Positions 1 through 64,000 of a DNA stretch of 64,000 nucleotides are shown piece by piece. Positions within the stretch are counted from its first letter, which is position 1; each line of letters opens with the position of its first letter. The position numbers and the translations under genes are program-made. This stretch comes from Escherichia phage BP9. Under the pieces are notes generated by a model that was not told the origin of the DNA, ran no database searches, and saw only the letters and a program-made list of their open reading frames with translations. The stretch lies in the sequence record PP488543.1; one strand, given 5' to 3'.

Positions 1-651
1 TATGACAGTGTCGGCATGTACGATCCTCGTGCTGATAAAGATTTTCCAGAGGGTGGTATCGTAGGCGCTATGGCATCCAACGATCCGTCTTACGGTGACA
101 GCTTGCACTTAAAACAGATGCCGGGTGTGATTGCACCATCTCTGACTTTAACTCAGCGCATGGCGATTTGGGAAAACCACGTTAACTTCTATAGAATGAT
201 TAACGGTGTTGGTGCTTTCTGGGAAGGTAAGTGTGCTTCAGGTCAGTATGCAGACGCTATTCGTTTTGCACACTGGATCAAGTTCAGATCTGAAGAATCT
301 ATGTTTGGGTACATGCATCGCCGCTCCAACATGGGTTTAAGCATGAAGATGTCTGATGATGATCTTCCGGTTATCAAGTCTGTCTTGATGAACAACCCAA
401 TCAACACTGGCATTAAGAATGGTGCGATCCTGACAGGTTTCGACGAAGACAATAATGTATTCTACGACCCGATCATTACAGTTCCTAAACGTGCAGAAAT
501 CCCAACTAATCAGTTGGCTGCTCGTGTTCTGGAAGGTGTGAAAGTAGAACTGGTGTATAACAACGCCCTGCACTTCGTTCGTATCCGGATCAACGTCCTT
601 CTGGACAAAGTTGGTTCTAAATCCACCAATGCTGTTGCAATGACTGAATAA
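1..651 (+). CDS. tail structural protein, 5'-truncated at window start (C-terminal ~216 aa; tail sheath or major tail protein)
   Basis: Reading frame is open from base 1 (first ATG at 16 has no upstream in-frame stop). Sits directly upstream of a tube-sized gene, a chaperone pair and the tape measure gene. No diagnostic motif recognised; sheath versus major tail is inferred from gene order. Confidence 0.4.
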   Translation, partial: YDSVGMYDPRADKDFPEGGIVGAMASNDPSYGDSLHLKQMPGVIAPSLTLTQRMAIWENHVNFYRMINGVGAFWEGKCASGQYADAIRFAHWIKFRSEESMFGYMHRRSNMGLSMKMSDDDLPVIKSVLMNNPINTGIKNGAILTGFDEDNNVFYDPIITVPKRAEIPTNQLAARVLEGVKVELVYNNALHFVRIRINVLLDKVGSKSTNAVAMTE

Positions 652-661
652 GGAAGCCTAG

Positions 662-1135
662 ATGGAAACTCAAATTTTAACTCCTTATGCGTATGACCCT
701 AAAAAGGTCAAACTGTATCTGATGCAGCAGCGTGTCACTGGCTTCGCTGCTGACACCAAGATTGTTGTTTCAAGAAACGAAGACAACATTTATCCTCACG
801 TTGGTGTGGATGGTGAAATGTCTGCGGCTCTGTCCCGTAACCAATCTGGTGTTATGACTGTATCTTTGCAGAACACTTCTGTATGGAACGCTTACCTTTC
901 TGACTGGCAGAAACAGGCATCGATCACTGGCCTGGTATTCTTCCCGGTTCTGCTGGAAGGTAGCCAGGGCCCCGGTATTTCCACAATCGGTTGGATCCAG
1001 AAACAGCCTGACCTGACTTACGGAACCGAAGTAGGTCAACTGGACTGGGATATCGGTATTCTGGATGCATGGCTCAACCGTGACAACATCACTGGTGCTC
1101 TCACTGGCCTCGCAGGTCTTGCAGGTATTATCTAA
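662..1135 (+). CDS. putative tail tube protein (157 aa)
   Basis: Size and position between the truncated tail gene and the chaperone/tape-measure genes; followed by a strong intrinsic terminator. Assignment by synteny only. Confidence 0.3.
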   Translation: METQILTPYAYDPKKVKLYLMQQRVTGFAADTKIVVSRNEDNIYPHVGVDGEMSAALSRNQSGVMTVSLQNTSVWNAYLSDWQKQASITGLVFFPVLLEGSQGPGISTIGWIQKQPDLTYGTEVGQLDWDIGILDAWLNRDNITGALTGLAGLAGII

Positions 1136-1153
1136 GGGCACACTTTAGCATAG

Positions 1154-1180
1154 GCCTCACCTTCGGGTGGGGCTTTTTGC
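1154..1180 (+). terminator. rho-independent terminator (8-bp GC stem, UUCG loop, T-run)
   Basis: gcctcacc-ttcg-ggtggggc followed by ttttt, immediately after the stop at 1135. Confidence 0.7.
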
Positions 1181-1225
1181 TTTTATGGTTTTGACACACG
1201 TTCTTGAATTGCTTGAAAGGTTAAA

Positions 1226-1254
1226 TTGACAATGCACCATAATCATGGTAAAAT
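1226..1254 (+). promoter_or_regulatory. sigma70-type promoter with extended -10 (TTGACA-17 bp-TGgTAAAAT)
   Basis: -35 TTGACA at 1226-1231, 17-bp spacer, TG at -15/-14 and TAAAAT at 1249-1254; about 44 bp upstream of the 1298 start. Confidence 0.6.
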
Positions 1255-1297
1255 ACACAAATATGGTGCACAACATGACTAATAAGGATGCTATAAA

Positions 1298-1771
1298 ATG
1301 GCTATAAACTTTAGACCTACAACAGAGATTGATTTAGCAGGGCACAACTTTGTGATCACCCACTGGGGACCGATGAAAGCAATGAAAAATATGCCTAAAA
1401 TCGGTAAGATTGTGGCTGTCCCGCTAGGTGCTATCGGTGGATCTATTATCTCAGGTGGTCAGAATATGGCAGAGGTCCTTCCTACTGCTCTGGCTTACCT
1501 GTTCCAAGAACTTGATGATAACTCTATTGAAGAGTTATTTAAAATTTTGTTCGAAGATATTACCGTAGATGGTGTGGATAAGCTTAACCCGGATGTTGTG
1601 TTTGCAGGGCATCTGCTGGAGATGATTAAGCTGGCAGGTAAGGTTCTGGAGGTTAACTACGGCTGTTTTTTCACACAAGACGGTTTAGGAAGCCTTCTGG
1701 AGATGTTACAGCAGATGGGTATGATTCAGCAGGTGAACAACCTGGATCAGACTCCGGAAGAGCAGGAATAA
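1298..1771 (+). CDS. tail assembly chaperone (lambda G / P2 E-like)
   Basis: 157-aa acidic protein immediately upstream of the tape measure gene, with an overlapping -1 frame ORF and a slippery heptamer at 1666-1672. Confidence 0.55.
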   Translation: MAINFRPTTEIDLAGHNFVITHWGPMKAMKNMPKIGKIVAVPLGAIGGSIISGGQNMAEVLPTALAYLFQELDDNSIEELFKILFEDITVDGVDKLNPDVVFAGHLLEMIKLAGKVLEVNYGCFFTQDGLGSLLEMLQQMGMIQQVNNLDQTPEEQE

Positions 1772-2031
1772 GCAAGGTTGTTGTGAGGGCCAGTGAGTGG
1801 GCAGCCAAGAACAGTTCACTAAACTGGTTCGACTTTCTTTGGTGCAGGGTGCTCAAGAATTTCAAAGGGGAAAATTTTGAATCGCTAAATCTTGCAGATA
1901 TGGCGTATTTCCTGAAGCTCTGTGAGTATCTTGATATCGAAGAATTCCTAGATACCGTCCAAAACAGGGAAATGGAGCGGGAGCAGAAGGCTGCCGCAGC
2001 TGCTGCGAAAGCTAAGCGCAGGAGAGGATAA
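1657..2031 (+). CDS. -1 frame extension ORF of the tail chaperone (GT / E+E'-like frameshift product region)
   Basis: The -1 frame is open from 1657 to the stop at 2031 and overlaps the 3' end of the 1298..1771 gene. T_TTT_TTC at 1666-1672 is a classic X_XXY_YYZ slip site. The track ORF 1783..2031 is the GTG-initiated part of this frame. Confidence 0.5.
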   Translation, partial: LRLFFHTRRFRKPSGDVTADGYDSAGEQPGSDSGRAGISKVVVRASEWAAKNSSLNWFDFLWCRVLKNFKGENFESLNLADMAYFLKLCEYLDIEEFLDTVQNREMEREQKAAAAAAKAKRRRG

Positions 2032-2085
2032 TCTAAGGGCCGGATTCCTTTTCTGGGATCTGGCCCTTTTTATTATGAGGAAACC

Positions 2086-4422
2086 ATGGCTACAAACAAA
2101 ATAGTTGCCACAACAGTCAACAAGATTGGCTTTGAGATAGAGAACTCCTCCTACAAAAAAGCTGTAGAGAAAATTCGCAGTATTGGGAGGGAGTTCAGGA
2201 AACTGGGCGAAGATTTTAACTCAGCCAACCCCATGAGTAGATGGCAGGCGGTAGCTGTTAAAACCCAGCAGACAATGCAGCGGGTTGCCAGACAGCAATC
2301 TCAGGCAAATGCTAAGCTGCACAGGGAGAGCGTAGCACAGGCCAAGAAAGAGGCTGCAGTAAGGGCTGCAATAGAACGTAGGGAGAATGCGAGACGTAAA
2401 CAAGCTGTAGGTAATCTTACCGCTAAAAATCCAGAAATGGCTAGGATGCGTAAGTTCTACCAGCAGCAAGCTAAAGAGGCCAAAAAGGCTGCCAAATCTG
2501 CACCAGTGTCTTACGGTGGTTATAAGGCACCTAAGGCAAGAGTTCTTGCTAACGCCAAGTCTTTCAGATATATTCCAGGCAACCCGAACATGGGTGGGGT
2601 GGCTTCAGATCCTAATCTTGTTAAAGCCCAGACCGCTGCCATGAACCGTTATCACAGACAGCTAAGAAGGGACGGTAAAGCTGGTATGGATAATAGGCTT
2701 ATGTCGGATCGTGAGGCAAGAAGAACCCACCTCTACAACTCCGCGATAAGACTTTCTGCCAAGTATGGTGCCGGATTCCGTGGAAGCTTGCCAGGATACT
2801 CAGAGTTAGAGTCCAGGTTTGCTCGCGGGGAGATGAAAAAGTCAACATTTAACGCCCACTTGTCAGCGCTGCAGTCTGGATTTAAAAGCGCCACCAGCCA
2901 AACGCTTACACTAGGCGATGCCATGAGAGACTTACGTAGATCTGTTATTAATGCAACAGCTGCGTATACAGCTTTTTCTGGATTTGCTGCGGTTAACAGA
3001 TCCGGTCACATGATGGAGGGGGCAAGTGCTGCTCTTACTGCTGTTACTGGAGATCCAAACAAAGCCAACAGTGAGGTTGCGTTTGTCCAGCAAGAGGCTA
3101 TGCGTCTTGGTTTTGATCTCAAATCTGGTCTTCAAGGTTACGCCCAGATGTCGGTAAACGCCAAAAACCAGATGACAAATCAGGAAGTGCATGAGCTGTT
3201 TTCTGCATACTCCCAGTATGCTGCTGCTTATGGTGCTGATGAGGTAAAATATCAGCGCGGTATCATGGCAATCCAGCAGATGCTTGGCAAGGGACAAGTA
3301 ATGTCCGAGGAACTGAAGCAACAGCTTGCTGAAGCATTACCTGGTGCATACGAACCTTTTATCAAGGCCACCAAAGAGGCTTTTGGTCTTTCTGAACTCT
3401 CCATGGATCAGTTCATGGACATGATGAAGAAAGGTGAGGTTAAAACAGCCAAGATCATGAAGTATGTGGCTAAGTACATGAACGAGGCATCTGCAGCTGG
3501 TTATGAAAGAATGCAGAAGTCTAACGTGCTGGCAGAAAACAGACTGAAAACCTTCATTGAACTGACTCGTCAGAAACTGTTCACCCGTTGGTCTGACGAA
3601 CTAACAGAGTTCTATTATACACTAATCCGCACTGGTGAGACTCTGCAATTTGTGTGGGATGCCTCTGGTGATTTTGTTAGCGGGTTTGTGAGAGGCCTTA
3701 ACTGGGTAGTTGGTGAACTAAACAACACTATAGTCAAGATCCGCATGTTTTTCCTTGAATGGGGGATTAAATGGGGATTCATAACAGCTAAGACGAAGGA
3801 ATATTCTGAAGAGCTTCATGACACCTTTAGCTATGCTAGATGGGCAGGGTTTGCTGCTGCCATCATGCTGGTAGTCAACGCCCTAACAAAAGGTTTTGTC
3901 ATGGCATCCATGCTTGTAAAAACCTTTAAATTCCTTAACTCTTTAAGAGGTGCAGCTGGAGCAGCTGGTGTCGCTACTGCAGAAGGATCTGGTGGTGGAG
4001 CTCCGGCAGGAAAAGGTGGAGGTGGCCTCAAGACACCTGGTGGCAAAGTTGGTCTGCTTGGTAAGCTGGGTATTATCGGTACAATATTAAGCGCAGGGGA
4101 ATTATTTAATGACCGTTTCAACCCACTAAGTGAAAGAAATCAGCAGCTGGACACTATCAGCGATATGATTCGCAAAGATATCATATCAGGAGGTAACGGG
4201 TTTGTTAATCCTTTGGACACCTTACCGGGCGGGACTCTTCCGTTGCCAGGTGGCCCCGGTTTTGCTTCTCAATTAAGAACTATGGAAATGCTACCTTTAG
4301 AGATCAGTGATGGGAAAATCACGATTTCAATAGATGAGGGTGAGTTTAACAAAATATTTGATGCAAAACTTGAGTGGGAGAACAATAAAGATATCAACTT
4401 CATGTCTACCGACCTTTGGTAA
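2086..4422 (+). CDS. tail tape measure protein (778 aa)
   Basis: Long alpha-helical, Ala/Lys/Gln-rich N-terminal half; conserved tape-measure motif (GIMAIQQMLGKGQVMSEELKQQLAEALPGAYE); hydrophobic segment and Gly-rich region (GAAGAAGVATAEGSGGGAPAGKGGGG); position after the chaperone pair. Confidence 0.85.
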   Translation: MATNKIVATTVNKIGFEIENSSYKKAVEKIRSIGREFRKLGEDFNSANPMSRWQAVAVKTQQTMQRVARQQSQANAKLHRESVAQAKKEAAVRAAIERRENARRKQAVGNLTAKNPEMARMRKFYQQQAKEAKKAAKSAPVSYGGYKAPKARVLANAKSFRYIPGNPNMGGVASDPNLVKAQTAAMNRYHRQLRRDGKAGMDNRLMSDREARRTHLYNSAIRLSAKYGAGFRGSLPGYSELESRFARGEMKKSTFNAHLSALQSGFKSATSQTLTLGDAMRDLRRSVINATAAYTAFSGFAAVNRSGHMMEGASAALTAVTGDPNKANSEVAFVQQEAMRLGFDLKSGLQGYAQMSVNAKNQMTNQEVHELFSAYSQYAAAYGADEVKYQRGIMAIQQMLGKGQVMSEELKQQLAEALPGAYEPFIKATKEAFGLSELSMDQFMDMMKKGEVKTAKIMKYVAKYMNEASAAGYERMQKSNVLAENRLKTFIELTRQKLFTRWSDELTEFYYTLIRTGETLQFVWDASGDFVSGFVRGLNWVVGELNNTIVKIRMFFLEWGIKWGFITAKTKEYSEELHDTFSYARWAGFAAAIMLVVNALTKGFVMASMLVKTFKFLNSLRGAAGAAGVATAEGSGGGAPAGKGGGGLKTPGGKVGLLGKLGIIGTILSAGELFNDRFNPLSERNQQLDTISDMIRKDIISGGNGFVNPLDTLPGGTLPLPGGPGFASQLRTMEMLPLEISDGKITISIDEGEFNKIFDAKLEWENNKDINFMSTDLW

Positions 4423-4432
4423 TAAACTGTGC

Positions 4433-4458
4433 AGGGGGCTCCGGCCCCCTTTATTTTA
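4433..4458 (+). terminator. rho-independent terminator
   Basis: agggggc-tccg-gccccct hairpin followed by ttattttat, right after the tape measure stop. Confidence 0.65.
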
Positions 4459-4464
4459 TCGGTG

Positions 4465-4493
4465 TTGTAAAAACAGCTATTTTATGATACAAT
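4465..4493 (+). promoter_or_regulatory. sigma70-type promoter with extended -10 (TTGTAA-17 bp-TGaTACAAT)
   Basis: -35 at 4465-4470 and -10 at 4488-4493 with 17-bp spacer and upstream TG. Confidence 0.5.
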
Positions 4494-4526
4494 ATCTAGA
4501 TGGTATCGGAGTGTCCTGGAGAGGTT

Positions 4527-5411
4527 ATGCCAAGCAATATAGTTGATGAAAAAGACCTGTACAAGCCTCAAGAGGTTAAATCTCCAAAGGCTGAAAAGGC
4601 AGAGCAGCAAACTGAAAGCGATGTAAAGTACACTATGTTTGTCAGCGGTCTTAACTATGGTGGTCGCAATACGGAGATGAAGGGTAAAAACTTTACTAAC
4701 GATCTTGCCATTATCTTCGACCAGGTTGAGAACTATTCTTTCAAACATTCTGTTGATAAGACTGATTTTGCAGTGGAAGATAAATCTACCCTGTCAGACC
4801 ACGCTGTAATTAAAGATGGTGTATTTTCTTTTACTGGTAGGGTAAATACATCACCACATATAATCTATGAGCAAAACTACATTGACAGGAATACTGACTC
4901 TAAAAACCCTGCAGCATCTATGCGACCGGGCGCTGCACTGGAGGCTTTGACTGAAATCATTAATAAGCGCCAATTGGTTTCTTTGGTTACCGAGGAAAGA
5001 CTCCTTGAGAACTACATTATAACCAGCCTTTCTGCCAGCAAGTCTGTTGGCGAAGGTGCTGCAATGGTTTTTGATGTAGAGCTTACAGAGTTCCGCACAT
5101 TCTACTTGAACAAGGTTGTTAATGCAACTGTATACAGCAATCCTAAGAAAGTAGGCAAGACCCAACAAAAAGGTGCTGTCAACGACTGTAAGAATGGTAG
5201 TAACGTAGGTAACAAGAGGGACACAGGAGCATTCGCAGACACTGCATCCACAAACGCTGCAGAGGAGTGGCAGCCATACAAATCTATGATGTGGACAGAT
5301 GAAAACGGTGTTACCCAATCGGCTGCGGATTGGTATTATCAGGAATATGGAAGACCTTCTACCATAGTCCCATCTGAGCAGGGAAACTACAACAAAGTTA
5401 ACGGGAAATAA
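4527..5411 (+). CDS. tail/baseplate assembly protein of unknown function (post-tape-measure gene)
   Basis: ATG at 4527 has a GGAGAGG Shine-Dalgarno; the track start at 4500 overlaps the promoter -10 and is unlikely. Occupies the position of LysM/DNA-circulation-type proteins in contractile-tail operons; no motif recognised. Confidence 0.35.
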   Translation: MPSNIVDEKDLYKPQEVKSPKAEKAEQQTESDVKYTMFVSGLNYGGRNTEMKGKNFTNDLAIIFDQVENYSFKHSVDKTDFAVEDKSTLSDHAVIKDGVFSFTGRVNTSPHIIYEQNYIDRNTDSKNPAASMRPGAALEALTEIINKRQLVSLVTEERLLENYIITSLSASKSVGEGAAMVFDVELTEFRTFYLNKVVNATVYSNPKKVGKTQQKGAVNDCKNGSNVGNKRDTGAFADTASTNAAEEWQPYKSMMWTDENGVTQSAADWYYQEYGRPSTIVPSEQGNYNKVNGK

Positions 5412-5423
5412 GGGGAGCGTATA

Positions 5424-5804
5424 ATGGAGCTTAAAGATTGGTGCATAATCACCTTTGTGTGGGACATTGACGGCTTTCCTGATCAAACCATGCGTGTTGT
5501 TTTAGACAACGAAACGTATGAAATGCGTATGCAATGGAATGAGAGGGATGAGTCTTGGTGGTTATCTCTTGGTCCAGTAGGTGACAGCCCTTTAGTAACC
5601 AGAAAAGTAACAGCTTGTCAAGATATCTTAGACGGACTGCATTATAGAGACGATTTACCGAAAGGTAGATTGATGGCACTGTCGTTTAAAGATGATCAAT
5701 ATTGGGGCAGGGTTGGAAGATACAACCTTGGAGCAAGATCCGAGCTACAACTTGTATACGGCACTCCAGTTGATCTTTACAAGGAACAGCAAGGGTTAGA
5801 ATAA
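5424..5804 (+). CDS. small baseplate/tail protein of unknown function (126 aa)
   Basis: Translationally coupled (stop/start overlap at 5804) to the gpD-like hub gene. Confidence 0.3.
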   Translation: MELKDWCIITFVWDIDGFPDQTMRVVLDNETYEMRMQWNERDESWWLSLGPVGDSPLVTRKVTACQDILDGLHYRDDLPKGRLMALSFKDDQYWGRVGRYNLGARSELQLVYGTPVDLYKEQQGLE

Positions 5805-6808
5805 TGGCAGAGTACAGACGTAGAACATGGCGATTATTGTTTGGTCGTCCTGTAGAACATGGCGGTAAATCAAAAACCAATATCCCAAAATCTGTTGAAA
5901 AGAAAGGGGAGAGTGATTCCGGAGTTTATGAAGTTAGCTCAGACACTGGTGCTGCCAATATAGAGTTTGACATACAAAAGGACAATACCAAAGAGCCAAA
6001 CAAAGGTTATGTGACAGTTTACAACCTGTCCGACGATACAGTTAACTATCTGGATATGCATCAGGCTGATGCTCTTGCAGTTATGTTTGAAGCTGGCTAT
6101 GATAATGAGAACCAGTTGATATTCTCCGGAACTGTGGAGTTTGTTGAAGACAGATGGGAAGGTCCTACCAGAAAAACTAAGTTCATCTTTGGGGATGGCA
6201 CTGAGAACATCATTAAGTGCCAAAGCACAAGATCTTATCAGAAAGGCACACCTCTGAACTCTGTGCTTAATGACTTACTGAAGGATATGAACTTGCCAAA
6301 AGGTAGGGTTGTTGGTTTTGGAAACCAGACTTTGCAATACTCTATGGCTTTCTCTGGAAACACTGCAGAGAACCTCCGCAGGTTTGCAAGGCTGACCAAC
6401 TCAACATTTAGCGTTCAGGATGGGGCTTTGTATTGGACCAAGGTTGGAAAAAGGTTCAAAGACTCTGTGTTTGAAATAAGCGCAGAGTCTGGGATGCACG
6501 GATCTCCTACCCCTAAAAACCCAGAACCTGCTAAAAAACGAAAAGCTAAAGCTGCTGCCAAAGGTGGTTCGACATCTAAAAAGAAAAAGAAAAACCCGAG
6601 AGAGGATGTTGGCCTTACTGTAACCACATGCCTTAACGGAGCTATCCTCCCAGAGTCCACTATTTATCTTAAAAGCAAGCAATATACAGGCTTCTATAAG
6701 GTGATCACGGTGCATCATAAGGGCACCATAGAAGGTGGTGATTACACTACAGAGCTTGGCCTTGGGGAAACAGTGGGTGGAGTTGTTGACAAAACTGAGG
6801 AGGTATAA
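5804..6808 (+). CDS. baseplate hub protein, Phage_GPD (P2 gpD / Mu gp44 / gp27-like) family
   Basis: C-terminal signature similar to the P2 gpD terminus (GFYKVITVHHKGTIEGGDYTTELGLGE versus GFKPEID..WIITRVTH..GYQTTLELE); size 334 aa; located upstream of the spike and wedge genes. Confidence 0.55.
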   Translation: MAEYRRRTWRLLFGRPVEHGGKSKTNIPKSVEKKGESDSGVYEVSSDTGAANIEFDIQKDNTKEPNKGYVTVYNLSDDTVNYLDMHQADALAVMFEAGYDNENQLIFSGTVEFVEDRWEGPTRKTKFIFGDGTENIIKCQSTRSYQKGTPLNSVLNDLLKDMNLPKGRVVGFGNQTLQYSMAFSGNTAENLRRFARLTNSTFSVQDGALYWTKVGKRFKDSVFEISAESGMHGSPTPKNPEPAKKRKAKAAAKGGSTSKKKKKNPREDVGLTVTTCLNGAILPESTIYLKSKQYTGFYKVITVHHKGTIEGGDYTTELGLGETVGGVVDKTEEV

Positions 6809-7485
6809 TGGCAATAAATAGGAAAGATGCTGCTGTAAGATCCTTCATAGAAAAAATAATGAGGGACTACCACACCAGTATCAGGGCCAGAGTTGTCAGT
6901 GTAGACTACAGTATCCCTTCTGCATCTGTGCAGCCAATAGCTGAAACCACGTTTGATGACGGAGATGTGGAGAGATACCCCCTTATCTATGACGTTCCAA
7001 TTCAGGTGATGTCTGCAAACAGCGGAAAGGCAAGGTTAACACTTCCTATTAAGGCCGGAGATGTTGTAGGATTGCAGTTTTCAGAGAGGAATGAAAACAA
7101 TAACGACGATCAACAAACTCACGGCCTGTTTCCAGGGTGGGCAATCACCTCCGTTCATTCAGACTCAAACGCTTTACAGATCGATCCTGATAACGTAGAG
7201 TTATGGAATGATAGGGTTTATTTTAAACTGACACCTTCTGGCGATTTTGAGCTTCAGACACCGGGTGGAACATTACGGTGCGACAGCAGCGGGGAGTTTT
7301 CTTTCACTAACGGTGCTGCCAATTTGCGAGCTGCTGTGGATGGAAATATCAGAATGAATGGTGCCACAATAGACCCATCTGGTAGAATTATAACTGCTGC
7401 TGGCGTGGATTTGGATTCATTCTATGCAGAATATAAAGGTCATACCCACTCTTGCCCTGATGGCGAGACAAGTGGACCGCACTAA
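6808..7485 (+). CDS. baseplate central spike protein (P2 gpV / Mu gp45-like, OB-fold plus metal-binding apex)
   Basis: C-terminal GHTHSCPDGETSGPH matches the gpV terminus HTHKHPGDSGGTTGSPL; N-terminal region resembles the gpV OB-fold; start overlaps the hub stop. Confidence 0.7.
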   Translation: MAINRKDAAVRSFIEKIMRDYHTSIRARVVSVDYSIPSASVQPIAETTFDDGDVERYPLIYDVPIQVMSANSGKARLTLPIKAGDVVGLQFSERNENNNDDQQTHGLFPGWAITSVHSDSNALQIDPDNVELWNDRVYFKLTPSGDFELQTPGGTLRCDSSGEFSFTNGAANLRAAVDGNIRMNGATIDPSGRIITAAGVDLDSFYAEYKGHTHSCPDGETSGPH

Positions 7486-7497
7486 TAGAGGGCTTTC

Positions 7498-8214
7498 ATG
7501 GCTACGCTTTATAGTGATATATTGATGGACCCACAGACAGGCGATTTGGCGATAGACAAAGGTCTTGAGTTGATAGATTCAAACCAGGTAAGTCTGCGCC
7601 AGCGCTTGTGGATGAGATTTAATACGTGGAAGGGGAGCTGGTACTTTGACGAGCTGTTTGGCTTCCCTTATATGGACTTTCTCAGCAAGAAGGTCATGAA
7701 GACTGTTCTTGATAACAAGATTATGGAAGTGGCAAGACAAGAGCCGGATGTGCTAAACATCATAAACTTCCAATCTACCATGGATAGAAGATCGAGAACA
7801 TACCAAGCGTTCTTTGAGGTTGTTACCAAAGAGAACGAGATTGTAAGGCTGGCTTTTGTAGGTCTTGATCAGTTCACCTACCCACAGCCTGATTCTGGGA
7901 CAACCTCCCTCTGTGATGATGAGGGTTGGATTAAGTGGGCTAATAAACTGTACTATCTGATCAACTTCAGATTGCCTAGAACCGGAGATGCCACATGGTG
8001 GAACCAGTATGCTGGTCCTGAGATGGAAAACCCGATCCCTGTAGGCTCTCTGTTGACTCAGGATAAAGATCTGCTGATGACTGAGGCAGAACAAACCATT
8101 AACCGCAATACCTGGACGCTTGCTCCAGATGAGCGCGAATACTCTGGTGTTATTGCTACCTCCAATGATGAGGCTATTGCCAACCAGTCTGGTCGTGCTA
8201 TTGATGTTAACTAA
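7498..8214 (+). CDS. baseplate wedge protein, gp25/gpW-like (DUF2634-type) with C-terminal extension
   Basis: N-terminal pattern D..TGDLAIDKG..L..QRLWMRFNTWKGSWYFDELFGFPY resembles the gp25/W family consensus. Confidence 0.45.
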   Translation: MATLYSDILMDPQTGDLAIDKGLELIDSNQVSLRQRLWMRFNTWKGSWYFDELFGFPYMDFLSKKVMKTVLDNKIMEVARQEPDVLNIINFQSTMDRRSRTYQAFFEVVTKENEIVRLAFVGLDQFTYPQPDSGTTSLCDDEGWIKWANKLYYLINFRLPRTGDATWWNQYAGPEMENPIPVGSLLTQDKDLLMTEAEQTINRNTWTLAPDEREYSGVIATSNDEAIANQSGRAIDVN

Positions 8215-8223
8215 GGAGAAATC

Positions 8224-8892
8224 ATGGCTGTAGCTTATCCTACAATACCAATTCCAGATCTTGAAGATGCAGAAACAGTCCTGAGTGATGACTTCTTGGT
8301 TGTCAACCAGACTGATGGGACAAGAAAGGCTAAGATTGACGATGTTGTCAACGATCTTAGCATCACTAAGATAGTCTATTTCACAGAGGGTGGTTATCTT
8401 AAGAGCAAGAAGGACTTTGCTTATGATCCAGAAACTAAGCGCTACTACACGTGGAACGGGGATTATCCTAAAATAATCCTCCCAGACTCCACTGTAGAGG
8501 GTGCTGGGGGTGTGTCTGCAAATGCCTGGTCTGTTTTTGGTGAGCTTGCTGCAACTTCTTCTGGCAGAATAGTTGATTACGGATCTATCGGTGGTCAGCT
8601 TGATATGGATCTTGAAGTTGCGGATACCTTTAAGGTTCGACTAACTTCAAATACCACAATCTCTTTTGAAAATCAAACAGAAGGTCTTGAAGGGGTGGCG
8701 AGAACTATAACCGTATGCATTACTCAGACCTCTGGCGGCAACAAAGTCTATTGGCCAGGTAATGTTAAATGGTCCTACGGAAGAGATCCTATCCTAACAT
8801 TTACAGCTGGTGCAACAGACATTTTCAAGTTGGAAACCTACGACAACGGGTTAACTTGGTACGGGGCACTGATTATCGCAGGAGCTATCTAA
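8224..8892 (+). CDS. short fibre/adaptor protein sharing the N-terminal anchor domain of the long fibre
   Basis: N-terminal ~100 aa (DDFLVVNQTDGTRKAKIDDVV..GGYL..DFAY) are clearly paralogous to the N-terminus of the 11528..15340 fibre (DDYLVVQQPDLTRRVKIGDVV..GGKL..DFAY). Confidence 0.5.
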   Translation: MAVAYPTIPIPDLEDAETVLSDDFLVVNQTDGTRKAKIDDVVNDLSITKIVYFTEGGYLKSKKDFAYDPETKRYYTWNGDYPKIILPDSTVEGAGGVSANAWSVFGELAATSSGRIVDYGSIGGQLDMDLEVADTFKVRLTSNTTISFENQTEGLEGVARTITVCITQTSGGNKVYWPGNVKWSYGRDPILTFTAGATDIFKLETYDNGLTWYGALIIAGAI

Positions 8893-8893
8893 G

Positions 8894-11491
8894 ATGCGTA
8901 TTCAACATAACATTGATAACGTATTTCAGATGATTGAGGGGCACAGGAAGTGCCTCGATAACAACACAGGCATTACCAATCTCCCTACGCAGAACAAGCT
9001 GGTAAACCCTGATGGTCTTATAGCTGCAGGGTGGGCAGGTAATAAGATAAATAATGATTGGGCAATGCATGAGTCCCAAGCTGTGTTGATTCTGGGATAC
9101 ATTGAAGCATACAGGGCATCGAAAAGCGATTTCTATCTGGATAGGGCAAAAGATGCTTGGGAAGCTTACAATAGTCATCTTCTGGGTGCATATGCAGTAG
9201 AAAGTAAAATGCAAAGATTGTCCCACTACCCTCTATCTACAGATGGGGTTCCATCACATGGTGGGTTTAAAGATGTGGTGGTGTCTTTTACCAATGGTAG
9301 AGGAAAAATCCCAGCTGGATCTCCGACATGGGGAGAATACCTGGACAAGGCATTCCAAGCGTATAACGGTGTGTTAGGAAGAAACACGGTAGACTCCGAT
9401 GTTTACGGTGGCACAGATGCTAACCCAGATTGGACAACATCCGGATTAAGTTGGTGGGTTGAGTGGTATATAGCATGGGATGGTAACCGCTATTGGGCTA
9501 ACGGTAGCATAGCCGACAGTGGGCATACGTCTGTAGAGTTCGGCACAATCCAATTACAAGATAAGGGTGTTACAGGAAGCCACAAGGTAACCTATTGTGT
9601 AAGATTACCTCAAGAGCAGGGTGGATCGGTGATACCTGCAGGATCCCCTGTAATTGTGAATCCTATAAACGTGGTTGCAGACAATCAAGCCCCAGAGTTG
9701 GACGGGGAAGAAATGTGGTGTGACGCTTGTTATCAACTCTACACCTTGACAGGTGAGGAAAAGTATTACACCGCGTTTAAACAGTCTTACAACAAGTTGC
9801 TTAATTTCAGTGATATAAACGCCTACGACAAACTGTTTAGAAAGACCACGTTGATTAAGGCACCATTTACAGATGGTGCTTGTCTTGTTGCAGGAACAGT
9901 TCCTGTCATGATCAGGGATAGTGACGGGTATATCAATTTTAGAATGAACGCACGCCAGCCTTGCGAAATAATTCAAAAAGGGACTACATACAAAATAGGC
10001 AGAGATGCTGAAATTGTTATGAATTTCGGAGGAGAAGGGGTTCTGTTCCAGCCACATTTCATCCTTAATGATGGCAACAATAACAAAAAACAGTACAGGA
10101 TAGGTGTTCCTTTTGGAGGTGCAGAGGTAACAGAAATAGTTGCCAAGGTTACTGATTTCGTAGAGGTAGTTGGTAAAGACGGTAATCCGTACCTCTTACC
10201 TAAAGAGGAAAACATTGCCGTGAGCGGTGGTGCCAGTGTTAGTATGCAGTACGATACCGACATTTACAACCACTCTGACAACTTCACCCGTTGTAATATA
10301 GCAAGGGGCAAAGTAACTTTCAATTTTGGAAGAGAGATTTCTTTAAACTCAGTAACTTATCGATCAGATGATGAGATGGTAAGGGTCAAATTTCTTGACA
10401 AAGACAGGTGGTTATGGTATGCTGATCTATATGCCACTAATGGACAATGGATAACAGAAACTCTTACTCTAGGAGATTTCAAACTAGATCCGACACAACC
10501 TCATCACACCGAAGAAGAGATTAAACCTTTCTTTGCTAATCCTAAGGGGCTCACCTCTGTAGATTTCAGCCTAAGCGACAGGCAGATAGGTAATGGCTTG
10601 TTTGACCTATATTGTGTCAACACACTGCCGCAATTTTATATTGCAGATAGAGATGCTTATCTAATCTGGTTTAGCGTATGGATGGCAAGCAAGACAGAAT
10701 CAACCGCTAGGGTTGGCGATTGCTATGTCAGAAACTACAAGCAAGGCGCATACAGGCACACACCGGGTGTGTTCCCTGCCGGAAAGGTGATAGATAAGGA
10801 AAACTATCTCTTAGAGGAAAAGCCAAATTGGCCCTACCCTGGCATGCAATATCCAGCAGTCTACTGCATGGGTGCAGAAAACATAGATCGCCATAGATTG
10901 TCAAATACAATAGGCTTTCTGTATGACGCTCAAGTCTGGTATAATAATACATTTAAGACAGAGGGTCCAGTTGCCTCGCGTTATGTATGGCAGAGAGGTA
11001 ATGAAGGGCTGACTGGTTGGTGGGAGATGGTAGATAACTCTAAACTCCAGTCAAGATCTTTTGTTGCTGCGTGCCGCACAATATATGAGCTCAAGAAACA
11101 TAAAGAACCTGTTGATGAAAGACTATTCCTGTTCTGCCAGAAATGGGCATGGTTCCTCAACAGATTCCAGTCATCTCATTCAGGAAATCTGCCCACAGAC
11201 TTTAACACCTCTGGGGGATATTCTTATCAAGACAGAGGAGACAGGATGTGGGTGGTAGGTGAATGGCTTGCAGGTTGCTGCTGGCTAGGTCTGTGCGGGT
11301 ATTCAGAGACAATACCTCAAATAGATATTGTTGTGGAAGCCTGTGTGAAGCTACTGCAAAAGCACCACTTCATTAATGGGGATAATATTTTAAACGGCTG
11401 CTGGGCAGTTTCTGATCCGGTTGGCTATCACTCTGGCGAAATCCTTCGCGGTCTGGGCCTTTATGCTCAATACCGTGGATTGTACCTTTAA
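8894..11491 (+). CDS. putative virion-associated polysaccharide-degrading protein (alpha/alpha-toroid-like ends with a beta-rich insert), 865 aa
   Basis: Trp/Tyr-rich N- and C-terminal segments reminiscent of (alpha/alpha)6-barrel glycosidases/lyases; located among fibre genes. Weak, composition-based inference. Confidence 0.3.
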   Translation: MRIQHNIDNVFQMIEGHRKCLDNNTGITNLPTQNKLVNPDGLIAAGWAGNKINNDWAMHESQAVLILGYIEAYRASKSDFYLDRAKDAWEAYNSHLLGAYAVESKMQRLSHYPLSTDGVPSHGGFKDVVVSFTNGRGKIPAGSPTWGEYLDKAFQAYNGVLGRNTVDSDVYGGTDANPDWTTSGLSWWVEWYIAWDGNRYWANGSIADSGHTSVEFGTIQLQDKGVTGSHKVTYCVRLPQEQGGSVIPAGSPVIVNPINVVADNQAPELDGEEMWCDACYQLYTLTGEEKYYTAFKQSYNKLLNFSDINAYDKLFRKTTLIKAPFTDGACLVAGTVPVMIRDSDGYINFRMNARQPCEIIQKGTTYKIGRDAEIVMNFGGEGVLFQPHFILNDGNNNKKQYRIGVPFGGAEVTEIVAKVTDFVEVVGKDGNPYLLPKEENIAVSGGASVSMQYDTDIYNHSDNFTRCNIARGKVTFNFGREISLNSVTYRSDDEMVRVKFLDKDRWLWYADLYATNGQWITETLTLGDFKLDPTQPHHTEEEIKPFFANPKGLTSVDFSLSDRQIGNGLFDLYCVNTLPQFYIADRDAYLIWFSVWMASKTESTARVGDCYVRNYKQGAYRHTPGVFPAGKVIDKENYLLEEKPNWPYPGMQYPAVYCMGAENIDRHRLSNTIGFLYDAQVWYNNTFKTEGPVASRYVWQRGNEGLTGWWEMVDNSKLQSRSFVAACRTIYELKKHKEPVDERLFLFCQKWAWFLNRFQSSHSGNLPTDFNTSGGYSYQDRGDRMWVVGEWLAGCCWLGLCGYSETIPQIDIVVEACVKLLQKHHFINGDNILNGCWAVSDPVGYHSGEILRGLGLYAQYRGLYL

Positions 11492-11527
11492 CATAGGGGG
11501 GCTGTTTGCCCCCTTTCAGGAGAAAGA

Positions 11528-14500
11528 ATGGCTGATATTAAAGTTGTCAGAATTGAATCTCTTCCTGCCACTACCGCAGTGACAGAGGATGATTACCTGG
11601 TTGTTCAACAACCAGACCTGACCCGTCGTGTAAAAATTGGCGATGTTGTCCATGTTGATGGGACTGTTTCTCATGTAATCTCCTTTAAGGAAGGTGGTAA
11701 GTTAAACGGCCCAATGGATTTTGCCTACTTCGAAGAGGAAGACCTCTACCTGCGTTGGAAAGGCGAATTTCCGCACACTGTTCCTGCACTATCTTCACCG
11801 TACTCCGATGGCGGGATTACTGACGCTGCATGGATGGTATATACTGACCCGTCCTTAAGGGAGGAGCTGGAATCTACCATTGGCGCATCCATGATCATGA
11901 CAGCCGAAGGGCAGTCTGTCCAGGATGTAATGGATGTTACTGTTCAGACAGCTAACGATGCCAAAGCACTTGCACAGCGTGTAGATTTTGGTACAGTGCA
12001 CACTGTAGGCGATGTTATTCACCTTGATAACTTTGTTGGCCCTGCAGTTATTGAAGAGGGAAGAACTACCAACTACCCTTCTGTAGCAGCTGGTGAAAAA
12101 TTTCTGAACGGTGTGGTATCTCGTCGTGATACTACAACTGTTGATGGTATTTTCCGTGGCGCTACCTCCGGAGCAATGTATACCATTGCAGTAACCAACG
12201 GTGTAGCAACAACAAAAAGAATAGCACTTCGTGATGAATTTAAACGCCTGGAGGCAAACAACCAAACAAGAACAATTATCCGTGCTGGAGATGATTTAAA
12301 CACGGCAGGGTACTTGCAGCTTGATGCAACAGGCCGTTGGGGTATGTGGAACCAACAAACAGCTTCTTGGCAGCCTCTTGCTATAGAGCAGGGCGGCACA
12401 GGGGCTAGAGATGCCGCTGGAATCCGTACCAATATCGGTGCTTTCTATAAGCAACGTGCAGCCCTTGAGCCAAATTTCAATATCAATAACTTGACTGGTA
12501 ATCAGGATGGTATATACTACCAGCCGATGACTGCTTATGCAACTGAGGCAAATGGTTATCCTGCAGGTTCTGGTGCTGGTCACTTGATTGTTTGGCAGAA
12601 CAATGCTAACGGTGGTACAGGTTGTCGTCAGGAATACTATCCATTCTCCAACGTAGATGTTTGGTATTTGAGAACCTATCAGGCCAACACAAATCAGTGG
12701 ACTGCATGGCAGCCGATGGTCAGACCTCGTAACGATGATACCTTTAGAGCGCACATCGGTCTCGGGTCTAGAAACTCCCCTACCTTCGGGCACCTTTACC
12801 TGTCTCAAAGCTCTGCGGATGTTAAGTCAGCATCAGGTATTGTTAACGGAGACAAATACAACGCTGACGGTGTCCTTGAGCATGGGTATAGGATCTACTC
12901 TGAGGTAAGGAACGACAATAAGGCTTGGTTGACAATCCACCTGCACAAAGGTGCAAAAGGATCTGAAACTCATAGATATTTAGGCTTCCGTGAGGATGGG
13001 GTCTTAGATTGTCCTAAATATATGCAGGTTGGTGATCTGAACGGTCAGATGGCAAACTGGGGACTTGGAGAATGGATCCGCAGTTCAGGAGCAGAAAGAG
13101 GTTTCTGGGGATCTAAGAAAGCCGCCAAGATGGTCATCTGGGATGGCGGTATGGACGAGCAAGGTGAAGGAACGCTTGAGTGGGGTGTTTATAACAACCG
13201 GAAAGCCAAATGGGAACCACTACCGATAGCTTGTGGTGGTACCAGTGCCAGGACTGTAGGGGATGCTCAAGCACAATTCAGAATCCCTCTGGCAGCAGGT
13301 ACTAGACCATATGTAAACCTGCCTAGAACTGCAGCTATGCAGGACGGTAAGTATTATCCTATTATCGTCAGAACTGACCCCAACTTTGCAGCAACTATCG
13401 GGACAGATTTAACCATTGTCACCAGATCTTCTTCTGGCGGCGACCCAATGAACTGTGCTACACTACAGTGTCACTACAGAATTGGTGGCTGGACAGACAG
13501 AGGTGATTCTTTCCAAGGGGTTATTAATTTCTACCAAAACGAGAAAGCAATCCTCGGATGTGTATCTCCAACCAGAGGTAAGCAGGAGTATGTTGCATTC
13601 TATGTAGAGGCACGTGCATTCCCTGTTACAGTATATGCTGGCGCTACTGTAATAGAAGTGTCAACCAGGGAGGTTGATTGGCAGGTAGGCAACGTGGAAG
13701 GTAACCAAGATGGTGTCAAGTTCTGTGCTCCTCTGGCATCTGCAGATTTGAGTCTTGCAATCAAAGGTGATGATGTAACAAACACTAGACCTCTGGTTGA
13801 GTTCAAAGGGACATCAGGTTTCTACACTGGTGGTGGAACTATGTGGCACTACCTGGGAACTCCTGAACGCTATGCAGTGATGAGCAAAATGAACATGCCT
13901 AAAGTCGAGCTTTGGGCAGACGGTATTGACTACATTTGTCCTGGTAGTCAGACCACTAGAAAAGCACTGTTCTCTAACGCAGGGTTCCAAGCTGCATCGG
14001 AAGGAACAGAGGATCTGATCAACAACACCTTTACCTCTAAATGTGGTAATGGTGCAAGACTACAAGGCCAGGCAGAGTTCAGATCTACTCCAGAGGCTGG
14101 TCAAGTTATTGTTCGTGATGTTGTAGGCACAGCTCATAGATTCTATAACTTCAACAAAGATGGCACTTTCTCAGCCCCTGGTGGTTTTGTATGTCATACT
14201 GGTGCAGACTGGAACAACCAGTTTGGGCCTAACAACCCTTCTAAAATAATGGCAGGCAATGTCAACGGACCTGAAGGATCGATGGTTGTTGGTGGGTTGT
14301 CTGTGGCGTTTTCTGGAAACTATGCCTTCCAAATGGCTGGTCGCCTTGATCAGTTATACACCAGATCTATCGAGGGTGGTAACCATAGGGCATGGAACAA
14401 AGTTATTCAGCACCGTGGTCAAGGTCTGGGGACAGAAGACCTTAATGACTACGATGGTAGCCGTGAAGGTTTCTATCACCAGGGTTCAAACGCTGACGCA

Positions 14501-15340
14501 CTTGTAATAGCTCGTCACTACCCTGCTCCGTACGCTGGTACGCTGCTTGTTTACAAAAACACAGCCAACAGACCGCAAGGTTGTGTGCAGGAATACATTA
14601 CCTATTTTGGTGACAGATATACTCGTGCTGGTAACTACGTTGGCGATGTCTTTACTTGGGAAGAATGGAGACACGATGCTGGTAAGGGCATTCAGTTAAG
14701 ACCTAATTACACTTTCGGTGAAAACAGTACTCAGCTGGAAATTCATGTTGGTGCTAATGGTCTTCCATCCAACGCCGATAACTTACCTACCAACAATGCT
14801 ATACTCCATTATTGGGGTAACGGCAGTGCAGGGACTCGTCCAAACGTGTTAGAGTTTAAGGTTCTTGACGAGTCTCAATCGGCTTATGTATGGCATTGCG
14901 GTACCTTGCCGGATAAATCAAGATATCTTTCTGTAAACGGTGCTGTGAATTGCACATCTGTCAATCAGAGTTCTGACAGAGATCTGAAAGATAACATAGC
15001 TGTTATTCCTGATGCGTTAGAAGCTATCCGGAAGATGAGGGGTTATACTTACACTCTTAAAGAGAACGGTATGCCTTATGCAGGTGTTATAGCACAAGAA
15101 GTTCTTGAAGCGCTGCCGGAAGCAGTTAGCTCTTTCGTGCAAAGAAAGGAAATCCCAAACCCTGATCAGGATGGAACTCCTTTAATAACAGAGGAAAGAT
15201 TCTACAGCGTGGATTACGCAGCTGTAACAGGCTTGCTTGTCCAGGTTTGCAGGGAACAGGATGATAAAATAACCGCCCTTGAGGAGCAGGTTAAAAAATT
15301 GACAGAGGTTGTTACTGGGTTGCAAGAGAAACTGAAGTAA
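11528..15340 (+). CDS. long tail fibre with C-terminal peptidase S74 intramolecular chaperone domain (1270 aa)
   Basis: C-terminus SDRDLKDNIAVIPDALEAIRKMRGYTYTLKENGMPYAGVIAQEVLEALPEAV...coiled coil is the hallmark autoproteolytic chaperone domain of endosialidases and T5 L-shaped fibres; N-terminal anchor shared with 8224..8892. Confidence 0.8.
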   Translation: MADIKVVRIESLPATTAVTEDDYLVVQQPDLTRRVKIGDVVHVDGTVSHVISFKEGGKLNGPMDFAYFEEEDLYLRWKGEFPHTVPALSSPYSDGGITDAAWMVYTDPSLREELESTIGASMIMTAEGQSVQDVMDVTVQTANDAKALAQRVDFGTVHTVGDVIHLDNFVGPAVIEEGRTTNYPSVAAGEKFLNGVVSRRDTTTVDGIFRGATSGAMYTIAVTNGVATTKRIALRDEFKRLEANNQTRTIIRAGDDLNTAGYLQLDATGRWGMWNQQTASWQPLAIEQGGTGARDAAGIRTNIGAFYKQRAALEPNFNINNLTGNQDGIYYQPMTAYATEANGYPAGSGAGHLIVWQNNANGGTGCRQEYYPFSNVDVWYLRTYQANTNQWTAWQPMVRPRNDDTFRAHIGLGSRNSPTFGHLYLSQSSADVKSASGIVNGDKYNADGVLEHGYRIYSEVRNDNKAWLTIHLHKGAKGSETHRYLGFREDGVLDCPKYMQVGDLNGQMANWGLGEWIRSSGAERGFWGSKKAAKMVIWDGGMDEQGEGTLEWGVYNNRKAKWEPLPIACGGTSARTVGDAQAQFRIPLAAGTRPYVNLPRTAAMQDGKYYPIIVRTDPNFAATIGTDLTIVTRSSSGGDPMNCATLQCHYRIGGWTDRGDSFQGVINFYQNEKAILGCVSPTRGKQEYVAFYVEARAFPVTVYAGATVIEVSTREVDWQVGNVEGNQDGVKFCAPLASADLSLAIKGDDVTNTRPLVEFKGTSGFYTGGGTMWHYLGTPERYAVMSKMNMPKVELWADGIDYICPGSQTTRKALFSNAGFQAASEGTEDLINNTFTSKCGNGARLQGQAEFRSTPEAGQVIVRDVVGTAHRFYNFNKDGTFSAPGGFVCHTGADWNNQFGPNNPSKIMAGNVNGPEGSMVVGGLSVAFSGNYAFQMAGRLDQLYTRSIEGGNHRAWNKVIQHRGQGLGTEDLNDYDGSREGFYHQGSNADALVIARHYPAPYAGTLLVYKNTANRPQGCVQEYITYFGDRYTRAGNYVGDVFTWEEWRHDAGKGIQLRPNYTFGENSTQLEIHVGANGLPSNADNLPTNNAILHYWGNGSAGTRPNVLEFKVLDESQSAYVWHCGTLPDKSRYLSVNGAVNCTSVNQSSDRDLKDNIAVIPDALEAIRKMRGYTYTLKENGMPYAGVIAQEVLEALPEAVSSFVQRKEIPNPDQDGTPLITEERFYSVDYAAVTGLLVQVCREQDDKITALEEQVKKLTEVVTGLQEKLK

Positions 15341-15347
15341 CTGTTTT

Positions 15348-15372
15348 GCCCCCGCTTCGGCGGGGGCTTTTT
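15348..15372 (+). terminator. rho-independent terminator (cccccgc-UUCG-gcggggg + T5)
   Basis: Perfect 7-bp GC stem with ttcg tetraloop and ttttt, 8 bp after the fibre stop. Confidence 0.8.
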
Positions 15373-15379
15373 GTTTGTA

Positions 15380-15408
15380 TTGCGTATTAACTCAAAATCT
15401 GGTAAAAT
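15380..15408 (+). promoter_or_regulatory. sigma70-type promoter with extended -10 (TTGCGT-17 bp-TGgTAAAAT)
   Basis: -35 at 15380-15385, -10 TAAAAT at 15403-15408 with TG at -15/-14; same -10 block as the promoters at 1226 and 21196. Confidence 0.55.
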
Positions 15409-15439
15409 AACTATCATGATTGTTTAACCGGGAGGCACA

Positions 15440-16030
15440 ATGTTTTTATGGGAAAGGCCTAGATACCTTCCAGATATTAGATTGGAGCTGCTGGCAGATA
15501 TTGTTACGTTTAAAAGTCCGTTTACAGGTAAAACGCAAAAAGTAACCTATGCCACACCTAACTGGAAAGGCACTTTGACGGTTTCCAATATCAGCGAGTC
15601 ACAGTTGCTAGAGCTTAAGAGCTTTGTTGATCAGGTGTATAAAGATGGAAACATCTTTCTTATTAAAACTTACGGTCACTCAGTAACAGCTAATGAGCCA
15701 ATCGCCCTCGGGCCTACTGGTAACGATGATTTTTTGAGGACGGTTGGGTGGGAGCCAAACAGAGACATAGCCAGAGCTGGGGATAAAATATCTGTCAATG
15801 ATGAATTGAAAGTGGTAACAGCTCCAGTGCGTAGCGATGGTGTTGGGTCTGCTGTTATAAGCATATCTCCAAGACTTAGAAAACCTATTGCCGCAGGGGA
15901 CACTATGAAGATAATAACTCAATCCCCGAAGGGTAGGTTTCATATCAGAGATATTTATAAAATTAAGCAAAAAGTCGATGCTATGCAAAAAGGGGATAAT
16001 ATAGTTATCAACTTCTTTGAGGATTTCTAA
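15440..16030 (+). CDS. putative distal tail / minor tail protein (lambda M or GTA Dit-like position)
   Basis: First gene of a four-gene unit ending in the lambda J-like gene; assignment by synteny. Confidence 0.3.
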   Translation: MFLWERPRYLPDIRLELLADIVTFKSPFTGKTQKVTYATPNWKGTLTVSNISESQLLELKSFVDQVYKDGNIFLIKTYGHSVTANEPIALGPTGNDDFLRTVGWEPNRDIARAGDKISVNDELKVVTAPVRSDGVGSAVISISPRLRKPIAAGDTMKIITQSPKGRFHIRDIYKIKQKVDAMQKGDNIVINFFEDF

Positions 16031-16135
16031 GATGATCAGAGCGCCATTAGATAATTTATTTCTTGAAAGCTGGAGCTTGATGGTGTTGAGATCTTAATTG
16101 CTGCAAAGCTGGAGCTACCGACAGGAACTGTCAGG

Positions 16136-16582
16136 GTGTGCTCAGGCACTGGTGTTGTAGTAATTGAGGGGCAACATTTTATAGGGATAGGTGGGTCAGC
16201 AACATTAACCGCTGTGTCTGAGAAAGATGCCACCAACTTCGGATCTGTGGTAGCGACATTGAACGGGTTTGATCCTAAGTATGTGGGTGATCTGCTGAAG
16301 ACGGAGTATTCTGGTTGTCGTGCCACGTTGTACATTACCGCTATGGAGAATGGTCTGCCTGTTACAACTAATGGCTTGTTTGACGGCCTTATAACAGATA
16401 TGGCTATTCAGACGGGTGAGAATAGCGCTTTGTCCATATCCATCTCTTCCATCTTCAACAGTTGGTTAAGAGGTTTTCCTTATCGGTACACGGAGGAAAG
16501 CCACAGCTCAAGAAACGATAACGACAGATTTTTTAAATATGTGGATCAGGTGGCGAGCCGCCCGATCATTTGGGAGGTTTAA
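16136..16582 (+). CDS. putative minor tail protein (lambda L / hub-associated position)
   Basis: GTG start at 16136 in the track; the frame is open upstream to about 16055 with a possible TTG start near 16076. Synteny only. Confidence 0.3.
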   Translation: MCSGTGVVVIEGQHFIGIGGSATLTAVSEKDATNFGSVVATLNGFDPKYVGDLLKTEYSGCRATLYITAMENGLPVTTNGLFDGLITDMAIQTGENSALSISISSIFNSWLRGFPYRYTEESHSSRNDNDRFFKYVDQVASRPIIWEV

Positions 16583-17007
16583 TGAGCACACATCCTCGTC
16601 TAGTGGACTGGCAAGAAAGATTGTGGAAAGTGTTTGACGAAGAGGCCACCATACCTTTTGAATGGGGATTCCACGATTGTTGCACCTTTGCAGCTAAGTG
16701 TGTTGATGCCCAATACGGAACAGATTTTCTTTCTAACTTCGAAGGAACGTATAAAACAGAGTTGGAAAGCAAAAGATGGTGCATGCTCCGTTTCAAAACC
16801 ACACACCTGCCTACTATTTTTGATCTCTTTATGACTCGGCTGGATACTCCTAAACAGGTTCAGCGTGGAGATATTGTCATTTTCGAAGGTCTGAACGGCC
16901 TCACCGCTGGTGTGTTCTGGAACAACCAGATTTGGGCGAAAGGTGATAAAGGGGTCTTTATGTTCGATATGAAAGATTCTATCGTTGTTGATGTCTGGAG
17001 GTATTAA
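16570..17007 (+). CDS. NlpC/P60-like cysteine peptidase-fold tail protein (lambda K / GTA phage-NlpC family)
   Basis: FEWGFHDCCTFAAKCVDAQYG contains the His-Asp-Cys arrangement typical of phage tail NlpC/P60 proteins; directly precedes and overlaps the J-like gene. Confidence 0.5.
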   Translation: MGGLMSTHPRLVDWQERLWKVFDEEATIPFEWGFHDCCTFAAKCVDAQYGTDFLSNFEGTYKTELESKRWCMLRFKTTHLPTIFDLFMTRLDTPKQVQRGDIVIFEGLNGLTAGVFWNNQIWAKGDKGVFMFDMKDSIVVDVWRY

Positions 17008-20000
17008 TGCCAATTGCAATGATTGATAACATCGTTGCTTCTGCAAGATCTTCAAGTTATGACTGGAACGCATCCAAGGCAGCTCTGGCTGACAGCCTGA
17101 ACACTGTTACCACCAGAACTCTGGATAAGATTTTTGAGGGTAACAAATCTTACAGAAGTCAGCAAGATAGACAAAAGCTTCTCAGATCTTCTGCTGCACC
17201 CTGCTCTGTAGTGTATGGAAAGACACGCACATCTGGATTGCTTGCGTTTTTGGAGCAGGATAGAGACAAAACCCTCCATTGTGCTATTGTTCTTGCCAAT
17301 CACCCTCTGGAAGGTATAGAAGATATACTTATCGATGGTAATCCTATTTCCTCGTATGGAGATTTGGTATCGTGGGAGTTACATAACGACAGAAAAACGG
17401 CTGATCCTTTCATGGGGACACACTGCCCATCGTGGTCACCAGACATGATAGGTAGAGGGATCAGTTGGCTACGTGCCAGCTTCAAGTTCGACCCTAACAA
17501 GTTTCCTTTTGGGTTGCCAAACGTTACACTCGTTAAGGTTGGTAAAAAATGCTATGATCCTCGTATCAGTAAAGAGGTGTACACCAATAACGCATCCTTG
17601 GTGATCCTGGACTATTTAAGAACGTACCTTAAATGTCCTGACGAAACCATCAACTGGGAGTCCTTTAAGGAGGCTGCCAACATATGCGACGAGGCGGTAA
17701 AAAACGCTGACGGAACCAGTGAGCGACGTTACACCATTAACGGTGAGTTTGACATGGATGAGGCCCCAGCAAGTATTATGGCAGAAATGCTGAAAGCTTG
17801 CGGTGCAGACCTTAGTTATGTTGCTGGTAAGTATGGTTTGCTGGTTGGTGCATACTATGGTCCGGCAACAATGACATTGAGTGAGGACTGTGTCTGTGGT
17901 GAGGTTAAGATCTATCCGGAAGCCTCATTTGACAAAAGATCTAACACAATAACTGGCAGATTCACTAGTCCGACCAAAGGGTATTCTGAAACAGATTTCC
18001 CATCAGTGTTTGTCCCAGAGTGGATAGAGAAGGATGGAGAAAGAAAGATAATCGATATAGACTATCGCTTTGTTACCAGTCCTTATCAAGCTCAACGTGT
18101 TTCTGCAATCTTCTTAAGACGTGCTAGAGCTGGCAGGATTATTGAAGTCACCTGCAATATGCGAGGTTTTAAATTTAAGCCTGGCCGTTACGTTACAATG
18201 AATCTCCCAAGTATTGGTATAGTAGGCCAAGAAATGAGGGTTCTTGAATGGGAGTTCACCAAAAAGGGTGGTGTCAAGGTAAAACTTCGTCAAGATGCTA
18301 AAGAGTGGAATGATGCCACAGGGCAACTTCCGGATTCTGGTGATGTAGATATTCCGATATCTCCATCTGGTGTAGCTCAACCGCAAAACTTCAGATACTC
18401 CGTCCTCCAAGCTGGGGAAATAACTCACGGTGTTCTGGCTTGGGACAACGTTGGGACTTACGCTCAAAATATTGTGCAGGTAAGAAAGAACGGAGAGATT
18501 GTTTGGACAGCACAGACAGTTGAGCAGTTTGTCCGAGTAGAAGGCTTGACCAAAGGGTCATACACAGCAACCGTGGTTGCAACATCTTATAAAGGTGGTG
18601 TATCTCCAGAAGCGTACTGCGAGTTTAACATTCAGGCACCTGAAGCTCCTGTTTCTGTAGAGGTTAAGCAGGGATACTTTGCTATCACCTTGATTCCACA
18701 CAGCAGGGATTTAGCAAGTGTAAGCACCCAGTATGACTTTTGGACATCTGGTATGACAAGGTTGCCCGACACCAGCGATGCAACCGTTACTTCAAACGCC
18801 ACCCGTATGGGTGTTGGTTCAACTTGGACATCCGAAGGTCTGCAGAACGATAAGGTTTATTATTGGTATATTCGAACCACAAACGCTTTTGGTAGCTCTC
18901 AGTTTGTAGAGTGTGCTGCACGCTGCTATACCTCCATTGAGGATTTGATGCCTCAGATAGATGCTGAATTCAAAAAGACAGAAACTTATAAAGAGTTGAT
19001 GAGCACTTTGGATTCCTCTATTGAAGAGGTTGAAAATCGTGTCACAGAACTTAACAGGTACATGGATGGTAGAGTTGACGAGGCTTTTGACCACATGGAA
19101 GGTGAGTTCTCTAGAGTAGACAAGCTGTATGCTCAGTTGGGAGATAGGGTTGGAATATTCATCCAAGAAACCCACGACAACTTCCAGGACGTTAATGGAA
19201 CGCTTACCACTCTAGATCAGAAACTGGTAGCCACTCAGAACAAGTTTGCAGATGATCTTTCTAAAGAAAGTGGCAAGCTTGCTTCTCTAATCCAGACCAC
19301 TAACAAAGCTACAACCGATCTGTTAAATCAGAAAACTGAAGCTTTGGACGAGAAGATTGTTTCAACCAGGGGTGAGTTGGAAGATGCTTTAGCGCAGGAA
19401 AGCTCTGAGCTGAACTCCCTGATTGTATCAACCAATAAAACGACTACAGATCTCCTTAATCGGAAAACCGAGGCTTTAGACAATAAGCTGACGGCAACGA
19501 AAGGTGAGTTGACCAACAATCTGCAGAATGAGAGTGCTAAACTATCGTCCTTGATTGAGTCAACCAACAAATCCACCACTGATCTTCTTAATAAGAAAAC
19601 AGAGGCGTTGGATGAAAAACTGGTTGCTGCACAGGGCGAGTTGACTGAGCAGATCGGAGATGTTGAAAAAGGCTATCTGGCTGGTGATAAGAGCCTAGAG
19701 GGCAAGTTGAATACTCAAAGATCTGAGTTGGATGCGAGCATTCTGAGCACTAACCAGGCCACTGTGGACTTGCTGAACAGAACTTCTGAGACTCTTGACC
19801 AGAAGATTAGCCAGACCAACGCCACAGTGTCCAAAAACTACACCACGCTTGATGGTAAGATAAACACCGCCAAGTCTGATCTTAATACGTTGATTTCTAC
19901 CACCAACAAGGCCACAACTGACCTGTTGAATCAGAAAACGGCAGCTTTGACTGAGCAGTTAACCACTGCTAAAGGGCAGATTACAACCAACACCAATAAT

Positions 20001-21152
20001 ATTACTGGGTTGGACAATAAGCTGACTCAGACGAAGAAAGACTTGTCTGCGAATATTTCTGAAACTAATAACGCCACTGTTGATCTGATTAACGGCACAG
20101 CGTCAGCTATTCGTCAAGAACTTGCTGTTGCTAAGCAGGAGATCATTGATGGTGTTGGCGATGTGTCCGAGATCAGGGCTGCAGTAGCTACAACAGCTAA
20201 GGCTGTGACCGACTTAGAGGGTAAAGTAAATGCTCAGTGGGGTACAAAAATACAGGTAGACTCCGCAGGGAATAAATATGTTGCAGGTATCCAGTTGGGG
20301 ATGGAAGGGTCTGGGGGCCAAGTTCAATCCTACTTCATGGTTAGTGCAAACAATTTTGCGGTATACAATCCTGGCAATGGAACAGCAACCCTTGCTTTCG
20401 CAATCAAGAACAACCAAGCGTTCTTGAAAGACGCTTTTATAGAGAATGGCACGATCTCCTCTGCCAAGATCGCACAAGAAATTTCGTCAAACAACTACGA
20501 TGGCAACGGGTACCATAAATACGGTTGGTATATTAACAAGAACGGGCACGCCCAATTTATGGATGTGTGGGTGAAAGGCAACATCAACGCCAGTTCTGGT
20601 AACTTCACAGGGGCAGTTAACGCCACTAGTGGTACCTTCCGTGGGGATGTTTATGCCAATAATGGTAGCTTTAGAGGCACCATAGATGCAACCGGAGGTA
20701 CCTTCCGTGGTCGTGTAGAAGCTTCTGTTATCCGTGCCAACCAGTTCGAAGGTGCAATTGTTGCACACAGGACTTACGGGGATTGTGCTCCAGTATATAA
20801 CTCTCAGCAAAGGGTTTGCCGTTGGAGGTGGAGATACGTAGATAACGTTTCAGGTCAGGGTAAGAACGTAACATTCTTCTTTAAACTGAACGGTACTCTT
20901 GCCAGCTCCCAACTGAATGCATGGATAGCTGGTCATCAGATCCTTGCTGGCAAGAAGTATTTTAACGACAACAACGGCATGTGTGCGGTAGGGATAACAG
21001 GTCTGGGTGAACAAACTATAGACATTGTTATCGAGATTTACACACCGTGGTCAACGTCGAGCGTGACAGGTGTCACAATCTCCTGTCCCACTGTGATAGT
21101 AAGTCGTTCAAACTCTAGCTTCCAGGGACCTTGGAACGAGTCTCACGACTAA
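17007..21152 (+). CDS. lambda J-like host specificity / central tail fibre protein (1381 aa) with internal coiled-coil repeat insert
   Basis: Segment ILDYLRTYLKCPDETINWESFKEAANICDEAV...RYTINGEFDMDEAPASIMAEMLKACGADL parallels the lambda J Phage-tail_3 core (AWCLWDMLTHPRYGMG...DKWALYVIGQYCDQSV...RITCNAYL). Further matches: APEAPVSVEVKQGYFAITLIPH versus lambda [23 protein letters not shown], and KIQVDSAGNKYVAGIQLGMEGS versus lambda [21 protein letters not shown]. Confidence 0.8.
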   Translation: MPIAMIDNIVASARSSSYDWNASKAALADSLNTVTTRTLDKIFEGNKSYRSQQDRQKLLRSSAAPCSVVYGKTRTSGLLAFLEQDRDKTLHCAIVLANHPLEGIEDILIDGNPISSYGDLVSWELHNDRKTADPFMGTHCPSWSPDMIGRGISWLRASFKFDPNKFPFGLPNVTLVKVGKKCYDPRISKEVYTNNASLVILDYLRTYLKCPDETINWESFKEAANICDEAVKNADGTSERRYTINGEFDMDEAPASIMAEMLKACGADLSYVAGKYGLLVGAYYGPATMTLSEDCVCGEVKIYPEASFDKRSNTITGRFTSPTKGYSETDFPSVFVPEWIEKDGERKIIDIDYRFVTSPYQAQRVSAIFLRRARAGRIIEVTCNMRGFKFKPGRYVTMNLPSIGIVGQEMRVLEWEFTKKGGVKVKLRQDAKEWNDATGQLPDSGDVDIPISPSGVAQPQNFRYSVLQAGEITHGVLAWDNVGTYAQNIVQVRKNGEIVWTAQTVEQFVRVEGLTKGSYTATVVATSYKGGVSPEAYCEFNIQAPEAPVSVEVKQGYFAITLIPHSRDLASVSTQYDFWTSGMTRLPDTSDATVTSNATRMGVGSTWTSEGLQNDKVYYWYIRTTNAFGSSQFVECAARCYTSIEDLMPQIDAEFKKTETYKELMSTLDSSIEEVENRVTELNRYMDGRVDEAFDHMEGEFSRVDKLYAQLGDRVGIFIQETHDNFQDVNGTLTTLDQKLVATQNKFADDLSKESGKLASLIQTTNKATTDLLNQKTEALDEKIVSTRGELEDALAQESSELNSLIVSTNKTTTDLLNRKTEALDNKLTATKGELTNNLQNESAKLSSLIESTNKSTTDLLNKKTEALDEKLVAAQGELTEQIGDVEKGYLAGDKSLEGKLNTQRSELDASILSTNQATVDLLNRTSETLDQKISQTNATVSKNYTTLDGKINTAKSDLNTLISTTNKATTDLLNQKTAALTEQLTTAKGQITTNTNNITGLDNKLTQTKKDLSANISETNNATVDLINGTASAIRQELAVAKQEIIDGVGDVSEIRAAVATTAKAVTDLEGKVNAQWGTKIQVDSAGNKYVAGIQLGMEGSGGQVQSYFMVSANNFAVYNPGNGTATLAFAIKNNQAFLKDAFIENGTISSAKIAQEISSNNYDGNGYHKYGWYINKNGHAQFMDVWVKGNINASSGNFTGAVNATSGTFRGDVYANNGSFRGTIDATGGTFRGRVEASVIRANQFEGAIVAHRTYGDCAPVYNSQQRVCRWRWRYVDNVSGQGKNVTFFFKLNGTLASSQLNAWIAGHQILAGKKYFNDNNGMCAVGITGLGEQTIDIVIEIYTPWSTSSVTGVTISCPTVIVSRSNSSFQGPWNESHD
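19240..20180 (+). repeat. tandem ~40-45-aa coiled-coil repeats (about 6-7 units) inside the J-like gene
   Basis: Recurring unit S(L/I)I.STNK(A/T)TTDLLN.KTEALD.KL....GEL seen repeatedly in the translation, with corresponding DNA periodicity. Confidence 0.7.
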
Positions 21153-21160
21153 CCTTTAAA

Positions 21161-21188
21161 GCCCCGCTTCGGCGGGGTTTATTTTTAT
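21161..21188 (+). terminator. rho-independent terminator (gccccgc-UUCG-gcggggt + T-run)
   Basis: Hairpin with ttcg loop followed by ttatttttat, 9 bp after the J-like stop. Confidence 0.8.
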
Positions 21189-21195
21189 GCTCAGA

Positions 21196-21224
21196 TTGAC
21201 TATTGTTACAAAATTTGGTAAAAT
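21196..21224 (+). promoter_or_regulatory. sigma70-type promoter with extended -10 (TTGACT-17 bp-TGgTAAAAT)
   Basis: -35 TTGACT at 21196-21201, -10 TAAAAT at 21219-21224, TG at -15/-14. Confidence 0.6.
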
Positions 21225-21257
21225 ACCTTGTAGAGATTTTCATACCGGAGGAGTGAC

Positions 21258-22748
21258 GTGGCTAAGTATGGATTGACAGAGGCTGGTTTCGTTATACCAA
21301 CCCTAAATGACCTAATCGTTGAAACTAAGCAAAGCCTGATCCGTGCTTTTGGCGAAAACTTCAACGTACAGAGTAACTCCGTTGCAGATAAGCTGACCAC
21401 TATCTTCAACGAGCGAGAGTATCAACTTATTCTTATGGCAGCATCTGTATACGCATCACAGACGCTGTATGGGGCAGAAGGTATTTACCTAGATGAGCTT
21501 CTTGGAAGACAGGGTATTTACCGAAGAGGCCGTTCTAAATCATCAGGTACCTGCCAGTTGACAATCAACACAACTGTGCCGTACAATATGATTTATGATT
21601 CCAAAACTTATACGCTGGACAGTGGCAACTTTGTTCTTAGCAACGATGTGCAAGTAGCAGGGAATCTTATTGCTCACAGAATAAATGCTCCAGACCTAAG
21701 GATTGGGAAATACAACTTCCAAATTACCAACCAGACAGATGGAAGTATCAAAACAAAAAGCCTGGTTTTAACAGATAAGTCTCTGGACTCTTCTGATTTG
21801 CCAAGCTTTTACGGAGAGATTAAGCAATTCATTGTCGATAATACAACCCTGTTGAACGACGATTTGATTCAGATCGATATGTTGACAGGGACGTTGTGGA
21901 TAGGGTACAATTCAAATCTTGATCAAGTTGGACTTAATAGCAGAGTAGATTTCAGAGTATCCCCGATTGTAGGGGAAAGAACTATCACACTGGATGTTAT
22001 CGCTAACGAGGCTGGTGAGCTGTCAAGAGAAGCAGAAACCGTGACAACAATGTCGCCTACTCCTAGTGGATTTATCAAGCTTACCAACCGAGAAAGATTC
22101 AATGAGGGCAGGGATGTTGAGAAAGACTCAGAGTATCGCTTAAGAGCTTCCAGCACAAAACAGTTAACATCGAAGGCTACCCGTCCTGCAATCCTTAGCG
22201 CTGTAAGCGAGGTAAAAGGTGTTGAGAAAGTGAGAGTGTTCTCCAACAACACCGATAAAACTGATGCTAAAGGTATACCTCCTTACAAGTTCCAAGTGGT
22301 TGTGTTTGGTGGTGCAACGGAGGACATTTGCCAAGCACTTTACCAAACTATAGCCTGTACGAACAGGACTTATGGTAATATTTTCTACGATATCACTACA
22401 TCTGACGGTCAAACTGAAAGAATTTATTACTCCAGGGCAAATACCTACCGCCTAGATGTAAGAATTACCTATTCCGGCGCTGCGCTTTCCACAACCGAAA
22501 AAGATGCCATTGTAGAGGCTCTTTTGCAGGTTGTTAACGGACTTGATGTTGCAGATACGTTGTACAATATCCAATTGGTCGGTGCTGCATCCGCTGCTGT
22601 GTCGATAGGTAGATTTAATAGACTGGTAATTCAAGTTAAACCAGTAGGAGCTTCTGATGAAGCTTACACGACAAACGATATTGTTGCGAACATGACCGAG
22701 GTGTTTGACCTCGACGAAAGTAATATAACTTTCCAACAAACTATTTAA
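21258..22748 (+). CDS. putative baseplate wedge protein (baseplate J / gp6-like)
   Basis: GTG start with GGAGG Shine-Dalgarno. N-terminus MAKYGLTEAGFVIPTLNDL...FGENFNV resembles the N-terminal pattern of baseplate J-family proteins as I recall it; downstream partner of a gpI-like position. Not verified. Confidence 0.4.
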   Translation: MAKYGLTEAGFVIPTLNDLIVETKQSLIRAFGENFNVQSNSVADKLTTIFNEREYQLILMAASVYASQTLYGAEGIYLDELLGRQGIYRRGRSKSSGTCQLTINTTVPYNMIYDSKTYTLDSGNFVLSNDVQVAGNLIAHRINAPDLRIGKYNFQITNQTDGSIKTKSLVLTDKSLDSSDLPSFYGEIKQFIVDNTTLLNDDLIQIDMLTGTLWIGYNSNLDQVGLNSRVDFRVSPIVGERTITLDVIANEAGELSREAETVTTMSPTPSGFIKLTNRERFNEGRDVEKDSEYRLRASSTKQLTSKATRPAILSAVSEVKGVEKVRVFSNNTDKTDAKGIPPYKFQVVVFGGATEDICQALYQTIACTNRTYGNIFYDITTSDGQTERIYYSRANTYRLDVRITYSGAALSTTEKDAIVEALLQVVNGLDVADTLYNIQLVGAASAAVSIGRFNRLVIQVKPVGASDEAYTTNDIVANMTEVFDLDESNITFQQTI

Positions 22749-22759
22749 GGCGGCGAGAT

Positions 22760-23446
22760 ATGGCAGAGATTAAGTCGGATGTTAACCACATCCACACTCT
22801 GCCAGATTTTGTTCAGGGAGGTCTTGACTACCTACCTGGAGATTTTCTGGCTGAGAAGGTTAATTTAGTCACATTCTTAACCGTATACCTTAAAAGGTTG
22901 GAGGATGTTGATAAGATGCTGGTAGGTTTGGCTGAAGGAAGATTGCTTAACAATGCCAGCGGAAGATACCTTGACGAAGTTGGTAATCAATTTGGTATTC
23001 TTAGGAATGGACTTTCAGATGCTGATTTTCGTGCCACACTAATTATTCAGCAGGCCGCAGCATCAAGGGGCGGGACTCGCGAAGATGTCATCTCCACCTT
23101 GCGACAATTGTTCGGAAGAGACAATTTCGATACGTGGAAAGGAGACAACTTCAGGTTTGACATAAATATTAGAAAAACTTGCTTTGACATATTGCAGTCT
23201 ATCGATCAGATCTTAGATATGCTACCATTGCCTTGTCATTTGCGTCTTACAGAATCGCAAGGGCAAGCTTTTGGTTTTGAAGGGGACTCTACAGCTCTTG
23301 GCTTCGGATCGGTGTGGGAAGAAAACCAATTCGGAGTTGGTGGGCTGGCTACTTTGCTGTATGTTCCTGACGTAAGACCTGATTGGGACACCACAACCAT
23401 TTATTGTGAAAGTATTACAGTAAACGCAACTAGACAGGAGGGTTAA
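22760..23446 (+). CDS. baseplate/fibre-associated protein of unknown function (gpI-like position)
   Basis: Position between the putative baseplate J gene and the first distal fibre gene; no motif recognised. Confidence 0.25.
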   Translation: MAEIKSDVNHIHTLPDFVQGGLDYLPGDFLAEKVNLVTFLTVYLKRLEDVDKMLVGLAEGRLLNNASGRYLDEVGNQFGILRNGLSDADFRATLIIQQAAASRGGTREDVISTLRQLFGRDNFDTWKGDNFRFDINIRKTCFDILQSIDQILDMLPLPCHLRLTESQGQAFGFEGDSTALGFGSVWEENQFGVGGLATLLYVPDVRPDWDTTTIYCESITVNATRQEG

Positions 23447-25518
23447 TGGCAACAGCTGTTTTTAAACCTTACCGTGATTACTCTACAATGGCTGCACAGT
23501 TTCATTACCGAACAGTTCAGGATACTGCCGTTCCTGGTAGGGATTATAATCATGTTGAGGGCGATGTAACTATCCCAATTGGGGCAACCAGTATTGAAAT
23601 CCCAGTGGAAATTGTTGACAAATTACCCAACAGGTTACCAAGAAGCTTCTTTATGGAGTTTTCATCAAAATCTCAAGGGGTGATGATTGGGACACAAAGG
23701 GCAAAATGTACAATAGTTTCAGATGAGAATCTTGACAGGATATCTTGGGATACTGTTGAGGAGAGAATGTTTCACCCAAGATATTGGGTTACAACCACCC
23801 AGCAGACTGAAAGTACCTGTATTGTTGCAGATGACAACTGTTGTATTAACCGTTTAGTGTCAAGAACATATGGGGGTATGGCTGGGTGCATTTGGGAAAC
23901 AGTTGACAAGTATGACCATTTCGGTATTGGGTTTGATGATCACTATGAGATGAGAAATACCAAGCTTTGGTTCAGAATGTCAATAACCAATGCCAGCAAC
24001 TTCTCCACTCCTGAAAAGATGATTATGACTGTAGACCTTGTTGATGGCACAATCATCTATGTTCCTTTAGCTCAATATGCTGTCAGCATCTCAGAGGATA
24101 AGAATGTTGCAGAAATTCATATTGATTTTGAGGACTGCGTCGGGATGGACCAGAACAACAACATGATGGGTGTTGATCCTCGGCAGGTGAGAAGGATTTT
24201 AATACCGCTCATGCCTAAAGACTGGGTAAGTAATAGCACAGACCCGAGAACGGAAAATGTAGAGTGCGAGTTGCGCTTAGACCTGCTTCAGCCAGACACA
24301 GGTTGGAAAATGATGCAACTTAACAATATTCAGGTTAAAGAGCACGACGTTGGGATCTGCACTGCATATGACGATATGTGGAACGTATCCCCTTTAAGGG
24401 TGTTGAACAATATCAAGCGTCTGGGCTATACCGGAACCATAAACCATTATGTTGGTATGAGTCATTATTATGACTACACGTGGTCAGGAACCCAATGGTC
24501 TATAAACAGAACAGGGGCGCTAAACGCTGCAGCTTATAAATGGCATGATGATTTTATGTACAATGCCAAACGACATAACTTCGACGTTATGCAGTCTGTA
24601 AGTTTTGAGCTTTACAGCGATGCCTGCCCGTTGGAATGGACCCAAAGAGACTGGAACGATAACTACGCTAAAACAGGGTATACACCTTGTAGCTACCTCC
24701 TGTCTCCAACCATTGAAGAGGGTATGAATTTCCTTACTGCAGTATTTAAGAATTTTGCATCAGCCGCTATGAGAAACAACCTGCCAGTGATTATGCAGGT
24801 TGGTGAACCGTGGTGGTGGTACAATACCGATACTCGTAGACCTTGTATTTATGATTACCCTACAAAACAGGCGTTTTATGATGAGACAGGCGAGTATGCA
24901 TTAGATATTGGGACTATTGACGATCCTAAAACTGGCGGTGTTTACGATAAGTATGTAGCATTTTGTCGTGGTAAGCTTGGCGCTCGTATTGCGGCTATTT
25001 CAAAGGCAATAAAGGCACACGCTGCATCAGCTCAGATGACAGCTCTGCTGTTTTTCCCAACCATTATGGAAACCGAGCTTACGCAAAAGCTTAACCTTGC
25101 TGACCAATATAAAAAGGAAGCAGGTGCTCTTGATTTCTTCTGCACCGAGTGCTACGATTGGGTGATGCAGGGAGGTATTGAAAAGGCAAAAGAGTCTGTA
25201 AACATACCTATCGTTAAGTTAGGTTGGCAACCGTCTGAAATACAATACCTTGCAGGGTTCGTTCCTAGCAAAGAGCTTGCTCCGGTATATGGCTACGACC
25301 CAACCAGGAATTACCAAGAATTCTTATGGAGATGTATCTGCGGAAACATGGCAACTATAGAGTATAGATACCCTGAGGTAAAACAGTATGTGTGGGCATA
25401 CCCGCAAGTAATGTCTGACAGCATTACTGTTACCGCTAGAGATTCTACCGTGCTTCATATGGGGCAGGTTGCTCTGAAAGGGTATGTAGAGGATGTTGTC
25501 CCGCCAGACTTCTCATAA
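23446..25518 (+). CDS. putative tailspike/depolymerase: N-terminal Calx-beta-like domain plus TIM-barrel glycoside-hydrolase-like domain (690 aa)
   Basis: N-terminal DYNHVEGDVTIPIGATSIEIPVEIVD resembles Calx-beta; central/C-terminal region has a GEPWWWY segment reminiscent of the NEP acid/base motif of clan GH-A hydrolases. Confidence 0.35.
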   Translation: MATAVFKPYRDYSTMAAQFHYRTVQDTAVPGRDYNHVEGDVTIPIGATSIEIPVEIVDKLPNRLPRSFFMEFSSKSQGVMIGTQRAKCTIVSDENLDRISWDTVEERMFHPRYWVTTTQQTESTCIVADDNCCINRLVSRTYGGMAGCIWETVDKYDHFGIGFDDHYEMRNTKLWFRMSITNASNFSTPEKMIMTVDLVDGTIIYVPLAQYAVSISEDKNVAEIHIDFEDCVGMDQNNNMMGVDPRQVRRILIPLMPKDWVSNSTDPRTENVECELRLDLLQPDTGWKMMQLNNIQVKEHDVGICTAYDDMWNVSPLRVLNNIKRLGYTGTINHYVGMSHYYDYTWSGTQWSINRTGALNAAAYKWHDDFMYNAKRHNFDVMQSVSFELYSDACPLEWTQRDWNDNYAKTGYTPCSYLLSPTIEEGMNFLTAVFKNFASAAMRNNLPVIMQVGEPWWWYNTDTRRPCIYDYPTKQAFYDETGEYALDIGTIDDPKTGGVYDKYVAFCRGKLGARIAAISKAIKAHAASAQMTALLFFPTIMETELTQKLNLADQYKKEAGALDFFCTECYDWVMQGGIEKAKESVNIPIVKLGWQPSEIQYLAGFVPSKELAPVYGYDPTRNYQEFLWRCICGNMATIEYRYPEVKQYVWAYPQVMSDSITVTARDSTVLHMGQVALKGYVEDVVPPDFS

Positions 25519-25530
25519 TCAGGAGATAAA

Positions 25531-26571
25531 ATGTCAAAACCTAGTTTTCCATTAGAGATTTGGGCAGAGGAGGATCAGGTTCTGCCTAACACCCACAGAC
25601 AGAACAGGCTACGCCCGATTGATGATTTGTGGAGAAAAGGTTGGGATCTTGGTCAAAAGCCCTCATGTGAAGAACTTAACTATATTTTCAATATGCTCGG
25701 AACTTGGGCAAAATACATTGCTGACGAGCAGATCCCCGCTCAAGAAGGCCGTTATCTGGTACGTGATAATAACTTGAGTGATCTTTTGAACATCCCTGTT
25801 GCCCGTAGAAACCTTGGGATTATTACCAAGGAAGAGGCAGACGCCAGGTATGTAAAAGTTACAGGTGATACAATGACAGGCCCGTTGGGTTTGCAACGTA
25901 TCAACTTTAAAGCTGCCGAGACAGATAAGGCTTGGATAGAGACAACTATTGGCCCAGATAAGACAACTCTCGACTTCGGGTTAAGTGATAATATTGGGTC
26001 GTTTGATGATGGTGGTACATCTACAGTAGATGCGTTTCGTTGGAGATTCCAGCCAACTCAGCCGGATATTAATCCAGAGTTCACTTTGATGTACCTTAAC
26101 GCGATCACGGCGAACCGTGCGCTGTTGAAAGTGGTAGGCAATGTTGAAGTTGTCGATAACATGAGGTGCAATAACCTTACTATCAGCAATACAGCAACAT
26201 TCACCAACTGTAATGTGGCTAGTCAGTTGACGGCCGGGTCAGTATATGTTAATGGTGGTGCAAGTTGTGACAGCATGGTTGTAAGAAGTCAGCACTGTGT
26301 TGTCGGTAACAGAAATGTGGTTCGCTCTGTGAACGGAGTGACGGCTAACGGTAACGGTGATGTAACGATCACTATCCCGCAGACAGGTGTGCAAGACATC
26401 AGAATCGGTGCAAGACTTGTTGACGGCGTTTCTGAATCTCCAATTCGCAACGGCTACGTTGTCACAGGCTGGCATTTCGGTGACAAAAAAGAGATGCGTG
26501 GTTCAACCTACTGGGCAGGACCTTTACAAAAACTTGTAAATGGTCAATGGATCACTGTTAATTATGCATAG
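25531..26571 (+). CDS. tail fibre protein with P2 gpH / Mu S-like C-terminal receptor-binding region
   Basis: C-terminus ...GWHFGDKKEMRGSTYWAGPLQKLVNGQWITVNYA parallels the P2 gpH end (...AGWHFYSQ...YINGTWYNVAQV); followed by a Tfa gene. Confidence 0.7.
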   Translation: MSKPSFPLEIWAEEDQVLPNTHRQNRLRPIDDLWRKGWDLGQKPSCEELNYIFNMLGTWAKYIADEQIPAQEGRYLVRDNNLSDLLNIPVARRNLGIITKEEADARYVKVTGDTMTGPLGLQRINFKAAETDKAWIETTIGPDKTTLDFGLSDNIGSFDDGGTSTVDAFRWRFQPTQPDINPEFTLMYLNAITANRALLKVVGNVEVVDNMRCNNLTISNTATFTNCNVASQLTAGSVYVNGGASCDSMVVRSQHCVVGNRNVVRSVNGVTANGNGDVTITIPQTGVQDIRIGARLVDGVSESPIRNGYVVTGWHFGDKKEMRGSTYWAGPLQKLVNGQWITVNYA

Positions 26572-26585
26572 ATCGGAGGACTAGC

Positions 26586-27170
26586 ATGAAAATACTTCAA
26601 GAGTTTAAACTTTACCAACCGGGATCTGGCGAATACCACGCCAACAAGGAAACCAAAGAGCTGACCCCTCAAGAGGTTGAGGATTACACCGCATACACTG
26701 GGTATTTTTTACGTAATGATGATGGCGATTGGTATGTGCAGTCACGAACATTACGACAAGAAAATCCGGGTTGTATCTTCCTACTTGTTGACGAGAAGGG
26801 AATTCTTAAGACATCTACAGAAGAACCTGATGCCTTATGGCCTGCTCCAGGTCTTCGTGTGGTTATCGCCAAAAAAGAAGAGGTACCAGAAAACATTATG
26901 CTTCACCACGACGCTTTGCGTTTAGTTGGTGATGAATTTGTCACAGATAATGAATTCTTTGTTCAACAGGCAGAGGGTGTCATAGAGACAGAACTTGCTT
27001 GGGCTACTGCTAGAATTGGTGCCTATCAAGACATGATTGACCTTGAATATGATCTTACTGATGACCAGAAACGTAACATCAGGGATTTGAAAATGTACAG
27101 GGTAAAACTTCTTGAAATAGATACATCTAAAGCCCCTGACATTTTCTTCCCGGAGCGACCTACCCTCTAA
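26586..27170 (+). CDS. tail fibre assembly chaperone (Tfa / P2 gpG-like)
   Basis: C-terminal block QKRNIRDLKMYRVKLLEIDTSKAPDIFFPERP matches the conserved Tfa terminus (..YR..L..VD...AP.I.WPEKP); immediately downstream of a fibre gene. Confidence 0.7.
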   Translation: MKILQEFKLYQPGSGEYHANKETKELTPQEVEDYTAYTGYFLRNDDGDWYVQSRTLRQENPGCIFLLVDEKGILKTSTEEPDALWPAPGLRVVIAKKEEVPENIMLHHDALRLVGDEFVTDNEFFVQQAEGVIETELAWATARIGAYQDMIDLEYDLTDDQKRNIRDLKMYRVKLLEIDTSKAPDIFFPERPTL

Positions 27171-27181
27171 GAGGAGGTGTT

Positions 27182-27496
27182 GTGGAGTTGGATTTGGCGG
27201 CATTGTACGGTATCTGCATGGGTACCGTTGTCCCGATCTGTGTATGGGCTTTCAACCAGTGGCACACCAAATGGAAAGGCATTTCCAAGAGGCTGGATGA
27301 ACTGGAGAAAGACCTCATCTTAGTGAAAAACAGTATGGTTACAAAAGATAAACTTGATTCCGTTATCGAGACCCGGTTAAGCAAGCTAGAGGCCGATATT
27401 AACGACCTTAAGCAGGATGTCAGGACAGATGTCTCCGGCATCAGAGCTGATGTACAAAAGATTTTGCACATGCTTGTAGAGCATAGTAAAAGGTAA
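27182..27496 (+). CDS. small N-terminally membrane-anchored coiled-coil protein (104 aa), function unknown
   Basis: GTG start after GAGGAGG; hydrophobic N-terminus LAALYGICMGTVVPICVWAF followed by heptad-rich sequence; architecture is i-spanin-like, but no partner lipoprotein was seen. Confidence 0.35.
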   Translation: MELDLAALYGICMGTVVPICVWAFNQWHTKWKGISKRLDELEKDLILVKNSMVTKDKLDSVIETRLSKLEADINDLKQDVRTDVSGIRADVQKILHMLVEHSKR

Positions 27497-27505
27497 ACAA
27501 AGGTC

Positions 27506-27540
27506 AGAACGGAAAGGACTCCGTTCTTGCATTTTGTTCT
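27506..27540 (+). terminator. rho-independent terminator
   Basis: agaacgg-aaaggact-ccgttct hairpin followed by a T-rich tract. Confidence 0.55.
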
Positions 27541-27555
27541 CTAAAGTGTTAAAAT
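27527..27555 (+). promoter_or_regulatory. sigma70-type promoter with extended -10 (TTGCAT-17 bp-TGtTAAAAT)
   Basis: -35 at 27527-27532 overlapping the terminator 3' arm; -10 TAAAAT at 27550-27555 with TG upstream. Confidence 0.5.
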
Positions 27556-27582
27556 AGTTCTAAGGAATTTTCTCAGGAGAAC

Positions 27583-28629
27583 GTGATGACTAAACCAGTT
27601 ATCCCTCTTGATATTTGGGCCAATCAGGATGTTGTGCTTGAAAATACGGGAGAGTTGAATAAATCTCAACCAAAAAAAGAAGAGAGATTGAAAGGTTGGG
27701 ATATGACACAAAGAATGGCATGTGAAGTTGTTAACTTTGAACTTCACATGCTTTCTGCGTGGTTGAAGCATTTAACAGAAGATGTTGTCCCTGGATGGGA
27801 TAATAGATTCTTAAGGGTCACTAATAATCTGGCAGACGTTCCAGACAAAGCTGCTGCACGTCAAGTTCTCAATGTATACTCGCCTGAAGAAATGGATGAC
27901 CTTTATGTTGACAAGACTGGAGACACAATGATCCAGACTCAAACTTTAGGTCTTCAAAGGATCGAGTTTGCATCTGCGTCAACAGACAATGCGGCGATAT
28001 ACACCACCATAACTCCAGACAAGACGATGATGGATTTCTGGATTATGGACAACATCGGTGGTGCTGACGGCACAGACCTTGATGACCCTTCTCACCAAAT
28101 AGACGGTTTCCGTTGGAGATTTCAACCTTCTGGTGGGCAGCCTGTGTTTTCGGCTATGAAGCTCAATGCTATAACTGCCAACCGTGCAAGACTGGCTATC
28201 CAAGGAAATCTTGAATGCAATGATGCAAAAAGCTCCTCTGCAAATGCTAATGCGGTAACGATACCAAGAGCCACTGTTAATGGGCAACAATCCTGCGGCA
28301 GCGCTCAAATAGGTGGAAGAGTAGATTGTAACGATAAAACCGCCAGGGGTCAATATGCAACAGTTGGTGGAAGAAACGTGGTCCGCAGGGTAAATGGTAG
28401 TAGCGCAGATAGCAGTGGTAACCTTACTATTCCTATGCCTAGTAGGGGTGTTGAAGATGTAAGGATAGCAAACCGTTTCAGAACCACCTATAGAGAATCA
28501 AGAGTATACCCTGGGCATGTAATGTGCTCCGGCAATTACGCCTATAAACACCCGTATCAGGGCGACTATTGGACTGGAGCTATTCAAAAATTTGTAAACG
28601 GTCAATGGATCACCATATCTTATGCTTAA
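27583..28629 (+). CDS. tail fibre protein, paralogue of 25531..26571 (P2 gpH-like C-terminus)
   Basis: Shared N-terminal (P(V/S)(I/F)PL(D/E)IWA..D.VL.NT) and C-terminal (YWTGAIQKFVNGQWITISYA) blocks with the upstream fibre; probable ATG start at 27586. Confidence 0.7.
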   Translation: MMTKPVIPLDIWANQDVVLENTGELNKSQPKKEERLKGWDMTQRMACEVVNFELHMLSAWLKHLTEDVVPGWDNRFLRVTNNLADVPDKAAARQVLNVYSPEEMDDLYVDKTGDTMIQTQTLGLQRIEFASASTDNAAIYTTITPDKTMMDFWIMDNIGGADGTDLDDPSHQIDGFRWRFQPSGGQPVFSAMKLNAITANRARLAIQGNLECNDAKSSSANANAVTIPRATVNGQQSCGSAQIGGRVDCNDKTARGQYATVGGRNVVRRVNGSSADSSGNLTIPMPSRGVEDVRIANRFRTTYRESRVYPGHVMCSGNYAYKHPYQGDYWTGAIQKFVNGQWITISYA

Positions 28630-28638
28630 AGAGGGTAA

Positions 28639-28905
28639 ATGAAATTAACTCAGTTTTTATGGGGACTGGTTGCAGCATCTGATGACCCTACAAAAGTGTC
28701 CCAATCTAAGCTATGGTCAAACATAGGCATGGCAGTGATGACTGGGGTGTTTATTCATATGGGGTACAATGATACGCTTCCTGAATGGTATGCGTGGATA
28801 TACGCACCTTCGGTAGCCTGCCCCCAGCTTATTAGCAAATTCATCTCGCTCCGGTGGGGTTGCCAGCACCCTGACCACGTTAAAAACGAAGAGCAAAAAG
28901 CTTAA
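28639..28905 (+). CDS. small putative membrane protein (88 aa), function unknown
   Basis: Hydrophobic segment LWSNIGMAVMTGVFIHMGY and charged C-terminus; occupies the position where a Tfa would be expected but lacks Tfa motifs. Confidence 0.3.
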   Translation: MKLTQFLWGLVAASDDPTKVSQSKLWSNIGMAVMTGVFIHMGYNDTLPEWYAWIYAPSVACPQLISKFISLRWGCQHPDHVKNEEQKA

Positions 28906-28914
28906 GGAGAAATC

Positions 28915-30660
28915 ATGGCGCAAGACATGACAAGCTTCGAGCAGGCGGTAGATCAAGTAATTGTTGATTCTGAACGTTTGCACTTGATTGTCAACGGTAA
29001 CGCTGTGGATGAAGTTGTCGTAGAGGATGGGACCACTATCCCTACGGTACGAAAAGCCATGCTTGACACCCTTTATTTTAAAACGCCACCAATCCCTTGG
29101 GCGTATGGTGCATCCACAACAGTTTTTAACCAGTTGTATGAGTTTAAAGGGGATACAGGCACTCAGTGGTGGTACGCCCCAGCAGCATCAAAATCTAACC
29201 CAGTTAGGATGCCAGCAGATCCTTCACAATCTCCGAACTGGAGATTATATACAGATTCTGCAGTAATGGCAAAATACTACGCAAAACTTAACAGCCCAAG
29301 GTTCGAAGGTGATCCGAGAGCACCTACACCTCCAATGGACGATAAGTCCGAGTCTATAGCAAACACAGAGTTTGTTGTTGACTATGTGGATAGTATATTC
29401 AAAGCCATGGAGGGGATGAAAGTAACTGTAGGGTCTTTGGTAGTGAAAGGTCTTACAGAACTGGCTAACACCATAGTTGGTGGCACCCTTACCATACACG
29501 GGCCTGTTAATGGGGCTGATTCTACTGCACGCTTCAGGAACCTAATCCTTACTGCAAATACTTCTACACTAACTTTTGCGTGGAGCGATCCTAAGCATGC
29601 AGACTGGAGAAGCACAGAGCTGCAACCTCATGAAGTGGTCACCCACAGAGTTATAGCTGACACTATAACTTCTGGGAAACCAGTGGCTAATAACAACGAT
29701 GTGCATTTTGATGGTCTAGGTAATAACTTTTTTGACTACGTGTACATTCGTGGTAATGCCATGAAGGCAGCAACCGAACCGACATTGCAGGTTGATGGGA
29801 CCACCAGGGTTAAGAACCTTGAGGTGACAGGCACCGTTACAGGGATAACCTACTCTGTGGATGGCACCATGATCTACCCTAGCTATATTGAAAGCACAGG
29901 GGATGCACTGATCAATGGGGATTTAGAGGTTGGCGGATCTATAGTCATTCGTGGCACAGCATCTGTTCAGAACATATCTTTAAATACTCTGAGGGTGAAT
30001 GAGCGTGCCACTTTTGAAGGGGAAGGGCTTACTGCCAACAAAGGTGTGATTACCGAGCTGACAGCCACCACTCTAACTGCAACAACTGCAAACTCTGAAA
30101 ACTGCAACGTTACCCGCAACTTGCAGGTAAATGGAGATGTTAGTTTAAACGCAGCAGGTACGGGTACCACCTCTGTTCACAACCTTGAAATATCTGGCAC
30201 GGTGACTGGGTGGCTGCCAGACTTCTCTAATGTCAACTTTGTCTGCAACGGCATTAACTCTAGTGGTAAGATAACCACCTCTCAAGAAATTGAGGCTGGT
30301 AAAACTATTACTGCCCCTACTTTCCACGCAGGGAAGGTAGATTTTGATCTAGAGGAGGTTGACGCATCAGGTGGGACATGGACACCTAACGGGCAGGCCA
30401 GCATGTATGTTGTCCACGCGAAAGGGGATTTTACAATAGGCCAATGGCCTGGAACATCGGCTGAAGATAAACCTTACCCGTTTACTGCAATCATCTATGT
30501 CATTCAAGATGCTGTAGGCCACAACGTGACTTTGCACGATAAATATGCCATACTGTCGGCTACCCCTGTCATTAACAACAAAGCCAACAGCGTTACCTTG
30601 CTACAATTGACATATTGTGGTGTTGGTGATATTGTGGATGTGGTTATTGCACAACGTTAA
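28915..30660 (+). CDS. tail fibre protein (581 aa) with conserved fibre collar motif
   Basis: Motif APTPPMDDKSESIANTEFV matches the widespread fibre shaft motif (for example lambda Stf PTAPTALRGTNNTQIANTAFV); C-terminal region Thr/Gly/Asn-rich and beta-like. Confidence 0.6.
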   Translation: MAQDMTSFEQAVDQVIVDSERLHLIVNGNAVDEVVVEDGTTIPTVRKAMLDTLYFKTPPIPWAYGASTTVFNQLYEFKGDTGTQWWYAPAASKSNPVRMPADPSQSPNWRLYTDSAVMAKYYAKLNSPRFEGDPRAPTPPMDDKSESIANTEFVVDYVDSIFKAMEGMKVTVGSLVVKGLTELANTIVGGTLTIHGPVNGADSTARFRNLILTANTSTLTFAWSDPKHADWRSTELQPHEVVTHRVIADTITSGKPVANNNDVHFDGLGNNFFDYVYIRGNAMKAATEPTLQVDGTTRVKNLEVTGTVTGITYSVDGTMIYPSYIESTGDALINGDLEVGGSIVIRGTASVQNISLNTLRVNERATFEGEGLTANKGVITELTATTLTATTANSENCNVTRNLQVNGDVSLNAAGTGTTSVHNLEISGTVTGWLPDFSNVNFVCNGINSSGKITTSQEIEAGKTITAPTFHAGKVDFDLEEVDASGGTWTPNGQASMYVVHAKGDFTIGQWPGTSAEDKPYPFTAIIYVIQDAVGHNVTLHDKYAILSATPVINNKANSVTLLQLTYCGVGDIVDVVIAQR

Positions 30661-30668
30661 TATATCTG

Positions 30669-30694
30669 ACCGCTCCTGACGGGGCGGTTTTCTT
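30669..30694 (+). terminator. rho-independent terminator
   Basis: ccgctcc-tgac-ggggcgg hairpin followed by ttttctt. Confidence 0.6.
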
Positions 30695-30708
30695 ATCTGG
30701 AGAACACA

Positions 30709-33700
30709 ATGCTTCCAATCCCTTTGCTAAAACTTGGTCGTCATTTCCTCGATAAGAGGGGTGGAGTTAAGGAACTTGCTGTTCTGTCATACCCAATAGA
30801 CAACAGTGACGGTACAAGCACTACAGTAGCCTATGTAAATAGTTTAGCTATACTTTTTGACGACGGTCAACTTAATATTACAGGGTACAACAGGTTCGGG
30901 GAGTGTAGGACTGGGGATCTTGACACGATAAACTACCCTAATGAGGCTGCCTGGAACGTTGATCATGTGTGGAGAGCAGATCGTGCGTTTGTGATCCGAA
31001 CTTTTGATAATCAGTTTTTCTACATCGGCTGTACTGCAGGGCTTATTGGGTCTGATGCTGCAGGCGGTAATGATGTTTGTGTAAGGGAGTGGACACCTCT
31101 TCCTGAACAAATCGTTAAAGGATTGCACCTTGACACCCACCCAGAGCGCCTTGTTGAGGTGATGGGTGGTATTAACAACACCGTCTGGGTTATGGCAGAG
31201 GCAGAAGGTACTGGCATTTTACACCTGTACGGATCTGGTAACAACACCTACGGATCTTTGCATGTGGATAAAAACCAGCATGCAACTCCTGTAAAGATTG
31301 GTGAAACATCGGAAAATCCTGAAACAGGTCCTTGGAAAAACCCAAGCATCAACTGTGAGGTGCATGATAACTCTGTTATTTTCGGCGGTCCTAAAGGTTT
31401 CTGGATTGCGGGATACGACTTTCTGAGAAACAACAGTAGAAACGACCTTGTTTGGCCTCCTGCTCAGATTACTCGTGACGATTTGAGAGGTATTCCTGCA
31501 GATGAGGAGTGGAAAGGGTTCATGTGTGGTCCGAACGGGGCAGTGGTTGTAACACAAAGAATGCACAGACCTGATGACCAGCAACTTGTTAACGTATTCT
31601 ACGGGCAAAACATCTGGGGAGATGATACATGGCGTTCCTTAAATCTTACCTACACCCATGAAGTAATAATGGCGCGTGGGTACGGAACAAGCGGCATTTT
31701 CTTCAATAATGGCACTAAGCAGTACCGTGGATTCTCTCGCAACTTATGTAATGATATTGGTGCACAGTCTGCAAACAATAGCCCTAGGGATAATTTTATC
31801 CACTATCAAGCCCTTGCTACAGCTAAATATGTTGAGCAAAGACTGCCAGTCAGCTGGACAGAGAGTGTTTATTTCCAAGGCATTCACAGAGAAGGTTTTT
31901 TAGGAACTTTTACCGTTGTTAATGGTAAACTTTGGTGGTCAGGTATCCCAAGGGGAAGTTTTGCAGGCTCTAATAACCTGTTTGGCGGCAGACTTAATAG
32001 CCAAGGGTTCACGGAGGTCCCTGAGAATTGGTATAAAAATGTCCCAGTAGATAGTTGGGGTGTTGATGATATTTTCGACGTTAACGGTGTTAGCAGCGTT
32101 AGCAATATCTACATTGGCGACACGGTCAAGATGAAATTGAAGCCTCAGCCAGAGGGGGCTACGTTCATTATTGACAAGATTGAACTGGTAAATGCTGCAG
32201 GTACGGTTGTTACAGATGCAAATTACCAATTCTCTACCAACTGGAACCACGGCGGGGCCAACGAAGTTATTGTTACCCAGTATAACAGGAATGTTAACAG
32301 ACGTGGACTGTACTCCGTAAAAATAACCTATCATGACAAACATGGCACAGGCAGGACCCACACAACAAGGACTTTGAACTGGAACACTATTGTCCCTGCG
32401 TATCCGTCTGATGGTAAATGGCATACTGTCGGTAGAAACAAACAGTTCCATGTTAATGACACTGTATACTTTGGACTAAATGCGGCCCAGCCTGCAGTAG
32501 AAGGGGATACATCGTATATGGTCAGACTCCATAGAATGGATGCTGGGTCAGTAACCTATGATGTTACCCAAGAGATTTATAATCAGCGACGAAATACCTA
32601 TGATAACTTGGTGCAGACACAGGCCCTATGGGAGTTCAACCCAAACGGAAGGGGTGGTAAAATGTTGCAGGTCAACGAACAAAACGGGACATCGTTGACT
32701 GTTCACGAACACCCAAACCCTTGGCCTGATCCTGGAAAACCTAACTCTGGTGCTCGTACACTAAAAATTGTCAGCCATGACGTAGGATATTTCGGAATAC
32801 GCTGGGAAGCCACAGTAAGATATGCCGACGGGACAACAAACAATATAGGGATTACCCTTGGTGGCACCAGTGAGAATAACTCGCTGAAAATTGCCTACAC
32901 TCCTAGAGGTATTTCTATTGATAATATGGATGTTGTTCGCAACGGTTACGGGGATGTGAACATCAAAGTTACTCTTGGTGAACATCTTGGCGGGGAAAGG
33001 ATCATCATGTATGCCTTTGATCATGACCCTCGCACCAACGGAACATATGCAGACCAGGCGTGGAGCTACCTGATAAGCGCACCTGAGCCAAATACCAAAG
33101 AATTCTACTACGGTATGAAGCGAGATGTGTGCAAGAAAACAGGGACACATGACTGGATTGCGATCTGTGTTAAAGATGAACGTACCGCTTGGAACGAGCC
33201 TGTTAACAGATGGTTCATAGGTATTCCCACCCGAAGTGATAAATACGTTGAAGAATACATTGTGTGCATGGGCGGCACCAACCTTAATATGTGTTGGAAC
33301 GGGGATGCAAACAACAAATACTCTGATTATGACTATATGCGGGACTATTCTTGCAATCAGTGGTTTAACCAACCTGGATATGCTGATCGACAGGCAAGAG
33401 TGAATCCTGCAATCTTTACAGATACGCAGGTTTTCTTGACAAAACAGGCCAACGAGGTTCAGACCTTCAAGAACAAATACGACCCTAACAAGTGGTTTTA
33501 TAACTGTTATGGCGCATTTTTCTGGGGTCCTGGGGAACTACCTGGCGGGGGATCTTGCTTCGAGTCTGCAACTTACGCCAGTGACTACATCATGGGGCAG
33601 GTTAAGAAGTATAAGATAATCCCCGGCCCTGAAACTTTGGGCAATGCCGTTGACCCTTATATCGTCATGACTGCGCTGAGATCAAACATGGATGGGACAT

Positions 33701-36345
33701 CCATGTCTATGCAAATCCCAGTAACAAATGGGTACAAACGTGTTGTAATGATCATTAAGTGCGACCTAATAGGTAAACAAGTTCTTGCGGAAAACGGTAC
33801 CTCCACACATCCTTTTGAGATCGCTCTACACTATCAGTTTGCTGACTCGCCTTTTGCAGGTGATAAGAGAATATCTGATACAGATACACAGCGTTGTAAG
33901 AAGGTGTTGTTAGGTGCAGGTTGGTGGTGGTATGAATTTGATTTAACAGACAAATTCACCGACACGTCAAAAGTTGTAACGGGTCTTCGCCTAGACCTTG
34001 GCGAGAACATGCATAAAGCTGTTTGTGATGGCACCTATGGTGATCCTACAGTATATCTAAAGTATGTCTCTTTTGAGCATCCGGAAGATGTTGTTTACGG
34101 TCCAAAACTGAGATTGTTTGGCAGTTGGATTGCAAAAGACAGGGTAGGCATGGGTAAAAAGGTAAGAGGGTTCTTAGTTGATGCAGGAACAGAGGACATG
34201 CTGGTTAATGCAGTATGGCCTGAATTGCCCGGCACTCAGTGGGATAACTCTGCCAAATCTATAAACTGGTTCAACATTCACAGGGCTATGTGGACCACTA
34301 ACTGCTACTTGTGGAGAGAGCTTAACGATCAGGCTTTTGGCTTCAGCAACGGCAGAAGGATGGCAATCATTTGCTGGACAACGCTGCAAAGGTGCTATGA
34401 CCATGACTACGAGATTGGCGGTAGGGCATGGAAAAATATCAGGGATAGAATCATAACCAATTTTGCAGACGACAACGGAGGTGGAGCACATAACTTCGGC
34501 ACAAGTAGACTTATTCACTTGAATGGGTCATCTGCATATAAGAAAGAGGGTTATTCTGGGTCTATGATCGAGTGGGGTCTGGTGAAAGATGCTCGCGTAT
34601 TGATGGGTCAACAACTTGCTGCTGCAATAGGACCTAACGCAGTGCAGTCTGTTAAACCAGCGTGGTTCGATATCCCAATATGGTCATCTGGAACACCAGG
34701 AACTGCGGCAATCAACCCTACCACTGGGGATCTGGAAATCTCTTGGGAGGACTTAAAGCAGGTTGGTGGCTGGGATAAGACTGGGTACCAAGTGCAATGG
34801 TGGAGATCTGACGGATCGTTAGCGGCTGATGAGTTTGTTAAGGACAATTTCTACACTATGTCCTCTGCAAAAGCACAGCAATTGTTTGGTCAAGCAACTC
34901 CGTCAACGATCACTATGTCTATGTGCTGTAAAGATACCAGGACTGGAGCTCTGGGGCCAAGGGTTGCTAAAGTTTTCTCAGGTATTAAGTGGAATCTTCC
35001 TGTTCAAAGTGTTTCATGGAAGCAAATAGGTGATAACAAGCTACTGGTTACTCCTGCCTGCCAGTTCAACGCAACTCTCAACGTTGACCCAGCTGTTGCA
35101 GCAAACTCGGCTAGAGCTTCTGACTTCTCTGTGTCTAACACTGCCATGGCAGATGTGAGAAAGATTGACACACTGAATGCCAGAATTACCTGTAAAAACA
35201 CTTATGGCACATTCCAGATCATCAACAACTTTACAGATGTTGATTCTAAGGCAGTGAGGACAGCCAGCCAGACTATGCAGTTAGGCACTCTGGCATACTC
35301 TGCACTGATCACTGAACAGTCTCCTACCCTTCAGGGTGGGGGTGTTGGTAAGTTGATTACAACTCCTGTATGGAAGCCAAATGAGTGGGTTGTATTCGAT
35401 TTGACTGTGGACTTCTCCAGTGATAATAACTGGACATGGGTAAGGAATTGTTTGTCACAGCTGATGGGTGGCCCAAACTCCATTAGTGATAGCCATGACT
35501 CTACTGACCCGAGTGTGTTCCAGGTTGGTAAAACTCACCCAGAAACTGGGGCACAGTTGCCTGACAGGAAGTATGCTTTGGTTTGCATCTCCAACGGCAA
35601 GGCAGATGTAACCTTCTCAGGGACACACACATATAACGGCACTTACAACTTCTCTAAAAAGTACAGCCTCAAGGCAGGTAACATTGTAGACGAGGTTGGT
35701 GCGTTGTATAATCCGGGAAACGGGATAGGGATTGTAGGTGGTAAACTGCAGATGCAGGAACCTTCTATTACCCCTTCCAATGTGCCAGGAATCAGAAAGA
35801 CTTGGGAAAGTAGTAATACCAACATTGCAACAGTGGATGCCACCACAGGATTGGTAACATTTAAAGCTACTGGGAATGTCACCATAAAGTTTGTAGTTAC
35901 AGATGATGCAGGGCGCAAAACGTCTTCAACATCTTTTACTGTCAAACAGATGGCACCGCAGTGGAGAATGTGGATAGGTACAGCAACAAACGGGGCATAC
36001 CCTAATCCGGCAGGTACTTCTGGTATGAAGACTTTCTCTACAAGCAAACCGATGGAGTACGGCAGCGGTCCTAAGGTAGGGCAGATGGTGTACTTTGGTG
36101 CGTATATTCCTGAAATTATAGGGCTTCCGAGAAGTCAGCTTCAGTTGCTGTTTGGGGCTGGTGTTGACGATCTTGCCACTTTCGGGTATAGCGACAACAT
36201 CGAGGCTGCAAGGAGTTCAGGATGGGTAGGGTTCAGAATGGAGTCTGGAAAGGAAGGCAGGATTCTAGGGACAGCCTCTATAGGTGTTATGTTCCCTGGT
36301 GACCAGCAGTATCGTCTAGAAGCCTACGCAACCTTTTCTCGTTAA
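30709..36345 (+). CDS. giant virion-associated protein (1878 aa) with N-terminal RCC1-like beta-propeller repeats and a C-terminal Big_2 Ig-like domain
   Basis: RCC1-like repeats (ITGYNRFGECRTGD, YGSGNNTYGSLH); Big_2-like segment VPGIRKTWESSNTNIATVDATTGLVTFKATGNVTIKFVVTDDAGRKTSSTSFTV; last gene of the fibre cluster before a bidirectional terminator. Confidence 0.5.
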   Translation: MLPIPLLKLGRHFLDKRGGVKELAVLSYPIDNSDGTSTTVAYVNSLAILFDDGQLNITGYNRFGECRTGDLDTINYPNEAAWNVDHVWRADRAFVIRTFDNQFFYIGCTAGLIGSDAAGGNDVCVREWTPLPEQIVKGLHLDTHPERLVEVMGGINNTVWVMAEAEGTGILHLYGSGNNTYGSLHVDKNQHATPVKIGETSENPETGPWKNPSINCEVHDNSVIFGGPKGFWIAGYDFLRNNSRNDLVWPPAQITRDDLRGIPADEEWKGFMCGPNGAVVVTQRMHRPDDQQLVNVFYGQNIWGDDTWRSLNLTYTHEVIMARGYGTSGIFFNNGTKQYRGFSRNLCNDIGAQSANNSPRDNFIHYQALATAKYVEQRLPVSWTESVYFQGIHREGFLGTFTVVNGKLWWSGIPRGSFAGSNNLFGGRLNSQGFTEVPENWYKNVPVDSWGVDDIFDVNGVSSVSNIYIGDTVKMKLKPQPEGATFIIDKIELVNAAGTVVTDANYQFSTNWNHGGANEVIVTQYNRNVNRRGLYSVKITYHDKHGTGRTHTTRTLNWNTIVPAYPSDGKWHTVGRNKQFHVNDTVYFGLNAAQPAVEGDTSYMVRLHRMDAGSVTYDVTQEIYNQRRNTYDNLVQTQALWEFNPNGRGGKMLQVNEQNGTSLTVHEHPNPWPDPGKPNSGARTLKIVSHDVGYFGIRWEATVRYADGTTNNIGITLGGTSENNSLKIAYTPRGISIDNMDVVRNGYGDVNIKVTLGEHLGGERIIMYAFDHDPRTNGTYADQAWSYLISAPEPNTKEFYYGMKRDVCKKTGTHDWIAICVKDERTAWNEPVNRWFIGIPTRSDKYVEEYIVCMGGTNLNMCWNGDANNKYSDYDYMRDYSCNQWFNQPGYADRQARVNPAIFTDTQVFLTKQANEVQTFKNKYDPNKWFYNCYGAFFWGPGELPGGGSCFESATYASDYIMGQVKKYKIIPGPETLGNAVDPYIVMTALRSNMDGTSMSMQIPVTNGYKRVVMIIKCDLIGKQVLAENGTSTHPFEIALHYQFADSPFAGDKRISDTDTQRCKKVLLGAGWWWYEFDLTDKFTDTSKVVTGLRLDLGENMHKAVCDGTYGDPTVYLKYVSFEHPEDVVYGPKLRLFGSWIAKDRVGMGKKVRGFLVDAGTEDMLVNAVWPELPGTQWDNSAKSINWFNIHRAMWTTNCYLWRELNDQAFGFSNGRRMAIICWTTLQRCYDHDYEIGGRAWKNIRDRIITNFADDNGGGAHNFGTSRLIHLNGSSAYKKEGYSGSMIEWGLVKDARVLMGQQLAAAIGPNAVQSVKPAWFDIPIWSSGTPGTAAINPTTGDLEISWEDLKQVGGWDKTGYQVQWWRSDGSLAADEFVKDNFYTMSSAKAQQLFGQATPSTITMSMCCKDTRTGALGPRVAKVFSGIKWNLPVQSVSWKQIGDNKLLVTPACQFNATLNVDPAVAANSARASDFSVSNTAMADVRKIDTLNARITCKNTYGTFQIINNFTDVDSKAVRTASQTMQLGTLAYSALITEQSPTLQGGGVGKLITTPVWKPNEWVVFDLTVDFSSDNNWTWVRNCLSQLMGGPNSISDSHDSTDPSVFQVGKTHPETGAQLPDRKYALVCISNGKADVTFSGTHTYNGTYNFSKKYSLKAGNIVDEVGALYNPGNGIGIVGGKLQMQEPSITPSNVPGIRKTWESSNTNIATVDATTGLVTFKATGNVTIKFVVTDDAGRKTSSTSFTVKQMAPQWRMWIGTATNGAYPNPAGTSGMKTFSTSKPMEYGSGPKVGQMVYFGAYIPEIIGLPRSQLQLLFGAGVDDLATFGYSDNIEAARSSGWVGFRMESGKEGRILGTASIGVMFPGDQQYRLEAYATFSR

Positions 36346-36354
36346 CAAGGGGTA

Positions 36355-36389
36355 AATAAAAAGGGGCCGTTTGGCCCCTTTCTTTTTAT
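36355..36389. terminator. bidirectional intrinsic terminator between convergent gene blocks
   Basis: aggggcc-gttt-ggcccct hairpin flanked by an A-run upstream and a T-run downstream; lies between the 36345 stop (+) and the 36392 stop (-). Confidence 0.75.
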
Positions 36390-36391
36390 AG

Positions 36392-36592
36392 TTAGTAATA
36401 CTCCCAACATGCCCCATCTTCAGACGGCTTGACGCGCTTACCTTTATGGTCAACATAGGTATAGCCACAACCTTCACAAATAACAGGTGCTGCATAGCCT
36501 TCCTTCCACTGATCCTCAGTGATCAGACCTTCCAAATCTTTGCAGTCAAAGCCAAACAACTCTTCAGAGCAATCTTTACAAAAATCAGCCAT
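36392..36592 (-). CDS. small zinc-ribbon protein (66 aa)
   Basis: Two CxxC pairs (CKDC ... CEGC). Confidence 0.4.
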   Translation of the reverse strand: MADFCKDCSEELFGFDCKDLEGLITEDQWKEGYAAPVICEGCGYTYVDHKGKRVKPSEDGACWEYY

Positions 36593-36595
36593 TTC

Positions 36596-37042
36596 TCAGT
36601 CCTCGCATTTAACAAATTTTTCTACAGATCCACCAAGCACAGCTTGTTGTTTGATGGCACTTTCTTCATCATAGTGGATAGACTTATGTTCCGTACCTCC
36701 AAACTTACCTGTGTGGAAGGTGTGCACCCAAATCTCTTTAGGAAGGGATTTATTCTCTTCTTCCACCAACTCCCACATTCCCCATAAGTGATCTGTGATA
36801 TCTCTGATGAAATATCCCTCGCCGAGGTTTGTATTCACACTATAAGCTGATTCGTGATTTCCACAAATATAACGGAAGGCTGTGTACTCTTTACCTGGTG
36901 TGAAGTGAGTGTCCATTAGTATAGCTGTTAAAGAATAAGGGTCTCGAAAGCCCAAGAACTTTAGTTTAACAATTTCGACATTTACATCTGCAAGATTGTT
37001 CATGACGATCTCCTCTGTTTGGTTGGTGAGATAATCATACAT
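36596..37042 (-). CDS. hypothetical protein (148 aa)
   Basis: ORF tightly packed in the minus-strand block; contains a GNHE tetrapeptide but no other phosphoesterase motifs. Confidence 0.35.
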   Translation of the reverse strand: MYDYLTNQTEEIVMNNLADVNVEIVKLKFLGFRDPYSLTAILMDTHFTPGKEYTAFRYICGNHESAYSVNTNLGEGYFIRDITDHLWGMWELVEEENKSLPKEIWVHTFHTGKFGGTEHKSIHYDEESAIKQQAVLGGSVEKFVKCED

Positions 37043-37167
37043 AGATCTGATGTTGGAGTCAAGCTTAATTTTAAACGATTTTGGGGAGGTATTTTGTTCA
37101 GGAGGGTAATCACATAGGGTAGGACAATTTATGAAGGCACAGGCCTCGTTTGAGGCCTTAAAATCGA

Positions 37168-37548
37168 TTATGACACTTTGACGTAACGCTCTGACAGAGC
37201 TGGAAAGCCAAAAGCAGTACCTATACTACCGTATGCTACCCACCATTGAAGTTCATCGTGACACCATTTTCCGATCAGGAAGGTGCTGGGGTAGCGGGTC
37301 AGTATTTTGGCATAAGCTTTAGGGTCTGCATCTTCTGGGATAATGATACTTGGAACATCTTTGTTATGACCACAGCAGCAGTTTAGAGTTTTCAATCCTG
37401 CCGCCCATAGACTCATGATAGGCTTAGCCATGCACTTATCAAGGCACACACGTTTTTTGCCGTCACGGAGCTTTTTAGGCACATCAACGATAACATTTTG
37501 ATGCTTGGCACCTTTCACTTTCCAATTATAGGATTTACACTTGCACAT
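37168..37548 (-). CDS. Cys-rich hypothetical protein (126 aa)
   Basis: Multiple Cys/His (CKCK, CLDKC, CCCGH, WCH), probably metal-binding; family not recognised. Confidence 0.35.
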   Translation of the reverse strand: MCKCKSYNWKVKGAKHQNVIVDVPKKLRDGKKRVCLDKCMAKPIMSLWAAGLKTLNCCCGHNKDVPSIIIPEDADPKAYAKILTRYPSTFLIGKWCHDELQWWVAYGSIGTAFGFPALSERYVKVS

Positions 37549-37754
37549 TTAATCAGTCTCCATCTAGAAAGCAATACTTTACTTAAAATCTTTGTCACCT
37601 ATTACGATTGCACGAATCCACTCATTGTGATGTTCAATGGCGGCAAGGCGTAACATAATGCAGTGATTGTCATTACTAAACACGGTGCGGTAAGCTTTAG
37701 CAGCACCATGATATAACTTCCACATCAGGTAATGATATCTTCGCCTCATAGCTC

Positions 37755-38226
37755 TTACTCCGGTTCAGGATCTGGGTAATCTTCAATAATAAAGGGCCAT
37801 CCGTTCCGCTTAGCCTCAGACTTATACTCAATCTCCTTCATTGCAAACTCTAACTGATTCTTAGCCGGAATACATGCCGGAGAATCATCAATCCAGATGT
37901 CTGGGTAGATATCAAACTGCGCCAGATAGGCTGCCTTCTGAACACCTCCAGTATAAAACACACCAACATCAAGCTCCTTGCGCCAATACTCAATGTCTAC
38001 ATTGTCTTGAGTAATGAATCGGAAAGTCACAAGGTAGACTGTCCACCCCCTCCTTCTTCAGATCCCTGATCAGGCGGGAGAAGATGAAAGGGCTCGCATT
38101 AAATGTTCCATCAAAGTCAATGGCAATGATGTGTGTGCCGTGGCGTGTCTCATATGGATTGCTTGTGGTAAGATTGCTGTAGTTAAAAGGGACCTCTTCC
38201 CCGCAGTAGCTGTAGTCCATATTCAC
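37755..38226 (-). pseudogene. HAD-superfamily 5'(3')-deoxyribonucleotidase-like phosphatase, split by a frameshift at a homopolymer run
   Basis: Track ORFs 37990..38226 (N-terminal part with the HAD motif IIAIDFDGTF) and 37755..38030 (C-terminal part with IWIDDSP) overlap in different frames. Removing one base from the C5 run at about 38046-38050 (G5 on the coding strand) gives one continuous ~157-aa HAD protein reading ...LKKEGWTVYLVTFR.... Confidence 0.6.
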
Positions 38227-38498
38227 ACCTTCTCGTTGATAAATTTACGGGCGGTTTGGTGAGTTGTTTCTGCTGTCTTCAGAATGATATTAATTTTATC
38301 GTCAAGATCATTCATCTCAGCAGTTAATTCAGGAATCTCTCCGGCATGCATGGTGAAATCATACATAGACATGCCAAGGATCTCATTGATTCGGCGGTTG
38401 CATTCTGCAGCACGCTGGTTCATTTTCCAAGCCAACACCAGAGCCTCTTGCGTAGCCTCCAGTGCAAAGTCTAATACGTCAGCTTCTTCTTTCGTCAT
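38223..38498 (-). CDS. hypothetical protein (91 aa)
   Basis: ORF in the co-directional block; stop/start overlap with the neighbouring gene. Confidence 0.35.
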   Translation of the reverse strand: MTKEEADVLDFALEATQEALVLAWKMNQRAAECNRRINEILGMSMYDFTMHAGEIPELTAEMNDLDDKINIILKTAETTHQTARKFINEKV

Positions 38499-38553
38499 CT
38501 CAGTCTCTCTTGTTGTATTGTTAGTAGGTGCATGAACACCTTATATCTCACTT

Positions 38554-39120
38554 TTATTCAAACTGCAATAGCAAGTCCACCACCGCGCTAGGTCTGTCAA
38601 CAAATTCCCCAGGTCCACATGCCCACAGAGGGTATCCGTCCACATACCGCCAAATCCAACCTGCAGTGTGGAGTTCGAGCAGGGCAGTACCGTCCTTACT
38701 GTCAACCACTCTTTCCCACAGTGTTGGGCAGCGAAGCTTGAGAATCGGATCACCTCCCTTATACCCGTCCATGTAGATACCCATTGCAAAGTTCAGCATC
38801 ATCTTTTTGTGCACTGATCTCTTACTGAGGGTGCTCATCACTTCCTCTTTGTGAATGTTTGTAAGCTTCTCTTTGGCTACCTGCAGATCGTTGCAACCAT
38901 TGTTCAGCAGATCTTCCAGACACTTGATCCGGAGGTCGTGAATGTCTTTGTCGTGTACCGTTGGCACAGGGTCGTAGCGGTATAGCACTGTTGATACAAG
39001 GTTGCTCGGGTGTGGGTCTGACAGCAACCCATAACCCCAATACTCTTCTGTATCTGAAAGGACAAGACACCCAATGTCTCTGTCAAGCTTTCCTGTGTTG
39101 TAAGCCACATTGACCGCCAT
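38554..39120 (-). CDS. hypothetical protein (188 aa)
   Basis: ORF in the co-directional block; no motif recognised. Confidence 0.4.
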   Translation of the reverse strand: MAVNVAYNTGKLDRDIGCLVLSDTEEYWGYGLLSDPHPSNLVSTVLYRYDPVPTVHDKDIHDLRIKCLEDLLNNGCNDLQVAKEKLTNIHKEEVMSTLSKRSVHKKMMLNFAMGIYMDGYKGGDPILKLRCPTLWERVVDSKDGTALLELHTAGWIWRYVDGYPLWACGPGEFVDRPSAVVDLLLQFE

Positions 39121-39122
39121 GA

Positions 39123-39368
39123 CTATAGCTCCACTAGCAAAGTGCTTTCAAAGTGCCGTTCATGCAGACCGTTGTAAGGGACCACTTCCACAACACCATC
39201 ACGGACATACGGGGCCATCATAGTGGTATAATCTCCAAACGGGTTGGTATTGTCACTAACCACAACCACCTTCTGCCCTTCCTTGGCAGAGTGCCAAATA
39301 GATCTACACTTCATCAGGTGTTCGAGAGCTCCAGGTAAAATTTTGTTACGTTCTTTACGGGTCTTCAT
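39123..39368 (-). CDS. hypothetical protein (81 aa)
   Basis: ORF in the co-directional block. Confidence 0.3.
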   Translation of the reverse strand: MKTRKERNKILPGALEHLMKCRSIWHSAKEGQKVVVVSDNTNPFGDYTTMMAPYVRDGVVEVVPYNGLHERHFESTLLVEL

Positions 39369-39814
39369 AACAGATATAGCTCCTTATGAAAGTGGTCTTT
39401 TAATTTCTCACTGAGAAACTTCTTGATACCTTCCTCTAAAGTGTTTTCGATGTAGTCCAGCTTAACTGCTTCGATGGACATATCATAGATCGCCAGCTCT
39501 AAGCTGTCAAGTCCCATCATAGCATGAACCATAAGATTTTCATCTTCAGATACATTCAGGGGACTTCCTATAACATCTGTAGGTAGGATAGTTTCCCAAT
39601 TATTCTGAGTGGTAGTTCTCCCACCATCCACTTTACGGCGCAGTTCGAAGGTGTTCTTAGTGTAGAACACTTCATAAGAAACGATACGACTATCGCTCTC
39701 ATAATAAACGAAGTTCAGGTAGGAGCCTAGCCGCAGTCGGCAAACTTCTACCCCAAACCATTGTTTCTTATAAGAATTCAGGCTAATGCTGTCGCATTCA
39801 CGCTTGCTCAACAC
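39365..39814 (-). CDS. hypothetical protein (149 aa)
   Basis: ORF in the co-directional block; 4-bp overlap with the downstream gene. Confidence 0.4.
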   Translation of the reverse strand: MLSKRECDSISLNSYKKQWFGVEVCRLRLGSYLNFVYYESDSRIVSYEVFYTKNTFELRRKVDGGRTTTQNNWETILPTDVIGSPLNVSEDENLMVHAMMGLDSLELAIYDMSIEAVKLDYIENTLEEGIKKFLSEKLKDHFHKELYLL

Positions 39815-39830
39815 GGCTATCTCCTTTTTG

Positions 39831-40064
39831 TTAATCTTCGTAAATCAGGATTTCTGCTTTAGGTTTTCGTGCTTTCAAGTCCAGCTCTATCCAGTGCACC
39901 ATAGCTGTTTCAAGAAAAACAGCTTGGATGCATCCGTCCTCAGCGTGCCCCACCAACATAACAAGATCTTCACCTTCGTCATCTGCATCACGAACATACA
40001 GAATATCTCCAGATTCAAAGTCTTTCACAACCTGATTGCTGGATAATTTACGAATTTTTGCCAT
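39831..40064 (-). CDS. hypothetical protein (77 aa)
   Basis: ORF in the co-directional block. Confidence 0.3.
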   Translation of the reverse strand: MAKIRKLSSNQVVKDFESGDILYVRDADDEGEDLVMLVGHAEDGCIQAVFLETAMVHWIELDLKARKPKAEILIYED

Positions 40065-40065
40065 A

Positions 40066-40329
40066 TCAGAAACCCTCTAAAAAGCTCTTGTAGAAAACAA
40101 TCTCAGTATCAACACCAGTCACGATCTTGTCGTTCCGGATTTCATCGGTAAGATAGGTGTCAAAACGCAGAACCTGTGTGGTGTTGTCACACATCCACTC
40201 AGCTGTGACCATTGCGAAAATCTTAGCATCTTCATTATCTGGTGTGAATGTTACCACCTCGCCGCATTTAAACTTTTCGATAGGTTGCGTGTTAGCTTTC
40301 GGTTCTGCAATAGTGATTTTCGTGGTCAT
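40066..40329 (-). CDS. hypothetical protein (87 aa)
   Basis: ORF in the co-directional block. Confidence 0.3.
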   Translation of the reverse strand: MTTKITIAEPKANTQPIEKFKCGEVVTFTPDNEDAKIFAMVTAEWMCDNTTQVLRFDTYLTDEIRNDKIVTGVDTEIVFYKSFLEGF

Positions 40330-40595
40330 TACTCTTCCTCCATAGTTTCACCAAATACTTCGATACGAGCATCGAGCTCGGTTGCTTTCAGCTCCCCAAC
40401 AAAATCTTTTAGTTCTTTCTCATCCAGATCGTAAGCCCACACACAAGAAGAACATGCAGATTTCACAATCAGCAGCGTAGATACACGACCTGACTCTGTG
40501 ATCATGCTCACAATGGTCCCCACAGGGAACGTGTTGATAGCTTTTTTAACTGGACGTTCAGCTTTAATTACTACCTCTGTTGCCATAAATAACAT
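40329..40595 (-). CDS. hypothetical protein (88 aa)
   Basis: ORF in the co-directional block. Confidence 0.3.
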   Translation of the reverse strand: MLFMATEVVIKAERPVKKAINTFPVGTIVSMITESGRVSTLLIVKSACSSCVWAYDLDEKELKDFVGELKATELDARIEVFGETMEEE

Positions 40596-40601
40596 CCTCT
40601 C

Positions 40602-42083
40602 TTACTTAGCGTACTCGATTAATTCCACAGTTTTACCAAAGCTAGGGATATAATTTTTATTATACCCTTCGGTGAGAACCCATAAAGTATCGTACTTTTT
40701 CCACTTGTTGTCAACAGCCTTTTGTTCAAAGTTATGCTCAAAGTATAGGTCGGTCAGGACGATGACATCTTTTGCATTTGGTATGTTGGCATCCAGATAC
40801 TCGAACACGCAAGCAGCTGTTGTGCCCCATGTTGAGTGGACCTCATAGTTGATCATTTCGTCTATGTTGCCGCGAGTATATACTTTAACCTCTCCGACTT
40901 CAGTTGACCAACAGAACATTGTAACCTTAAACTCTTTATACAGATTGCACAATCCGGTGATTTCATTGAACATTTTCTTTAAAGTTCTTTGAGAGATCGA
41001 GCCAGAAACGTCTAAAGCTACCACAATATCTATGGTGTTTTCCGGATTACGACCAGGAACAATAACGTGCTGGTTCTTGTTTATAGCCCCAACTTTTCGC
41101 ATTGTGCTGGTCAAAGACCCAGATCGGCGACCAGGTTTTCTGTAGGTCAGTTCGGCCTTTCGTTTAGACAACATGCGTTGCTTAATGATGTCTATATAGT
41201 TGATTACAGGCTTACCTCTGTTCTTGACAAACTCACGCACCGCCTCGGGGCAACGACCTCCGGAAGCTTGCATTGCTGCTTCCAGCATGTCACCAGAGTC
41301 TTGCATGGCCTGATCTTTATCAGATTGGCTGATTACAGGTTGTGGCTGATCATACCCCATAGCCTTTCCAAGATCATCGCTGGTGCCACCGTTCCCACTC
41401 ATGTGATCATCGGTTTGTCGCTTATCCCCTTGAGAGTTCTCACCTTTACCGCTCTTACTTTTACCGTTATTCTGATCTCTTTGCTTATCAAGAACCGCAT
41501 AGACGTTCTCAGCAATCCATCCATGAAACCTCATGTCGCAGTAGCAGCTGGCTAAGAAACCAAAAGGCTTACCTTTCACGAACGTAGTGCTTTTCCCCTT
41601 CGGGAAGAAAACACAGGGAGGCTTGCTAAAGTCAACCACAAGACCTGTGTTGATAACATGATCACAAGCAATATTAAACAGTTCCGGCTCGAAGCTTTTA
41701 CCACGGACCAGGTGATCACAGATAATATGCCCCACCTCGTGTGACAGAAGAAAAGCCACCTCTTTCACAGATTTGGGAGAATAGAAAACCTCAGCCATCT
41801 CAAACTGTTCGTCAGTTAGAGAAGCCTTAAGAATAGCCTTGCGTTCATCAGCCAATCCCATAATGAACTCAGGGCTGTAATAGATGCGTTTATGGTCGGT
41901 TGCCATGGTGGAGCACCATGTGTGGTTTTCTACGAACTGCAATCCTGACAGCAGTGTGCCATAAAACGGCAGCTTTTCAAGGAGATACATACGTGCAGCC
42001 TGCAACATTCTCAGGGCATCATCTTTCTGTGAGGCAATGATTTCTGAACTTCTGCTATCCATTAAAACTCCAGAAGGGGCCAA
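40602..42083 (-). CDS. VWA-domain protein with N-terminal zincin-like (HExxH) domain (DUF2201-type), 493 aa
   Basis: HEVGH metallopeptidase motif (LLSHEVGHIICDH) in the N-terminal half and a MIDAS motif (IVVALDVSGSIS) in the C-terminal half. Confidence 0.7.
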   Translation of the reverse strand: MAPSGVLMDSRSSEIIASQKDDALRMLQAARMYLLEKLPFYGTLLSGLQFVENHTWCSTMATDHKRIYYSPEFIMGLADERKAILKASLTDEQFEMAEVFYSPKSVKEVAFLLSHEVGHIICDHLVRGKSFEPELFNIACDHVINTGLVVDFSKPPCVFFPKGKSTTFVKGKPFGFLASCYCDMRFHGWIAENVYAVLDKQRDQNNGKSKSGKGENSQGDKRQTDDHMSGNGGTSDDLGKAMGYDQPQPVISQSDKDQAMQDSGDMLEAAMQASGGRCPEAVREFVKNRGKPVINYIDIIKQRMLSKRKAELTYRKPGRRSGSLTSTMRKVGAINKNQHVIVPGRNPENTIDIVVALDVSGSISQRTLKKMFNEITGLCNLYKEFKVTMFCWSTEVGEVKVYTRGNIDEMINYEVHSTWGTTAACVFEYLDANIPNAKDVIVLTDLYFEHNFEQKAVDNKWKKYDTLWVLTEGYNKNYIPSFGKTVELIEYAK

Positions 42084-42095
42084 TGGCCCCTGTCA

Positions 42096-43151
42096 TTATT
42101 TAACGTGTTTGAAAATACCTGCCAACTCGGTCATTGTCATGCGGGTGGTCTTCATAAGATCTGTCATAGCTTTCTCCATAATTGGAGATACTACCATAAA
42201 GTTACCCTTGGTGAAACCTTTATTCCAGTCGGTCACTAATAGTGGTTTAAGTCCGACCCCGAGACGCTCACCAGTTAAAGCACAACATTTTCGAATGTAC
42301 GTGCTCTTAAATTGACTGAATGACAGATCAACTTTCATACCTGCATCGTAGAACGTCTGACAATAGAAAGTGTAAGCTTTGGCAATCTCAACATCGTCAG
42401 GCAGTGCAGGAACCTCTTCTGTGAGCTCTTCTTCGTCCCCTTGAGGCTCTTTTTCCTCTTCGTAAGCCTGTTGCGCCACTTCTTTAATCTCCTCTGCTGC
42501 AGGCTCGTTTACAATGTCAGAAATGTGCTTGTTGGCTCCACGGTTAGCCATGAAGTTTTTAAAATCCTGCATTGGTGACATATCTTCCTCCCATTCTTCG
42601 TCAAAGAGTGCCAGTTTATCCTCTTCCGTCCCATATTGCAAGATGAAATCTTCAAAAGTGTAATCACCTTTCAATTTCTCCATGCGCTCTTCGCTCAGGT
42701 GGAGCATCATCTGCTGGACAATTTTTCGATCAGTTTTGTCTTTAATCAAGATTGCGGTCTTTTTATCTACCAGGCAGTCTTTCAGAGAGTTACACCTCAA
42801 TCCTACCACACAACAGTTATCAATTGCGTAAGGACCTTCATCATCTATCCGCTCCAGAGATGGGTAGAAAGGATTCCCCAGCCCGTTTTCATCTGTGTAC
42901 ATGTCGAAAGGTATAAGGGTATAGTCGCATACCCCCTCTCCTAAAAGTTTTTTACCAAATAGGAGGTATTCTTCCCATGACAGGTTGAACTCTATATCCC
43001 GTTTCCGTGCATTATTCTGTTTGCGTCTATATTTTTTGAGCAGGCGCTCTAACTCTTCTGGTGTATAATATTTTTCAAGATTCATGAGTTGTCTCTTGTG
43101 CTCTGTAGGTGAAGAAATCTTATCAAGTGCCTCAACAGATGTCAACCTCAA
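42096..43151 (-). CDS. hypothetical protein (351 aa) with acidic linker
   Basis: TTG start at 43151 in the track; first gene of the minus-strand block, read from a divergent promoter region; no family recognised. Confidence 0.4.
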   Translation of the reverse strand: MRLTSVEALDKISSPTEHKRQLMNLEKYYTPEELERLLKKYRRKQNNARKRDIEFNLSWEEYLLFGKKLLGEGVCDYTLIPFDMYTDENGLGNPFYPSLERIDDEGPYAIDNCCVVGLRCNSLKDCLVDKKTAILIKDKTDRKIVQQMMLHLSEERMEKLKGDYTFEDFILQYGTEEDKLALFDEEWEEDMSPMQDFKNFMANRGANKHISDIVNEPAAEEIKEVAQQAYEEEKEPQGDEEELTEEVPALPDDVEIAKAYTFYCQTFYDAGMKVDLSFSQFKSTYIRKCCALTGERLGVGLKPLLVTDWNKGFTKGNFMVVSPIMEKAMTDLMKTTRMTMTELAGIFKHVK

Positions 43152-43158
43152 AAACGTG

Positions 43159-43187
43159 TTGACTTTACCCTAAATCCACGATATAGT
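43159..43187 (+). promoter_or_regulatory. sigma70-type promoter (TTGACT-17 bp-TATAGT) for the plus-strand accessory block
   Basis: -35 at 43159-43164, -10 at 43182-43187 in the divergent intergenic region; AGGAG Shine-Dalgarno precedes the ATG at 43228. Confidence 0.5.
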
Positions 43188-43227
43188 GCACCCATTCGAA
43201 AGAAAACGAACACAGGAGTACTTAATC

Positions 43228-44127
43228 ATGGCAAATCTTAACAGCTTTAGCACTCGGTGGAAACAAGATATCACAACCAATCTCTCAGCAGGCGATATCC
43301 TTTCTGCAATTTACGAGGCTTTGGATGATAAAGCTACTTCAAAAGCGGTTTGTACCAACCCACTAATTCCTGTAGTGATGAAGGTTATTGAGCGTAGATT
43401 GGTATCTGGGTCTGATAAGTGGACATATTTAGATAATGAAGGACACACCTATTCCAATGGGTACGTCGATATAAAAGTAGAATACGCGGTATCATACCGC
43501 CGGAGCGGTTCTGTAACTTTCAACTTCTCTGGAGGTTTTCGATCTCTGGCTACCTCACCTTTTGTTTCCTCAGAGGAGAAGTATGAGCTTCCATTTCTTT
43601 GGATGATGGCTAACGCGACAGGAAAAACCCCCGTTAGCATCCGAGTAAAATACAACTACAACGGATCTAGTAAGATCTATGCCGAGAGTGTCTCAGCAAG
43701 TTTTTATTTTGTGATGGGGGATGGAATCCTCAAACATATAAAGATGTGCGATATGCATGATGTTATAAATGAAGTGACTGATAAGAATGTTCTGGTGAAG
43801 GATCTCAACAATTTTTATACACCCGGAGACTATTACGTCAGCCGTCCACTGTGCATCTTTAATGCCGCACACCCTCTAGGTGAGTATTTGATCGCCAATA
43901 GCGATATTGCCAATAACCGCTTCGAGGTAGCAAGAGTACAGAATGAGGTATTGACATCTTGCAAGAGCGGTGATAAGTTTACCGAAGAAGAGATGGGTGT
44001 TTTAGAAATGATGGGATATAAGTGTAGCCTTTGGGTAGATGAGGTGTTTAATGATTGCATCTATGGACAGGATATTTACCCATTAAAGAAGTATACTGAT
44101 TCCAGTTTAATTTACGCGGAGATTTGA
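43228..44127 (+). CDS. hypothetical protein (300 aa)
   Basis: ATG at 43228 with AGGAG Shine-Dalgarno; the track start at 43186 overlaps the promoter -10. Confidence 0.45.
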   Translation: MANLNSFSTRWKQDITTNLSAGDILSAIYEALDDKATSKAVCTNPLIPVVMKVIERRLVSGSDKWTYLDNEGHTYSNGYVDIKVEYAVSYRRSGSVTFNFSGGFRSLATSPFVSSEEKYELPFLWMMANATGKTPVSIRVKYNYNGSSKIYAESVSASFYFVMGDGILKHIKMCDMHDVINEVTDKNVLVKDLNNFYTPGDYYVSRPLCIFNAAHPLGEYLIANSDIANNRFEVARVQNEVLTSCKSGDKFTEEEMGVLEMMGYKCSLWVDEVFNDCIYGQDIYPLKKYTDSSLIYAEI

Positions 44128-44402
44128 CTATGATGAAGTCATGTGGTAGTGTATATTATGTTGGTGAGAATGTTCAGGCAGATAGTGTGTGGAAATCCAT
44201 TAAGTCCACCACCGATGATGCCTTTCTGAGCGGGTTATGCTTTCCCAGCCCAGGGGACACTCTCCCTTACCCTGGAGATTTTGTTGTCAACAAGATGGAC
44301 GGTTATACCGTGTGCCTGATGGTTGAAAAAATCTTTTTAGACACTAGACACAATCACCGTCTTGTGTTAAAATTTCAAGAATGTAAAATGACAATTGCCT
44401 AA
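44124..44402 (+). CDS. hypothetical protein (92 aa)
   Basis: 4-bp start/stop overlap with the upstream gene. Confidence 0.35.
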   Translation: MTMMKSCGSVYYVGENVQADSVWKSIKSTTDDAFLSGLCFPSPGDTLPYPGDFVVNKMDGYTVCLMVEKIFLDTRHNHRLVLKFQECKMTIA

Positions 44403-44415
44403 GGAGACCTTGCCG

Positions 44416-44772
44416 ATGTCTAAAGTTACTTATCGTGCAGCTATTTACTGCAATGAACACCCAATCTATAATGATGGTCACTGCCTTTTTAAAGAAAATC
44501 AATTGGGCTGTATTGTCCTCCCTGATGAAGGTGAAGGTTATCTGATTGCGTTGACAGGGTTTGAACCTGAAGCTCTGGAAACCAATCTTGACTACCTGGT
44601 AGAAGAGGGTGCTGCAGACCTGGTTGCCAATGGCCTATCCGTAAGCCTTGATGAAGTGGAGCGCTTCATGGGCAATTACCGTGTAGTGCGTGAGTTTACT
44701 ATCGAGGTGGAAACTCCAGAGTGGGGTAGCACTGAAACTAATGCCGAAGAAAAAGAAGAGGAGGTAGAATAA
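44416..44772 (+). CDS. hypothetical acidic protein (118 aa)
   Basis: ATG at 44416 preceded by TAAGGAGA; the track start at 44395 is less likely. Confidence 0.4.
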   Translation: MSKVTYRAAIYCNEHPIYNDGHCLFKENQLGCIVLPDEGEGYLIALTGFEPEALETNLDYLVEEGAADLVANGLSVSLDEVERFMGNYRVVREFTIEVETPEWGSTETNAEEKEEEVE

Positions 44773-45029
44773 TGAAAGTGCAGATCTTGACTAATGCCGA
44801 GAAGATGTTTATTGAAGATACACCTTTTGAAGCTGGTGAGCTACAGTTCGTTTATTTTGTTGACTTAGATAAGGTGTTCCCTGCACTGAATCTGGGTCTG
44901 GATGAAGTTCCTCATAAGGTTTTGTGCCAAGTTGTTCGTGCCTTAGCGGCAGAGGGGGAGTTCCACACCCTTCAAGATATCCAGACCTACGGGTATCTTG
45001 AACTACAACGAGAAGAAGAGGTGGACTGA
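44772..45029 (+). CDS. hypothetical protein (85 aa)
   Basis: Stop/start overlap with the upstream gene. Confidence 0.35.
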   Translation: MKVQILTNAEKMFIEDTPFEAGELQFVYFVDLDKVFPALNLGLDEVPHKVLCQVVRALAAEGEFHTLQDIQTYGYLELQREEEVD

Positions 45030-45031
45030 TA

Positions 45032-45412
45032 ATGGCTCAGTGGAAGACAACAGTTGACCTTCATGATCAGTGGTTAGGACGCATCACTGAAGACGGGAAG
45101 TTAGTTGAGTGGGACAATAAGCATGTTAGCGAGTTGGCAAGTATTGTGGCTGGCAAGTTACGATCCAAGTTCCCTGAACAACTGGATCCTGATAGTTCAA
45201 AGTTCGATCCTGAGTTGGAGGATGTTGTATACTACTTCGACACCGTGGATGACTACGATGCGTGGTTTGCAGCACGGGAGCTTTACCCACAAGGATCTGC
45301 TATGCGCCAGATGGAAGAAGATTATCCTCCGTGCGAGCAATTCAATAGTGCAATGACTTGCCTCTACGATTGGGCAGATAAGAACCTTGTCTGGATTCGG
45401 ACTGCATTTTAG
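45032..45412 (+). CDS. hypothetical protein (126 aa)
   Basis: Tightly packed ORF. Confidence 0.4.
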   Translation: MAQWKTTVDLHDQWLGRITEDGKLVEWDNKHVSELASIVAGKLRSKFPEQLDPDSSKFDPELEDVVYYFDTVDDYDAWFAARELYPQGSAMRQMEEDYPPCEQFNSAMTCLYDWADKNLVWIRTAF

Positions 45413-45456
45413 TGGGCAGGAATGGCGGCAAGGATGCTGCTTAAGGAGTAGTAGAG

Positions 45457-45726
45457 ATGTTATACCAGCAATATGAACTTCGTGCAGAAAAAGAGTTAAA
45501 TTTTGACAAAGATATTCACAGATATTATTATGGGAAAGTTAGAGGGCAAGCAAGAAAGTGTACTCCAACACTCTTTTATGCCAGCAGACGACTAGCGCCA
45601 GAAGAGGCAACAGCAGAAAGGGTTGCGTACAACTGGAGAGTCACGTATGATATTGACAGATCCGATGTGATATCTGTTTTGGAAAACTTTGAAAACACTT
45701 ACACACAAGTAGAGGACTTTTACTAA
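45457..45726 (+). CDS. hypothetical protein (89 aa)
   Basis: Tightly packed ORF whose stop overlaps the ATPase start. Confidence 0.35.
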   Translation: MLYQQYELRAEKELNFDKDIHRYYYGKVRGQARKCTPTLFYASRRLAPEEATAERVAYNWRVTYDIDRSDVISVLENFENTYTQVEDFY

Positions 45727-46910
45727 TGTCAAGAAACGTATTTGAAAGTGGTCAAATCACTGTCCGTGAGTTGCCAGCTATCATTCAGTTTGCCCAGCGT
45801 CATAACCGATCTGTCCTGATTTTAGGACCAATGGGTGTGGGAAAGAGCCAGGTGATGAAGCAGATCGCAGACAATATGTTCGGTGAGCGAGATGACAACT
45901 TGGTTGACGTGCGGTTGTCAGATAAAGATCCTGCCGACTTATCTGGGCTACCTATCCCTGTAGAAGCGGATGGAACTACACGTACAGTGTTTGCAATTCC
46001 AGAATTTTGGCCTGCGGATCCTGGCTGGAGCGGAATTATCTTTCTGGATGAGCTCACTCATGCAGATAACTACCTGCAAAAGGTTGCAATGCAAATTATG
46101 CTCGACCACAAGTGCGGTACCTATGCATTCCCTAAAGGTTCTGTTTTTGTGGCTGCTGGTAACCGTTCTACAGATGGTGCGGTTCTTTCGGCGCTCGAAG
46201 CCCCTCTGGCTAACCGTTTTATCATTGTAGAAGTTACAAGCAATGCAGAGGTGTTTATTGAGGACTACGCATTCCTTAATGGGGTGCACTCCTCTGTAAT
46301 TGGATATTTGAAAAGAGTTCCATCAGCTATCGATAATTATGAGGCTATGGCTGAGATTAATTGTCCATCTTTTGCCACACCACGATCTTGGGTTGCTGCA
46401 TCTGACATCTTGCACGATTTTGACAGCGGTATTATTTCTGACGCTATGGCCCGTGTTCTTCTGCAAGGTGCTGTTGGTCACACTGCAGCGGTAGAGATCT
46501 GGACTTACCACATCAAGAAACGTAACTTACCGGAAATCGGTCGGATTATGGCAGGAGGTTGCAAAGAATATGTAGGTCCTAAACAGCCAGACATCTTGTG
46601 GATTCTTGGATCTGAAGGTTGTATCGCTATTCGTAATATGATGGAAAATGCAAGTATCTCCGACGAAGATCTTGTTAGCTGTGTGGCAAACTTCCTCGAT
46701 TTCCTTTGGGAAAATTTCAAGGACGAGAACCGAGATTTTGTATTCTCAGTCTTTATGGCGATGATGAAACCTAATGCCTTAGGAAATGCCTTGCTTATCG
46801 GTAAAGGGCGTGACAAGATTGTTGCTCAGCTGATCAAAGCATACCCAAACCTAATGAAGATTGTAAAAGAGTTTGGTGAAGAGTTTAGCGCCATTTTGGC
46901 TAAAGCTTGA
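45726..46910 (+). CDS. MoxR-type AAA+ ATPase (AAA_5 family)
   Basis: Walker A LILGPMGVGKSQ, Walker B IIFLDELTHA, sensor region VFVAAGNRSTDGA..LANRF typical of MoxR/RavA-like ATPases. Confidence 0.8.
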   Translation: MSRNVFESGQITVRELPAIIQFAQRHNRSVLILGPMGVGKSQVMKQIADNMFGERDDNLVDVRLSDKDPADLSGLPIPVEADGTTRTVFAIPEFWPADPGWSGIIFLDELTHADNYLQKVAMQIMLDHKCGTYAFPKGSVFVAAGNRSTDGAVLSALEAPLANRFIIVEVTSNAEVFIEDYAFLNGVHSSVIGYLKRVPSAIDNYEAMAEINCPSFATPRSWVAASDILHDFDSGIISDAMARVLLQGAVGHTAAVEIWTYHIKKRNLPEIGRIMAGGCKEYVGPKQPDILWILGSEGCIAIRNMMENASISDEDLVSCVANFLDFLWENFKDENRDFVFSVFMAMMKPNALGNALLIGKGRDKIVAQLIKAYPNLMKIVKEFGEEFSAILAKA

Positions 46911-46919
46911 GGAGGTTGT

Positions 46920-47300
46920 ATGGCTAAAGTAGGTAAGCGGGGAAACTACTTGGTAGTATTGACCGAGGAGCCGGAGAAGGAGTACGAATGCAGCTCCACT
47001 TGCGTGATCGATATCCGAGAAAAAGATGTAGATGAAATCTGGTTTGAAATATTAGACGCTTGCGACAGCAGTGATTATTTCTTCATCTATGTCAACGATA
47101 AAGCCGGGTTCTTCCATGACGACGGAGAGTTGCCGTATGAAATCTATGAGCTTGTAGAGGCTTGCCATCGTGGAGATGCGGAGTTGTTTGGCTTACGGCT
47201 GAAAAGCGGTAAATTCTTCTATCAAGATGAGTGCATGAATCTTCATAACTTTGTAGAGGGAACTTGCAACGATGGAGAGATTTTGGTACACTACGATTAA
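46920..47300 (+). CDS. hypothetical acidic protein (126 aa)
   Basis: ORF followed by a strong terminator. Confidence 0.4.
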   Translation: MAKVGKRGNYLVVLTEEPEKEYECSSTCVIDIREKDVDEIWFEILDACDSSDYFFIYVNDKAGFFHDDGELPYEIYELVEACHRGDAELFGLRLKSGKFFYQDECMNLHNFVEGTCNDGEILVHYD

Positions 47301-47311
47301 TTTCTAAGACA

Positions 47312-47340
47312 CCCCCGCTTCGGCGGGGATTTTCTATTTG
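47312..47340 (+). terminator. rho-independent terminator (ccccgc-UUCG-gcgggg + T-rich)
   Basis: Same hairpin core as the terminators at 15348 and 21161. Confidence 0.75.
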
Positions 47341-47348
47341 GAGTTATT

Positions 47349-47849
47349 GTGAAAATTAAGATCTTTGCTATTATTTTGAGCGCACTTTTATCGCTGCCTG
47401 TTGTTGCAGCACCAAAACAAAAAGTATATCATACTTGCAAGCCATCGGATACTAAGGAAAACATTCTGGCATGCAATATCTACAGGGAAGCTAGAGGAGA
47501 TGGCACGATGGGTATGCTGGCATCTGGGTTTGCCACCCTAAACAGGAAATCTCATCCCAAATACCCGGACACTATAAGAAAGATTGTCTACCAACCTAAT
47601 CAGTTTTCGTGGACAACCTACGGCAAAACTTTTAAGGTGACAGAAAAAGATTCATGGGATCACGCTAAAAGTCTTGCAAAGATGCTTCTAAAGGTCTATA
47701 ATAACAACCATGTTGCATACATGGCTATGGATATAACAGGTGGAGCAACACACTACCATACGACCAAAGTACGACCGAAATGGGCAAAAAAGATGCAGAG
47801 GACAGCTCAATTCGGGAGTCATATCTACTACAAGGAGCGCAATAAATGA
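47349..47849 (+). CDS. secreted cell-wall hydrolase, SleB/CwlJ (Hydrolase_2) family, with N-terminal signal peptide
   Basis: GTG start after GGAG. Signal peptide MKIKIFAIILSALLSLPVVAAP. Conserved block NIYREARGDGTMGMLASGFATLNRKSHPKYPDTIRKIVYQPNQFSW matches the SleB-family consensus (..EARGE..GQ.AVA.V..NR..S..FP.T...VVFQP.QFS). Confidence 0.7.
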   Translation: MKIKIFAIILSALLSLPVVAAPKQKVYHTCKPSDTKENILACNIYREARGDGTMGMLASGFATLNRKSHPKYPDTIRKIVYQPNQFSWTTYGKTFKVTEKDSWDHAKSLAKMLLKVYNNNHVAYMAMDITGGATHYHTTKVRPKWAKKMQRTAQFGSHIYYKERNK

Positions 47850-49828
47850 TTGTAAACAGTAATGAAACTAAAGCAGTGCTAACTGGAAATATGGAGGTCA
47901 CCAGGGGCTCAATTTCTCTGAACAAAGAGACTTTTGGGCTAATCATTAAAGGGATTTACGAAGATAAGGTGCTGGCAAGCTGCCGTGAACCAATCTTCAA
48001 TGCTGTGGACTCTCATGTTGAGTCTGGACGGGGTGATGTACCGATCATCATTCACTCTCCTACAGACCTTGAACCATACTTCTTTGTGCAGGACGTTGGA
48101 TTAGGCATGTCAGAAGAGATGGTCCGCAACACTTTCATGAACCTCGGAGAGTCAACCAAGCGCAACAGCAACGCTCTGGTGGGTAATAAAGGTGTTGGTT
48201 CAAAGGCCCCGTTCAGCATGGTGGACACTTTCGATGTGATCAGTGTACACAATGGTGTTGAAAGCACATATCTATTGTTCTTGGATCAGGGTATCCCAAA
48301 CGTTACCAAAATCCGCGAGCGGAAGACCGAAGAGCACAATGGGGTAAAAGTTCAGTTCCATGTTAAGAAAGAGCATGTTCTGAAATATCGCACTGCTATT
48401 GCATCATGCCTACGCTATGCAAAGTTTCCGTTTACCGTTACCGATCCTATGACCAATAAGATGCTGGAAGGTGACAAGGTTGAGGCGCAGTATCGCTACG
48501 AGAAAGATGGTTGGAAAATGACCATCCTAAAGGGCTATACCAGCTCTGACGAGAGTCGCGTGGTAATGGGTCACCAACCTTACCGTTCTAAGTTCCTGGA
48601 GACATTAACAGACTACCCTGCAATCTGTGTAGAGATCCCTATCGGGGATTGCAATATTAACCCTGGGCGCGAATGGACCATAGAGGGGCACGACGATGGT
48701 GGATTCCAAGAGCGGTTGGAGGCTTTTGTCAAAGAGGGTATCCGTCTTCGTGGGGCAGAAGTTGTTGCGGAATTGGAGACAGCAAAAACATCCTCAGAAG
48801 CACGTGAGATGATGAAGAACAGTGGAGTGTTCGGGCACATCTTCGGTAAGAATTTTATGTGGGACCGATGGGAAGAGACAGGACTAGGAAGTTTGGGAGA
48901 TTGTGAGATCTTCGCTGGCGGCTTAAATAAAGGCCGCATAGGTTACGCCTGCTACGGAAAGTCGGAGTTCTTACGAGGGGTCTACTTAGTGTTTAACGAC
49001 GGAGACGGCAAATATAACCGAAATAAGTGTAACTACTTAAGCGAGATCACCGGACGCAACGTTTTCTATTGCCGTAACACGGATTTGGTGGAAGAGTTTA
49101 AAGAAGCGGCACACCACCCGTTCTTTGCAGATACGGTCAAATTGTTATCAGAGCTTCCTCGCCGACCTGTGAAGAAAGGTGAAACCAAAACTCGTTACGA
49201 GCCAGGCTATTGGGTTAAAAAACTTGAGAAGGATGGTTACTTCCGTCGTGAGCGTATTACTAAGGCAGAGTTCAGGAAGATTAAGCACTGCATTCCTTAT
49301 GAGGGTGATATCCAACGTGGAAGTTGTTGGCTGGGACAGCTGAGTAACATCTACCAGCAAAATTATGACCGTGTGCGTGCGGCACTCCAGATTCCTGAAG
49401 GGGAAGATCTGTACCTAGTATCAGAATCTCGTCTGCTTTGGACTGATCCTGATTGCCAGTATGTTACAGAGAAGAATGTGGAACATTTGTTGAAAGAGGA
49501 CGCCTGGAAATTCTTACTGACTCGCGCAGCAAATGAAACTTCATATGACAGCCTGTATAGACAATTAGGGAAAATTATTCCCATGCAAGATTTTGGAAAT
49601 TATCGGCCACATTTCCACAAGTGGGAAGGTAACACCGCGTGGAAGCACAGTGAGCTAAATCATCGTGCCAAAATCTTAATCGCCAACCGAGTTAAATGCG
49701 GGAAGGCCTATATTGCAAGATTGGAAAAGAAATACCCACTTTTGAAGCATGTAGGCTTGAAATATTGGGACACTCCTGCTATGATTGAATACCGTGAACT
49801 GATCGATACAAAGAATAACATCAAATAA
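47846..49828 (+). CDS. GHKL (Bergerat-fold) ATPase-domain protein, possibly rIIA-like (660 aa)
   Basis: N-box FNAVDSHVESG, G1 box VQDVGLGMS and G2 box GNKGVGSKAPF in the N-terminal 150 aa; start overlaps the hydrolase stop (ATGA). The rIIA relationship is an inference from domain architecture. Confidence 0.55.
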   Translation: MIVNSNETKAVLTGNMEVTRGSISLNKETFGLIIKGIYEDKVLASCREPIFNAVDSHVESGRGDVPIIIHSPTDLEPYFFVQDVGLGMSEEMVRNTFMNLGESTKRNSNALVGNKGVGSKAPFSMVDTFDVISVHNGVESTYLLFLDQGIPNVTKIRERKTEEHNGVKVQFHVKKEHVLKYRTAIASCLRYAKFPFTVTDPMTNKMLEGDKVEAQYRYEKDGWKMTILKGYTSSDESRVVMGHQPYRSKFLETLTDYPAICVEIPIGDCNINPGREWTIEGHDDGGFQERLEAFVKEGIRLRGAEVVAELETAKTSSEAREMMKNSGVFGHIFGKNFMWDRWEETGLGSLGDCEIFAGGLNKGRIGYACYGKSEFLRGVYLVFNDGDGKYNRNKCNYLSEITGRNVFYCRNTDLVEEFKEAAHHPFFADTVKLLSELPRRPVKKGETKTRYEPGYWVKKLEKDGYFRRERITKAEFRKIKHCIPYEGDIQRGSCWLGQLSNIYQQNYDRVRAALQIPEGEDLYLVSESRLLWTDPDCQYVTEKNVEHLLKEDAWKFLLTRAANETSYDSLYRQLGKIIPMQDFGNYRPHFHKWEGNTAWKHSELNHRAKILIANRVKCGKAYIARLEKKYPLLKHVGLKYWDTPAMIEYRELIDTKNNIK

Positions 49829-49838
49829 GGAGACCAAG

Positions 49839-50738
49839 ATGATTTTCATCTACGAACATTTCAAAACCCGTAAAGAAGCAAGAGACCGCCGTGCAGAACT
49901 TGAGAAGAAGGGTTTCATATGTGCCATTGAGAAAGGCGACACAACCTGGACACTGGCAGTTGGTGCCCCAGAGTTGTTCGATCCTGACCGTGACAGCGTC
50001 TGCTACACCCGTGAAGATTTTGAAACCCGCGAAGAGGCCCGTTTATTTCGATACGGTCTGGAAGATAACGGTAAGTACGCCATGATCTTAGATTTAGGCG
50101 AAGGGTCCGTTAAACGTTGGGGCGTGGTATACCCACTGTGTGTTGTTCATGGTGTGGGGTTCACTGGGGTAGCAATCAAGTCAGAAGAACCTTTAGTAGA
50201 AGTCAAAGATCCGGTGCTGGAGGTGGTGAGCAGTGTATCTCAGCAACAGACTCGAAGTATTGAGCCTTTGGTAGTTATTTGTGGGGAACTCCTCCAGATC
50301 ACCTGCAACGAAGGCATTTTTGAAATTCGCCGCAGTGAAAGTGAGGAAGTTTACCAGAAAGTCTTCGACCATATCTCTGTCCAGAAATATGACGAGGCAA
50401 TTGGTGAAATCCTTGTCTGGTTGGAACGCAAGAATGAGTTCACTACACTTGCAGACAACCTGATCATGAAAGATGGTAAGCTCTACTACTACGGTGTAGA
50501 GATGCGATCCACCATTGCAAAGAAAATTGAGAAAGATTATGCAGACGGAACACTAGATGACCGCTATGTGAAATTCCTAGTTCGCCTGCTACGCAATCCT
50601 TCTGCAAAATCTGTAAACATGCTCTACGATTTTATGCAGGCCAACGATATCCAGCTTGCAGAAGATGGTCGAATCATTTGCTACAAAGGAGTTCATTTTC
50701 CATCGTTTTTTTGCCGAGCAGGAGCTGGAGTTCTTTAA
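49839..50738 (+). CDS. hypothetical protein with two N-terminal repeats; 3' end replaced by IS2 sequence (possible rIIB-like partner, unverified)
   Basis: Repeats [19 protein letters not shown] / [18 protein letters not shown]; the last ~17 codons are encoded by IS2-derived DNA (IS2 homology begins at about 50688), so the native C-terminus is lost. Confidence 0.4.
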
Positions 50739-50976
50739 TCTGCTTCATGGCAGCAGCAAGTTCAGAGGCAGGAACGACCTGTTCTCCTGCGGCCACAGCA
50801 GTAAGACTTCCCTCCTGGTATTGCTTGCGCCAGAGAAATAACTGGCTGGCTGCCACACCGTGTTGCCGGGCAACAAGGGAGACCGTCATTCCCGGTTCAA
50901 AGCTCTGCTGAACAATAGCGATCTTTTCCTGTGTAGTACGCCGTCTGCGTTTCTCCGGTCCTAAGACATCAATCAT
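50674..50976 (-). pseudogene. insC: truncated IS2 insC (orfA) reading out of the IS fragment into phage DNA
   Basis: InsC N-terminal ~96 aa are intact, then the frame runs across the junction at about 50688 and terminates at 50674. Confidence 0.8.
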
Positions 50977-51067
50977 CTGCTCTCCAATGACTAGTCTAAA
51001 AACTAGTATTAAGACTATCACTTATTTAAGTGATATTGGTTGTCTGGAGATTCAGGGGGCCAGTCTA
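50688..51067 (-). mobile_element. IS2 fragment (left inverted repeat plus 5' part of insC/orfA), truncated internally
   Basis: Reverse complement matches the IS2 left end TAGACTGGCCCCCTGAATCTCCAGACAACCAATATCACTTAAATAAGTGATAG... and the start of InsC ([84 protein letters not shown]..); only ~380 bp of the 1.3-kb element is present. Confidence 0.9.
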
Positions 51068-51386
51068 TATTCCACGCTGTACTGCAGTGATGAATGGAGT
51101 ATCTTCTGATCTTATCGGTTCAAATTCGTTTCAGGTAAACCCATCTATTTTTCACAAACATACTAGTTCAATCGATGTCAATAATGGAATTCATTCTATG
51201 GCATACGATAATCACATGGCCTCTGGTAACATTGCAGAAACTGAAATATCTGAACTTACTCAGGATATTGTATCTAAAATAAAACTTGGTTATGCAAGTG
51301 AAACGACTTCTGGAGTTGATGTTGTTATTGCCAGAGTGCAGGTTATTTTTGATGGATTAACATCATCTGGAGTTTGCAGGAAATAA
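51068..51386 (+). CDS. 3' remnant of a gene interrupted by the IS2 insertion (product unknown)
   Basis: The frame is open across the IS2 end at 51067; the encoded C-terminal ~100 aa are Gly/Ser/Asn-rich; no family recognised. Confidence 0.3.
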
Positions 51387-51549
51387 ATTTTGGCAACTAA
51401 TAAACCGCCTTACATTTATGGTTGTTTATGAATATTGTCATCAAAAACCAATGAATTGATAGTTATTTCAGAATATCTGATGGTTAAACATATATGGTTT
51501 GTTGTGTGTGGTGAGCTGTAAGTGAAGAGGTTCGATATGTACAAAAAAA

Positions 51550-51966
51550 ATGGTGTGTGCTATGTCGGTTAACATAACAACTGAGTCTTTAAATCAATGG
51601 CTTAGTGTGAGCTCTCTTGCTGCGGTTATCGTAGGCGTTCCGCCAGAGGTGGCGCTCGGTGCTCTTGCTGGCGCGGTAATTTTTGTTACCTCTGCGGTAG
51701 AGTATCCAATTCGTCGTCGCGTACTCTTGTCGATGCTCAGCTTTCTCTGCGGACTTCTTTTCTACAAACCAGCAGCATCAATTCTTATCGGCATAGCCAG
51801 CCTGATCCCTACCATCACGCAGGACTCTTTTGAAAAAGGTATTGTTTTCTCTGCTGGCGCATTCGTGTCAGCAATTGTCGCTGTGCGTATTGGTATATGG
51901 CTCTACCACCGTTCAGACAATCCACGCGATTTAATTCCGGGGAGAAAAGACGATGGTAACGCATGA
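51550..51966 (+). CDS. putative holin (multi-pass membrane protein, 138 aa)
   Basis: 3-4 predicted transmembrane helices; first gene of a cassette containing endolysin and spanins; alternative in-frame start at codon 5. Confidence 0.5.
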   Translation: MVCAMSVNITTESLNQWLSVSSLAAVIVGVPPEVALGALAGAVIFVTSAVEYPIRRRVLLSMLSFLCGLLFYKPAASILIGIASLIPTITQDSFEKGIVFSAGAFVSAIVAVRIGIWLYHRSDNPRDLIPGRKDDGNA

Positions 51967-52261
51967 GTTTTTTTTGCTTATCACCAATGCAGTTATTTGT
52001 ACTGGCATAGCAATTCGCGTTGTCACATTCCGGCGTAACGGATCTCAACACCGAAGATGGGGTGGGTGGATTGCTTATTTCCTGATTGTTGCTGCGGCCA
52101 GTATTCCTGTTCGTGTCGTTTATGCAATCTGGTTACGCACGCCAATGGCTGTGGATTTATCTGAGGTCATTATCAACGCTGTCATGCTTGCTGCGGTTAT
52201 TAAAACGCGCGGTAACGTCGTTCAGATTTTCAAAATAACGAGGTCTAAACATGGAGATTAA
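51953..52261 (+). CDS. putative second lysis membrane protein (holin/antiholin-like, 102 aa)
   Basis: Three hydrophobic helices; overlaps the holin stop and the endolysin start. Confidence 0.45.
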
Positions 52262-52880
52262 ACAATTCCAGCGAGCTGCTGGTATTAGAGAGGCGCTGGC
52301 CGCTCGCTGGTTCTCGCATATAACTTCTGCGATGAAAGAGTTTGGTATCAGCAAAGCAGAGGATCAGGCAATGTTTATTGCTCAGGTCGGGCATGAATCT
52401 GTGGGCTTCACCAGATTGCAGGAGAATTTCAACTACAGTGTCAGCGGTCTGGCTAACTTCGTTCGGGCTGGGCGTCTCACTCAGGGGCAGGCTAATGCAC
52501 TGGGTCGCCGTGCTGGTGAACCACCATTGCCACTCGAGCGCCAGCGAGCGATCGCCAATCTGGTGTACAGCAAACGCATGGGGAACAATTCCCCTGGTGA
52601 CGGCTGGAATTACCGAGGCCGTGGACTTATCCAGATTACCGGTTTGAATAACTATCGTGACTGCGGAAACGGCCTGAAAGTGGACCTGCTGGAGAATCCT
52701 GAACTGTTAGCGCAGGACGAATATGCGGCTCGTAGCGCGGCGTGGTTCTTCTCCAGCAAAGGTTGCATGAAGTATACCGGCGATATTGCACGTGTAACTT
52801 TGATTATCAATGGTGGCAGGAACGGCATCGACGACCGGAGAGCGCGGTACATCACTGCCAGTAAGGTGCTGGCGGTATGA
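52251..52880 (+). CDS. endolysin, glycoside hydrolase family 19 (chitinase-like lysozyme)
   Basis: GH19 signatures ([12 protein letters not shown] ... [16 protein letters not shown]) in a lysis-cassette context. Confidence 0.8.
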
Positions 52881-53359
52881 TCTGGGCATTCGTAAAAGCA
52901 TACTGGAAACAGTTGCTTATCGTGGCGGTGCTTGCTGTTCTGGTCATATCAGGGGTTGTTGCCTGGAATGTACACGGTAGTCGTCAGTACGACGCCGGGT
53001 ATGCACAGGCGAAAGAAGACCGCAAAACCGAAGATGAGAGAGTTCGTCAGCACTACGAACAGGAGAAATCGATCAATGAACGTGAAGCGCAGCAGAGGAT
53101 CGACCAGGCGCGCAATGATGCTCTTGATGCTGCCGCTCGCGCTGGCCGGTTGCAGCAACAGCTCGTTGCCATCCGTGAGCAGCTCAGGCAGTATAACGCC
53201 ATTGTCGGCGCTGGGACGTCAGCCGCAGACACCGGAGTTTTGCTTGCCGACGTGCTCAGTAAATCTCTCGAGAGAAACAGACAACTGGCAGAGTATGCTG
53301 ACCGGGCAGCCGAAGCCGGAAGAGTCTGTGAAAAACAGTACGACACCCTGACCAGATAG
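52877..53359 (+). CDS. Rz: i-spanin (Rz-like)
   Basis: N-terminal transmembrane segment ([18 protein letters not shown]) followed by coiled-coil periplasmic domain; contains an embedded lipoprotein gene in another frame. Confidence 0.65.
53076..53351 (+). CDS. Rz1: o-spanin (Rz1-like outer-membrane lipoprotein) embedded within Rz
   Basis: ATG at 53076 preceded by AGGAGAAATCGATCA; lipobox LALAGC ([30 protein letters not shown]), Pro-rich mature part; entirely inside the Rz gene in a different frame. Confidence 0.7.
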   Translation: MNVKRSRGSTRRAMMLLMLPLALAGCSNSSLPSVSSSGSITPLSALGRQPQTPEFCLPTCSVNLSRETDNWQSMLTGQPKPEESVKNSTTP

Positions 53360-53532
53360 CATGGCATTTTTCATGGTACTGATTTCCGGTGACGGTATAT
53401 AAAACGGTACGGTAAAAATTGAGATTTGGAAAAATGTTATCACTCAATTGGTTATGGTATCCGTAAATAATTGAGTGGGAATGATTAACAGCTAACTCAT
53501 AGCAAATCATTCCTATTCAGATGCTAACTCAA

Positions 53533-53566
53533 CCCTCTGTTTTTGCAGAGGGTTTTTGTTTTTATG
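53533..53566 (+). terminator. rho-independent terminator downstream of the lysis cassette
   Basis: ccctctg-tttttg-cagaggg hairpin followed by tttttgtttttat. Confidence 0.6.
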
Positions 53567-53676
53567 TATTCATTTCTATTCACTCTACACCATATTTTTC
53601 GGCGGTACAGGTGACGGTATTACCTTAAAGGTATACTCTCATACCGTCATGAAAATGGTTTCTATATGGGTGAATT

Positions 53677-54933
53677 GTGCTTACCGATACAAAATTAAAA
53701 AACCTCAAGCCGCAGGACAAACTGTACAAGGTCTCCGACCGTGACGGGCTGTATGTAGCTGTGCTTACGTCAGGCACGGTCTCGTTTCGCTATGACTACC
53801 GTATCAACGGTCGCCGCGAAACACTGGTAATCGGGCAGTATGGGCGTGACGGTATCAGCCTGGCAGAAGCGCGAGAAGAACTGATTGCTGCAAAGAAGCT
53901 GCTTAAAGCAGGCCAGTCACCGGCTGCGGCTAAACGTGACGGTATCAAAAAGATTCGTGGTGCCGAGACGTTTGCGGTACATACCGACAGTTATATGAAA
54001 CACGTCATCCTGGCTGACAGTACCCGCGCAATGAAGCAGGCGGTGATCGACCGTGACATACTTCCGGTTCTTGGCAACAAAATGATGGCTGAAATTACCA
54101 CATCGATGGTTCGTGATTTGTGTGACCGGATTGTCGAACGCGGTGGTCGGGCAACAGCAGTACAGGCCAGGGAGATCATCAGCAGCGTATACCGTCACGC
54201 CAATGACCGTGGTCATGGTTTGTTTAATCCTGCGGCTGACATTAAACCTTCGTCTATCGCCATATTTAAACCACGAGAGCGAACACTGACACCAGAAGAA
54301 ATTGGCCTGTTCTTCCGCACGCTGGATGCCATTGGTGCTATGGGCACTATGAAAATGGCTTTAAAGCTGGTGCTTATCACTATGGTTCGTAAAGGCGAAT
54401 TCACCAATGCAACGTGGGATGAAATAGATTTTAAAAAATGGACATGGACAATTCCTTCAGACCGCATGAAGGGAAGCCGGGCGCACGTTATTTACCTGCC
54501 TAAACAGGCACAGGATATATTGGTTGGGTTGCAGATGTGCGCTGGTGGAAGTGAATATCTGGTTCCTGGTCGTTACAATTTCCGGAAGCCATTATCTAAT
54601 GCCGCGCTGAACTCTCTGATCGACAGAACGGTGAAAATAATAAATGAAGATGGTGAGCATATTCAGGGCTTCACCGTACACGATATGCGCCGTACAGCCA
54701 GTACGTTGTTGCATGAGGCTGGTTATCCTTCAGACTGGATTGAAAAGGCGCTGGCACATGAGCAGAAAGGTGTGCGCGCCGTATATAACAAAGCGGAATA
54801 CGCCAGACAGCGCGCCTGGATGTTGCAGCAGTGGGCCGATATGATTGATTCCTGGATTAACGGGGAGCATACGGATCTGATTCCGTTCTCCCCGTCGAAG
54901 TTTGAGAGGTGGATGGAAGACAGTAATAAATAA
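53677..54933 (+). CDS. int: tyrosine integrase, P4-like family
   Basis: N-terminus MLTDTKLKNLKPQDKLYKVSDRDGLYVAVLTSGTVSFRYDYRINGRRETLVIGQYG is the classic P4-type integrase arm-binding domain; the C-terminal catalytic region contains HDMRRT and a tyrosine near the end (RAVYNKAEY). Confidence 0.9.
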   Translation: MLTDTKLKNLKPQDKLYKVSDRDGLYVAVLTSGTVSFRYDYRINGRRETLVIGQYGRDGISLAEAREELIAAKKLLKAGQSPAAAKRDGIKKIRGAETFAVHTDSYMKHVILADSTRAMKQAVIDRDILPVLGNKMMAEITTSMVRDLCDRIVERGGRATAVQAREIISSVYRHANDRGHGLFNPAADIKPSSIAIFKPRERTLTPEEIGLFFRTLDAIGAMGTMKMALKLVLITMVRKGEFTNATWDEIDFKKWTWTIPSDRMKGSRAHVIYLPKQAQDILVGLQMCAGGSEYLVPGRYNFRKPLSNAALNSLIDRTVKIINEDGEHIQGFTVHDMRRTASTLLHEAGYPSDWIEKALAHEQKGVRAVYNKAEYARQRAWMLQQWADMIDSWINGEHTDLIPFSPSKFERWMEDSNK

Positions 54934-54935
54934 TT

Positions 54936-55595
54936 CTATCCTTCCTGGACTTTGGTAAGCGTCAGATTTCCGCAGAACACTGCGCCGGTGTCGATGTACA
55001 TCTGGTTTGCATACACCAGTGGGTGATGTGCTGGCGTATGACCGAAGATGAACAAATCGGCACCGGTTATCTCCGAGACAATACCGTCCTGCGCGTCGCT
55101 AACCCGCTCACGATTCCATATCACCATTTCTTCTGGTACTGGCTTATCGAATGCGTATTCGTTGTGCGGGTAGTCTGCGTGACAGATGACGACCTTCTTA
55201 TTGCCGGTAACCAGTTCGATAATCATCGGGAGGTTGGTAATCTTTGGCAGAAGGTATTTGAGTTGCACATCCTGCTCAGAATCAAGTTGGTGCCACCATC
55301 CACCGCCGTTTGACATCCAATGTCCGAAACTTCCGCCGTTGACCAGTGCATCCAGCATCATCTGCTCATGGTTGCCACGAACAGCTCGGAACCACGGCAT
55401 AGTAATCAAATCCAGGCATTCGACGTTTTCAGCGCCGCGGTCAACAAGGTCACCAACGGAAATAAGTAAATCGCGCGCCGGGTCGAATGAAACTTTGTCG
55501 AGTTCGTTCATCAGCAGCGTGTAGCACCCATGCAGATCGCCGACGACGAAGATATTGCACCAGTCAGCACCATTGATGCGTTGATATAGGTTCAT
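54936..55595 (-). CDS. Ser/Thr protein phosphatase (lambda NinI / PP-lambda-like metallophosphatase)
   Basis: Metallophosphatase motifs GDLHGC, GDLVDRG, GNHE. The probable start is the internal Met ([12 protein letters not shown]) at about 55595, giving ~219 aa and a 4-bp overlap with the upstream gene; the track ORF extends to 55715. Confidence 0.85.
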
Positions 55596-56242
55596 GCTGC
55601 ACGCTCCCGCCCCTGGTTGTCTATTGGTGACACCGGAGCATTGCTGAATGCATTTGTTAATCCGCCAATATCCAACGCGTATCCAGGGTGTAGTTGCACT
55701 ACCGGGTCTTCGCACTGATTACCCCAAACATCGAAGCCATGAGACGTCTGGCGGGCGAACAGTTCAATGCGAGAAACATCGCCTAACAATTGCACAAGTT
55801 TTTCACGAACGACATCTGGTTTTCTTGAATGCTCAAGCCGCGGTGCGGTAAATGCCTGAACGATCCCTGCATTAATGCGTGGAGGTAGTTTTCCCTTTAC
55901 TGCAAACAGGCAATCTTCACTATTGGCGCGAGTCATGTGTCCCATACCCATAACCAGTTTATCTGGTTGTCGACTACCACATTTTATCCACGTGAAGCCC
56001 TTCATCGTCATCAGACGAAATCCCCAGGCTTCAACAACTTTTAGTGCTTCGAGTGGTTGTGTTGGCACCCACCACATGGCCAACAGACAGTTTTCATCGG
56101 CCAAATCCCACACAGGAAGGCGGCAGATATCCAGCACACTCATAACCGGATATTTAAAACCGGCACCGCGATTACCATCTGCGGCTTTGTCCCGGTATAC
56201 CCAGGGTGGATCTGCATAGATTAGCGTGTATTTCTTAGTCAT
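55592..56242 (-). CDS. MT-A70 family N6-adenine DNA methyltransferase (orphan, no cognate nuclease seen)
   Basis: Catalytic DPPW motif ([10 protein letters not shown]) and the MT-A70 fold pattern. Confidence 0.8.
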
Positions 56243-56534
56243 AAACCACCCCGCAACATCCTATGCCGCTATAGTCGCCACGGCGAAGGCCGTTACCTTT
56301 TGTGATACATTGGTCCCTGCGAACCGCGATCCTTGCACGCTCAACATCACCAGAAGCAACATCCATACACTTAAGCCAAAGGTGAGCGGCAATGCGGAAC
56401 TGTCCTTTTTTCTCTCTTTCAATTGCGCGTTTTTCGAACTCTATCGCCGCAGGAGTAACGGCGACAATCTTTGACGGACTGCGCATTGAAACCTTGTTCA
56501 TGTGATATTTTTCAAGTCGGCTTAACTTTCTCAC
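56235..56534 (-). CDS. hypothetical early protein (99 aa)
   Basis: ORF in the leftward early operon overlapping the methyltransferase start; no family recognised. Confidence 0.35.
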   Translation of the reverse strand: MRKLSRLEKYHMNKVSMRSPSKIVAVTPAAIEFEKRAIEREKKGQFRIAAHLWLKCMDVASGDVERARIAVRRDQCITKGNGLRRGDYSGIGCCGVVYD

Positions 56535-56643
56535 TTAATCCAACCCTCTCTGAAAATTAATGCCAGCAGATAAAGCCATGCTGAAACAGAGGCCAGGAAT
56601 AAGTACCATCCTGACCATTTGCTCCAGTGCCTTAGCAGCACAC

Positions 56644-56892
56644 TCATGCAGCGTTGCTCACAGGACGATATACACGTTGCTGAACAGGAGGCTTTTTACC
56701 CTGGAACTCTGCCGGGCTTGCTGCCTGACGTTCATCAAGCCAACGCTCAACTTCATCACGGTTCCATGCGCAGCGTTTGTCAGTGATATACCAGCGTTTA
56801 GGAAATTCCCCTGCGCGCTCCATGCGGTCGATAGTGCTCCATGACAGTGGCACCACCGCCAGGAGTTCCTTCTTACCTAATGCACCTTTCAT
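56644..56892 (-). CDS. AlpA-family transcriptional regulator / putative excisionase
   Basis: MerR-like helix-turn-helix (..ELLAVVPLSWSTIDRMERAGEFPKRWYITDKRCAWNRDEVERWL) typical of AlpA/Xis proteins that accompany P4-type integrases. Confidence 0.6.
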   Translation of the reverse strand: MKGALGKKELLAVVPLSWSTIDRMERAGEFPKRWYITDKRCAWNRDEVERWLDERQAASPAEFQGKKPPVQQRVYRPVSNAA

Positions 56893-56941
56893 AAATACCT
56901 CTCTTGGTTGCAGTGCGGCGCGCGTGGCGCCGCGGTGGTGG

Positions 56942-57910
56942 TTACATAGATGTTTCGTTTAATTCTTCCCGACGAACGCTGTAAACGTCGGTGGCTTTTG
57001 CCAGCAGTTCGTCATCATCTGAAAGTTTTTGTGCAATGTATTTGTAAGCTTTATCCAGTTCGGAGACAGTGCTGTAATTCATCGCTGCGCTGGTAAAGGC
57101 CATCAGCATTTCTTCTGGATCACGGCTATCCGCTTTACGCGTTTGCTCATCAGGCTTTTTCACTTGTTTAGCGTTGATCAGACTGTTCATTCCCGCAGCA
57201 GTGGTCGTTTGCGGAGTAATGTCTCGCTCAACGCGCGGTGCCGTTTCCTGTAATTCGTCTGGTGTGTAGACGCCCATGATTACGTCAGGACAGTGCAAGC
57301 GAGACCAGCGTTTTGTCGCAAGGTATGCGAGTTGTTGTTTCGGATCACTGGCCCAAAGTGTGGAGTTTCTTACCTGTGCTTGAGATAGCATTAACTCAAG
57401 CACTCGAGGTTGATCCTCGCCCTTCATGGTTGCCCATACGCGAACACCGCAGCCTTCTTCGTCTTTTAGAGTCCAGCCTGGTGCAATATATGGATTGCCG
57501 TTTTTGGATGTTTTCTCAACAAACTTACCGATCACGCGTTCCCACGGCCCGAACCACTCGTAGTTGATGCGATCTTTTGTTGGCGACATCGTTGAGATAA
57601 CTGCGTTTACTAATTGGGCTTCATAACCTAGCGTGCCGTTCACAACATGGGTTTTCTGAGCCACGGCAAACGGGTTCATTCCCCACTGCGCAGCCTGCAT
57701 TGCCACGGCCATGCAATCAGCTGGTTTCCCGGCGAGGTGCGCCGGTACCGTTACGCGGCTTTGCGCCATTACCTCGGCGAATTTCATCAGTTGGTTCAAG
57801 CCGTCTGGGCTGAAAATAGTTGCAGCAGTTCCAGCGATTGCTGTGTCTACTGGTGCGTTGATGTTTGCGATGTCGTTGCTCATATGTACATATCCTGTTT
57901 GCGTGCCCAC
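56942..57910 (-). CDS. RecT/Red-beta-family single-strand annealing protein
   Basis: Domain order and conserved C-terminal block (QQLAYLATKRWSRLHCPDVIMGVYTPDELQE) resemble RecT; overlaps the upstream exonuclease gene as in recET/red operons; probable ATG start at about 57883. Confidence 0.55.
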   Translation of the reverse strand: MGTQTGYVHMSNDIANINAPVDTAIAGTAATIFSPDGLNQLMKFAEVMAQSRVTVPAHLAGKPADCMAVAMQAAQWGMNPFAVAQKTHVVNGTLGYEAQLVNAVISTMSPTKDRINYEWFGPWERVIGKFVEKTSKNGNPYIAPGWTLKDEEGCGVRVWATMKGEDQPRVLELMLSQAQVRNSTLWASDPKQQLAYLATKRWSRLHCPDVIMGVYTPDELQETAPRVERDITPQTTTAAGMNSLINAKQVKKPDEQTRKADSRDPEEMLMAFTSAAMNYSTVSELDKAYKYIAQKLSDDDELLAKATDVYSVRREELNETSM

Positions 57911-58701
57911 TCAGGGCGTTTAATGATTTCCACACCGCCCCATTCATCATTGATGCGGCATTCGTGATAGGTATTCAGATCCCGGCGGAACAGAGCGTGC
58001 CCGGCATCGACATCCTGCGCATCCAGCTCGAACACGCGTACCGGATACCGACCACAATCAATGCTTTCGCTCACGGCAAGAAAGAAAAAACCATGCGGCT
58101 GACCAGTAACCCTCATTGCGCCTTCGCGGTACATTGCGTCCTGCACGTGGTAGCGGAATTCCTCGATGTGGCGTGCAAAACGGTCCATATCTGCAACCTT
58201 TTTCACGTCGACGATCACGTTGTGCTCGTTCAGCCATTTGTCTGGACGAATTCGGCACAACTCACCCGTCTCTTCATCGTTCCAGTACATTGACGCTTCG
58301 CAGTAACCAGGTGCTTCCAACATCCAGCGTGCAGCCGGGTGAGCCATTGTGCTATCACGCATCAGCTCCAGTTTTCGCCACTGCTCGACATCAAGTACCG
58401 TAATACCCATATCCGCCACATCACGAAGAAATGCTTCTTCGTCAGCTTTACCTTGTTTTGTCCGACGATCGAATTTCGGTGAAACGATGAAGCGTTTGTC
58501 GAATTCTCCAGGTTCCAGAAGCAGACAGTGCAATGCGGTTCCCATATCCAGTGCAGACTTTTTCTCTTCGTCTTCTGGTGCTGCCTGAACCCATTTAAGA
58601 AGCGCCGGATTCTTGGCAACCATGTCAAGTTGCGACTTACTCACGCCGTCACCGGCGTGGTAGTCTTCGTTGCTGATGCCGAAATAAATTCCCGGTTTCA
58701 T
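57880..58701 (-). CDS. PD-(D/E)XK-family phage exonuclease (YqaJ/RecE-like recombination exonuclease)
   Basis: Catalytic motif arrangement (..CRIRPDKW..VIVDVKKV..) and genomic pairing with a RecT-like gene. Confidence 0.55.
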   Translation of the reverse strand: MKPGIYFGISNEDYHAGDGVSKSQLDMVAKNPALLKWVQAAPEDEEKKSALDMGTALHCLLLEPGEFDKRFIVSPKFDRRTKQGKADEEAFLRDVADMGITVLDVEQWRKLELMRDSTMAHPAARWMLEAPGYCEASMYWNDEETGELCRIRPDKWLNEHNVIVDVKKVADMDRFARHIEEFRYHVQDAMYREGAMRVTGQPHGFFFLAVSESIDCGRYPVRVFELDAQDVDAGHALFRRDLNTYHECRINDEWGGVEIIKRPEWARKQDMYI

Positions 58702-59012
58702 GCCGCGTCCTTCTGTCCATCAAGCTGATCCGCCAGATCCCAGCGGGCGATAATTGCCATTGCCTCTCGCCGGTAGGCATCCATTAGTTCTTCGAACTCA
58801 GGGCTGTCTTTAGCGGCCTCCAGCACTTCCTGACGAACGCCTTTGCCTGTTACAACGTCAAAAGTTGAGGCCAGTTGATGAAGCCGGATACTCTCAATCA
58901 GTTCGACTTGTCGGTCATATAGCTGTTCTGACAGGCGGTAGTCCTTGTCGAATGCCAGCATGATTTTTTGAAGATTTTTCTGCTGATTAACGTTCATTAT
59001 CAGCCCTCCCAT
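58698..59012 (-). CDS. hypothetical early protein (104 aa)
   Basis: ORF in the leftward early operon, at the position held by gam/kil-type genes in lambda; no motif recognised. Confidence 0.35.
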   Translation of the reverse strand: MGGLIMNVNQQKNLQKIMLAFDKDYRLSEQLYDRQVELIESIRLHQLASTFDVVTGKGVRQEVLEAAKDSPEFEELMDAYRREAMAIIARWDLADQLDGQKDAA

Positions 59013-59171
59013 ATCTCGTTATCGTTGGCCACATCGCGAGCTTCTTTGCTGACGAAAGCCCACTTAATGCCTTCCTGTAAGGTGCGGAACTTCCAGCTCA
59101 TGAATCCGCATGCAGTAACGCAGTACCAACCGTTGATGATTTTCCACTGCATAACTTGTTACCTCGGTCTG

Positions 59172-59186
59172 TTACCGTTGAGGTAA
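59172..59186. promoter_or_regulatory. operator half-site pair TTACC-N5-GGTAA (leftward early promoter region)
   Basis: TTACCgttgaGGTAA; an extra TTACC half-site lies 9 bp upstream. Confidence 0.5.
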
Positions 59187-59232
59187 TGATTATGCGTATT
59201 TGGTTTGGTGTCAATAGATATGAGTTAAAAAA

Positions 59233-59249
59233 ATTACCCTTAAGGTAAT
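59233..59249. promoter_or_regulatory. 17-bp operator ATTACC-N5-GGTAAT (leftward early promoter region)
   Basis: ATTACCcttaaGGTAAT, perfect inverted half-sites, located between the repressor terminator and the leftward early genes. Confidence 0.6.
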
Positions 59250-59260
59250 TGTGTAGACAA

Positions 59261-59283
59261 TAAAAAAGCCGCCAGAAGGCGGC
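59261..59283 (-). terminator. rho-independent terminator of the repressor gene
   Basis: On the minus strand gccgcc-ttct-ggcggc followed by a U-run (the plus strand shows AAAAAA then gccgcc-agaa-ggcggc), 20-45 bp downstream of the repressor stop. Confidence 0.7.
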
Positions 59284-59305
59284 TTACTTACTGAAAAATA
59301 TGATT

Positions 59306-59890
59306 TTATTGTTTGTTTTTTTCGTTCTGGTTGATGACAAATTCAATGTAACTTTCGATCTTTGCTTTCTCGGTTTCGGGTAACAATGCGTAGCGCGAGC
59401 GGTCATAGTTGATGGTCGCAGGGTCGTGCGGGTGAATCAGTAATTCATAGCCGTGACGCCCGAATGCGGATGCAACATTCTCCAGGGTGGAAATGGAAAC
59501 GCTGACCTCATTGTTTAACAGGCGGCTGATTGTCACCTGGGCGACGCCGGATGCGCGGTGAAGTTTTCCCTGTGTTGAAAGGTCGCGGCTTTCGCTCATC
59601 CAGCGTTCCAGGTTGTGAGCCGCCAGCTGACCAATGTCGCTTGGGCCGACAGGCTGAAAACCTTCCTGAGAAAGCGAGCGATCGATATCAAGCCAGTTAC
59701 GGGGTTTATTGGCGGCAGCTTCAATTTTTCGCGCAACCTGGTCGCCGATAACCTTCTTGCCAAGAGCCCAGCGGTTTACCAGATTTGCCTGAGTTCCAAG
59801 TTTTTCTGCCATCCGCGTCTGAACACCATTGAATTCACGGTCGATCAAGTCGTTGAGATTTTGCCTGCGGACGTCCTGGATACTTTTCAT
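59306..59890 (-). CDS. CI-like repressor with helix-turn-helix domain(s) and no recognisable LexA/S24 peptidase domain
   Basis: Divergent from a cro-like gene; helix-turn-helix segment QTRMAEKLGTQANLVNRWALGKKVIGDQVARKI and a second HTH-like segment ASGVAQVTISRLLNNEVSVSISTLENVASAF; operators on both sides. Confidence 0.6.
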   Translation of the reverse strand: MKSIQDVRRQNLNDLIDREFNGVQTRMAEKLGTQANLVNRWALGKKVIGDQVARKIEAAANKPRNWLDIDRSLSQEGFQPVGPSDIGQLAAHNLERWMSESRDLSTQGKLHRASGVAQVTISRLLNNEVSVSISTLENVASAFGRHGYELLIHPHDPATINYDRSRYALLPETEKAKIESYIEFVINQNEKNKQ

Positions 59891-59944
59891 TTTCTGGAAA
59901 ATCGCCTCGTATATGAATCAGTAGATGATTCAATTTAAAGCAAT

Positions 59945-59961
59945 ATTACCCAACAGGTAAA
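59945..59961. promoter_or_regulatory. 17-bp operator ATTACC-N5-GGTAAA in the divergent repressor/cro control region
   Basis: ATTACCcaacaGGTAAA, 55 bp from the repressor start. Confidence 0.6.
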
Positions 59962-59990
59962 TGCACCCCATAGGTAACTATCCTTGATTT

Positions 59991-60019
59991 TTGTTACCTT
60001 ATGGGTGAATATTTATTAT
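59991..60019 (+). promoter_or_regulatory. putative rightward early promoter (TTGTTA-17 bp-TATTAT) with overlapping operator TTACC-N5-GGTGA
   Basis: -35 at 59991-59996, -10 at 60014-60019; the imperfect operator at 59994-60008 lies in the spacer; cro-like ATG at 60045. Confidence 0.45.
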
Positions 60020-60044
60020 CTGAAATAAATATCAGGCAATAGCT

Positions 60045-60275
60045 ATGAGCGATAACGGACATTTCGATTTCAAAAAGCACTGGCTTGCACTTACTCCGGA
60101 TGAGCGTGAAGCCTTCGCACAGGAAGCCGGAACGACGAGTCACTATATCCAGACTCACTTAACAGGTAAGCGCAAAATGCCAGGTAAAGTATTGATGAAT
60201 GGGCTTTTTAAAGCCTGTAAAACAAGACAATGGCTGCGCTCAAAAGCAGAACTGGCATACTTCTTCTACTCATGA
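60045..60275 (+). CDS. Cro-like / YdaS-like small DNA-binding regulator (76 aa)
   Basis: Small basic protein transcribed divergently from the repressor, in the canonical cro position. Confidence 0.5.
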   Translation: MSDNGHFDFKKHWLALTPDEREAFAQEAGTTSHYIQTHLTGKRKMPGKVLMNGLFKACKTRQWLRSKAELAYFFYS

Positions 60276-60425
60276 TATCCAGCCACAACCCTCTGTAGAC
60301 CGCCACCCGGCGGTCTTTTCATATCTATTCGCACCTCAAAGGTAATAAAAAACCAAATCTGGTTGATCTTTTTTTTGTGTCAGCACAAAATGACCGTAAT
60401 CCCAATACTAATAACAGGGCTTACC

Positions 60426-60626
60426 ATGGAAATCATTACACGTATTGATGCCGCAAAGCGCGGACTTAAACGCTACTACACCGGAAAACCATGTAAGCAC
60501 GGACATGACAGTGAACGTTGGGTTTACAACGGACACTGTGTTGAGTGCACCATGGAATCAAACCGTCGCATCAGGGCTGAGATTAAGCAGATCATGATTA
60601 ATTCCTCCCCACAACATTCAAGCTGA
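60426..60626 (+). CDS. small zinc-binding protein in the cII position (about 66 aa from the internal ATG)
   Basis: CKHGHDSERWVYNGHCVEC Cys/His cluster; the track ORF starts at 60363 but its N-terminus is hydrophobic junk-like, so the internal Met is preferred. Confidence 0.4.
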   Translation: MEIITRIDAAKRGLKRYYTGKPCKHGHDSERWVYNGHCVECTMESNRRIRAEIKQIMINSSPQHSS

Positions 60627-60641
60627 TAGCGGAGATTAATC

Positions 60642-61433
60642 ATGAGCAGACATGCAACAGATTGGGCCTGGGAGACAGATCCAGGTAGCTCATCATTAAA
60701 GCTCATACTGCTCTCGATGGCTGACAGAGCCGATGAATATAACCTCTGCTACCCCAGCATAGAACGCCTCGTTAAAGACACTTGCCTGAATAAAAAAACC
60801 GTGCAGGCCGGGCTTATATCGCTCATGAAAATGGGGCTTATTTCAGATACCGGAGAGAGAAAGGGAGCGACAAAAAGAGTGCGGGTTTTCTCTCTTAATA
60901 TAACCAAAAACGGGAACATTAAAGGCAACCGGGAGGGGGGCAATGAACCCGAAAACGGTAATGTTACCGAAAACGGGAATATACCCAAAAACGGGATGTT
61001 GAATGATCCCAAAAACGGGATCCAGAACCAGTCATATAACCAGTCATTTAACCAAGAGAGGGAGAGCAGGACAAAAAACGGGGATTCTGTGCCTCATGAC
61101 CCCGACGCAAACAACGCCGTGATGAATAACTTTGTTCCTCCTGGTGGGCCAGGGCAATTAGGCAAATTTGTCATGCATGAACAATGGCAGCCATCAGATG
61201 ACTTTCTTCGGAAAAGCTCATTGCAGGGGATCTACCTGGACAGTCTGCCAACGGCACAGGAACTTGCAGAGTTCAGAATTTACTGGATGGCTGAGGGTAA
61301 GGCATACCATCAGGCACAGTGGGAGCAGAAGCTGGCAAGGCGGCTGCAGATTAGCAGACAGAAGCAATCAACATTACCTGATAACAACGTTCCGCACTGG
61401 AACAGCCCTGAAGCATGGGAGGATTTCTTGTGA
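60642..61433 (+). CDS. replication initiator / replisome organiser (lambda O-like) containing the putative origin
   Basis: N-terminal winged-helix pattern like lambda O; six AAAACGG(G/T)AA iterons lie inside the gene; directly followed by a lambda P homologue. Confidence 0.65.
   Translation: MSRHATDWAWETDPGSSSLKLILLSMADRADEYNLCYPSIERLVKDTCLNKKTVQAGLISLMKMGLISDTGERKGATKRVRVFSLNITKNGNIKGNREGGNEPENGNVTENGNIPKNGMLNDPKNGIQNQSYNQSFNQERESRTKNGDSVPHDPDANNAVMNNFVPPGGPGQLGKFVMHEQWQPSDDFLRKSSLQGIYLDSLPTAQELAEFRIYWMAEGKAYHQAQWEQKLARRLQISRQKQSTLPDNNVPHWNSPEAWEDFL
60906..61088. repeat. iteron array (six copies of about cc.aAAAACGG(G/T)AA), candidate origin of replication
   Basis: Copies begin near 60906, 60951, 60968, 60986, 61011 and 61073, inside the O-like gene, followed by an A/T-richer stretch with ccagtcat repeats. 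Confidence 0.6.
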
Positions 61434-62215
61434 ACAACGTTTTTACCGCGATACAAAACCGTGACGGAGAAGCCCTTTCTCGCATGTCAGGTTATGAGCA
61501 TCAGTACGTCAACAATGACAATGTGGTGAACATGTCAGCAGAGAGGCTTGTTGATGCCCTTTTTAAACAGCTGAAACAACTGTTTCCGGCGGCAGTGGTA
61601 ACCAACCTGAAGACGCCAGAGCAGGAAGTTGCTGCAAAACAGCAGTGGATTGCTGCGTTTGCCGAAGGGGGGATCCGAACCCGTGAACAGGTTTCTGCTG
61701 GTATGCGCCACGCCCGCGCCAGTGAATCTCCGTTCTGGCCGTCTCCAGGGCAATTTATCAAGTGGTGCAAAGACAGCAAGATGGTTCTTGGCGTCACCAT
61801 TGACGATGTGATGGCGGAGTTTCACCGGTACAGCAAGGAAAAAAGTTTATATCCTGGTGGTCCCGAAAGATTCCCGTGGCGACATCCGGTTATGTACTGG
61901 GTCGTATGTGATACCCGCCGCGCAATGTATCAGCGCCAGCTTAGCGAGATTGAGGTTGAGAAACACGCACGCAGGCTGCTCGATGATTGGGCGAAAAAGG
62001 TGGCTTCCGGACAGCAGATACCCGATCCGGTGATCAGCATACAGGCAAAGCCAGAACCCATGAGTACGCCTCCGGACACAGGGAGAGACGTTTACCATCC
62101 ACCAGGGCGAAGTTTCGGGTGCATGCCTAACGCCGCCACCCTTGGGGGAATAACACCGGCGCAGTGGCTGATGGAGGAATACAGGCGGGGAAAGGCGGCA
62201 GGATTTATCAAGTAA
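61415..62215 (+). CDS. P: replication protein P homologue (DnaB helicase loader)
   Basis: Strong similarity to lambda P: AAFAEGGIRTREQVSAGMRHARASESPFWPSPGQFIKWCKD versus lambda LAFRENGITTMEQVNAGMRVARRQNRPFLPSPGQFVAWCREE. Confidence 0.85.
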   Translation: MGGFLVNNVFTAIQNRDGEALSRMSGYEHQYVNNDNVVNMSAERLVDALFKQLKQLFPAAVVTNLKTPEQEVAAKQQWIAAFAEGGIRTREQVSAGMRHARASESPFWPSPGQFIKWCKDSKMVLGVTIDDVMAEFHRYSKEKSLYPGGPERFPWRHPVMYWVVCDTRRAMYQRQLSEIEVEKHARRLLDDWAKKVASGQQIPDPVISIQAKPEPMSTPPDTGRDVYHPPGRSFGCMPNAATLGGITPAQWLMEEYRRGKAAGFIK

Positions 62216-62220
62216 TACCA

Positions 62221-62240
62221 GCGCGATAGCGCATTTTTTT
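62221..62240 (+). terminator. rho-independent terminator after the P-like gene
   Basis: gcgc-gata-gcgc hairpin followed by attttttt, beginning 6 bp after the P stop. Confidence 0.5.
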
Positions 62241-62245
62241 ACGTC

Positions 62246-62274
62246 TTGATAATTACCTGTTGGGTAATAAAATA
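62246..62274 (+). promoter_or_regulatory. repressor-gated promoter: TTGATA -35, 17-bp operator ATTACCtgttgGGTAAT as the spacer, AAAATA -10
   Basis: The 17-bp palindromic operator (62252-62268) exactly fills the spacer between the -35 (62246-62251) and -10 (62269-62274) hexamers. Confidence 0.55.
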
Positions 62275-62313
62275 TTCTAAAATCTATTGATTTCGTGTCT
62301 TATGTGGTTTTTA

Positions 62314-62330
62314 ATTACCTTAGAGGTAAA
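62314..62330. promoter_or_regulatory. second operator ATTACC-N5-GGTAAA overlapping the Shine-Dalgarno of the 62333 gene
   Basis: ATTACCttagaGGTAAA ends 2 bp before the ATG at 62333; the GAGG ribosome-binding site is inside the operator. Confidence 0.55.
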
Positions 62331-62332
62331 TC

Positions 62333-62680
62333 ATGAGAAAACAGATACAGGCTCTTGGTCGACTCAAAACAGGCCAGATGAACAAAACAGAATCTGCGTA
62401 TTGCCAGCACCTTGAGCAGCGTAAACGTGCAGGGGAAATCGCCTGGTATCGATTCGAGGGTATTAAGCTGCGGTTAGCTGACAACACGTTCTATACGCCC
62501 GATTTCGCTGTGATGCTCGCCACCGGAGAGATGGAACTGCACGAAGTGAAAGGGGGATTCTGGACCGACGACGCCAGGGTGAAAACCAAAGTAGCCGCAG
62601 ATCAGTATCCGTTCCGAATCATCGGGGTAACGGTTAAACCAAAGAAAGCAGGTGGCGGCTGGAACATCGAAGAGTTCTGA
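62333..62680 (+). CDS. DUF1064-like PD-(D/E)XK nuclease-fold protein (115 aa)
   Basis: Pattern ..MNKTESAYCQHLEQRKRAGEIAWYRFE..L.LA..TFYTPDFAV....ELHEVKGG....AR.KTKVAADQYP matches the DUF1064 layout with a PD..E.K core. Confidence 0.5.
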   Translation: MRKQIQALGRLKTGQMNKTESAYCQHLEQRKRAGEIAWYRFEGIKLRLADNTFYTPDFAVMLATGEMELHEVKGGFWTDDARVKTKVAADQYPFRIIGVTVKPKKAGGGWNIEEF

Positions 62681-62741
62681 ATCGACGATCTTTTTAGTTA
62701 TCAATGTAATCAATAAGTTATGTGGATAAGCGAGGGTAAAG

Positions 62742-63278
62742 ATGGAAAGTAATATCAAAGGGTTAGTTTCCGCCGGGCATGAGATGGCTTCGGAACTGAA
62801 AGCTGAATGTGGTGCCGTTGATATGCGTAGTGTGGCAAAGCTGCTCAGCGATTTGGCAACGCAACTGGAAGTGCAACTGGTGCGTGCTAATGCGCTGGCA
62901 GCGGAGAGTGCGGGGCTGAAGTCTGCGCACCCTCAACCATTCGGACATGAGATGATGAAGGCTCTTGATGCGTATGAGAAGCATCAGGATGAAGTGCCAG
63001 AGACTGGAATGCTCAATGCATTTTTCATCTTGCGCGACAGCATCCGTGTTGACACCCCAGCCACCGACGCTTTCCTGGCTGAAGTACGGGCGCAGGGCGT
63101 GGATGCTGCTATAGAAGCTGCAAAAAATCTGGTGGCCCAAGAATATGAGTATAAGGATTTCAAAGCGGCGCAGAGTGATTGCTGTATGCACCCTGGTTCA
63201 GACCTGGTAGGGAAGGTTGAAATGACTGAGTGGTTAGTTGACTTTGCTGCCCAGCTTCGCAAAGGAGGCAACCAGTGA
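62742..63278 (+). CDS. hypothetical protein (178 aa)
   Basis: ORF in the rightward operon; 4-bp overlap with the downstream gene. Confidence 0.4.
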   Translation: MESNIKGLVSAGHEMASELKAECGAVDMRSVAKLLSDLATQLEVQLVRANALAAESAGLKSAHPQPFGHEMMKALDAYEKHQDEVPETGMLNAFFILRDSIRVDTPATDAFLAEVRAQGVDAAIEAAKNLVAQEYEYKDFKAAQSDCCMHPGSDLVGKVEMTEWLVDFAAQLRKGGNQ

Positions 63279-63826
63279 GCGAAATTAATTACCAGGCACT
63301 GCGTGAGGCGGCGGAACGTGCAATTCCAGCAATGGAACGCCTGTTAATGTTGCCAGCTGATGATGATTTGTTAAGTGAACAGGAACTTAAAGATTACGGT
63401 GTGGATATTGATGCGCTCAACGCCTTCAAATTTCTGGCCGGACCAGAAACCGTGCTGGCACTACTGGATGAACGGGAAAGGAACCAGCAATACATCAAAT
63501 CCCGCGACCAGGAGAACGAGGATATTGCGCTAACGGTAGGGAAGTTGCGCGTTGAGCTGGAAGCAGCAAAATCAAAACTCAACGAGCAGCGTGAGTATTA
63601 CGAAGGTGTTATCTCTGATGGGAGTAAGCGCATAGCAGAGTTAGAAAGTGGTTCTCAGGCACAAAAGTTAGTTGAAGCAATCATTGTTGCGATAGAAAAC
63701 GAACAGGAACGTCTTTTTGATGAAGATTACCTAATGGATTCGAAAGAATGCATTGACGTAATTCGTGAAGAAGTAAAGCGATGGGATGATTCCCGCGCCG
63801 CTGGCATTGGCATCAAAGGAGAGTGA
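63275..63826 (+). CDS. ead/Ea22-like coiled-coil protein (183 aa)
   Basis: N-terminus MSEINYQALREAAERA resembles the Ea22-family start as I recall it; acidic coiled-coil rest. Confidence 0.4.
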   Translation: MSEINYQALREAAERAIPAMERLLMLPADDDLLSEQELKDYGVDIDALNAFKFLAGPETVLALLDERERNQQYIKSRDQENEDIALTVGKLRVELEAAKSKLNEQREYYEGVISDGSKRIAELESGSQAQKLVEAIIVAIENEQERLFDEDYLMDSKECIDVIREEVKRWDDSRAAGIGIKGE

Positions 63827-63828
63827 TA

Positions 63829-64000
63829 TGGCAACTTTGACAAAAAAAGAACAAGCATGGTTGAGCGAATTACAGGACGTTCTTGATCGCTGCCCATCAC
63901 CGAAAAAAATTGGTTTTTACACCATTGGCGATAAAAGCATTTACCTGTATGACCTGCGCCGCATGGATGAAATCATGGAGGCTCTTGATAATCGTTCGTC
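63829..64000 (+). CDS. hypothetical protein, 3'-truncated at window end
   Basis: ATG at 63829 (MATLTKKEQAWLSELQDVLDRCPSPKK...) with the frame open to the window edge. Confidence 0.35.

Follow-up and report, generated by a model that had tools for sequence, protein, structure and literature searches.

A leftward block of 14 genes in a Vequintavirus corresponds to rV5 genes 11-26 and may combine several kinds of function

Organization of the block

The window, i.e. the whole 64,000-nucleotide stretch of Escherichia phage BP9 DNA analyzed here (PP488543.1), comes from a Vequintavirus. Its open reading frame listing and a reversal of GC skew at 36-44 kb delineate 14 contiguous genes, all on the minus strand. 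A compact leftward block with these boundaries had been proposed in a first-pass annotation, and the gene listing, the skew, the terminator and the divergent promoters bear it out. Judging from sequence and from annotation tables, which agree on this point, the block corresponds to ORF11-26 of phage rV5. These "genes 11-26" were already named as a transcriptional unit, with a bidirectional terminator and promoters, in 2013 (Kropinski et al. 2013, PMC3606486), and the block itself is no novel feature. The block is 90-99% identical in 121 phage records, with gene order and content retained in 113 of them. Since pN/pS (pooled, against four relatives) lies between 0.008 and 0.11 for its genes, and at 0.30 for ORF22, all 14 are real genes under purifying selection; rV5 ORF13 and ORF23 look spurious. 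Only ORF11, ORF12, ORF17 and ORF21 are conserved in other genera of Vequintavirinae, and the distribution of the other ten marks them as genus-restricted or mobile small genes. As the first-pass annotation had anticipated, most products match no characterized family in Pfam, NCBIfam, PHROGs, PADLOC or the PDB, and for this reason the homology searches did not identify most of them as known housekeeping phage proteins.

The block is closed at 36360-36381 by an intrinsic terminator hairpin, recovered in a terminator scan, of the form AAAGGGGCC-GTTT-GGCCCCTTT, with an A-run upstream and a T-run downstream. It belongs to neither strand in particular and serves both the block and a converging tail-fibre gene; the orthologous site in rV5 is annotated as two terminators. 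At the other end two sigma-70-like promoter sites stand back to back and together span 43117-43187. The leftward one (43145-43117, minus strand) reads TTGACA-17-TAAGAT with an extended -10 TG, and promoter P11 of rV5 is annotated at the orthologous place; the rightward one (43159-43187, plus strand) reads TTGACT-17-TATAGT. Position 43151, previously given as the end of the block, is simply where the longest possible frame for ORF11 opens, at its first TTG. As the -35 and -10 elements of the leftward promoter fall within this extension, ORF11 most likely starts at ATG 43085.

Within the block, a further sigma-70-like site (37062-37034, minus strand; TTGACT-17-TATGAT), a consensus match, is a candidate internal promoter for ORF25-ORF26, and a GAGGAG ribosome-binding site precedes the ATG of ORF25 at 37003. 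A GC-rich hairpin read from the sequence, AGGCCTC-AAAC-GAGGCCT (37141-37158, minus strand), lies directly past the ORF24 stop codon; no T-run trails it, and any function is putative. A sequence scan recovered a GC-rich hairpin between ORF11 and ORF12 (42075-42091, minus strand), which could possibly be an attenuator or an RNA-stabilizing element. Given this second promoter-like site and the two hairpins, the predicted layout is not that of a single uninterrupted operon: of the "operon" proposed earlier, the leftward orientation stands and the single unit does not. The rV5 authors noted that sigma-70-like promoters occur all over the genome (PMC3606486). The late motif proposed for rV5, TGGTAAAATA, has 14 of its 16 matches on the plus strand of the structural region and no intergenic match inside the block.

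Genes conserved across the subfamily

The 329 aa product of ORF11 (42096-43085) is Srd-like and contains a degenerate HNH-like module twice. It matches the PHROGs "decoy of host sigma70" (E 4.6e-13) and "Srd" (E 1.9e-9). In BLASTP against T4 Srd its N-terminal 140 aa align at 24% identity (E 2e-7), and the second copy of the module, at residues 253-299, is recovered with E 0.002. T4 Srd was originally postulated to be a decoy of sigma-70 and sigma-38. According to Qi 2015, as cited in PMC4980113, it stimulates RNase E.

ORF12 (40602-42062; 486 aa) combines a zincin metallopeptidase domain (DUF2201_N) with a vWA domain (DUF2201) and resembles N4 gp25. Both Pfam domains pass the cut-offs (E 7e-28 and 3.6e-11, respectively), and neither its HExxH motif nor its MIDAS (D-x-S-x-S..T..D) varies when Vequintavirinae are compared with a jumbo phage and an N4-like phage, confirming the earlier VWA/zincin assignment. 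Homologues are found in 666 phage records. The start is most likely ATG 42062, which is preceded by GGAG, rather than TTG 42083. Outside the block, a gene at 45726-46910 on the plus strand encodes an AAA+ ATPase (phrog_1297) annotated as MoxR, a class that Pfam leaves unconfirmed, all AAA/MoxR matches being under the cut-offs. It shows 27% identity (E 1e-23) to the N4 gp24-like protein of LIT1 and 36% to a Certrevirus ATPase whose gene lies two genes upstream of the vWA gene; the ATPase and vWA genes are adjacent in Certrevirus and LIT1. In the window the two are on opposite strands, and the ATPase gene is grouped with rIIA/B, helicase, primase and polymerase genes. It is probably the partner of ORF12. 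The N4 homologues gp24 and gp25 are classed both as middle and as core genes (PMC4193335), a MoxR-vWA-zincin pair has been described in jumbo phages (PMC7824862), and such pairs are read in the literature as chaperone/protease pairs.

ORF17 (39365-39814; 149 aa), conserved across the subfamily, always adjoins the vWA gene in synteny comparisons and is thus its positional partner. Its confidently predicted model has no fold match. The label "tail protein" that it bears in PHROGs (PHROG 6790) and RefSeq has no traceable experimental basis.

ORF21 (37755-38220) encodes a phosphatase-like protein with HAD motifs, 154 aa long in rV5, which is split in two in the window. Alignment to rV5 and AlexBoehm places the break at one extra G at 38046-38050, where the window has G5 and its relatives G4. 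Because the G4 run is intact in 71 of 73 records, an error in sequencing the homopolymer, or else a mutation that arose very recently, is the likeliest cause of the break; the gene is also interrupted in JLBYU08, and pN/pS is below 0.04 for both halves. Motifs I-IV (DxDxT, T, K, DD) are invariant in 45 homologues. Pfam gave no match, and PDB profiles only sub-threshold ones, eight of 12 to the HAD superfamily (E 0.08-1 to HAD proteins). The frameshift and the HAD-like call of the first-pass annotation thus stand, whereas "nucleotidase" does not, the predicted HAD assignment being one of superfamily motifs. Some records label the HAD-like protein a polynucleotide kinase, which is unsupported because the kinase domain is absent.

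Genus-restricted and mobile small genes

ORF26 (36392-36592; 66 aa; phrog_2210) is a CxxC...CxxC zinc-ribbon protein, as first described, and is 60-72% identical at the amino acid level to homologues in Felixounavirus (Felix O1) and T5-like phages. ORF25 (36596-37003; 135 aa) consists of an N-terminal domain and a mobile C-terminal domain of about 45 aa, with PHROG matches dividing it near residue 95. The C-terminal module occurs alone in T1-like and T7-like phages, and phage A51.2 has only the N-terminal module plus an unrelated gene. ORF24 (37168-37548; 126 aa) was rightly called Cys-rich: its invariant residues are C2, C4, S6, N8, D37, C39, W48, T54, C58, C59 and H61. It is probably a metal-binding protein, and its phage family, which is uncurated, is very large (at E<=1e-3, 959 clusters; in IMG/VR, at least 120 contigs), with no Pfam match and an AF2 model (pLDDT 84.8) with no fold match.

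ORF14 (40329-40595; 88 aa) belongs to a copy-variable tandem paralogue family, its position being occupied in ECP26 and A51.2 by two other paralogues, about 40% identical. ORF15 (40066-40329; 87 aa) is a distant paralogue of it (hhalign of the ORF14-family profile, probability 84%, E 7e-6, 75 columns). ORF16 (39831-40064; 77 aa; phrog_12046), ORF22 (37579-37749; 56 aa, basic; phrog_12006) and ORF20 (38223-38498; 91 aa, helical and coiled-coil-like; phrog_12604) are genus-restricted, the last having only weak coiled-coil-type matches in Pfam/NCBIfam. The genus-restricted orphan ORF19 (38554-39120; 188 aa) matches no family, and tblastn recovered it only in 115 Vequintavirus records, each at least 95% identical in amino acid sequence. 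Searches outside the genus Vequintavirus found no homologues of ORF14, ORF15, ORF16, ORF19, ORF20 or ORF22, and for ORF18 (39123-39368; 81 aa; phrog_4868) one weak match in a Klebsiella phage (E 4e-3).

Functional interpretation

On balance, we regard the block as a mosaic of several kinds of function rather than one system, made up of early/middle, non-virion accessory units in which host takeover is mixed with a core chaperone-protease pair and uncharacterized products. From the observed gene content, conservation pattern, motifs, promoter and terminator consensus matches and homologies we infer timing, partnerships and every biochemical activity. The near-consensus sigma-70-type promoters, the distribution of the late motif and the N4 middle-gene homologues point to early/middle expression. 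Transcription of two leftward units by the host sigma-70 RNA polymerase would precede that of the late structural genes, and the products of these units would act within the infected cell rather than as virion components. Mass spectrometry of rV5 virions detected 19 proteins, and gp11-26 are not among them; with only 19 detected, this absence is weak evidence. ORF11, by analogy with T4 Srd, may bind a host protein of RNA metabolism or transcription (in T4, RNase E) and so shift expression towards the phage. ORF12 might be the adaptor/protease partner of the ATPase, as in MoxR-vWA pairs: the vWA domain would hold a protein substrate, the ATPase remodel it and the zincin domain cut it. ORF17 would then be a likely third component or substrate, although the roles of ORF17 and ORF24 are guesses, as their confident models match no fold. 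ORF21 could be a phosphatase of the capless HAD type, with a phosphorylated small molecule or the end of a nucleic acid as its substrate, and is presumably inactivated, or misread, in the window through the extra G; the ten other small proteins may be genus-specific or mobile host-interaction factors. Counting against this mosaic reading are the confinement of the Srd match to about 140 N-terminal residues at 24% identity, the opposite strands of ORF12 and the ATPase, the sub-cut-off MoxR matches, the motif-only HAD call and the status of the sigma-70-like hexamers as consensus matches of a kind noted throughout the rV5 genome.

The first-pass annotation attributed host-takeover or anti-defence functions to the block. 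Takeover gains support for one product, the Srd homologue ORF11; anti-defence has no direct support. The largest conserved gene, ORF12, is one half of a pair that belongs to the core genes of N4-like phages and occurs in jumbo phages as well. An anti-defence island, with most of the small genes acting against bacterial immunity (restriction-modification, abortive infection or retrons, for instance), seems unlikely. Ten small genes that are genus-restricted or mobile and lack a characterized family, the ORF14/ORF15 array that varies in copy number and allele among close relatives, the replaceable cassette at the ORF25 slot and strong promoters with likely early expression would fit such an island. 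However, Vequintavirinae are reported to be "exceptionally susceptible" to restriction-modification, and abortive-infection systems often act against them (PMC8594841). The genes show high conservation within the genus (witness ORF19) under strong purifying rather than diversifying selection, PADLOC, Pfam and PHROGs matched no named anti-defence or defence protein, and the largest genes of the block are core genes in other phage families.

A morphogenesis module, in which the AAA+/vWA-zincin pair and its neighbors fold, assemble or proteolytically mature virion parts, appears comparably doubtful; the three tail-fibre sets encoded next door would be example targets. A role in virion assembly and in proteolytic processing has been suggested for the jumbo-phage pair, on the model of the pair that serves tail development in ATV (PMC7824862), a large tail-fibre gene adjoins the block, ORF17 carries its "tail protein" label, and the core status of the pair across N4-like phages fits a basic replication-cycle function. 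Yet the block lies on the strand opposite to the structural genes with sigma-70-type, not late-type, promoter motifs, and the terminator at its end faces the fibre gene; in N4 the homologues are middle genes amid replication genes; the ATPase gene here keeps company with rIIA/B, helicase, primase and polymerase genes; gp11-26 were not found in rV5 virions, though a chaperone need not be packaged; and the label is untraceable to experiment. That much of the block is dispensable filler, i.e. selfish or decaying functionless ORFs with the HAD gene in ongoing decay, is highly improbable and already disfavored by the selection analysis. The interruptions of that gene here and in JLBYU08 and the cassette replacement at ORF25 are offset by pN/pS far below 1 for all genes, both halves of the split gene included, by the retained gene order and content and by the nearly universal G4 run.

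Relationship to known systems

ORF21 has the same motifs I-IV, in the same order, as capless HAD phosphatases, such as the class B acid phosphatase AphA and the phosphatase domain of T4 polynucleotide kinase, but is very small (about 100-150 aa) and lacks a significant profile match. ORF11 shares with T4 Srd the N-terminal region and the Srd PHROGs; a further resemblance is its place nearest the promoter in a unit of early type. ORF11 is longer (329 against 248 aa), with an acidic linker and the second module near its C-terminus, whereas the C-terminal half of T4 Srd has no match in ORF11. The two-domain architecture, HExxH, MIDAS and homologous ATPase partner of N4 gp24/gp25 and of the jumbo-phage MoxR AAA+/zincin-vWA pair recur here; in contrast to those adjacent genes, the genes in the window lie 3.6 kb apart in divergent units, and an extra conserved neighbor, ORF17, was encountered in Vequintavirinae alone. 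The closest counterpart is the rV5 unit itself, at 95% nucleotide identity, with the same gene order and the same bounding terminator and divergent promoters. The window differs from it in the split ORF21, from some relatives in having a single ORF14 allele in place of two other paralogues, and from some annotations in the start sites chosen for ORF11, ORF12 and ORF25; orthologues of the unit are present in more than 100 Vequintavirus genomes.

Conservation of the block within Vequintavirus

The phage studied here is a Vequintavirus, an rV5-like myovirus of E. coli, and rV5-like phages are among the most frequently isolated phages of this host, with uses in typing, biocontrol and therapy. A nucleotide search with a 7-kb query over the block (36392-43085, minus strand) recovered 121 phage records at 90-99% identity, and in 113 of these a single matched region covered at least 80% of the query. 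Homology is collinear over the whole block, with 100% coverage and 94.8-97.4% identity (94.8% for rV5), and the annotation tables of rV5 and AlexBoehm show that it corresponds to rV5 ORF26 to ORF11 in the same order. Kropinski et al. (PMC3606486) described rV5 genes 11-26 as a unit with a bidirectional terminator and divergent promoters, and the same flanking elements are present around the block in the window. Thus, the block is real but not new: it occurs, at 6.7 kb, in every rV5-like member, more than 100 genomes list its genes as hypothetical and, as the result of a genome scan, it is an ordinary, known set of such genes. Literature searches on Vequintavirus found no tested functions or escape mutants for its genes. 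The records that match 36300-43300 of the window at 95-97% identity include 16-18 entries labeled as Campylobacter phages (MG0656xx), for which Campylobacter jejuni is given as the host; for an E. coli rV5-like block these host labels look doubtful.

Transcriptional organization and gene starts

The first-pass annotation had described a leftward operon of about 14 small minus-strand genes. The ORF list and the reversal of GC skew confirm the 14 minus-strand genes, and the proposed boundaries held, while the starts of ORF11 and ORF12 required correction and the addition of an internal promoter suggests two units in place of a single operon. At the upstream end a leftward promoter-like site matching the consensus (TTGACA-17-TAAGAT with an extended -10 TG; 43145-43117, minus strand) stands back-to-back with a rightward one, also a consensus match (TTGACT-17-TATAGT; 43159-43187, plus strand). 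Since the longest ORF11 frame takes in the leftward promoter, ORF11 (42096-43085, minus strand) most likely starts at ATG 43085, yielding a product of 329 aa in agreement with the ECP26 annotation. The start of ORF12 (40602-42062, minus strand) is most likely ATG 42062, with GGAG in front of it.

Within the block, a GC-rich hairpin just after ORF24 (37141-37158) is followed by a third promoter-like site, TTGACT-17-TATGAT (37062-37034, minus strand), and by a GAGGAG ribosome-binding site preceding the ORF25 ATG at 37003. Together these elements suggest that the block is divided into two units, one being ORF11-24 and the other ORF25-26. The two seem to share their end, a two-way terminator hairpin, AAAGGGGCC-GTTT-GGCCCCTTT (36360-36381), that is flanked by an A-run and a T-run on opposite sides. 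The ORF24 hairpin and a 7-bp GC-rich hairpin between ORF11 and ORF12 (42075-42091), each without a clear T-run, could serve in transcription attenuation or mRNA stabilization. An Rfam scan found no RNA families in the block.

No transcript-timing data for Vequintavirus were found in the literature, and the evidence bearing on expression is indirect. The block units have sigma-70-type promoters that come close to the consensus. Matches to the proposed rV5 late motif TGGTAAAATA, searched with at most one mismatch, are enriched in the window (16 against 5.5 expected), and 14 of the 16 lie on the plus strand in the structural-gene region at 1-34.5 kb; the block contains only one match, mismatched and inside the ORF11 coding sequence. 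Furthermore, the homologues in N4 are expressed as middle genes, and gp11-26 are absent from the virion proteome.

Selection, phyletic spread and variable spots

Pooled against four relatives (rV5, AlexBoehm, A51.2 and ECP26), pN/pS reaches 0.30 in the 56-aa ORF22 and lies at 0.008-0.11 in the other 13 genes, and all 14 genes are under purifying selection. In contrast to these, rV5 ORF13 and ORF23 are probably spurious: both overlap better-supported genes and are absent from newer annotations. Of the block proteins, only ORF11 (39%), ORF12 (35-45%), ORF17 (~28%) and ORF21 (40-48%) have homologues in the three phages compared, which were Seunavirus GEC_vB_MG, Certrevirus DU_PP_IV and a Klebsiella phage. 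These four genes are ancient within the subfamily; ORF17 is always directly downstream of ORF12 in the three phages. ORF19 is confined to Vequintavirus (115 records, with identity of 95% or more in each). When seven small ORFs were searched as one concatenated query, ORF14, 15, 16, 20 and 22 had no homologues beyond the genus, and ORF18 had a single weak match in a Klebsiella phage (28.6%, E 4e-3). ORF26 (36392-36592, minus strand) has homologues in Felixounavirus and T5-like phages at 60-72% amino acid identity, suggesting either exchange or strong constraint. At the DNA level, similarity outside the genus is limited to this 66-aa Zn-ribbon gene (~70%, Felixounavirus) and part of the ORF12 vWA gene.

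Two spots vary within the genus, the ORF14/15 array and the ORF25 slot. BLASTP detected no paralogues among the block proteins; an ORF14-family profile, as compared by hhalign, matches ORF15 (probability 84%, E 7e-6), so ORF14 and ORF15 form a tandem array of distant paralogues, and the same comparison did not support ORF16 or ORF18 as further members. In place of the window's single ORF14, ECP26 and A51.2 have two other ORF14 paralogues that are ~40% identical. Copy number and alleles of the array (40066-40595, minus strand) differ within the genus. ORF25 (36596-37003, minus strand) consists of two modules, of which the ~45-aa C-terminal one stands alone in T1-like and T7-like phages; at this slot A51.2 has the N-module alone and an unrelated gene. 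Candidates for host-specific arms-race genes are best sought at these two spots.

ORF21 is a probable HAD-type phosphatase interrupted by a single base

ORF21 (37755-38220, minus strand), relatives of which are encoded by 80 IMG/VR loci, had been described as a frameshifted HAD nucleotidase. HAD motifs I (DxDxT), II (S/T), III (K) and IV (DD) are present in order, with D35, D37, T39, T65 and K95 invariant in 45 aligned homologues and D111 and D112 nearly so (at least 90%). None of the 45 family members matches a Pfam entry and a single-sequence PDB search recovered nothing. Likewise, neither Pfam nor the profile search of the PDB gave a significant match to a HAD family or structure: all profile matches are sub-threshold, with eight of the 12 being HAD-superfamily proteins, among them AphA, 2obb, 3mpo, 1ys9 and 3epr at E 0.08-1. 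The motifs, taken with the HAD share of these matches, render a HAD-type phosphatase probable; the frameshift and the HAD motifs of the earlier description are thus borne out, and its "nucleotidase", like the "polynucleotide kinase" of some labels, is unsupported.

The gene is split by an extra G, with G5 at 38046-38050 against G4 in five relatives and in most of the 73 matching records. Of these 73, none matches the 54-nt stretch around this run perfectly and 71 are 95-99% identical; among the eight matches listed, seven are a base shorter than the window in the alignment. In JLBYU08 the stretch is longer by one base, and there too the gene is annotated in two parts. The break has the look of a homopolymer error or of a mutation that arose very recently, and the run itself is a hot spot at which homopolymer errors or mutations recur. 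Decay of the gene is disfavoured, since pN/pS indicates strong purifying selection on both halves, and programmed frameshifting is rejected, the intact G4 run being the norm.

ORF24 typifies a large family of cysteine-rich phage proteins

The earlier call of a Cys-rich protein for ORF24 (37168-37548, minus strand) is upheld. In 30 family members C2, C4, S6, N8, D37, C39, W48, T54, C58, C59 and H61 are all invariant, defining the signature C-x-C...D-x-C...W...T-x3-C-C-G-H. A word-index search recovered only nine relatives; a HMMER scan of 1.84 billion representatives recovered 959 clusters (50% identity, E<=1e-3), with most members of ~100 aa, and a DNA pattern for the D-x-C...W...T...C-C-G-H core was found on at least 120 viral contigs. 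The family lacks a Pfam entry, and its PHROG matches are all of function-unknown groups. Neighbor clustering around 118 family genes revealed no recurrent neighbor, only a small number of DNA methyltransferases and a single fusion to a methyltransferase. An AF2 model (pLDDT 84.8, pTM 0.78) had no fold match in the PDB or BFVD, nor was there a PDB profile match. ORF24 is a widespread, probably metal-binding phage protein, and this opening onto a very large uncurated family is the most interesting by-product of the analysis.

The zincin-vWA protein ORF12, its probable ATPase partner and ORF17

The description of ORF12 as a VWA/zincin protein proved correct: it contains DUF2201_N, a putative metallopeptidase domain (E 7e-28; 98.4 bits against a Pfam cut-off of 23.2), and the vWA-like DUF2201 (E 3.6e-11; 43.7 bits against 26.4). 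In an alignment of six distant homologues, drawn from Vequintavirinae, a jumbo Asteriusvirus and Litunavirus LIT1, the zinc-site residues H115, E116 and H119 (HExxH) and the MIDAS residues D358, S360, S362, T421 and D445 (D-x-S-x-S, T, D) are invariant. By tblastn, 666 phage records contain a homologue, jumbo phages and N4-like podoviruses (where it is labeled "N4 gp25-like") among them; a single-sequence PDB search gave no match.

An AAA+ ATPase gene, labeled MoxR in AlexBoehm, lies 3.6 kb from ORF12 on the opposite strand, in the divergent unit (45726-46910, plus strand), and its neighbors include rIIA/rIIB, helicase, primase and polymerase genes. The product is 36% identical to a Certrevirus ATPase, which is encoded in one operon with the vWA gene and two genes upstream of it, and 27% identical (E 1e-23) to the "N4 gp24-like" protein of LIT1, in which one small gene separates the gp24-like and gp25-like genes. 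These contexts point to the ATPase as a probable partner of ORF12. Its Pfam AAA_5/bpMoxR matches are all below the cut-offs, so the MoxR class is plausible rather than confirmed. For the ORF17 family, a profile built from distant relatives found no PDB match.

Labels given to homologues of ORF12, ORF11 and ORF17 conflict, ranging over "HNH endonuclease", "anti-sigma factor" and "DNA repair ATPase", and "tail protein", "putative holin" and "polynucleotide kinase" also occur across records. Most of these appear to be propagated mislabels: the "HNH endonuclease" of PHROG and RefSeq is rejected for ORF12, which is a zincin-vWA protein, and "anti-sigma factor" and "DNA repair ATPase" are mislabels in some of its records, while no basis was found for "tail protein" or "holin" for ORF17.

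Functional interpretation and comparison with known phage systems

In our reading the block is made up of accessory units that are early/middle in timing, non-virion in location and mixed in content, the evidence on timing being indirect. One component would be an Srd-type host-takeover protein (ORF11); another, ORF12, would be one half of a core ATPase/vWA-protease pair, next to a lineage-specific neighbor, and alongside ten small proteins the block would also encode a small HAD phosphatase. The original proposal of host-takeover or anti-defence functions fits the Srd homology, and the paralogue array and cassette slot are suggestive of it, but it is not supported for the block as a whole, because the genes are highly conserved rather than diversifying, matches to defence libraries are absent and these phages are susceptible to restriction. 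PADLOC gave no match for nine block proteins, and PHROG, Pfam and NCBIfam assign no label of known anti-defence or defence families to the block. According to PMC8594841, Vequintavirinae show exceptional susceptibility to restriction-modification and are often targeted by abortive-infection systems. More tentatively, and in our estimate on the unlikely side, ORF24 might represent an undescribed metal-binding fold or enzyme, ORF14/15 with ORF19 and others might be new inhibitors of host immunity or host processes, and ORF17 might be an unrecognized third component of the phage AAA+/vWA-zincin system. The best leads for new biology are three: the ORF14/15 array, the ORF24 family and the trio of ORF12, ORF17 and the ATPase.

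For the ORF12/ATPase pair a role as a morphogenesis helper is a live rival reading. Iyer et al. described a MoxR/zincin-vWA pair in jumbo phages and proposed that it acts in virion assembly with proteolytic processing (PMC7824862). In N4, gp24 and gp25 are middle transcripts, and the core set of 14 genes in N4-like phages includes both (PMC4193335); as the pair is core there, a functional result would apply to many phage families.

The proposed takeover component has its closest counterpart in T4. ORF11 matches the PHROGs "decoy of host sigma70" (phrog_4592, E 4.6e-13) and "Srd anti-sigma factor" (phrog_1400, E 1.9e-9), and BLASTP against T4 Srd yields a 143-residue alignment at 24% identity (E 2e-7); a single-sequence PDB search gave no match. 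It also matches HNH and endonuclease VII PHROGs and, as we read the alignment, has Glu-Arg at the HNH His-His site, which suggests a degenerate, non-catalytic HNH-like module; the "HNH endonuclease" label of PHROG and RefSeq is rejected, the HNH histidines appearing, as we infer, to be lacking in the T4 Srd alignment. According to Qi 2015, as cited in PMC4980113, T4 Srd binds the N-terminal (catalytic) half of RNase E and speeds the decay of host mRNA. The relationship falls short of full-length collinearity, with only Srd residues 4-133 aligning with ORF11 in BLASTP; in contrast to T4 Srd, the remainder of ORF11 consists of a linker and a second, weaker copy of the Srd module (residues 253-299, E 0.002).

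Follow-up and report, generated by a model that had tools for sequence, protein, structure and literature searches.

A recurrently altered four-G run and the probable loss of a conserved HAD-fold phosphatase-like gene in Escherichia phage BP9

In prfB (RF2), a Shine-Dalgarno sequence is located about 3 nt upstream of the codon at which the P-site tRNA re-pairs in the +1 frame, a stop codon occupies the A site, and the shifted arrangement is conserved. The poly-G contingency tracts of Campylobacter phages (Fletchervirus) and of bacteria typically contain at least nine G and vary within a single lysate. A gene of Escherichia phage BP9, a Vequintavirus (rV5-like myophage), bears some likeness to both: it shares with prfB a Shine-Dalgarno-like element upstream of a codon that permits +1 re-pairing of the P-site tRNA, and with the contingency tracts a run in which differences in the number of G set an open reading frame in or out of frame. 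This conserved gene of the early region is interrupted by a single extra G in a G-run within the window analysed (64,000 nt of sequence record PP488543.1). The favoured explanation, to which a probability of about 60% is assigned, is that the insertion is real, arose by strand slippage at a hot spot and inactivated a gene that has long been conserved although the phage can dispense with it.

The features of the locus are as follows, with conservation of the HAD motifs given for an alignment of five close homologues (A4) and another of 57 distant homologues (A6).

37755..38220, minus strand: the whole disrupted gene, 466 nt (465 nt or 154 codons in relatives), HAD-fold phosphatase-like.
38046..38050, minus strand: the G5 run, site of the +1 insertion, at codons 57-59 of the restored gene (GAG GGG TGG).
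37990..38220, minus strand: N-terminal fragment ORF of 76 aa (WXX17782.1), 58 native residues including motif I and then 18 out of frame.
37755..38030, minus strand: C-terminal fragment ORF of 91 aa from GTG (WXX17781.1), with motifs II-IV.
38049..38055, minus strand: Shine-Dalgarno-like AAGGAGG read from the sequence, overlapping the start of the G-run and encoding K-E-G.
38104..38118, minus strand: HAD motif I, D35-F-D37-G-T39, containing the nucleophile and the acid/base aspartate; invariant in both alignments.
38025..38027, minus strand: HAD motif II, T65, invariant in A4 and at least 90% conserved in A6.
37935..37937, minus strand: HAD motif III, K95, invariant in A4 and A6.
37884..37889, minus strand: HAD motif IV, D111-D112 (in IWIDDSP), invariant in A4 and at least 90% conserved in A6.

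The sequence-only reading had placed the two halves of the gene in different frames at a C5 run, and its coordinates, run and junction were all correct: the minus strand has GGGGG at 38050-38046 (CCCCC on the plus strand), and deletion of one base restores a contiguous protein, with the junction LKKEGWTVYLVTFR, of 154 aa from ATG or 156 aa from GTG (about 157 aa had been estimated). The upstream frame begins with ATG at 38220, or with the in-frame GTG at 38226, and ends in a stop at 37992-37990; it reads MDYSYC...IIAIDFDGTFN...LKKEG, followed by the out-of-frame VDSLPCDFPIHYSRQCRH and the stop. The downstream frame is open from 38057 to a stop at 37757-37755 and reads WTVYLVTFRF...GGVQKAAYL...IWIDDSP...PEPE. 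Due to the frameshift, native sequence ends after G58, between motifs I and II, and the N-terminal fragment, deprived of motifs II-IV, would be inactive. The C-terminal fragment is probably not translated, because its GTG has no Shine-Dalgarno sequence at a usable distance, the nearest GGAGG being 18 nt upstream.

The restored protein is, by its motifs and modelled fold, a capless HAD-fold phosphatase, the activity being predicted. D35, D37, T39, R67, K95 and W109 are invariant across the 57 aligned distant homologues, and the structure model has a Rossmannoid three-layer alpha/beta fold like those of solved HAD structures, with motif I at the end of the strand formed by residues 31-35. These motifs and the fold bear out the HAD family that had been proposed from the sequence; the more specific label of 5'(3')-deoxyribonucleotidase is unsupported, as the protein has no match to the profile of that family (NT5C, PF06941) and the deoxyribonucleotidase-like structure 3bwv ranks 52nd among its structural neighbours. 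No family in Pfam or NCBIfam matched the restored protein at E<=1, and two of the 57 homologues touch PF06189 (E ~1e-3). PHROG 4919 and 4256 were matched, both of 'unknown function', and a sequence profile gave only marginal matches in the PDB (designed Rossmann proteins, 2obb and AphA). An exhaustive profile search retrieved 1510 representative relatives, mostly of about 90-130 aa, covering residues 30-120; at 50% identity the family numbers some 1500 representatives, for which Pfam has no model. In homologue P0103 the mini-HAD domain is joined to PF20274, a 'cyclic-phosphate processing receiver domain', and in homologue P0123 to a P-loop NTPase region with weak AAA_16/cobW matches. The fold neighbours and domain fusions suggest a phosphomonoesterase that would act on nucleic-acid ends or on nucleotides. 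The label 'polynucleotide kinase' carried by related records is unsupported, the 154-aa protein having no P-loop kinase domain, and so is the label 'haloacid dehydrogenase'.

Because the same gene is whole, with four G (G4), in about 104-116 related phage records, against G5 here, the interruption is not due to chance. This comparison of the orthologous locus, which had been proposed as a check, rests on an 801-nt query that found 116 phage records at 90-99% identity, most of them aligning 800 bases to the 801 of the query, and on a 105-nt query to which 59 of the 60 best records align over 104 nt, i.e. G4; G4 is also present in one IMG/VR contig and three metagenome contigs. DrSchubert, APECc02, A51.2 and 241Ecol014PP each have a single annotated CDS of 465 nt at the same position. 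When the window is aligned with relatives (GGGGG versus GGGG), the extra G is the sole indel within the gene, and the protein obtained by removing it is 100% identical to those of DrSchubert and A51.2, whose genes differ from each other at 12 nucleotides and no amino acids. The dN/dS ratio among seven intact alleles is 0.00-0.10. Because the ratio is this low and the restored protein is identical to that of DrSchubert, the BP9 frameshift is recent. In-frame G4 is found in about 97% of assemblies, and intact alleles are far commoner than altered ones: of the 291 member sequences in the main cluster, the 15 listed account for about 385 contigs by themselves. Judged from these alignments, the protein is kept almost unchanged in the long term, and loss-of-function alleles appear to be frequent, short-lived and located at the tips of the tree.

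The run is altered in several other assemblies. Two long Logan contigs (SRR10368070 and ERR2602148) encode exactly the 76-aa N-terminal fragment with G5, and further G5 alleles are present in SRR31618306, SRR30934651, SRR22560106 and the metagenome scaffold ERZ28590029, making six G5 assemblies besides BP9. G6 is found in JLBYU08 and in a short contig of SRR25464460 that is identical to it, and G3 in ERR13927946. As in BP9, the JLBYU08 record gives two ORFs for one broken gene, in its case two CDSs annotated as 'putative polynucleotide kinase'. Over about 1.1-1.2 kb, altered sequences differ very little from their G4 sisters: 9/1200 for the window and 4/1200 for SRR31618306, each against DrSchubert; 1/1120 for SRR10368070 against ODLN01; 8/1201 for ERR2602148 against APECc02; and, against UADI01, 1/1070 for ERZ28590029 and 2/1220 for JLBYU08. 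The G5 carriers of different micro-clades are separated by about 30-80 differences per 1200. Because near-identical sisters have G4 and the G5 carriers are divergent, the length of the run must have changed independently many times; between near-identical sisters, this change is the only indel inside a gene. In the UADI01 micro-clade (L005, L010, L015 and L024), with at most four substitutions per kb, four states of the HAD gene coexist: intact, G6, G5 and the nonsense allele W59*. The gene is therefore lost quickly.

Other lesions in the gene include the nonsense alleles W59* (TGG to TGA) in ERZ27283526 and E9* in ERR10504950, and the indels T3 to T4 at cds position 120 in SRR21752245, -CA at position 88 in ERR9514310 and +GC at position 19 in GCA_041867915.1 and SRR30575709. 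Since substitution stops and dinucleotide indels are not homopolymer miscalls, they indicate genuine natural loss of the HAD gene. The G-run accounts for nine of about 14 independent lesions, a spectrum that is biased because the protein fragments used to retrieve mutants are those expected from lesions in the gene's first half. Positive selection for loss is not claimed: disruption of about 3% of several hundred contigs, in a biased sample, fits transient, mildly deleterious mutations.

Three origins had been left side by side by the sequence-only reading: an error, a recent pseudogenisation and a slippage-prone switch. The recurrence at the run and the other lesions favour a loss allele, error is its main rival, and a switch is unlikely. 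Sequencing or assembly error, by which BP9 would truly have G4 and the extra G would be a consensus miscall in a low-quality record, is a less probable but serious explanation that draws strength from the record itself. The BP9 GenBank record (138,295 bp) is chimeric, comprising an rV5-like phage, an internal IS2 fragment and a phiV10-like prophage. At the join 50699/50700, rV5-like homology stops inside rIIB (near codon 287) and is fused to the interior of IS2 orfA, so that the product labelled 'rIIB' (WXX17802.1) has 299 aa in BP9 versus 401 aa in relatives. The piece of IS2 orfA (~50700-51066, minus strand; WXX17803.1, labelled 'IS2 InsA') ends at ~51066/51067, where it abuts a prophage (51067-64000) matching E. 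coli chromosomes at 100% identity and phiV10 at 96%. Because of these junctions the record must contain host and prophage DNA, and it warrants caution.

A second frameshift lies at 16066-16068 (plus strand), where BP9 has A3 versus A4 in all of the 60 best relatives shown, 68 records being otherwise at least 99% identical. It breaks a 183-aa baseplate/distal-tail gene (~16032-16582) at codon 12 and leaves a remnant of 148 aa (WXX17764.1). The other cluster members read all have 183 aa, one of them being seen on at least 1000 contigs, and the gene is full length on more than 1000 contigs in the protein collection; the truncated ORF was not found in the contig index, and cluster look-up showed the remnant to be unique to BP9. 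The baseplate A3 is probably a sequencing error or the mark of a defective genome. Error in the HAD gene would be consistent with this second, unique frameshift in a structural gene, with a restored protein free of any decay, and with the failure of a 45-nt G5 query, every 28-mer of which spans the run, to match any other record of the phage collection. Complete E. coli genomes and GTDB genomes gave no G5 match.

Against error, a random miscall is unlikely to strike the exact run that is altered independently in at least eight other assemblies, among them a metagenome scaffold and Logan re-assemblies from different projects. Over about 50 kb compared with DrSchubert, which hold 683 runs of at least four bases, the window has just two uncompensated genic indels, those of the HAD G-run and the baseplate A-run; the assemblies of BP9 and its relatives are therefore not riddled with homopolymer errors. 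The nonsense alleles created by substitution, moreover, represent real loss of the gene in nature.

A four-G run is not expected to be unusually slippery, which counts against the hot-spot reading, and two structural causes were examined and rejected. A DNA hairpin or quasi-palindrome does not explain the hot spot: both strands, with G4 and with G5, folded at -3 to -4 kcal/mol, no better than shuffled controls (z from -0.3 to +0.7). A templated copy from a donor was dismissed since AAGGAGGGGGTGGA, with at most two mismatches, is present solely at the site itself. The second G4 run of the gene (cds position 19) and its two T4 runs are unchanged in length in the sample, and the only visible peculiarity of the altered run is its G-rich context, GGAGGGGTGG. 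Chiefly because no cause was found for a hot spot at this run, a context-specific sequencing artefact keeps some probability; lesions restricted to the tips and recurrence at one site also fit such an artefact.

Under the favoured slipped-strand explanation, mispairing during replication of the phage DNA would most likely have added one G to G4; the frameshift would then truncate the protein after motif I, and the remaining 96 codons, which encode motifs II-IV, would be left with no usable ribosome-binding site, producing what the sequence predicts to be a loss-of-function allele. On this view the phage can do without the gene in the short term, and the run is its chief mutational hot spot: G5, G6 and G3 alleles that arose independently, together with nonsense and indel alleles of unrelated origin, occupy tips of the Vequintavirus tree beside intact sisters.

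A functional device, either a reversible contingency tract or +1 ribosomal slippage at GGG_G yielding the exact wild-type protein (segment concerned: AAGGAGGGGGUGGAC), is very improbable. Its appeal is that G3, G4, G5 and G6 all occur at one run, so that length varies among isolates and toggles the frame; that frequent reversion would give the same pattern of mutant tips beside intact sisters; and that, from the sequence, a tRNA-Gly that slipped from GGG onto the overlapping GGG would decode the native LKKEG-WTVYL, helped by the Shine-Dalgarno-like AAGGAGG immediately upstream. Recoding is, however, unneeded in the ~97% of assemblies that are in frame with G4, and both G6 and G3 are out of frame too. 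Known phase-variable tracts are far longer, the Shine-Dalgarno-like motif directly adjoins the slip codon (0 nt), and the A site would hold the common GUG, neither a stop nor rare. KKEG and the run are missing from homologues with 58-65% identity (which have KKYG, KNNG or QKAG), and the nonsense and indel alleles of unrelated origin speak for simple loss. Nor is the out-of-frame layout conserved, as it would be in programmed +1 frameshifting: about 100 relatives or more have G4, and the shifted alleles are scattered tips.

A more specific conjecture, itself quite improbable, is that the GGAGGGGTGG run is a Vequintavirus contingency site at which frequent slippage, possibly reversible, switches off a HAD phosphatase that heals nucleic-acid ends when it becomes a liability. 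If true, the phosphatase would be shut off, for example, where it triggers host defence, or where hosts without tRNA or RNA nucleases make it superfluous. The G5 alleles might keep low expression through a putative +1 slip at GGG_G next to AAGGAGG.

Several other differences were noted. In the Logan contig of ERR2602148 (L013/L016), at locus position ~2074, 11 bp are deleted between the direct repeats GCACTTTGAAA and GCACTTTGCT, so that two genes upstream of the HAD gene, of 81 aa and 188 aa, form a single ORF of 267 aa; a 56-aa gene downstream is likewise not called in this contig. Two terminator-like hairpins differ between the window and DrSchubert, at ~4434-4450 (GGGGGCTCCGGCCCCC followed by a T-run) and at ~11496-11515 (GGGGGGCTGTTTGCCCCC followed by a T-run), their G-runs being G5 versus G7 and G6 versus G5, respectively; these polymorphisms are intergenic. 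From 15 to 18 unannotated 'Campylobacter phage' records (MG0656xx) are 96-99% identical to E. coli Vequintavirus DNA at the loci examined, and look mislabelled or contaminated.

Homopolymer frameshifts are common in non-essential phage genes and would not surprise specialists; the modest interest of this one lies in its recurrence at a mere four-G run, and in its flagging a conserved gene as conditionally expendable. Strong long-term purifying selection together with repeated losses at the tips marks the gene as a conditionally useful accessory function, and makes it a candidate counter-defence or end-repair enzyme. A literature search returned nothing on BP9, JLBYU08 or the SRA runs, and published work on Vequintavirinae escapers (retron Eco2 and Avs2) does not concern the HAD gene.

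Among described phosphatases, the phosphatase domain of T4 Pnkp (1ltq, 5uj0) is about 15% identical to the BP9 protein, which has 154 aa and no visible P-loop. NT5C enzymes (e.g. 3bwv) belong to the same HAD superfamily and have a similar motif I and motif IV. The capless (C0) HADs BT0820 (2obb), the KDN9P and KDO8P phosphatases (3e81, 1k1e) and Cgl NP_599989 (2pr7) are 15-24% identical to the BP9 protein; these enzymes act on sugar phosphates as tetramers, whereas there is no indication of either property for the BP9 protein. At the level of the run, prfB has a 3-nt spacer, a stop codon in the A site and a conserved shift, none of which is present in BP9. Compared with the contingency tracts of Fletchervirus and bacteria, the Vequintavirus run is short, with four G (range 3-6), and about 97% of genomes are in frame.

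Follow-up and report, generated by a model that had tools for sequence, protein, structure and literature searches.

A MoxR-like ATPase and a protease-VWA adaptor in divergent operons of Escherichia phage BP9: a previously known pair with a proposed early counter-defence role

Positions 1-50699 of the window (the whole 64,000-nucleotide stretch of DNA that was analysed) belong to a Vequintavirus, an rV5-like coliphage. Here Escherichia phage BP9 carries a module of a MoxR-like ATPase and a protease-VWA adaptor that is previously known and annotated: GenBank labels one gene "MoxR ATPase" and the other "metallopeptidase", and the same ATPase/metallopeptidase-vWA pair was described earlier in jumbo phages (Iyer et al. 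2021, PMC7824862). The two genes lie 3.66 kb apart on opposite strands, in separate transcription units (Table 1).

Table 1. Features of the locus, in window coordinates
Feature	Position	Strand	Remarks
Partner gene, 486-aa zincin-linker-VWA protein	40602..42062	-	Orthologue of Bas54_0055; N4 gp25 family
VWA MIDAS element TD	within 40746-40757	-	Alignment
VWA MIDAS element GT	within 40818-40829	-	Alignment
DVSGS codons, first MIDAS element	40998..41012	-	Alignment
TYRKPGRRS codons, Y-x-R-P-x-R-R motif	41121..41147	-	Alignment; near-invariant
HEVGHIICDH codons, zincin HExxH and downstream invariant His	41712..41741	-	Alignment; coordinates verified by translation
G+C-rich palindromic hairpin GGGGCCATTGGCCCC	42077..42091		Between anti-sigma-like gene stop and partner ribosome-binding site
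Anti-sigma factor gene (Srd-like)	42096..43085	-	First in minus-strand early operon (predicted timing), upstream of partner
Divergent intergenic region	43086-43227
Sigma70-like promoter TTGACA-17-TAAGAT with TG	43145..43117	-	Consensus scan; predicted
Sigma70-like promoter TTGACT-17-TATAGT	43159..43187	+	Consensus scan; predicted
89-aa ORF	45457..45726	+	Stop overlaps ATPase start (TAATG)
ATPase gene, 394-aa MoxR-class AAA+	45726..46910	+	Orthologue of Bas54_0063; N4 gp24 family
Walker A GPMGVGKS	45825-45848	+
Walker B IIFLDE	46035-46052	+
Sensor 1 AAGNR	46152-46166	+
Arginine finger LANRF	46206-46220	+
Sensor 2 ATPRS	46374-46388	+
Intrinsic-terminator-like hairpin CCCCGCTTCGGCGGGG with T-run	47313..47328	+	One gene past ATPase

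The partner protein consists of a zincin domain (~aa 1-205), a disordered linker (~aa 200-235), a helical region and a VWA domain (~aa 340-486). A first, sequence-only reading of this DNA had placed its gene at 40602..42083; the ORF and its HExxH and VWA domains held up, but the start is most likely the ATG at 42062, which has GGAG 8 nt upstream and gives the 486 residues of the GenBank protein. The TTG at 42083, which falls within the hairpin at 42077-42091, was rejected in its favour. Two Pfam domains were found in N-to-C order, both above the gathering score: DUF2201_N (PF13203, 98.4 bits against a cutoff of 23.2) and DUF2201 (PF09967, 43.7 bits against 26.4). The zincin residues are H108, E109, H112 and H117 (486-aa numbering), the HExxHxxxxH pattern was invariant in 36/36 aligned homologues, and profiles showed weak similarity to the minigluzincin MJ1213 and the M48 proteases BepA/HtpX. 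The domain is predicted from its residues to be an active protease; the literature searched contains no report of proteolysis, a complex, a target or the timing of expression for any DUF2201 protein. The VWA fold has a complete MIDAS (DxSxS, T, D), whose D, S, G, S, G-T and T-D residues did not vary across the partner alignment. Directly before it, the Y-x-R-P-x-R-R motif, with R319/R320 (493-aa numbering) kept in at least 90% of homologues, is a candidate docking or processing site.

The ATPase ORF is present where the sequence-only reading put a MoxR-family gene, and encodes the full AAA+ catalytic set: Walker A (G37, G39, K40, S41), Walker B (D108, E109), sensor 1 (N146), arginine finger (R164) and sensor 2 (R220), with all of these residues invariant in 28 homologues. 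An extra helical domain of ~130 residues follows after ~aa 260. Profile searches, which that reading had proposed as a check, recovered the DUF2201_N and DUF2201 (VWA) domains of the partner, but the ATPase scored below every Pfam/NCBIfam threshold (AAA_5, 16.8 bits against 22; bpMoxR, 15.2 against 27; AAA_3 unlisted). None of 17 Vequintavirinae-clade homologues reached E 1e-3 against MoxR-type models; all 11 environmental homologues did. Relatives with precomputed AAA_3 and AAA_5 assignments matched at 1e-41 to 1e-44 (34% identity over 85% of the query), BLAST aligned the protein with an AAA_5 ATPase of Sulfurivermis fontis (6e-38, 32% identity over 274 aa), and its profile matched midasin AAA_5 modules at 8.5e-11. 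The AF2 model (pLDDT 85) shows both hairpins expected of a MoxR protein, as read from its secondary-structure string, without superposition: the helix-2 insert, formed by strands 75-81/84-90 and lying between the two Walker motifs, and the pre-sensor-1 hairpin, made of short strands at ~129-134. In Foldseek its closest PDB folds were NorQ and CbbQ (E 2e-8 to 6e-8, TM ~0.65 over the AAA+ module). On transitive homology, modelled fold and conserved motifs, and without a direct threshold match, the protein is assigned to the MoxR class. PADLOC families matched neither protein beyond weak P-loop hits.

NorQ/NorD and CbbQ/CbbO, the best structural neighbours of the ATPase, likewise pair it with a VWA partner that has a MIDAS; their tasks are metal insertion into NOR and Rubisco activation. 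That NorQ and CbbQ are the closest solved ATPase structures, and that NorD is among the VWA matches, would suit an auxiliary metabolic pair for metal-cofactor insertion or enzyme activation of the NorQ/NorD, CbbQ/CbbO or CobS/CobT type. We consider this very improbable. The likeness is at the level of the fold only (15-21% identity, with the extra C-terminal domain of ~130 residues in BP9), the NorD and CbbO partners have no protease domain, and the partner N-terminus is formed by a zincin whose HExxH does not vary, not by the N-domain of NorD, CbbO or CobT. Moreover, no annotated candidate client metalloenzyme gene adjoins the pair in the phage loci read. On the S. fontis chromosome, a ferrochelatase is encoded two genes downstream of the homologous pair.

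Are the two BP9 genes parts of one system? The co-occurrence analysis that had been suggested found a DUF2201_N+DUF2201 gene immediately after the ATPase, on the same strand, in 69/80 IMG/VR loci of this ATPase subfamily, typically after a gap of ~75 nt; 9 of the remaining 11 loci stop before there is room for a partner. Large metagenomic contigs whose gene content resembles that of phages showed the same adjacency, as did the N4-like phage Jura (gp24/gp25), a Certrevirus, an Aeromonas phage and the bacterial chromosomes of S. fontis and one gammaproteobacterial MAG. Among the relatives compared, only Vequintavirus and Seunavirus split the pair across back-to-back promoters, the Seunavirus PVP-SE1 having the same divergent arrangement. 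The two proteins also diverge in parallel, with ATPase/partner identities by lineage of 99/99, 49/45, 36/35, 32/27 and 27/21% in the same rank order. Because of this adjacency in relatives, the parallel divergence and the joint depletion of both genes on strain CFE311 in phage Bas54 (see below), the proposal that they are two halves of one MoxR-VWA pair is supported, and the two proteins would bind each other in BP9.

Several known pairs resemble this one. The group 2.2 jumbo phages (Iyer, Anantharaman, Krishnan, Burroughs, Aravind 2021, Viruses 13:63) have the same ATPase plus metallopeptidase-vWA architecture, and tblastn matched both BP9 proteins in 121Q/GAP32-type jumbo coliphages at ~27-28% identity. 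Consecutive accession numbers indicate that the jumbo-phage genes are probably adjacent, whereas those of BP9 are split across divergent, putatively early operons. The AAA+ ATPase gp24 and gp25 of N4, core genes of the Schitoviridae, are a homologous pair of middle genes, 27% (ATPase) and 21% (partner) identical to the BP9 proteins. In Jura their order is gp24, a small ORF, gp25, and Jura gp25 matches DUF2201_N at 1.3e-86 and DUF2201 at 1.9e-46, but gp25 lacks the ~45-residue zincin insertion and long disordered linker found in the Vequintavirinae proteins. Bacterial pairs such as that of S. fontis (AP018724) belong to the same families and are adjacent and co-directional, with an ATPase that passes Pfam AAA_5; they differ from BP9 in their cellular setting beside proteostasis and redox genes. 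By description, the pair also resembles a virus-encoded MoxR plus VWA chaperone pair of Acidianus two-tailed virus (Scheele et al. 2011, cited through PMC7824862 and PMC7159879). As those citing accounts present it, that pair belongs to an archaeal virus, has no peptidase domain and acts in extracellular tail development.

The promoters of the BP9 operons lie slightly to the left of the ~43150-43230 first proposed for a divergent promoter region, at 43117-43187. Both are predicted from consensus matches only; in PVP-SE1 the corresponding position carries an annotated promoter. These back-to-back promoters would drive both divergent operons, and probably early. The genes between the pair had all been considered uncharacterised, which does not hold for 42096-43085: its product (start MNLEKYY) is labelled anti-sigma factor in GenBank and matches PHROG 3118 at 2.9e-110 and, more weakly, the Srd anti-sigma factor and sigma70 decoy families. 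The Bas54 orthologue of this gene is non-essential and showed no phenotype on CFE311 (HIDEN-SEQ preprint, 10.1101/2025.11.20.689424). The hairpin between it and the partner is a possible attenuator or RNA-processing stem. On the plus strand, the 89-aa ORF is probably translationally coupled to the ATPase, since stop and start overlap. Databases call it 'ATPase', yet it has no P-loop; no homologue was found beside the pair outside Vequintavirinae, and its orthologue Bas54_0062 had no phenotype (10.1101/2025.11.20.689424). The second hairpin would end this operon.

The role of the pair in phage, which the sequence-only reading called not established, can now be partly addressed from the HIDEN-SEQ preprint on Escherichia phage MaxBurger/Bas54 (MZ501093). 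Bas54_0063 (MoxR ATPase) shares 390/394 residues with the BP9 ATPase and Bas54_0055 (putative metallopeptidase) 481/486 with the partner. Gene order and divergent layout are identical, with no material difference in the pair; the anti-sigma-like gene between them is 4 codons longer in BP9. As the orthologues are 99% identical and share the same gene order, the Bas54 data should transfer directly to BP9. On K-12, insertions were recovered at 81/86 TA sites of Bas54_0055 and 60/64 of Bas54_0063, and both were classed as non-essential. Comparing K-12 with the UPEC strain CFE311, the ATPase gene was depleted with a log2FC of -7.23 (adjusted p 0) and the partner with -2.20 (adjusted p 0.009, supplementary table); the neighbours 0056-0062 and 0064 were not affected. 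Among 8 other tabulated genes between the partner and rIIA, 7 were undepleted, and a cell-wall hydrolase reached -0.88, which was not significant. Phages knocked out for 0063 or for 0140 were sensitive to the two-gene defence system DS-28 when it was cloned in a K-12 background (all 10.1101/2025.11.20.689424). Knock-out phenotypes, the third proposed check, thus exist for the ATPase, whose evidence includes cloned DS-28, but the partner evidence is pooled-library depletion on the natural DS-28 host CFE311. All of this experimental evidence comes from a single preprint, and both stored copies of its resampling table cite the CFE311 file.

These data bear on a role in morphogenesis, in which a virion-assembly chaperone and a maturation protease fold and cut structural proteins. 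Such a role was published for the homologous jumbo-phage pair by analogy with Acidianus two-tailed virus (Iyer et al. 2021, PMC7824862); the partner gene is <5 kb from where a long run of large ORFs on the plus strand, presumed tail-fibre/structural, comes to an end, and some RefSeq neighbours of the pair are labelled 'tail protein'. However, ~94% of TA sites in both Bas54 genes accept insertions on K-12, and infective virions therefore form without either gene. Both genes also lie outside the structural module, in operons with sigma70-like promoters and host-takeover-type genes (anti-sigma-like, rIIA/rIIB), and N4 gp24/gp25 are middle genes beside a dCTP deaminase, which one N4 paper does not include in the virion proteins it names. 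We regard an assembly role as improbable.

The same experiments make it unlikely that the pair is a general host-takeover or proteostasis module, which would remodel or degrade a host protein or keep phage proteins in solution and give the DS-28 phenotype only indirectly. The bacterial homologous pairs do adjoin thioredoxin, Hsp15, HtpG, Lon and ferrochelatase genes, N4-like phages have it among their core genes whatever the host, and the family is very large, with 14,347 clusters at 50% identity (E<=1e-30), but on K-12 in rich medium its loss carried no fitness cost, and the cloned DS-28 alone reproduced the phenotype.

Has the pair instead come apart in Vequintavirus, the ATPase acting against DS-28 alone or with Bas54_0140, and the zincin-VWA protein having a separate or decaying task? 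The partner phenotype is far weaker than that of the ATPase (-2.2 against -7.2, so that depletion on CFE311 differs 30-fold), the preprint authors highlighted 0063 and 0140 and took the partner no further, and the genes sit in separate divergent operons, unlike those of almost all relatives. We nevertheless doubt this explanation. The partner was significantly depleted on CFE311 when its neighbours were not, the catalytic and MIDAS residues are intact in both genes throughout Vequintavirinae, with parallel divergence, and the split layout is old (common to Seunavirus, at 45-49% identity), neither gene having decayed. Putative joint action of ATPase and partner against DS-28 is our working reading: overall, we judge it somewhat better than an even bet that they form a cognate two-protein machine, encoded in early-type operons, that serves Vequintavirus as an accessory counter-defence device.

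How might such an early remodelling or proteolytic machine work, and on what? The MoxR-class AAA+ ATPase would presumably form a hexameric ring. The partner would be its adaptor/effector, the C-terminal VWA domain gripping an acidic residue of the client through the MIDAS metal site, the flexible linker coupling the adaptor to the ATPase, and the N-terminal zincin cleaving the client or the adaptor itself. In the NorQ/NorD cryo-EM structure, a finger of the VWA domain inserts into the pore of the ATPase, which in turn remodels its partner's linker (PMC13036017). Possible clients are a defence protein or a factor of the phage itself, for instance Bas54_0140, a small protein confined to Vequintavirus. 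With their back-to-back host-like promoters, the two early-type operons would supply Vequintavirus with a module that it can do without on laboratory E. coli K-12 and needs on hosts with the two-gene DS-28. The ancestral role of the pair was probably broader than defence evasion, because its genes are core in N4-like phages and are present in bacterial chromosomes beside proteostasis genes.

The partner gene encodes a 486-residue protein with an N-terminal HExxH (zincin) domain, a linker and a VWA domain. It exceeded both Pfam cutoffs, for DUF2201_N (7.1e-28), a search proposed by the sequence-only reading, and for the VWA-like DUF2201 (3.6e-11). In an alignment of 36 homologues (21–82% identity, 493-residue numbering), the zincin residues H115, E116, H119 and H124 (HExxHxxxxH) were invariant, together with D141, as were D358, S360, G361, S362, G420, T421, T444 and D445 of the VWA metal site (MIDAS). 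Judged by these residues, the zincin site is intact and the MIDAS is complete. A Y-x-R-P-x-R-R motif N-terminal to the VWA domain was nearly invariant. In the AlphaFold model (pLDDT 83) the N-terminal domain is helical and the VWA domain compact, with a disordered linker rich in Lys, Gly, Ser and Asp at residues ~209–235. A PDB sequence search with the protein as single query gave no match, and a profile search gave VWA matches and weak zincin matches, to the minigluzincin MJ1213 (E 0.005) and to the M48 proteases BepA and HtpX (E more than 0.1). The family comprises 14,347 clusters at 50% identity (E<=1e-30); the searchable literature assigns no function to DUF2201 and no biochemical function to zincin–VWA proteins. 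Because the N-terminal domain is a zincin, we rejected metal insertion of the CobS/CobT or NorQ/NorD type and, as identities, the misleading labels 'HNH endonuclease' (PHROG 1314 and RefSeq), 'anti-sigma factor' and 'DNA repair ATPase' (some GenBank records).

Taken alone, the 394-residue ATPase fell below every curated threshold, and the proposed AAA_5 search formally fails (16.8 bits, cutoff 22; bpMoxR 15.2 bits, cutoff 27). Direct searches of Pfam, NCBIfam, PADLOC and, by sequence, the PDB returned only sub-threshold P-loop matches. ClpB/ClpC, sigma54 activators and others were set aside as kin, their similarity being sub-threshold and generic to AAA+ proteins. Despite the failed test, the MoxR assignment stands: the ATPase belongs to the MoxR/AAA_5 class by transitive homology, midasin profile, fold and invariant motifs. 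Database homologues at 1e-41 to 1e-44 (34% identity, 85% coverage) bear AAA_3 and AAA_5, 11 of 28 aligned family members pass the AAA_3/AAA_5 models, and the family profile matched midasin AAA_5 modules at 8.5e-11. The structural model (pLDDT 85) has NorQ and CbbQ as its best PDB neighbours (E 2e-8 to 6e-8, TM ~0.65 on target). Walker A, Walker B, sensor 1 (N146), the Arg finger (R164) and sensor 2 (R220) are invariant, and from its sequence the protein looks like a catalytically competent MoxR-class enzyme. At its C-terminus, ~130 residues fold into an additional helical domain that matched nothing. The 89-aa ORF whose stop overlaps the ATPase start (TAATG) is itself labelled 'ATPase' or 'MoxR ATPase', though it lacks a P-loop.

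In the window the two genes lie 3.66 kb apart on opposite strands, whereas in relatives they are neighbours. Among 80 IMG/VR loci collected by ATPase alignment, 69 carry a DUF2201-type ORF directly after the ATPase on the same strand (typical gap ~75 nt), and 9 of the other 11 stop short of room for a partner. The genes are also adjacent in Aeromonas phage 2L372X and in large metagenomic contigs with phage-like gene content, and are separated by two small ORFs in Certrevirus DU_PP_I. In the N4-like phage Jura the pair is gp24 and gp25 (gp25 to DUF2201_N, 1.3e-86), and in bacterial chromosomes (Sulfurivermis fontis and a gammaproteobacterial MAG) it sits beside thioredoxin, Hsp15, HtpG, ferrochelatase and Lon. 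Phage records with a tblastn match numbered 573 for the partner and 783 for the ATPase, and hosts were distributed similarly in the two sets. Identities to the window proteins follow the same rank order for ATPase and partner, respectively: Bas54 (Vequintavirus), 99% and 99%; PVP-SE1 (Seunavirus), 49% and 45%; DU_PP_I, 36% and 35%; 2L372X, 32% and 27%; Jura, 27% and 21%. The sequence-only reading had claimed that the separated genes are the halves of one MoxR–VWA pair and had proposed a co-occurrence check. The observation is real, and the pairing is essentially right, given the adjacency across these genomes and the parallel divergence, which point to tight evolutionary coupling. With few exceptions, the zincin–VWA family goes together with a single ATPase subfamily. 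PVP-SE1 has the same split, divergent layout as the window; the layout is therefore old, with both genes still intact. No conserved third small gene was found beside the pair, and a single flanking ORF has a Seunavirus orthologue.

Gene order in the window is that of phages magaca and MaxBurger/Bas54. Small ORFs, the partner gene and the anti-sigma-like gene are listed on the minus strand; the plus strand carries the 'fucosyltransferase' gene, four small ORFs, the 89-aa ORF, the ATPase gene, a 126-aa ORF, a SleB-like hydrolase gene, rIIA and rIIB. The divergent intergenic region holds two back-to-back sigma70-like promoters, predicted from consensus matches, and a strong terminator-like hairpin one gene past the ATPase would close the plus-strand unit. 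The minus-strand partner ORF of the sequence-only reading holds, with a different start: this is likely the ATG at 42062, with GGAG ahead of it, and not the TTG at 42083, which falls inside a GC-rich hairpin. That hairpin, between the anti-sigma-like gene and the partner's ribosome-binding site, could lead to attenuation or processing of the transcript and thereby lower the partner level relative to upstream genes.

Coordinates of features in the window
Feature	Position	Strand	Details
G+C-rich palindrome	36360-36381		AAAGGGGCC GTTT GGCCCCTTT; perfect 9-bp stem; looks like a bidirectional terminator; at junction of a long plus-strand large-ORF block (probably structural) and the minus-strand early operon
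Partner gene	40602..42062	-	zincin–VWA; orthologue Bas54_0055
Hairpin	42077-42091		GGGGCCATTGGCCCC
Anti-sigma-like gene	42096-43085	-	
Divergent intergenic region	43086-43227		142 bp
sigma70-like promoter	43145..43117	-	TTGACA-17-TAAGAT
sigma70-like promoter	43159..43187	+	TTGACT-17-TATAGT
'Fucosyltransferase' gene	43228-44127	+	first plus-strand gene
ORF with Seunavirus orthologue	45032-45412		
89-aa ORF	45457-45726	+	phrog_13164
ATPase gene	45726..46910	+	orthologue Bas54_0063
Terminator-like hairpin	47313-47328		
rIIB ORF	49839-50738	+	299 aa; 401 aa in Bas54
Multicopy E. coli segment	50699-51066		~370 nt
Prophage-like region	~51067-64000		

Positions 40000–47500 matched 121 phage records at 90–97% nucleotide identity, nearly all of them Vequintavirus (rV5-like E. 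coli myophages), in which both genes already carry labels ('MoxR ATPase', 'metallopeptidase', 'VWA-like domain containing protein'). Sixteen unannotated records named 'Campylobacter phage' (MG0656xx, host Campylobacter jejuni) are 95–96% identical across the whole 7.5 kb, and their host attribution looks doubtful. The genus-wide annotation 'putative alpha 1-3 fucosyltransferase', a label from rV5, looks unsupported, because the product has no Pfam or NCBIfam match at E<=0.1 and its sole PHROG (12338) is unnamed. Labels of the anti-sigma-like gene conflict: PHROG 3118 is 'HNH endonuclease', and the N-terminal third has weaker matches to the T4 Srd anti-sigma factor, sigma70 decoy and endonuclease VII families. 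The middle of this gene encodes an acidic low-complexity stretch, and the Bas54 and magaca versions are shorter by 4 codons.

The window is composite. Vequintavirus homology ends at 50699, within rIIB, and is followed by a segment present in many copies in E. coli genomes, which we take to be an IS2 end. The remainder matches a phiV10/epsilon15-like prophage region of E. coli chromosomes at 100% identity, and G+C rises there from 0.44 to ~0.49. Probably phage and host DNA were joined during assembly into a chimera; a real recombinant is less likely.

Functional evidence for the pair comes from one preprint, on HIDEN-SEQ mutagenesis of phage Bas54 (10.1101/2025.11.20.689424), which we identified by coordinates as Escherichia phage MaxBurger (MZ501093). 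The window ATPase is identical to Bas54_0063 at 390 of 394 residues and the partner to Bas54_0055 at 481 of 486, and our counts of TA sites (64 and 86, respectively) agree with the preprint's table. On K-12, insertions occupied 60/64 sites in 0063 and 81/86 in 0055, both genes being non-essential. In the comparison of K-12 with uropathogenic CFE311, for which both resampling tables of the supplement cite the CFE311 data file, log2FC was -7.23 for the ATPase (adjusted p 0) and -2.20 for the partner (adjusted p 0.009), while the intervening genes 0056–0062 and gene 0064 were unchanged. Knockouts of 0063 and of 0140, which encodes a 99-aa hypothetical protein, were sensitive to cloned DS-28, a predicted two-gene defence system; on 0055 the authors make no comment (10.1101/2025.11.20.689424). 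The counter-defence phenotype is thus that of the 99%-identical Bas54. Bas54_0140 occurs only in Vequintavirus, in 117 records with at least 80% identity, and is absent from the window. A search for the nature of DS-28 found nothing, the family goes unmentioned in two other papers on phage essentiality, and CRISPRi-ART contained nothing relevant.

Iyer et al. proposed a virion-assembly role for the MoxR/metallopeptidase-vWA pair of jumbo phages (PMC7824862). For Vequintavirus we disfavour this model, because both genes are non-essential on K-12 and lie in a presumed early-operon context; in other phage groups it may hold. N4 gp24 (an AAA+ ATPase) and gp25 are middle genes and core in N4-like phages (PMC7650795, PMC4193335). 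Since the pair is core there and also occurs in bacteria, its ancestral activity was probably general and was recruited for defence evasion in Vequintavirus.

By analogy with NorQ/NorD (PMC13036017), the ATPase ring may engage the partner, perhaps via the linker or YxRPxRR segment; the MIDAS would hold a client, and ATP hydrolysis would remodel the client or the partner itself as adaptor. The zincin domain would contribute cleavage, and candidate clients are DS-28 components and phage factors, Bas54_0140 for example. In a fuller proposal, the zincin–VWA protein and its dedicated MoxR-like ATPase would be an ATP-gated protease, a general counter-defence device of diverse phages. Here the ATPase would pull the linker or conserved YxRPxRR segment once the MIDAS had caught the client, and pulling would either unmask the zincin site or feed the client to it. 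Users of this one machine would include rV5-like myophages, jumbo phages and, with gp24/gp25, N4-like podophages; its task in Vequintavirus would be to destroy components of DS-28, or to mature Bas54_0140, a small protein specific to the genus, into an inhibitor. That all these steps hold jointly we consider rather unlikely.

As a sequence feature the pair is ordinary, already annotated and described, with orthologues annotated in >100 GenBank genomes and an architecture known from the literature. What is added here is a MoxR assignment resting on transitive homology and fold despite the failed AAA_5 search, the quantified adjacency, the link to N4 gp24/gp25, and the finding that, in the published supplementary data, the partner gene is implicated as well as the ATPase. 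The Bas54 transposon data gave a first phenotype, counter-defence, for the ATPase; together with comparative genomics they indicate a further participant, the partner gene, which the authors did not highlight. The value of this is as a lead into a very large family, core in N4-like phages: a tractable coliphage now allows direct tests of what N4 gp24/gp25 and DUF2201 proteins do.
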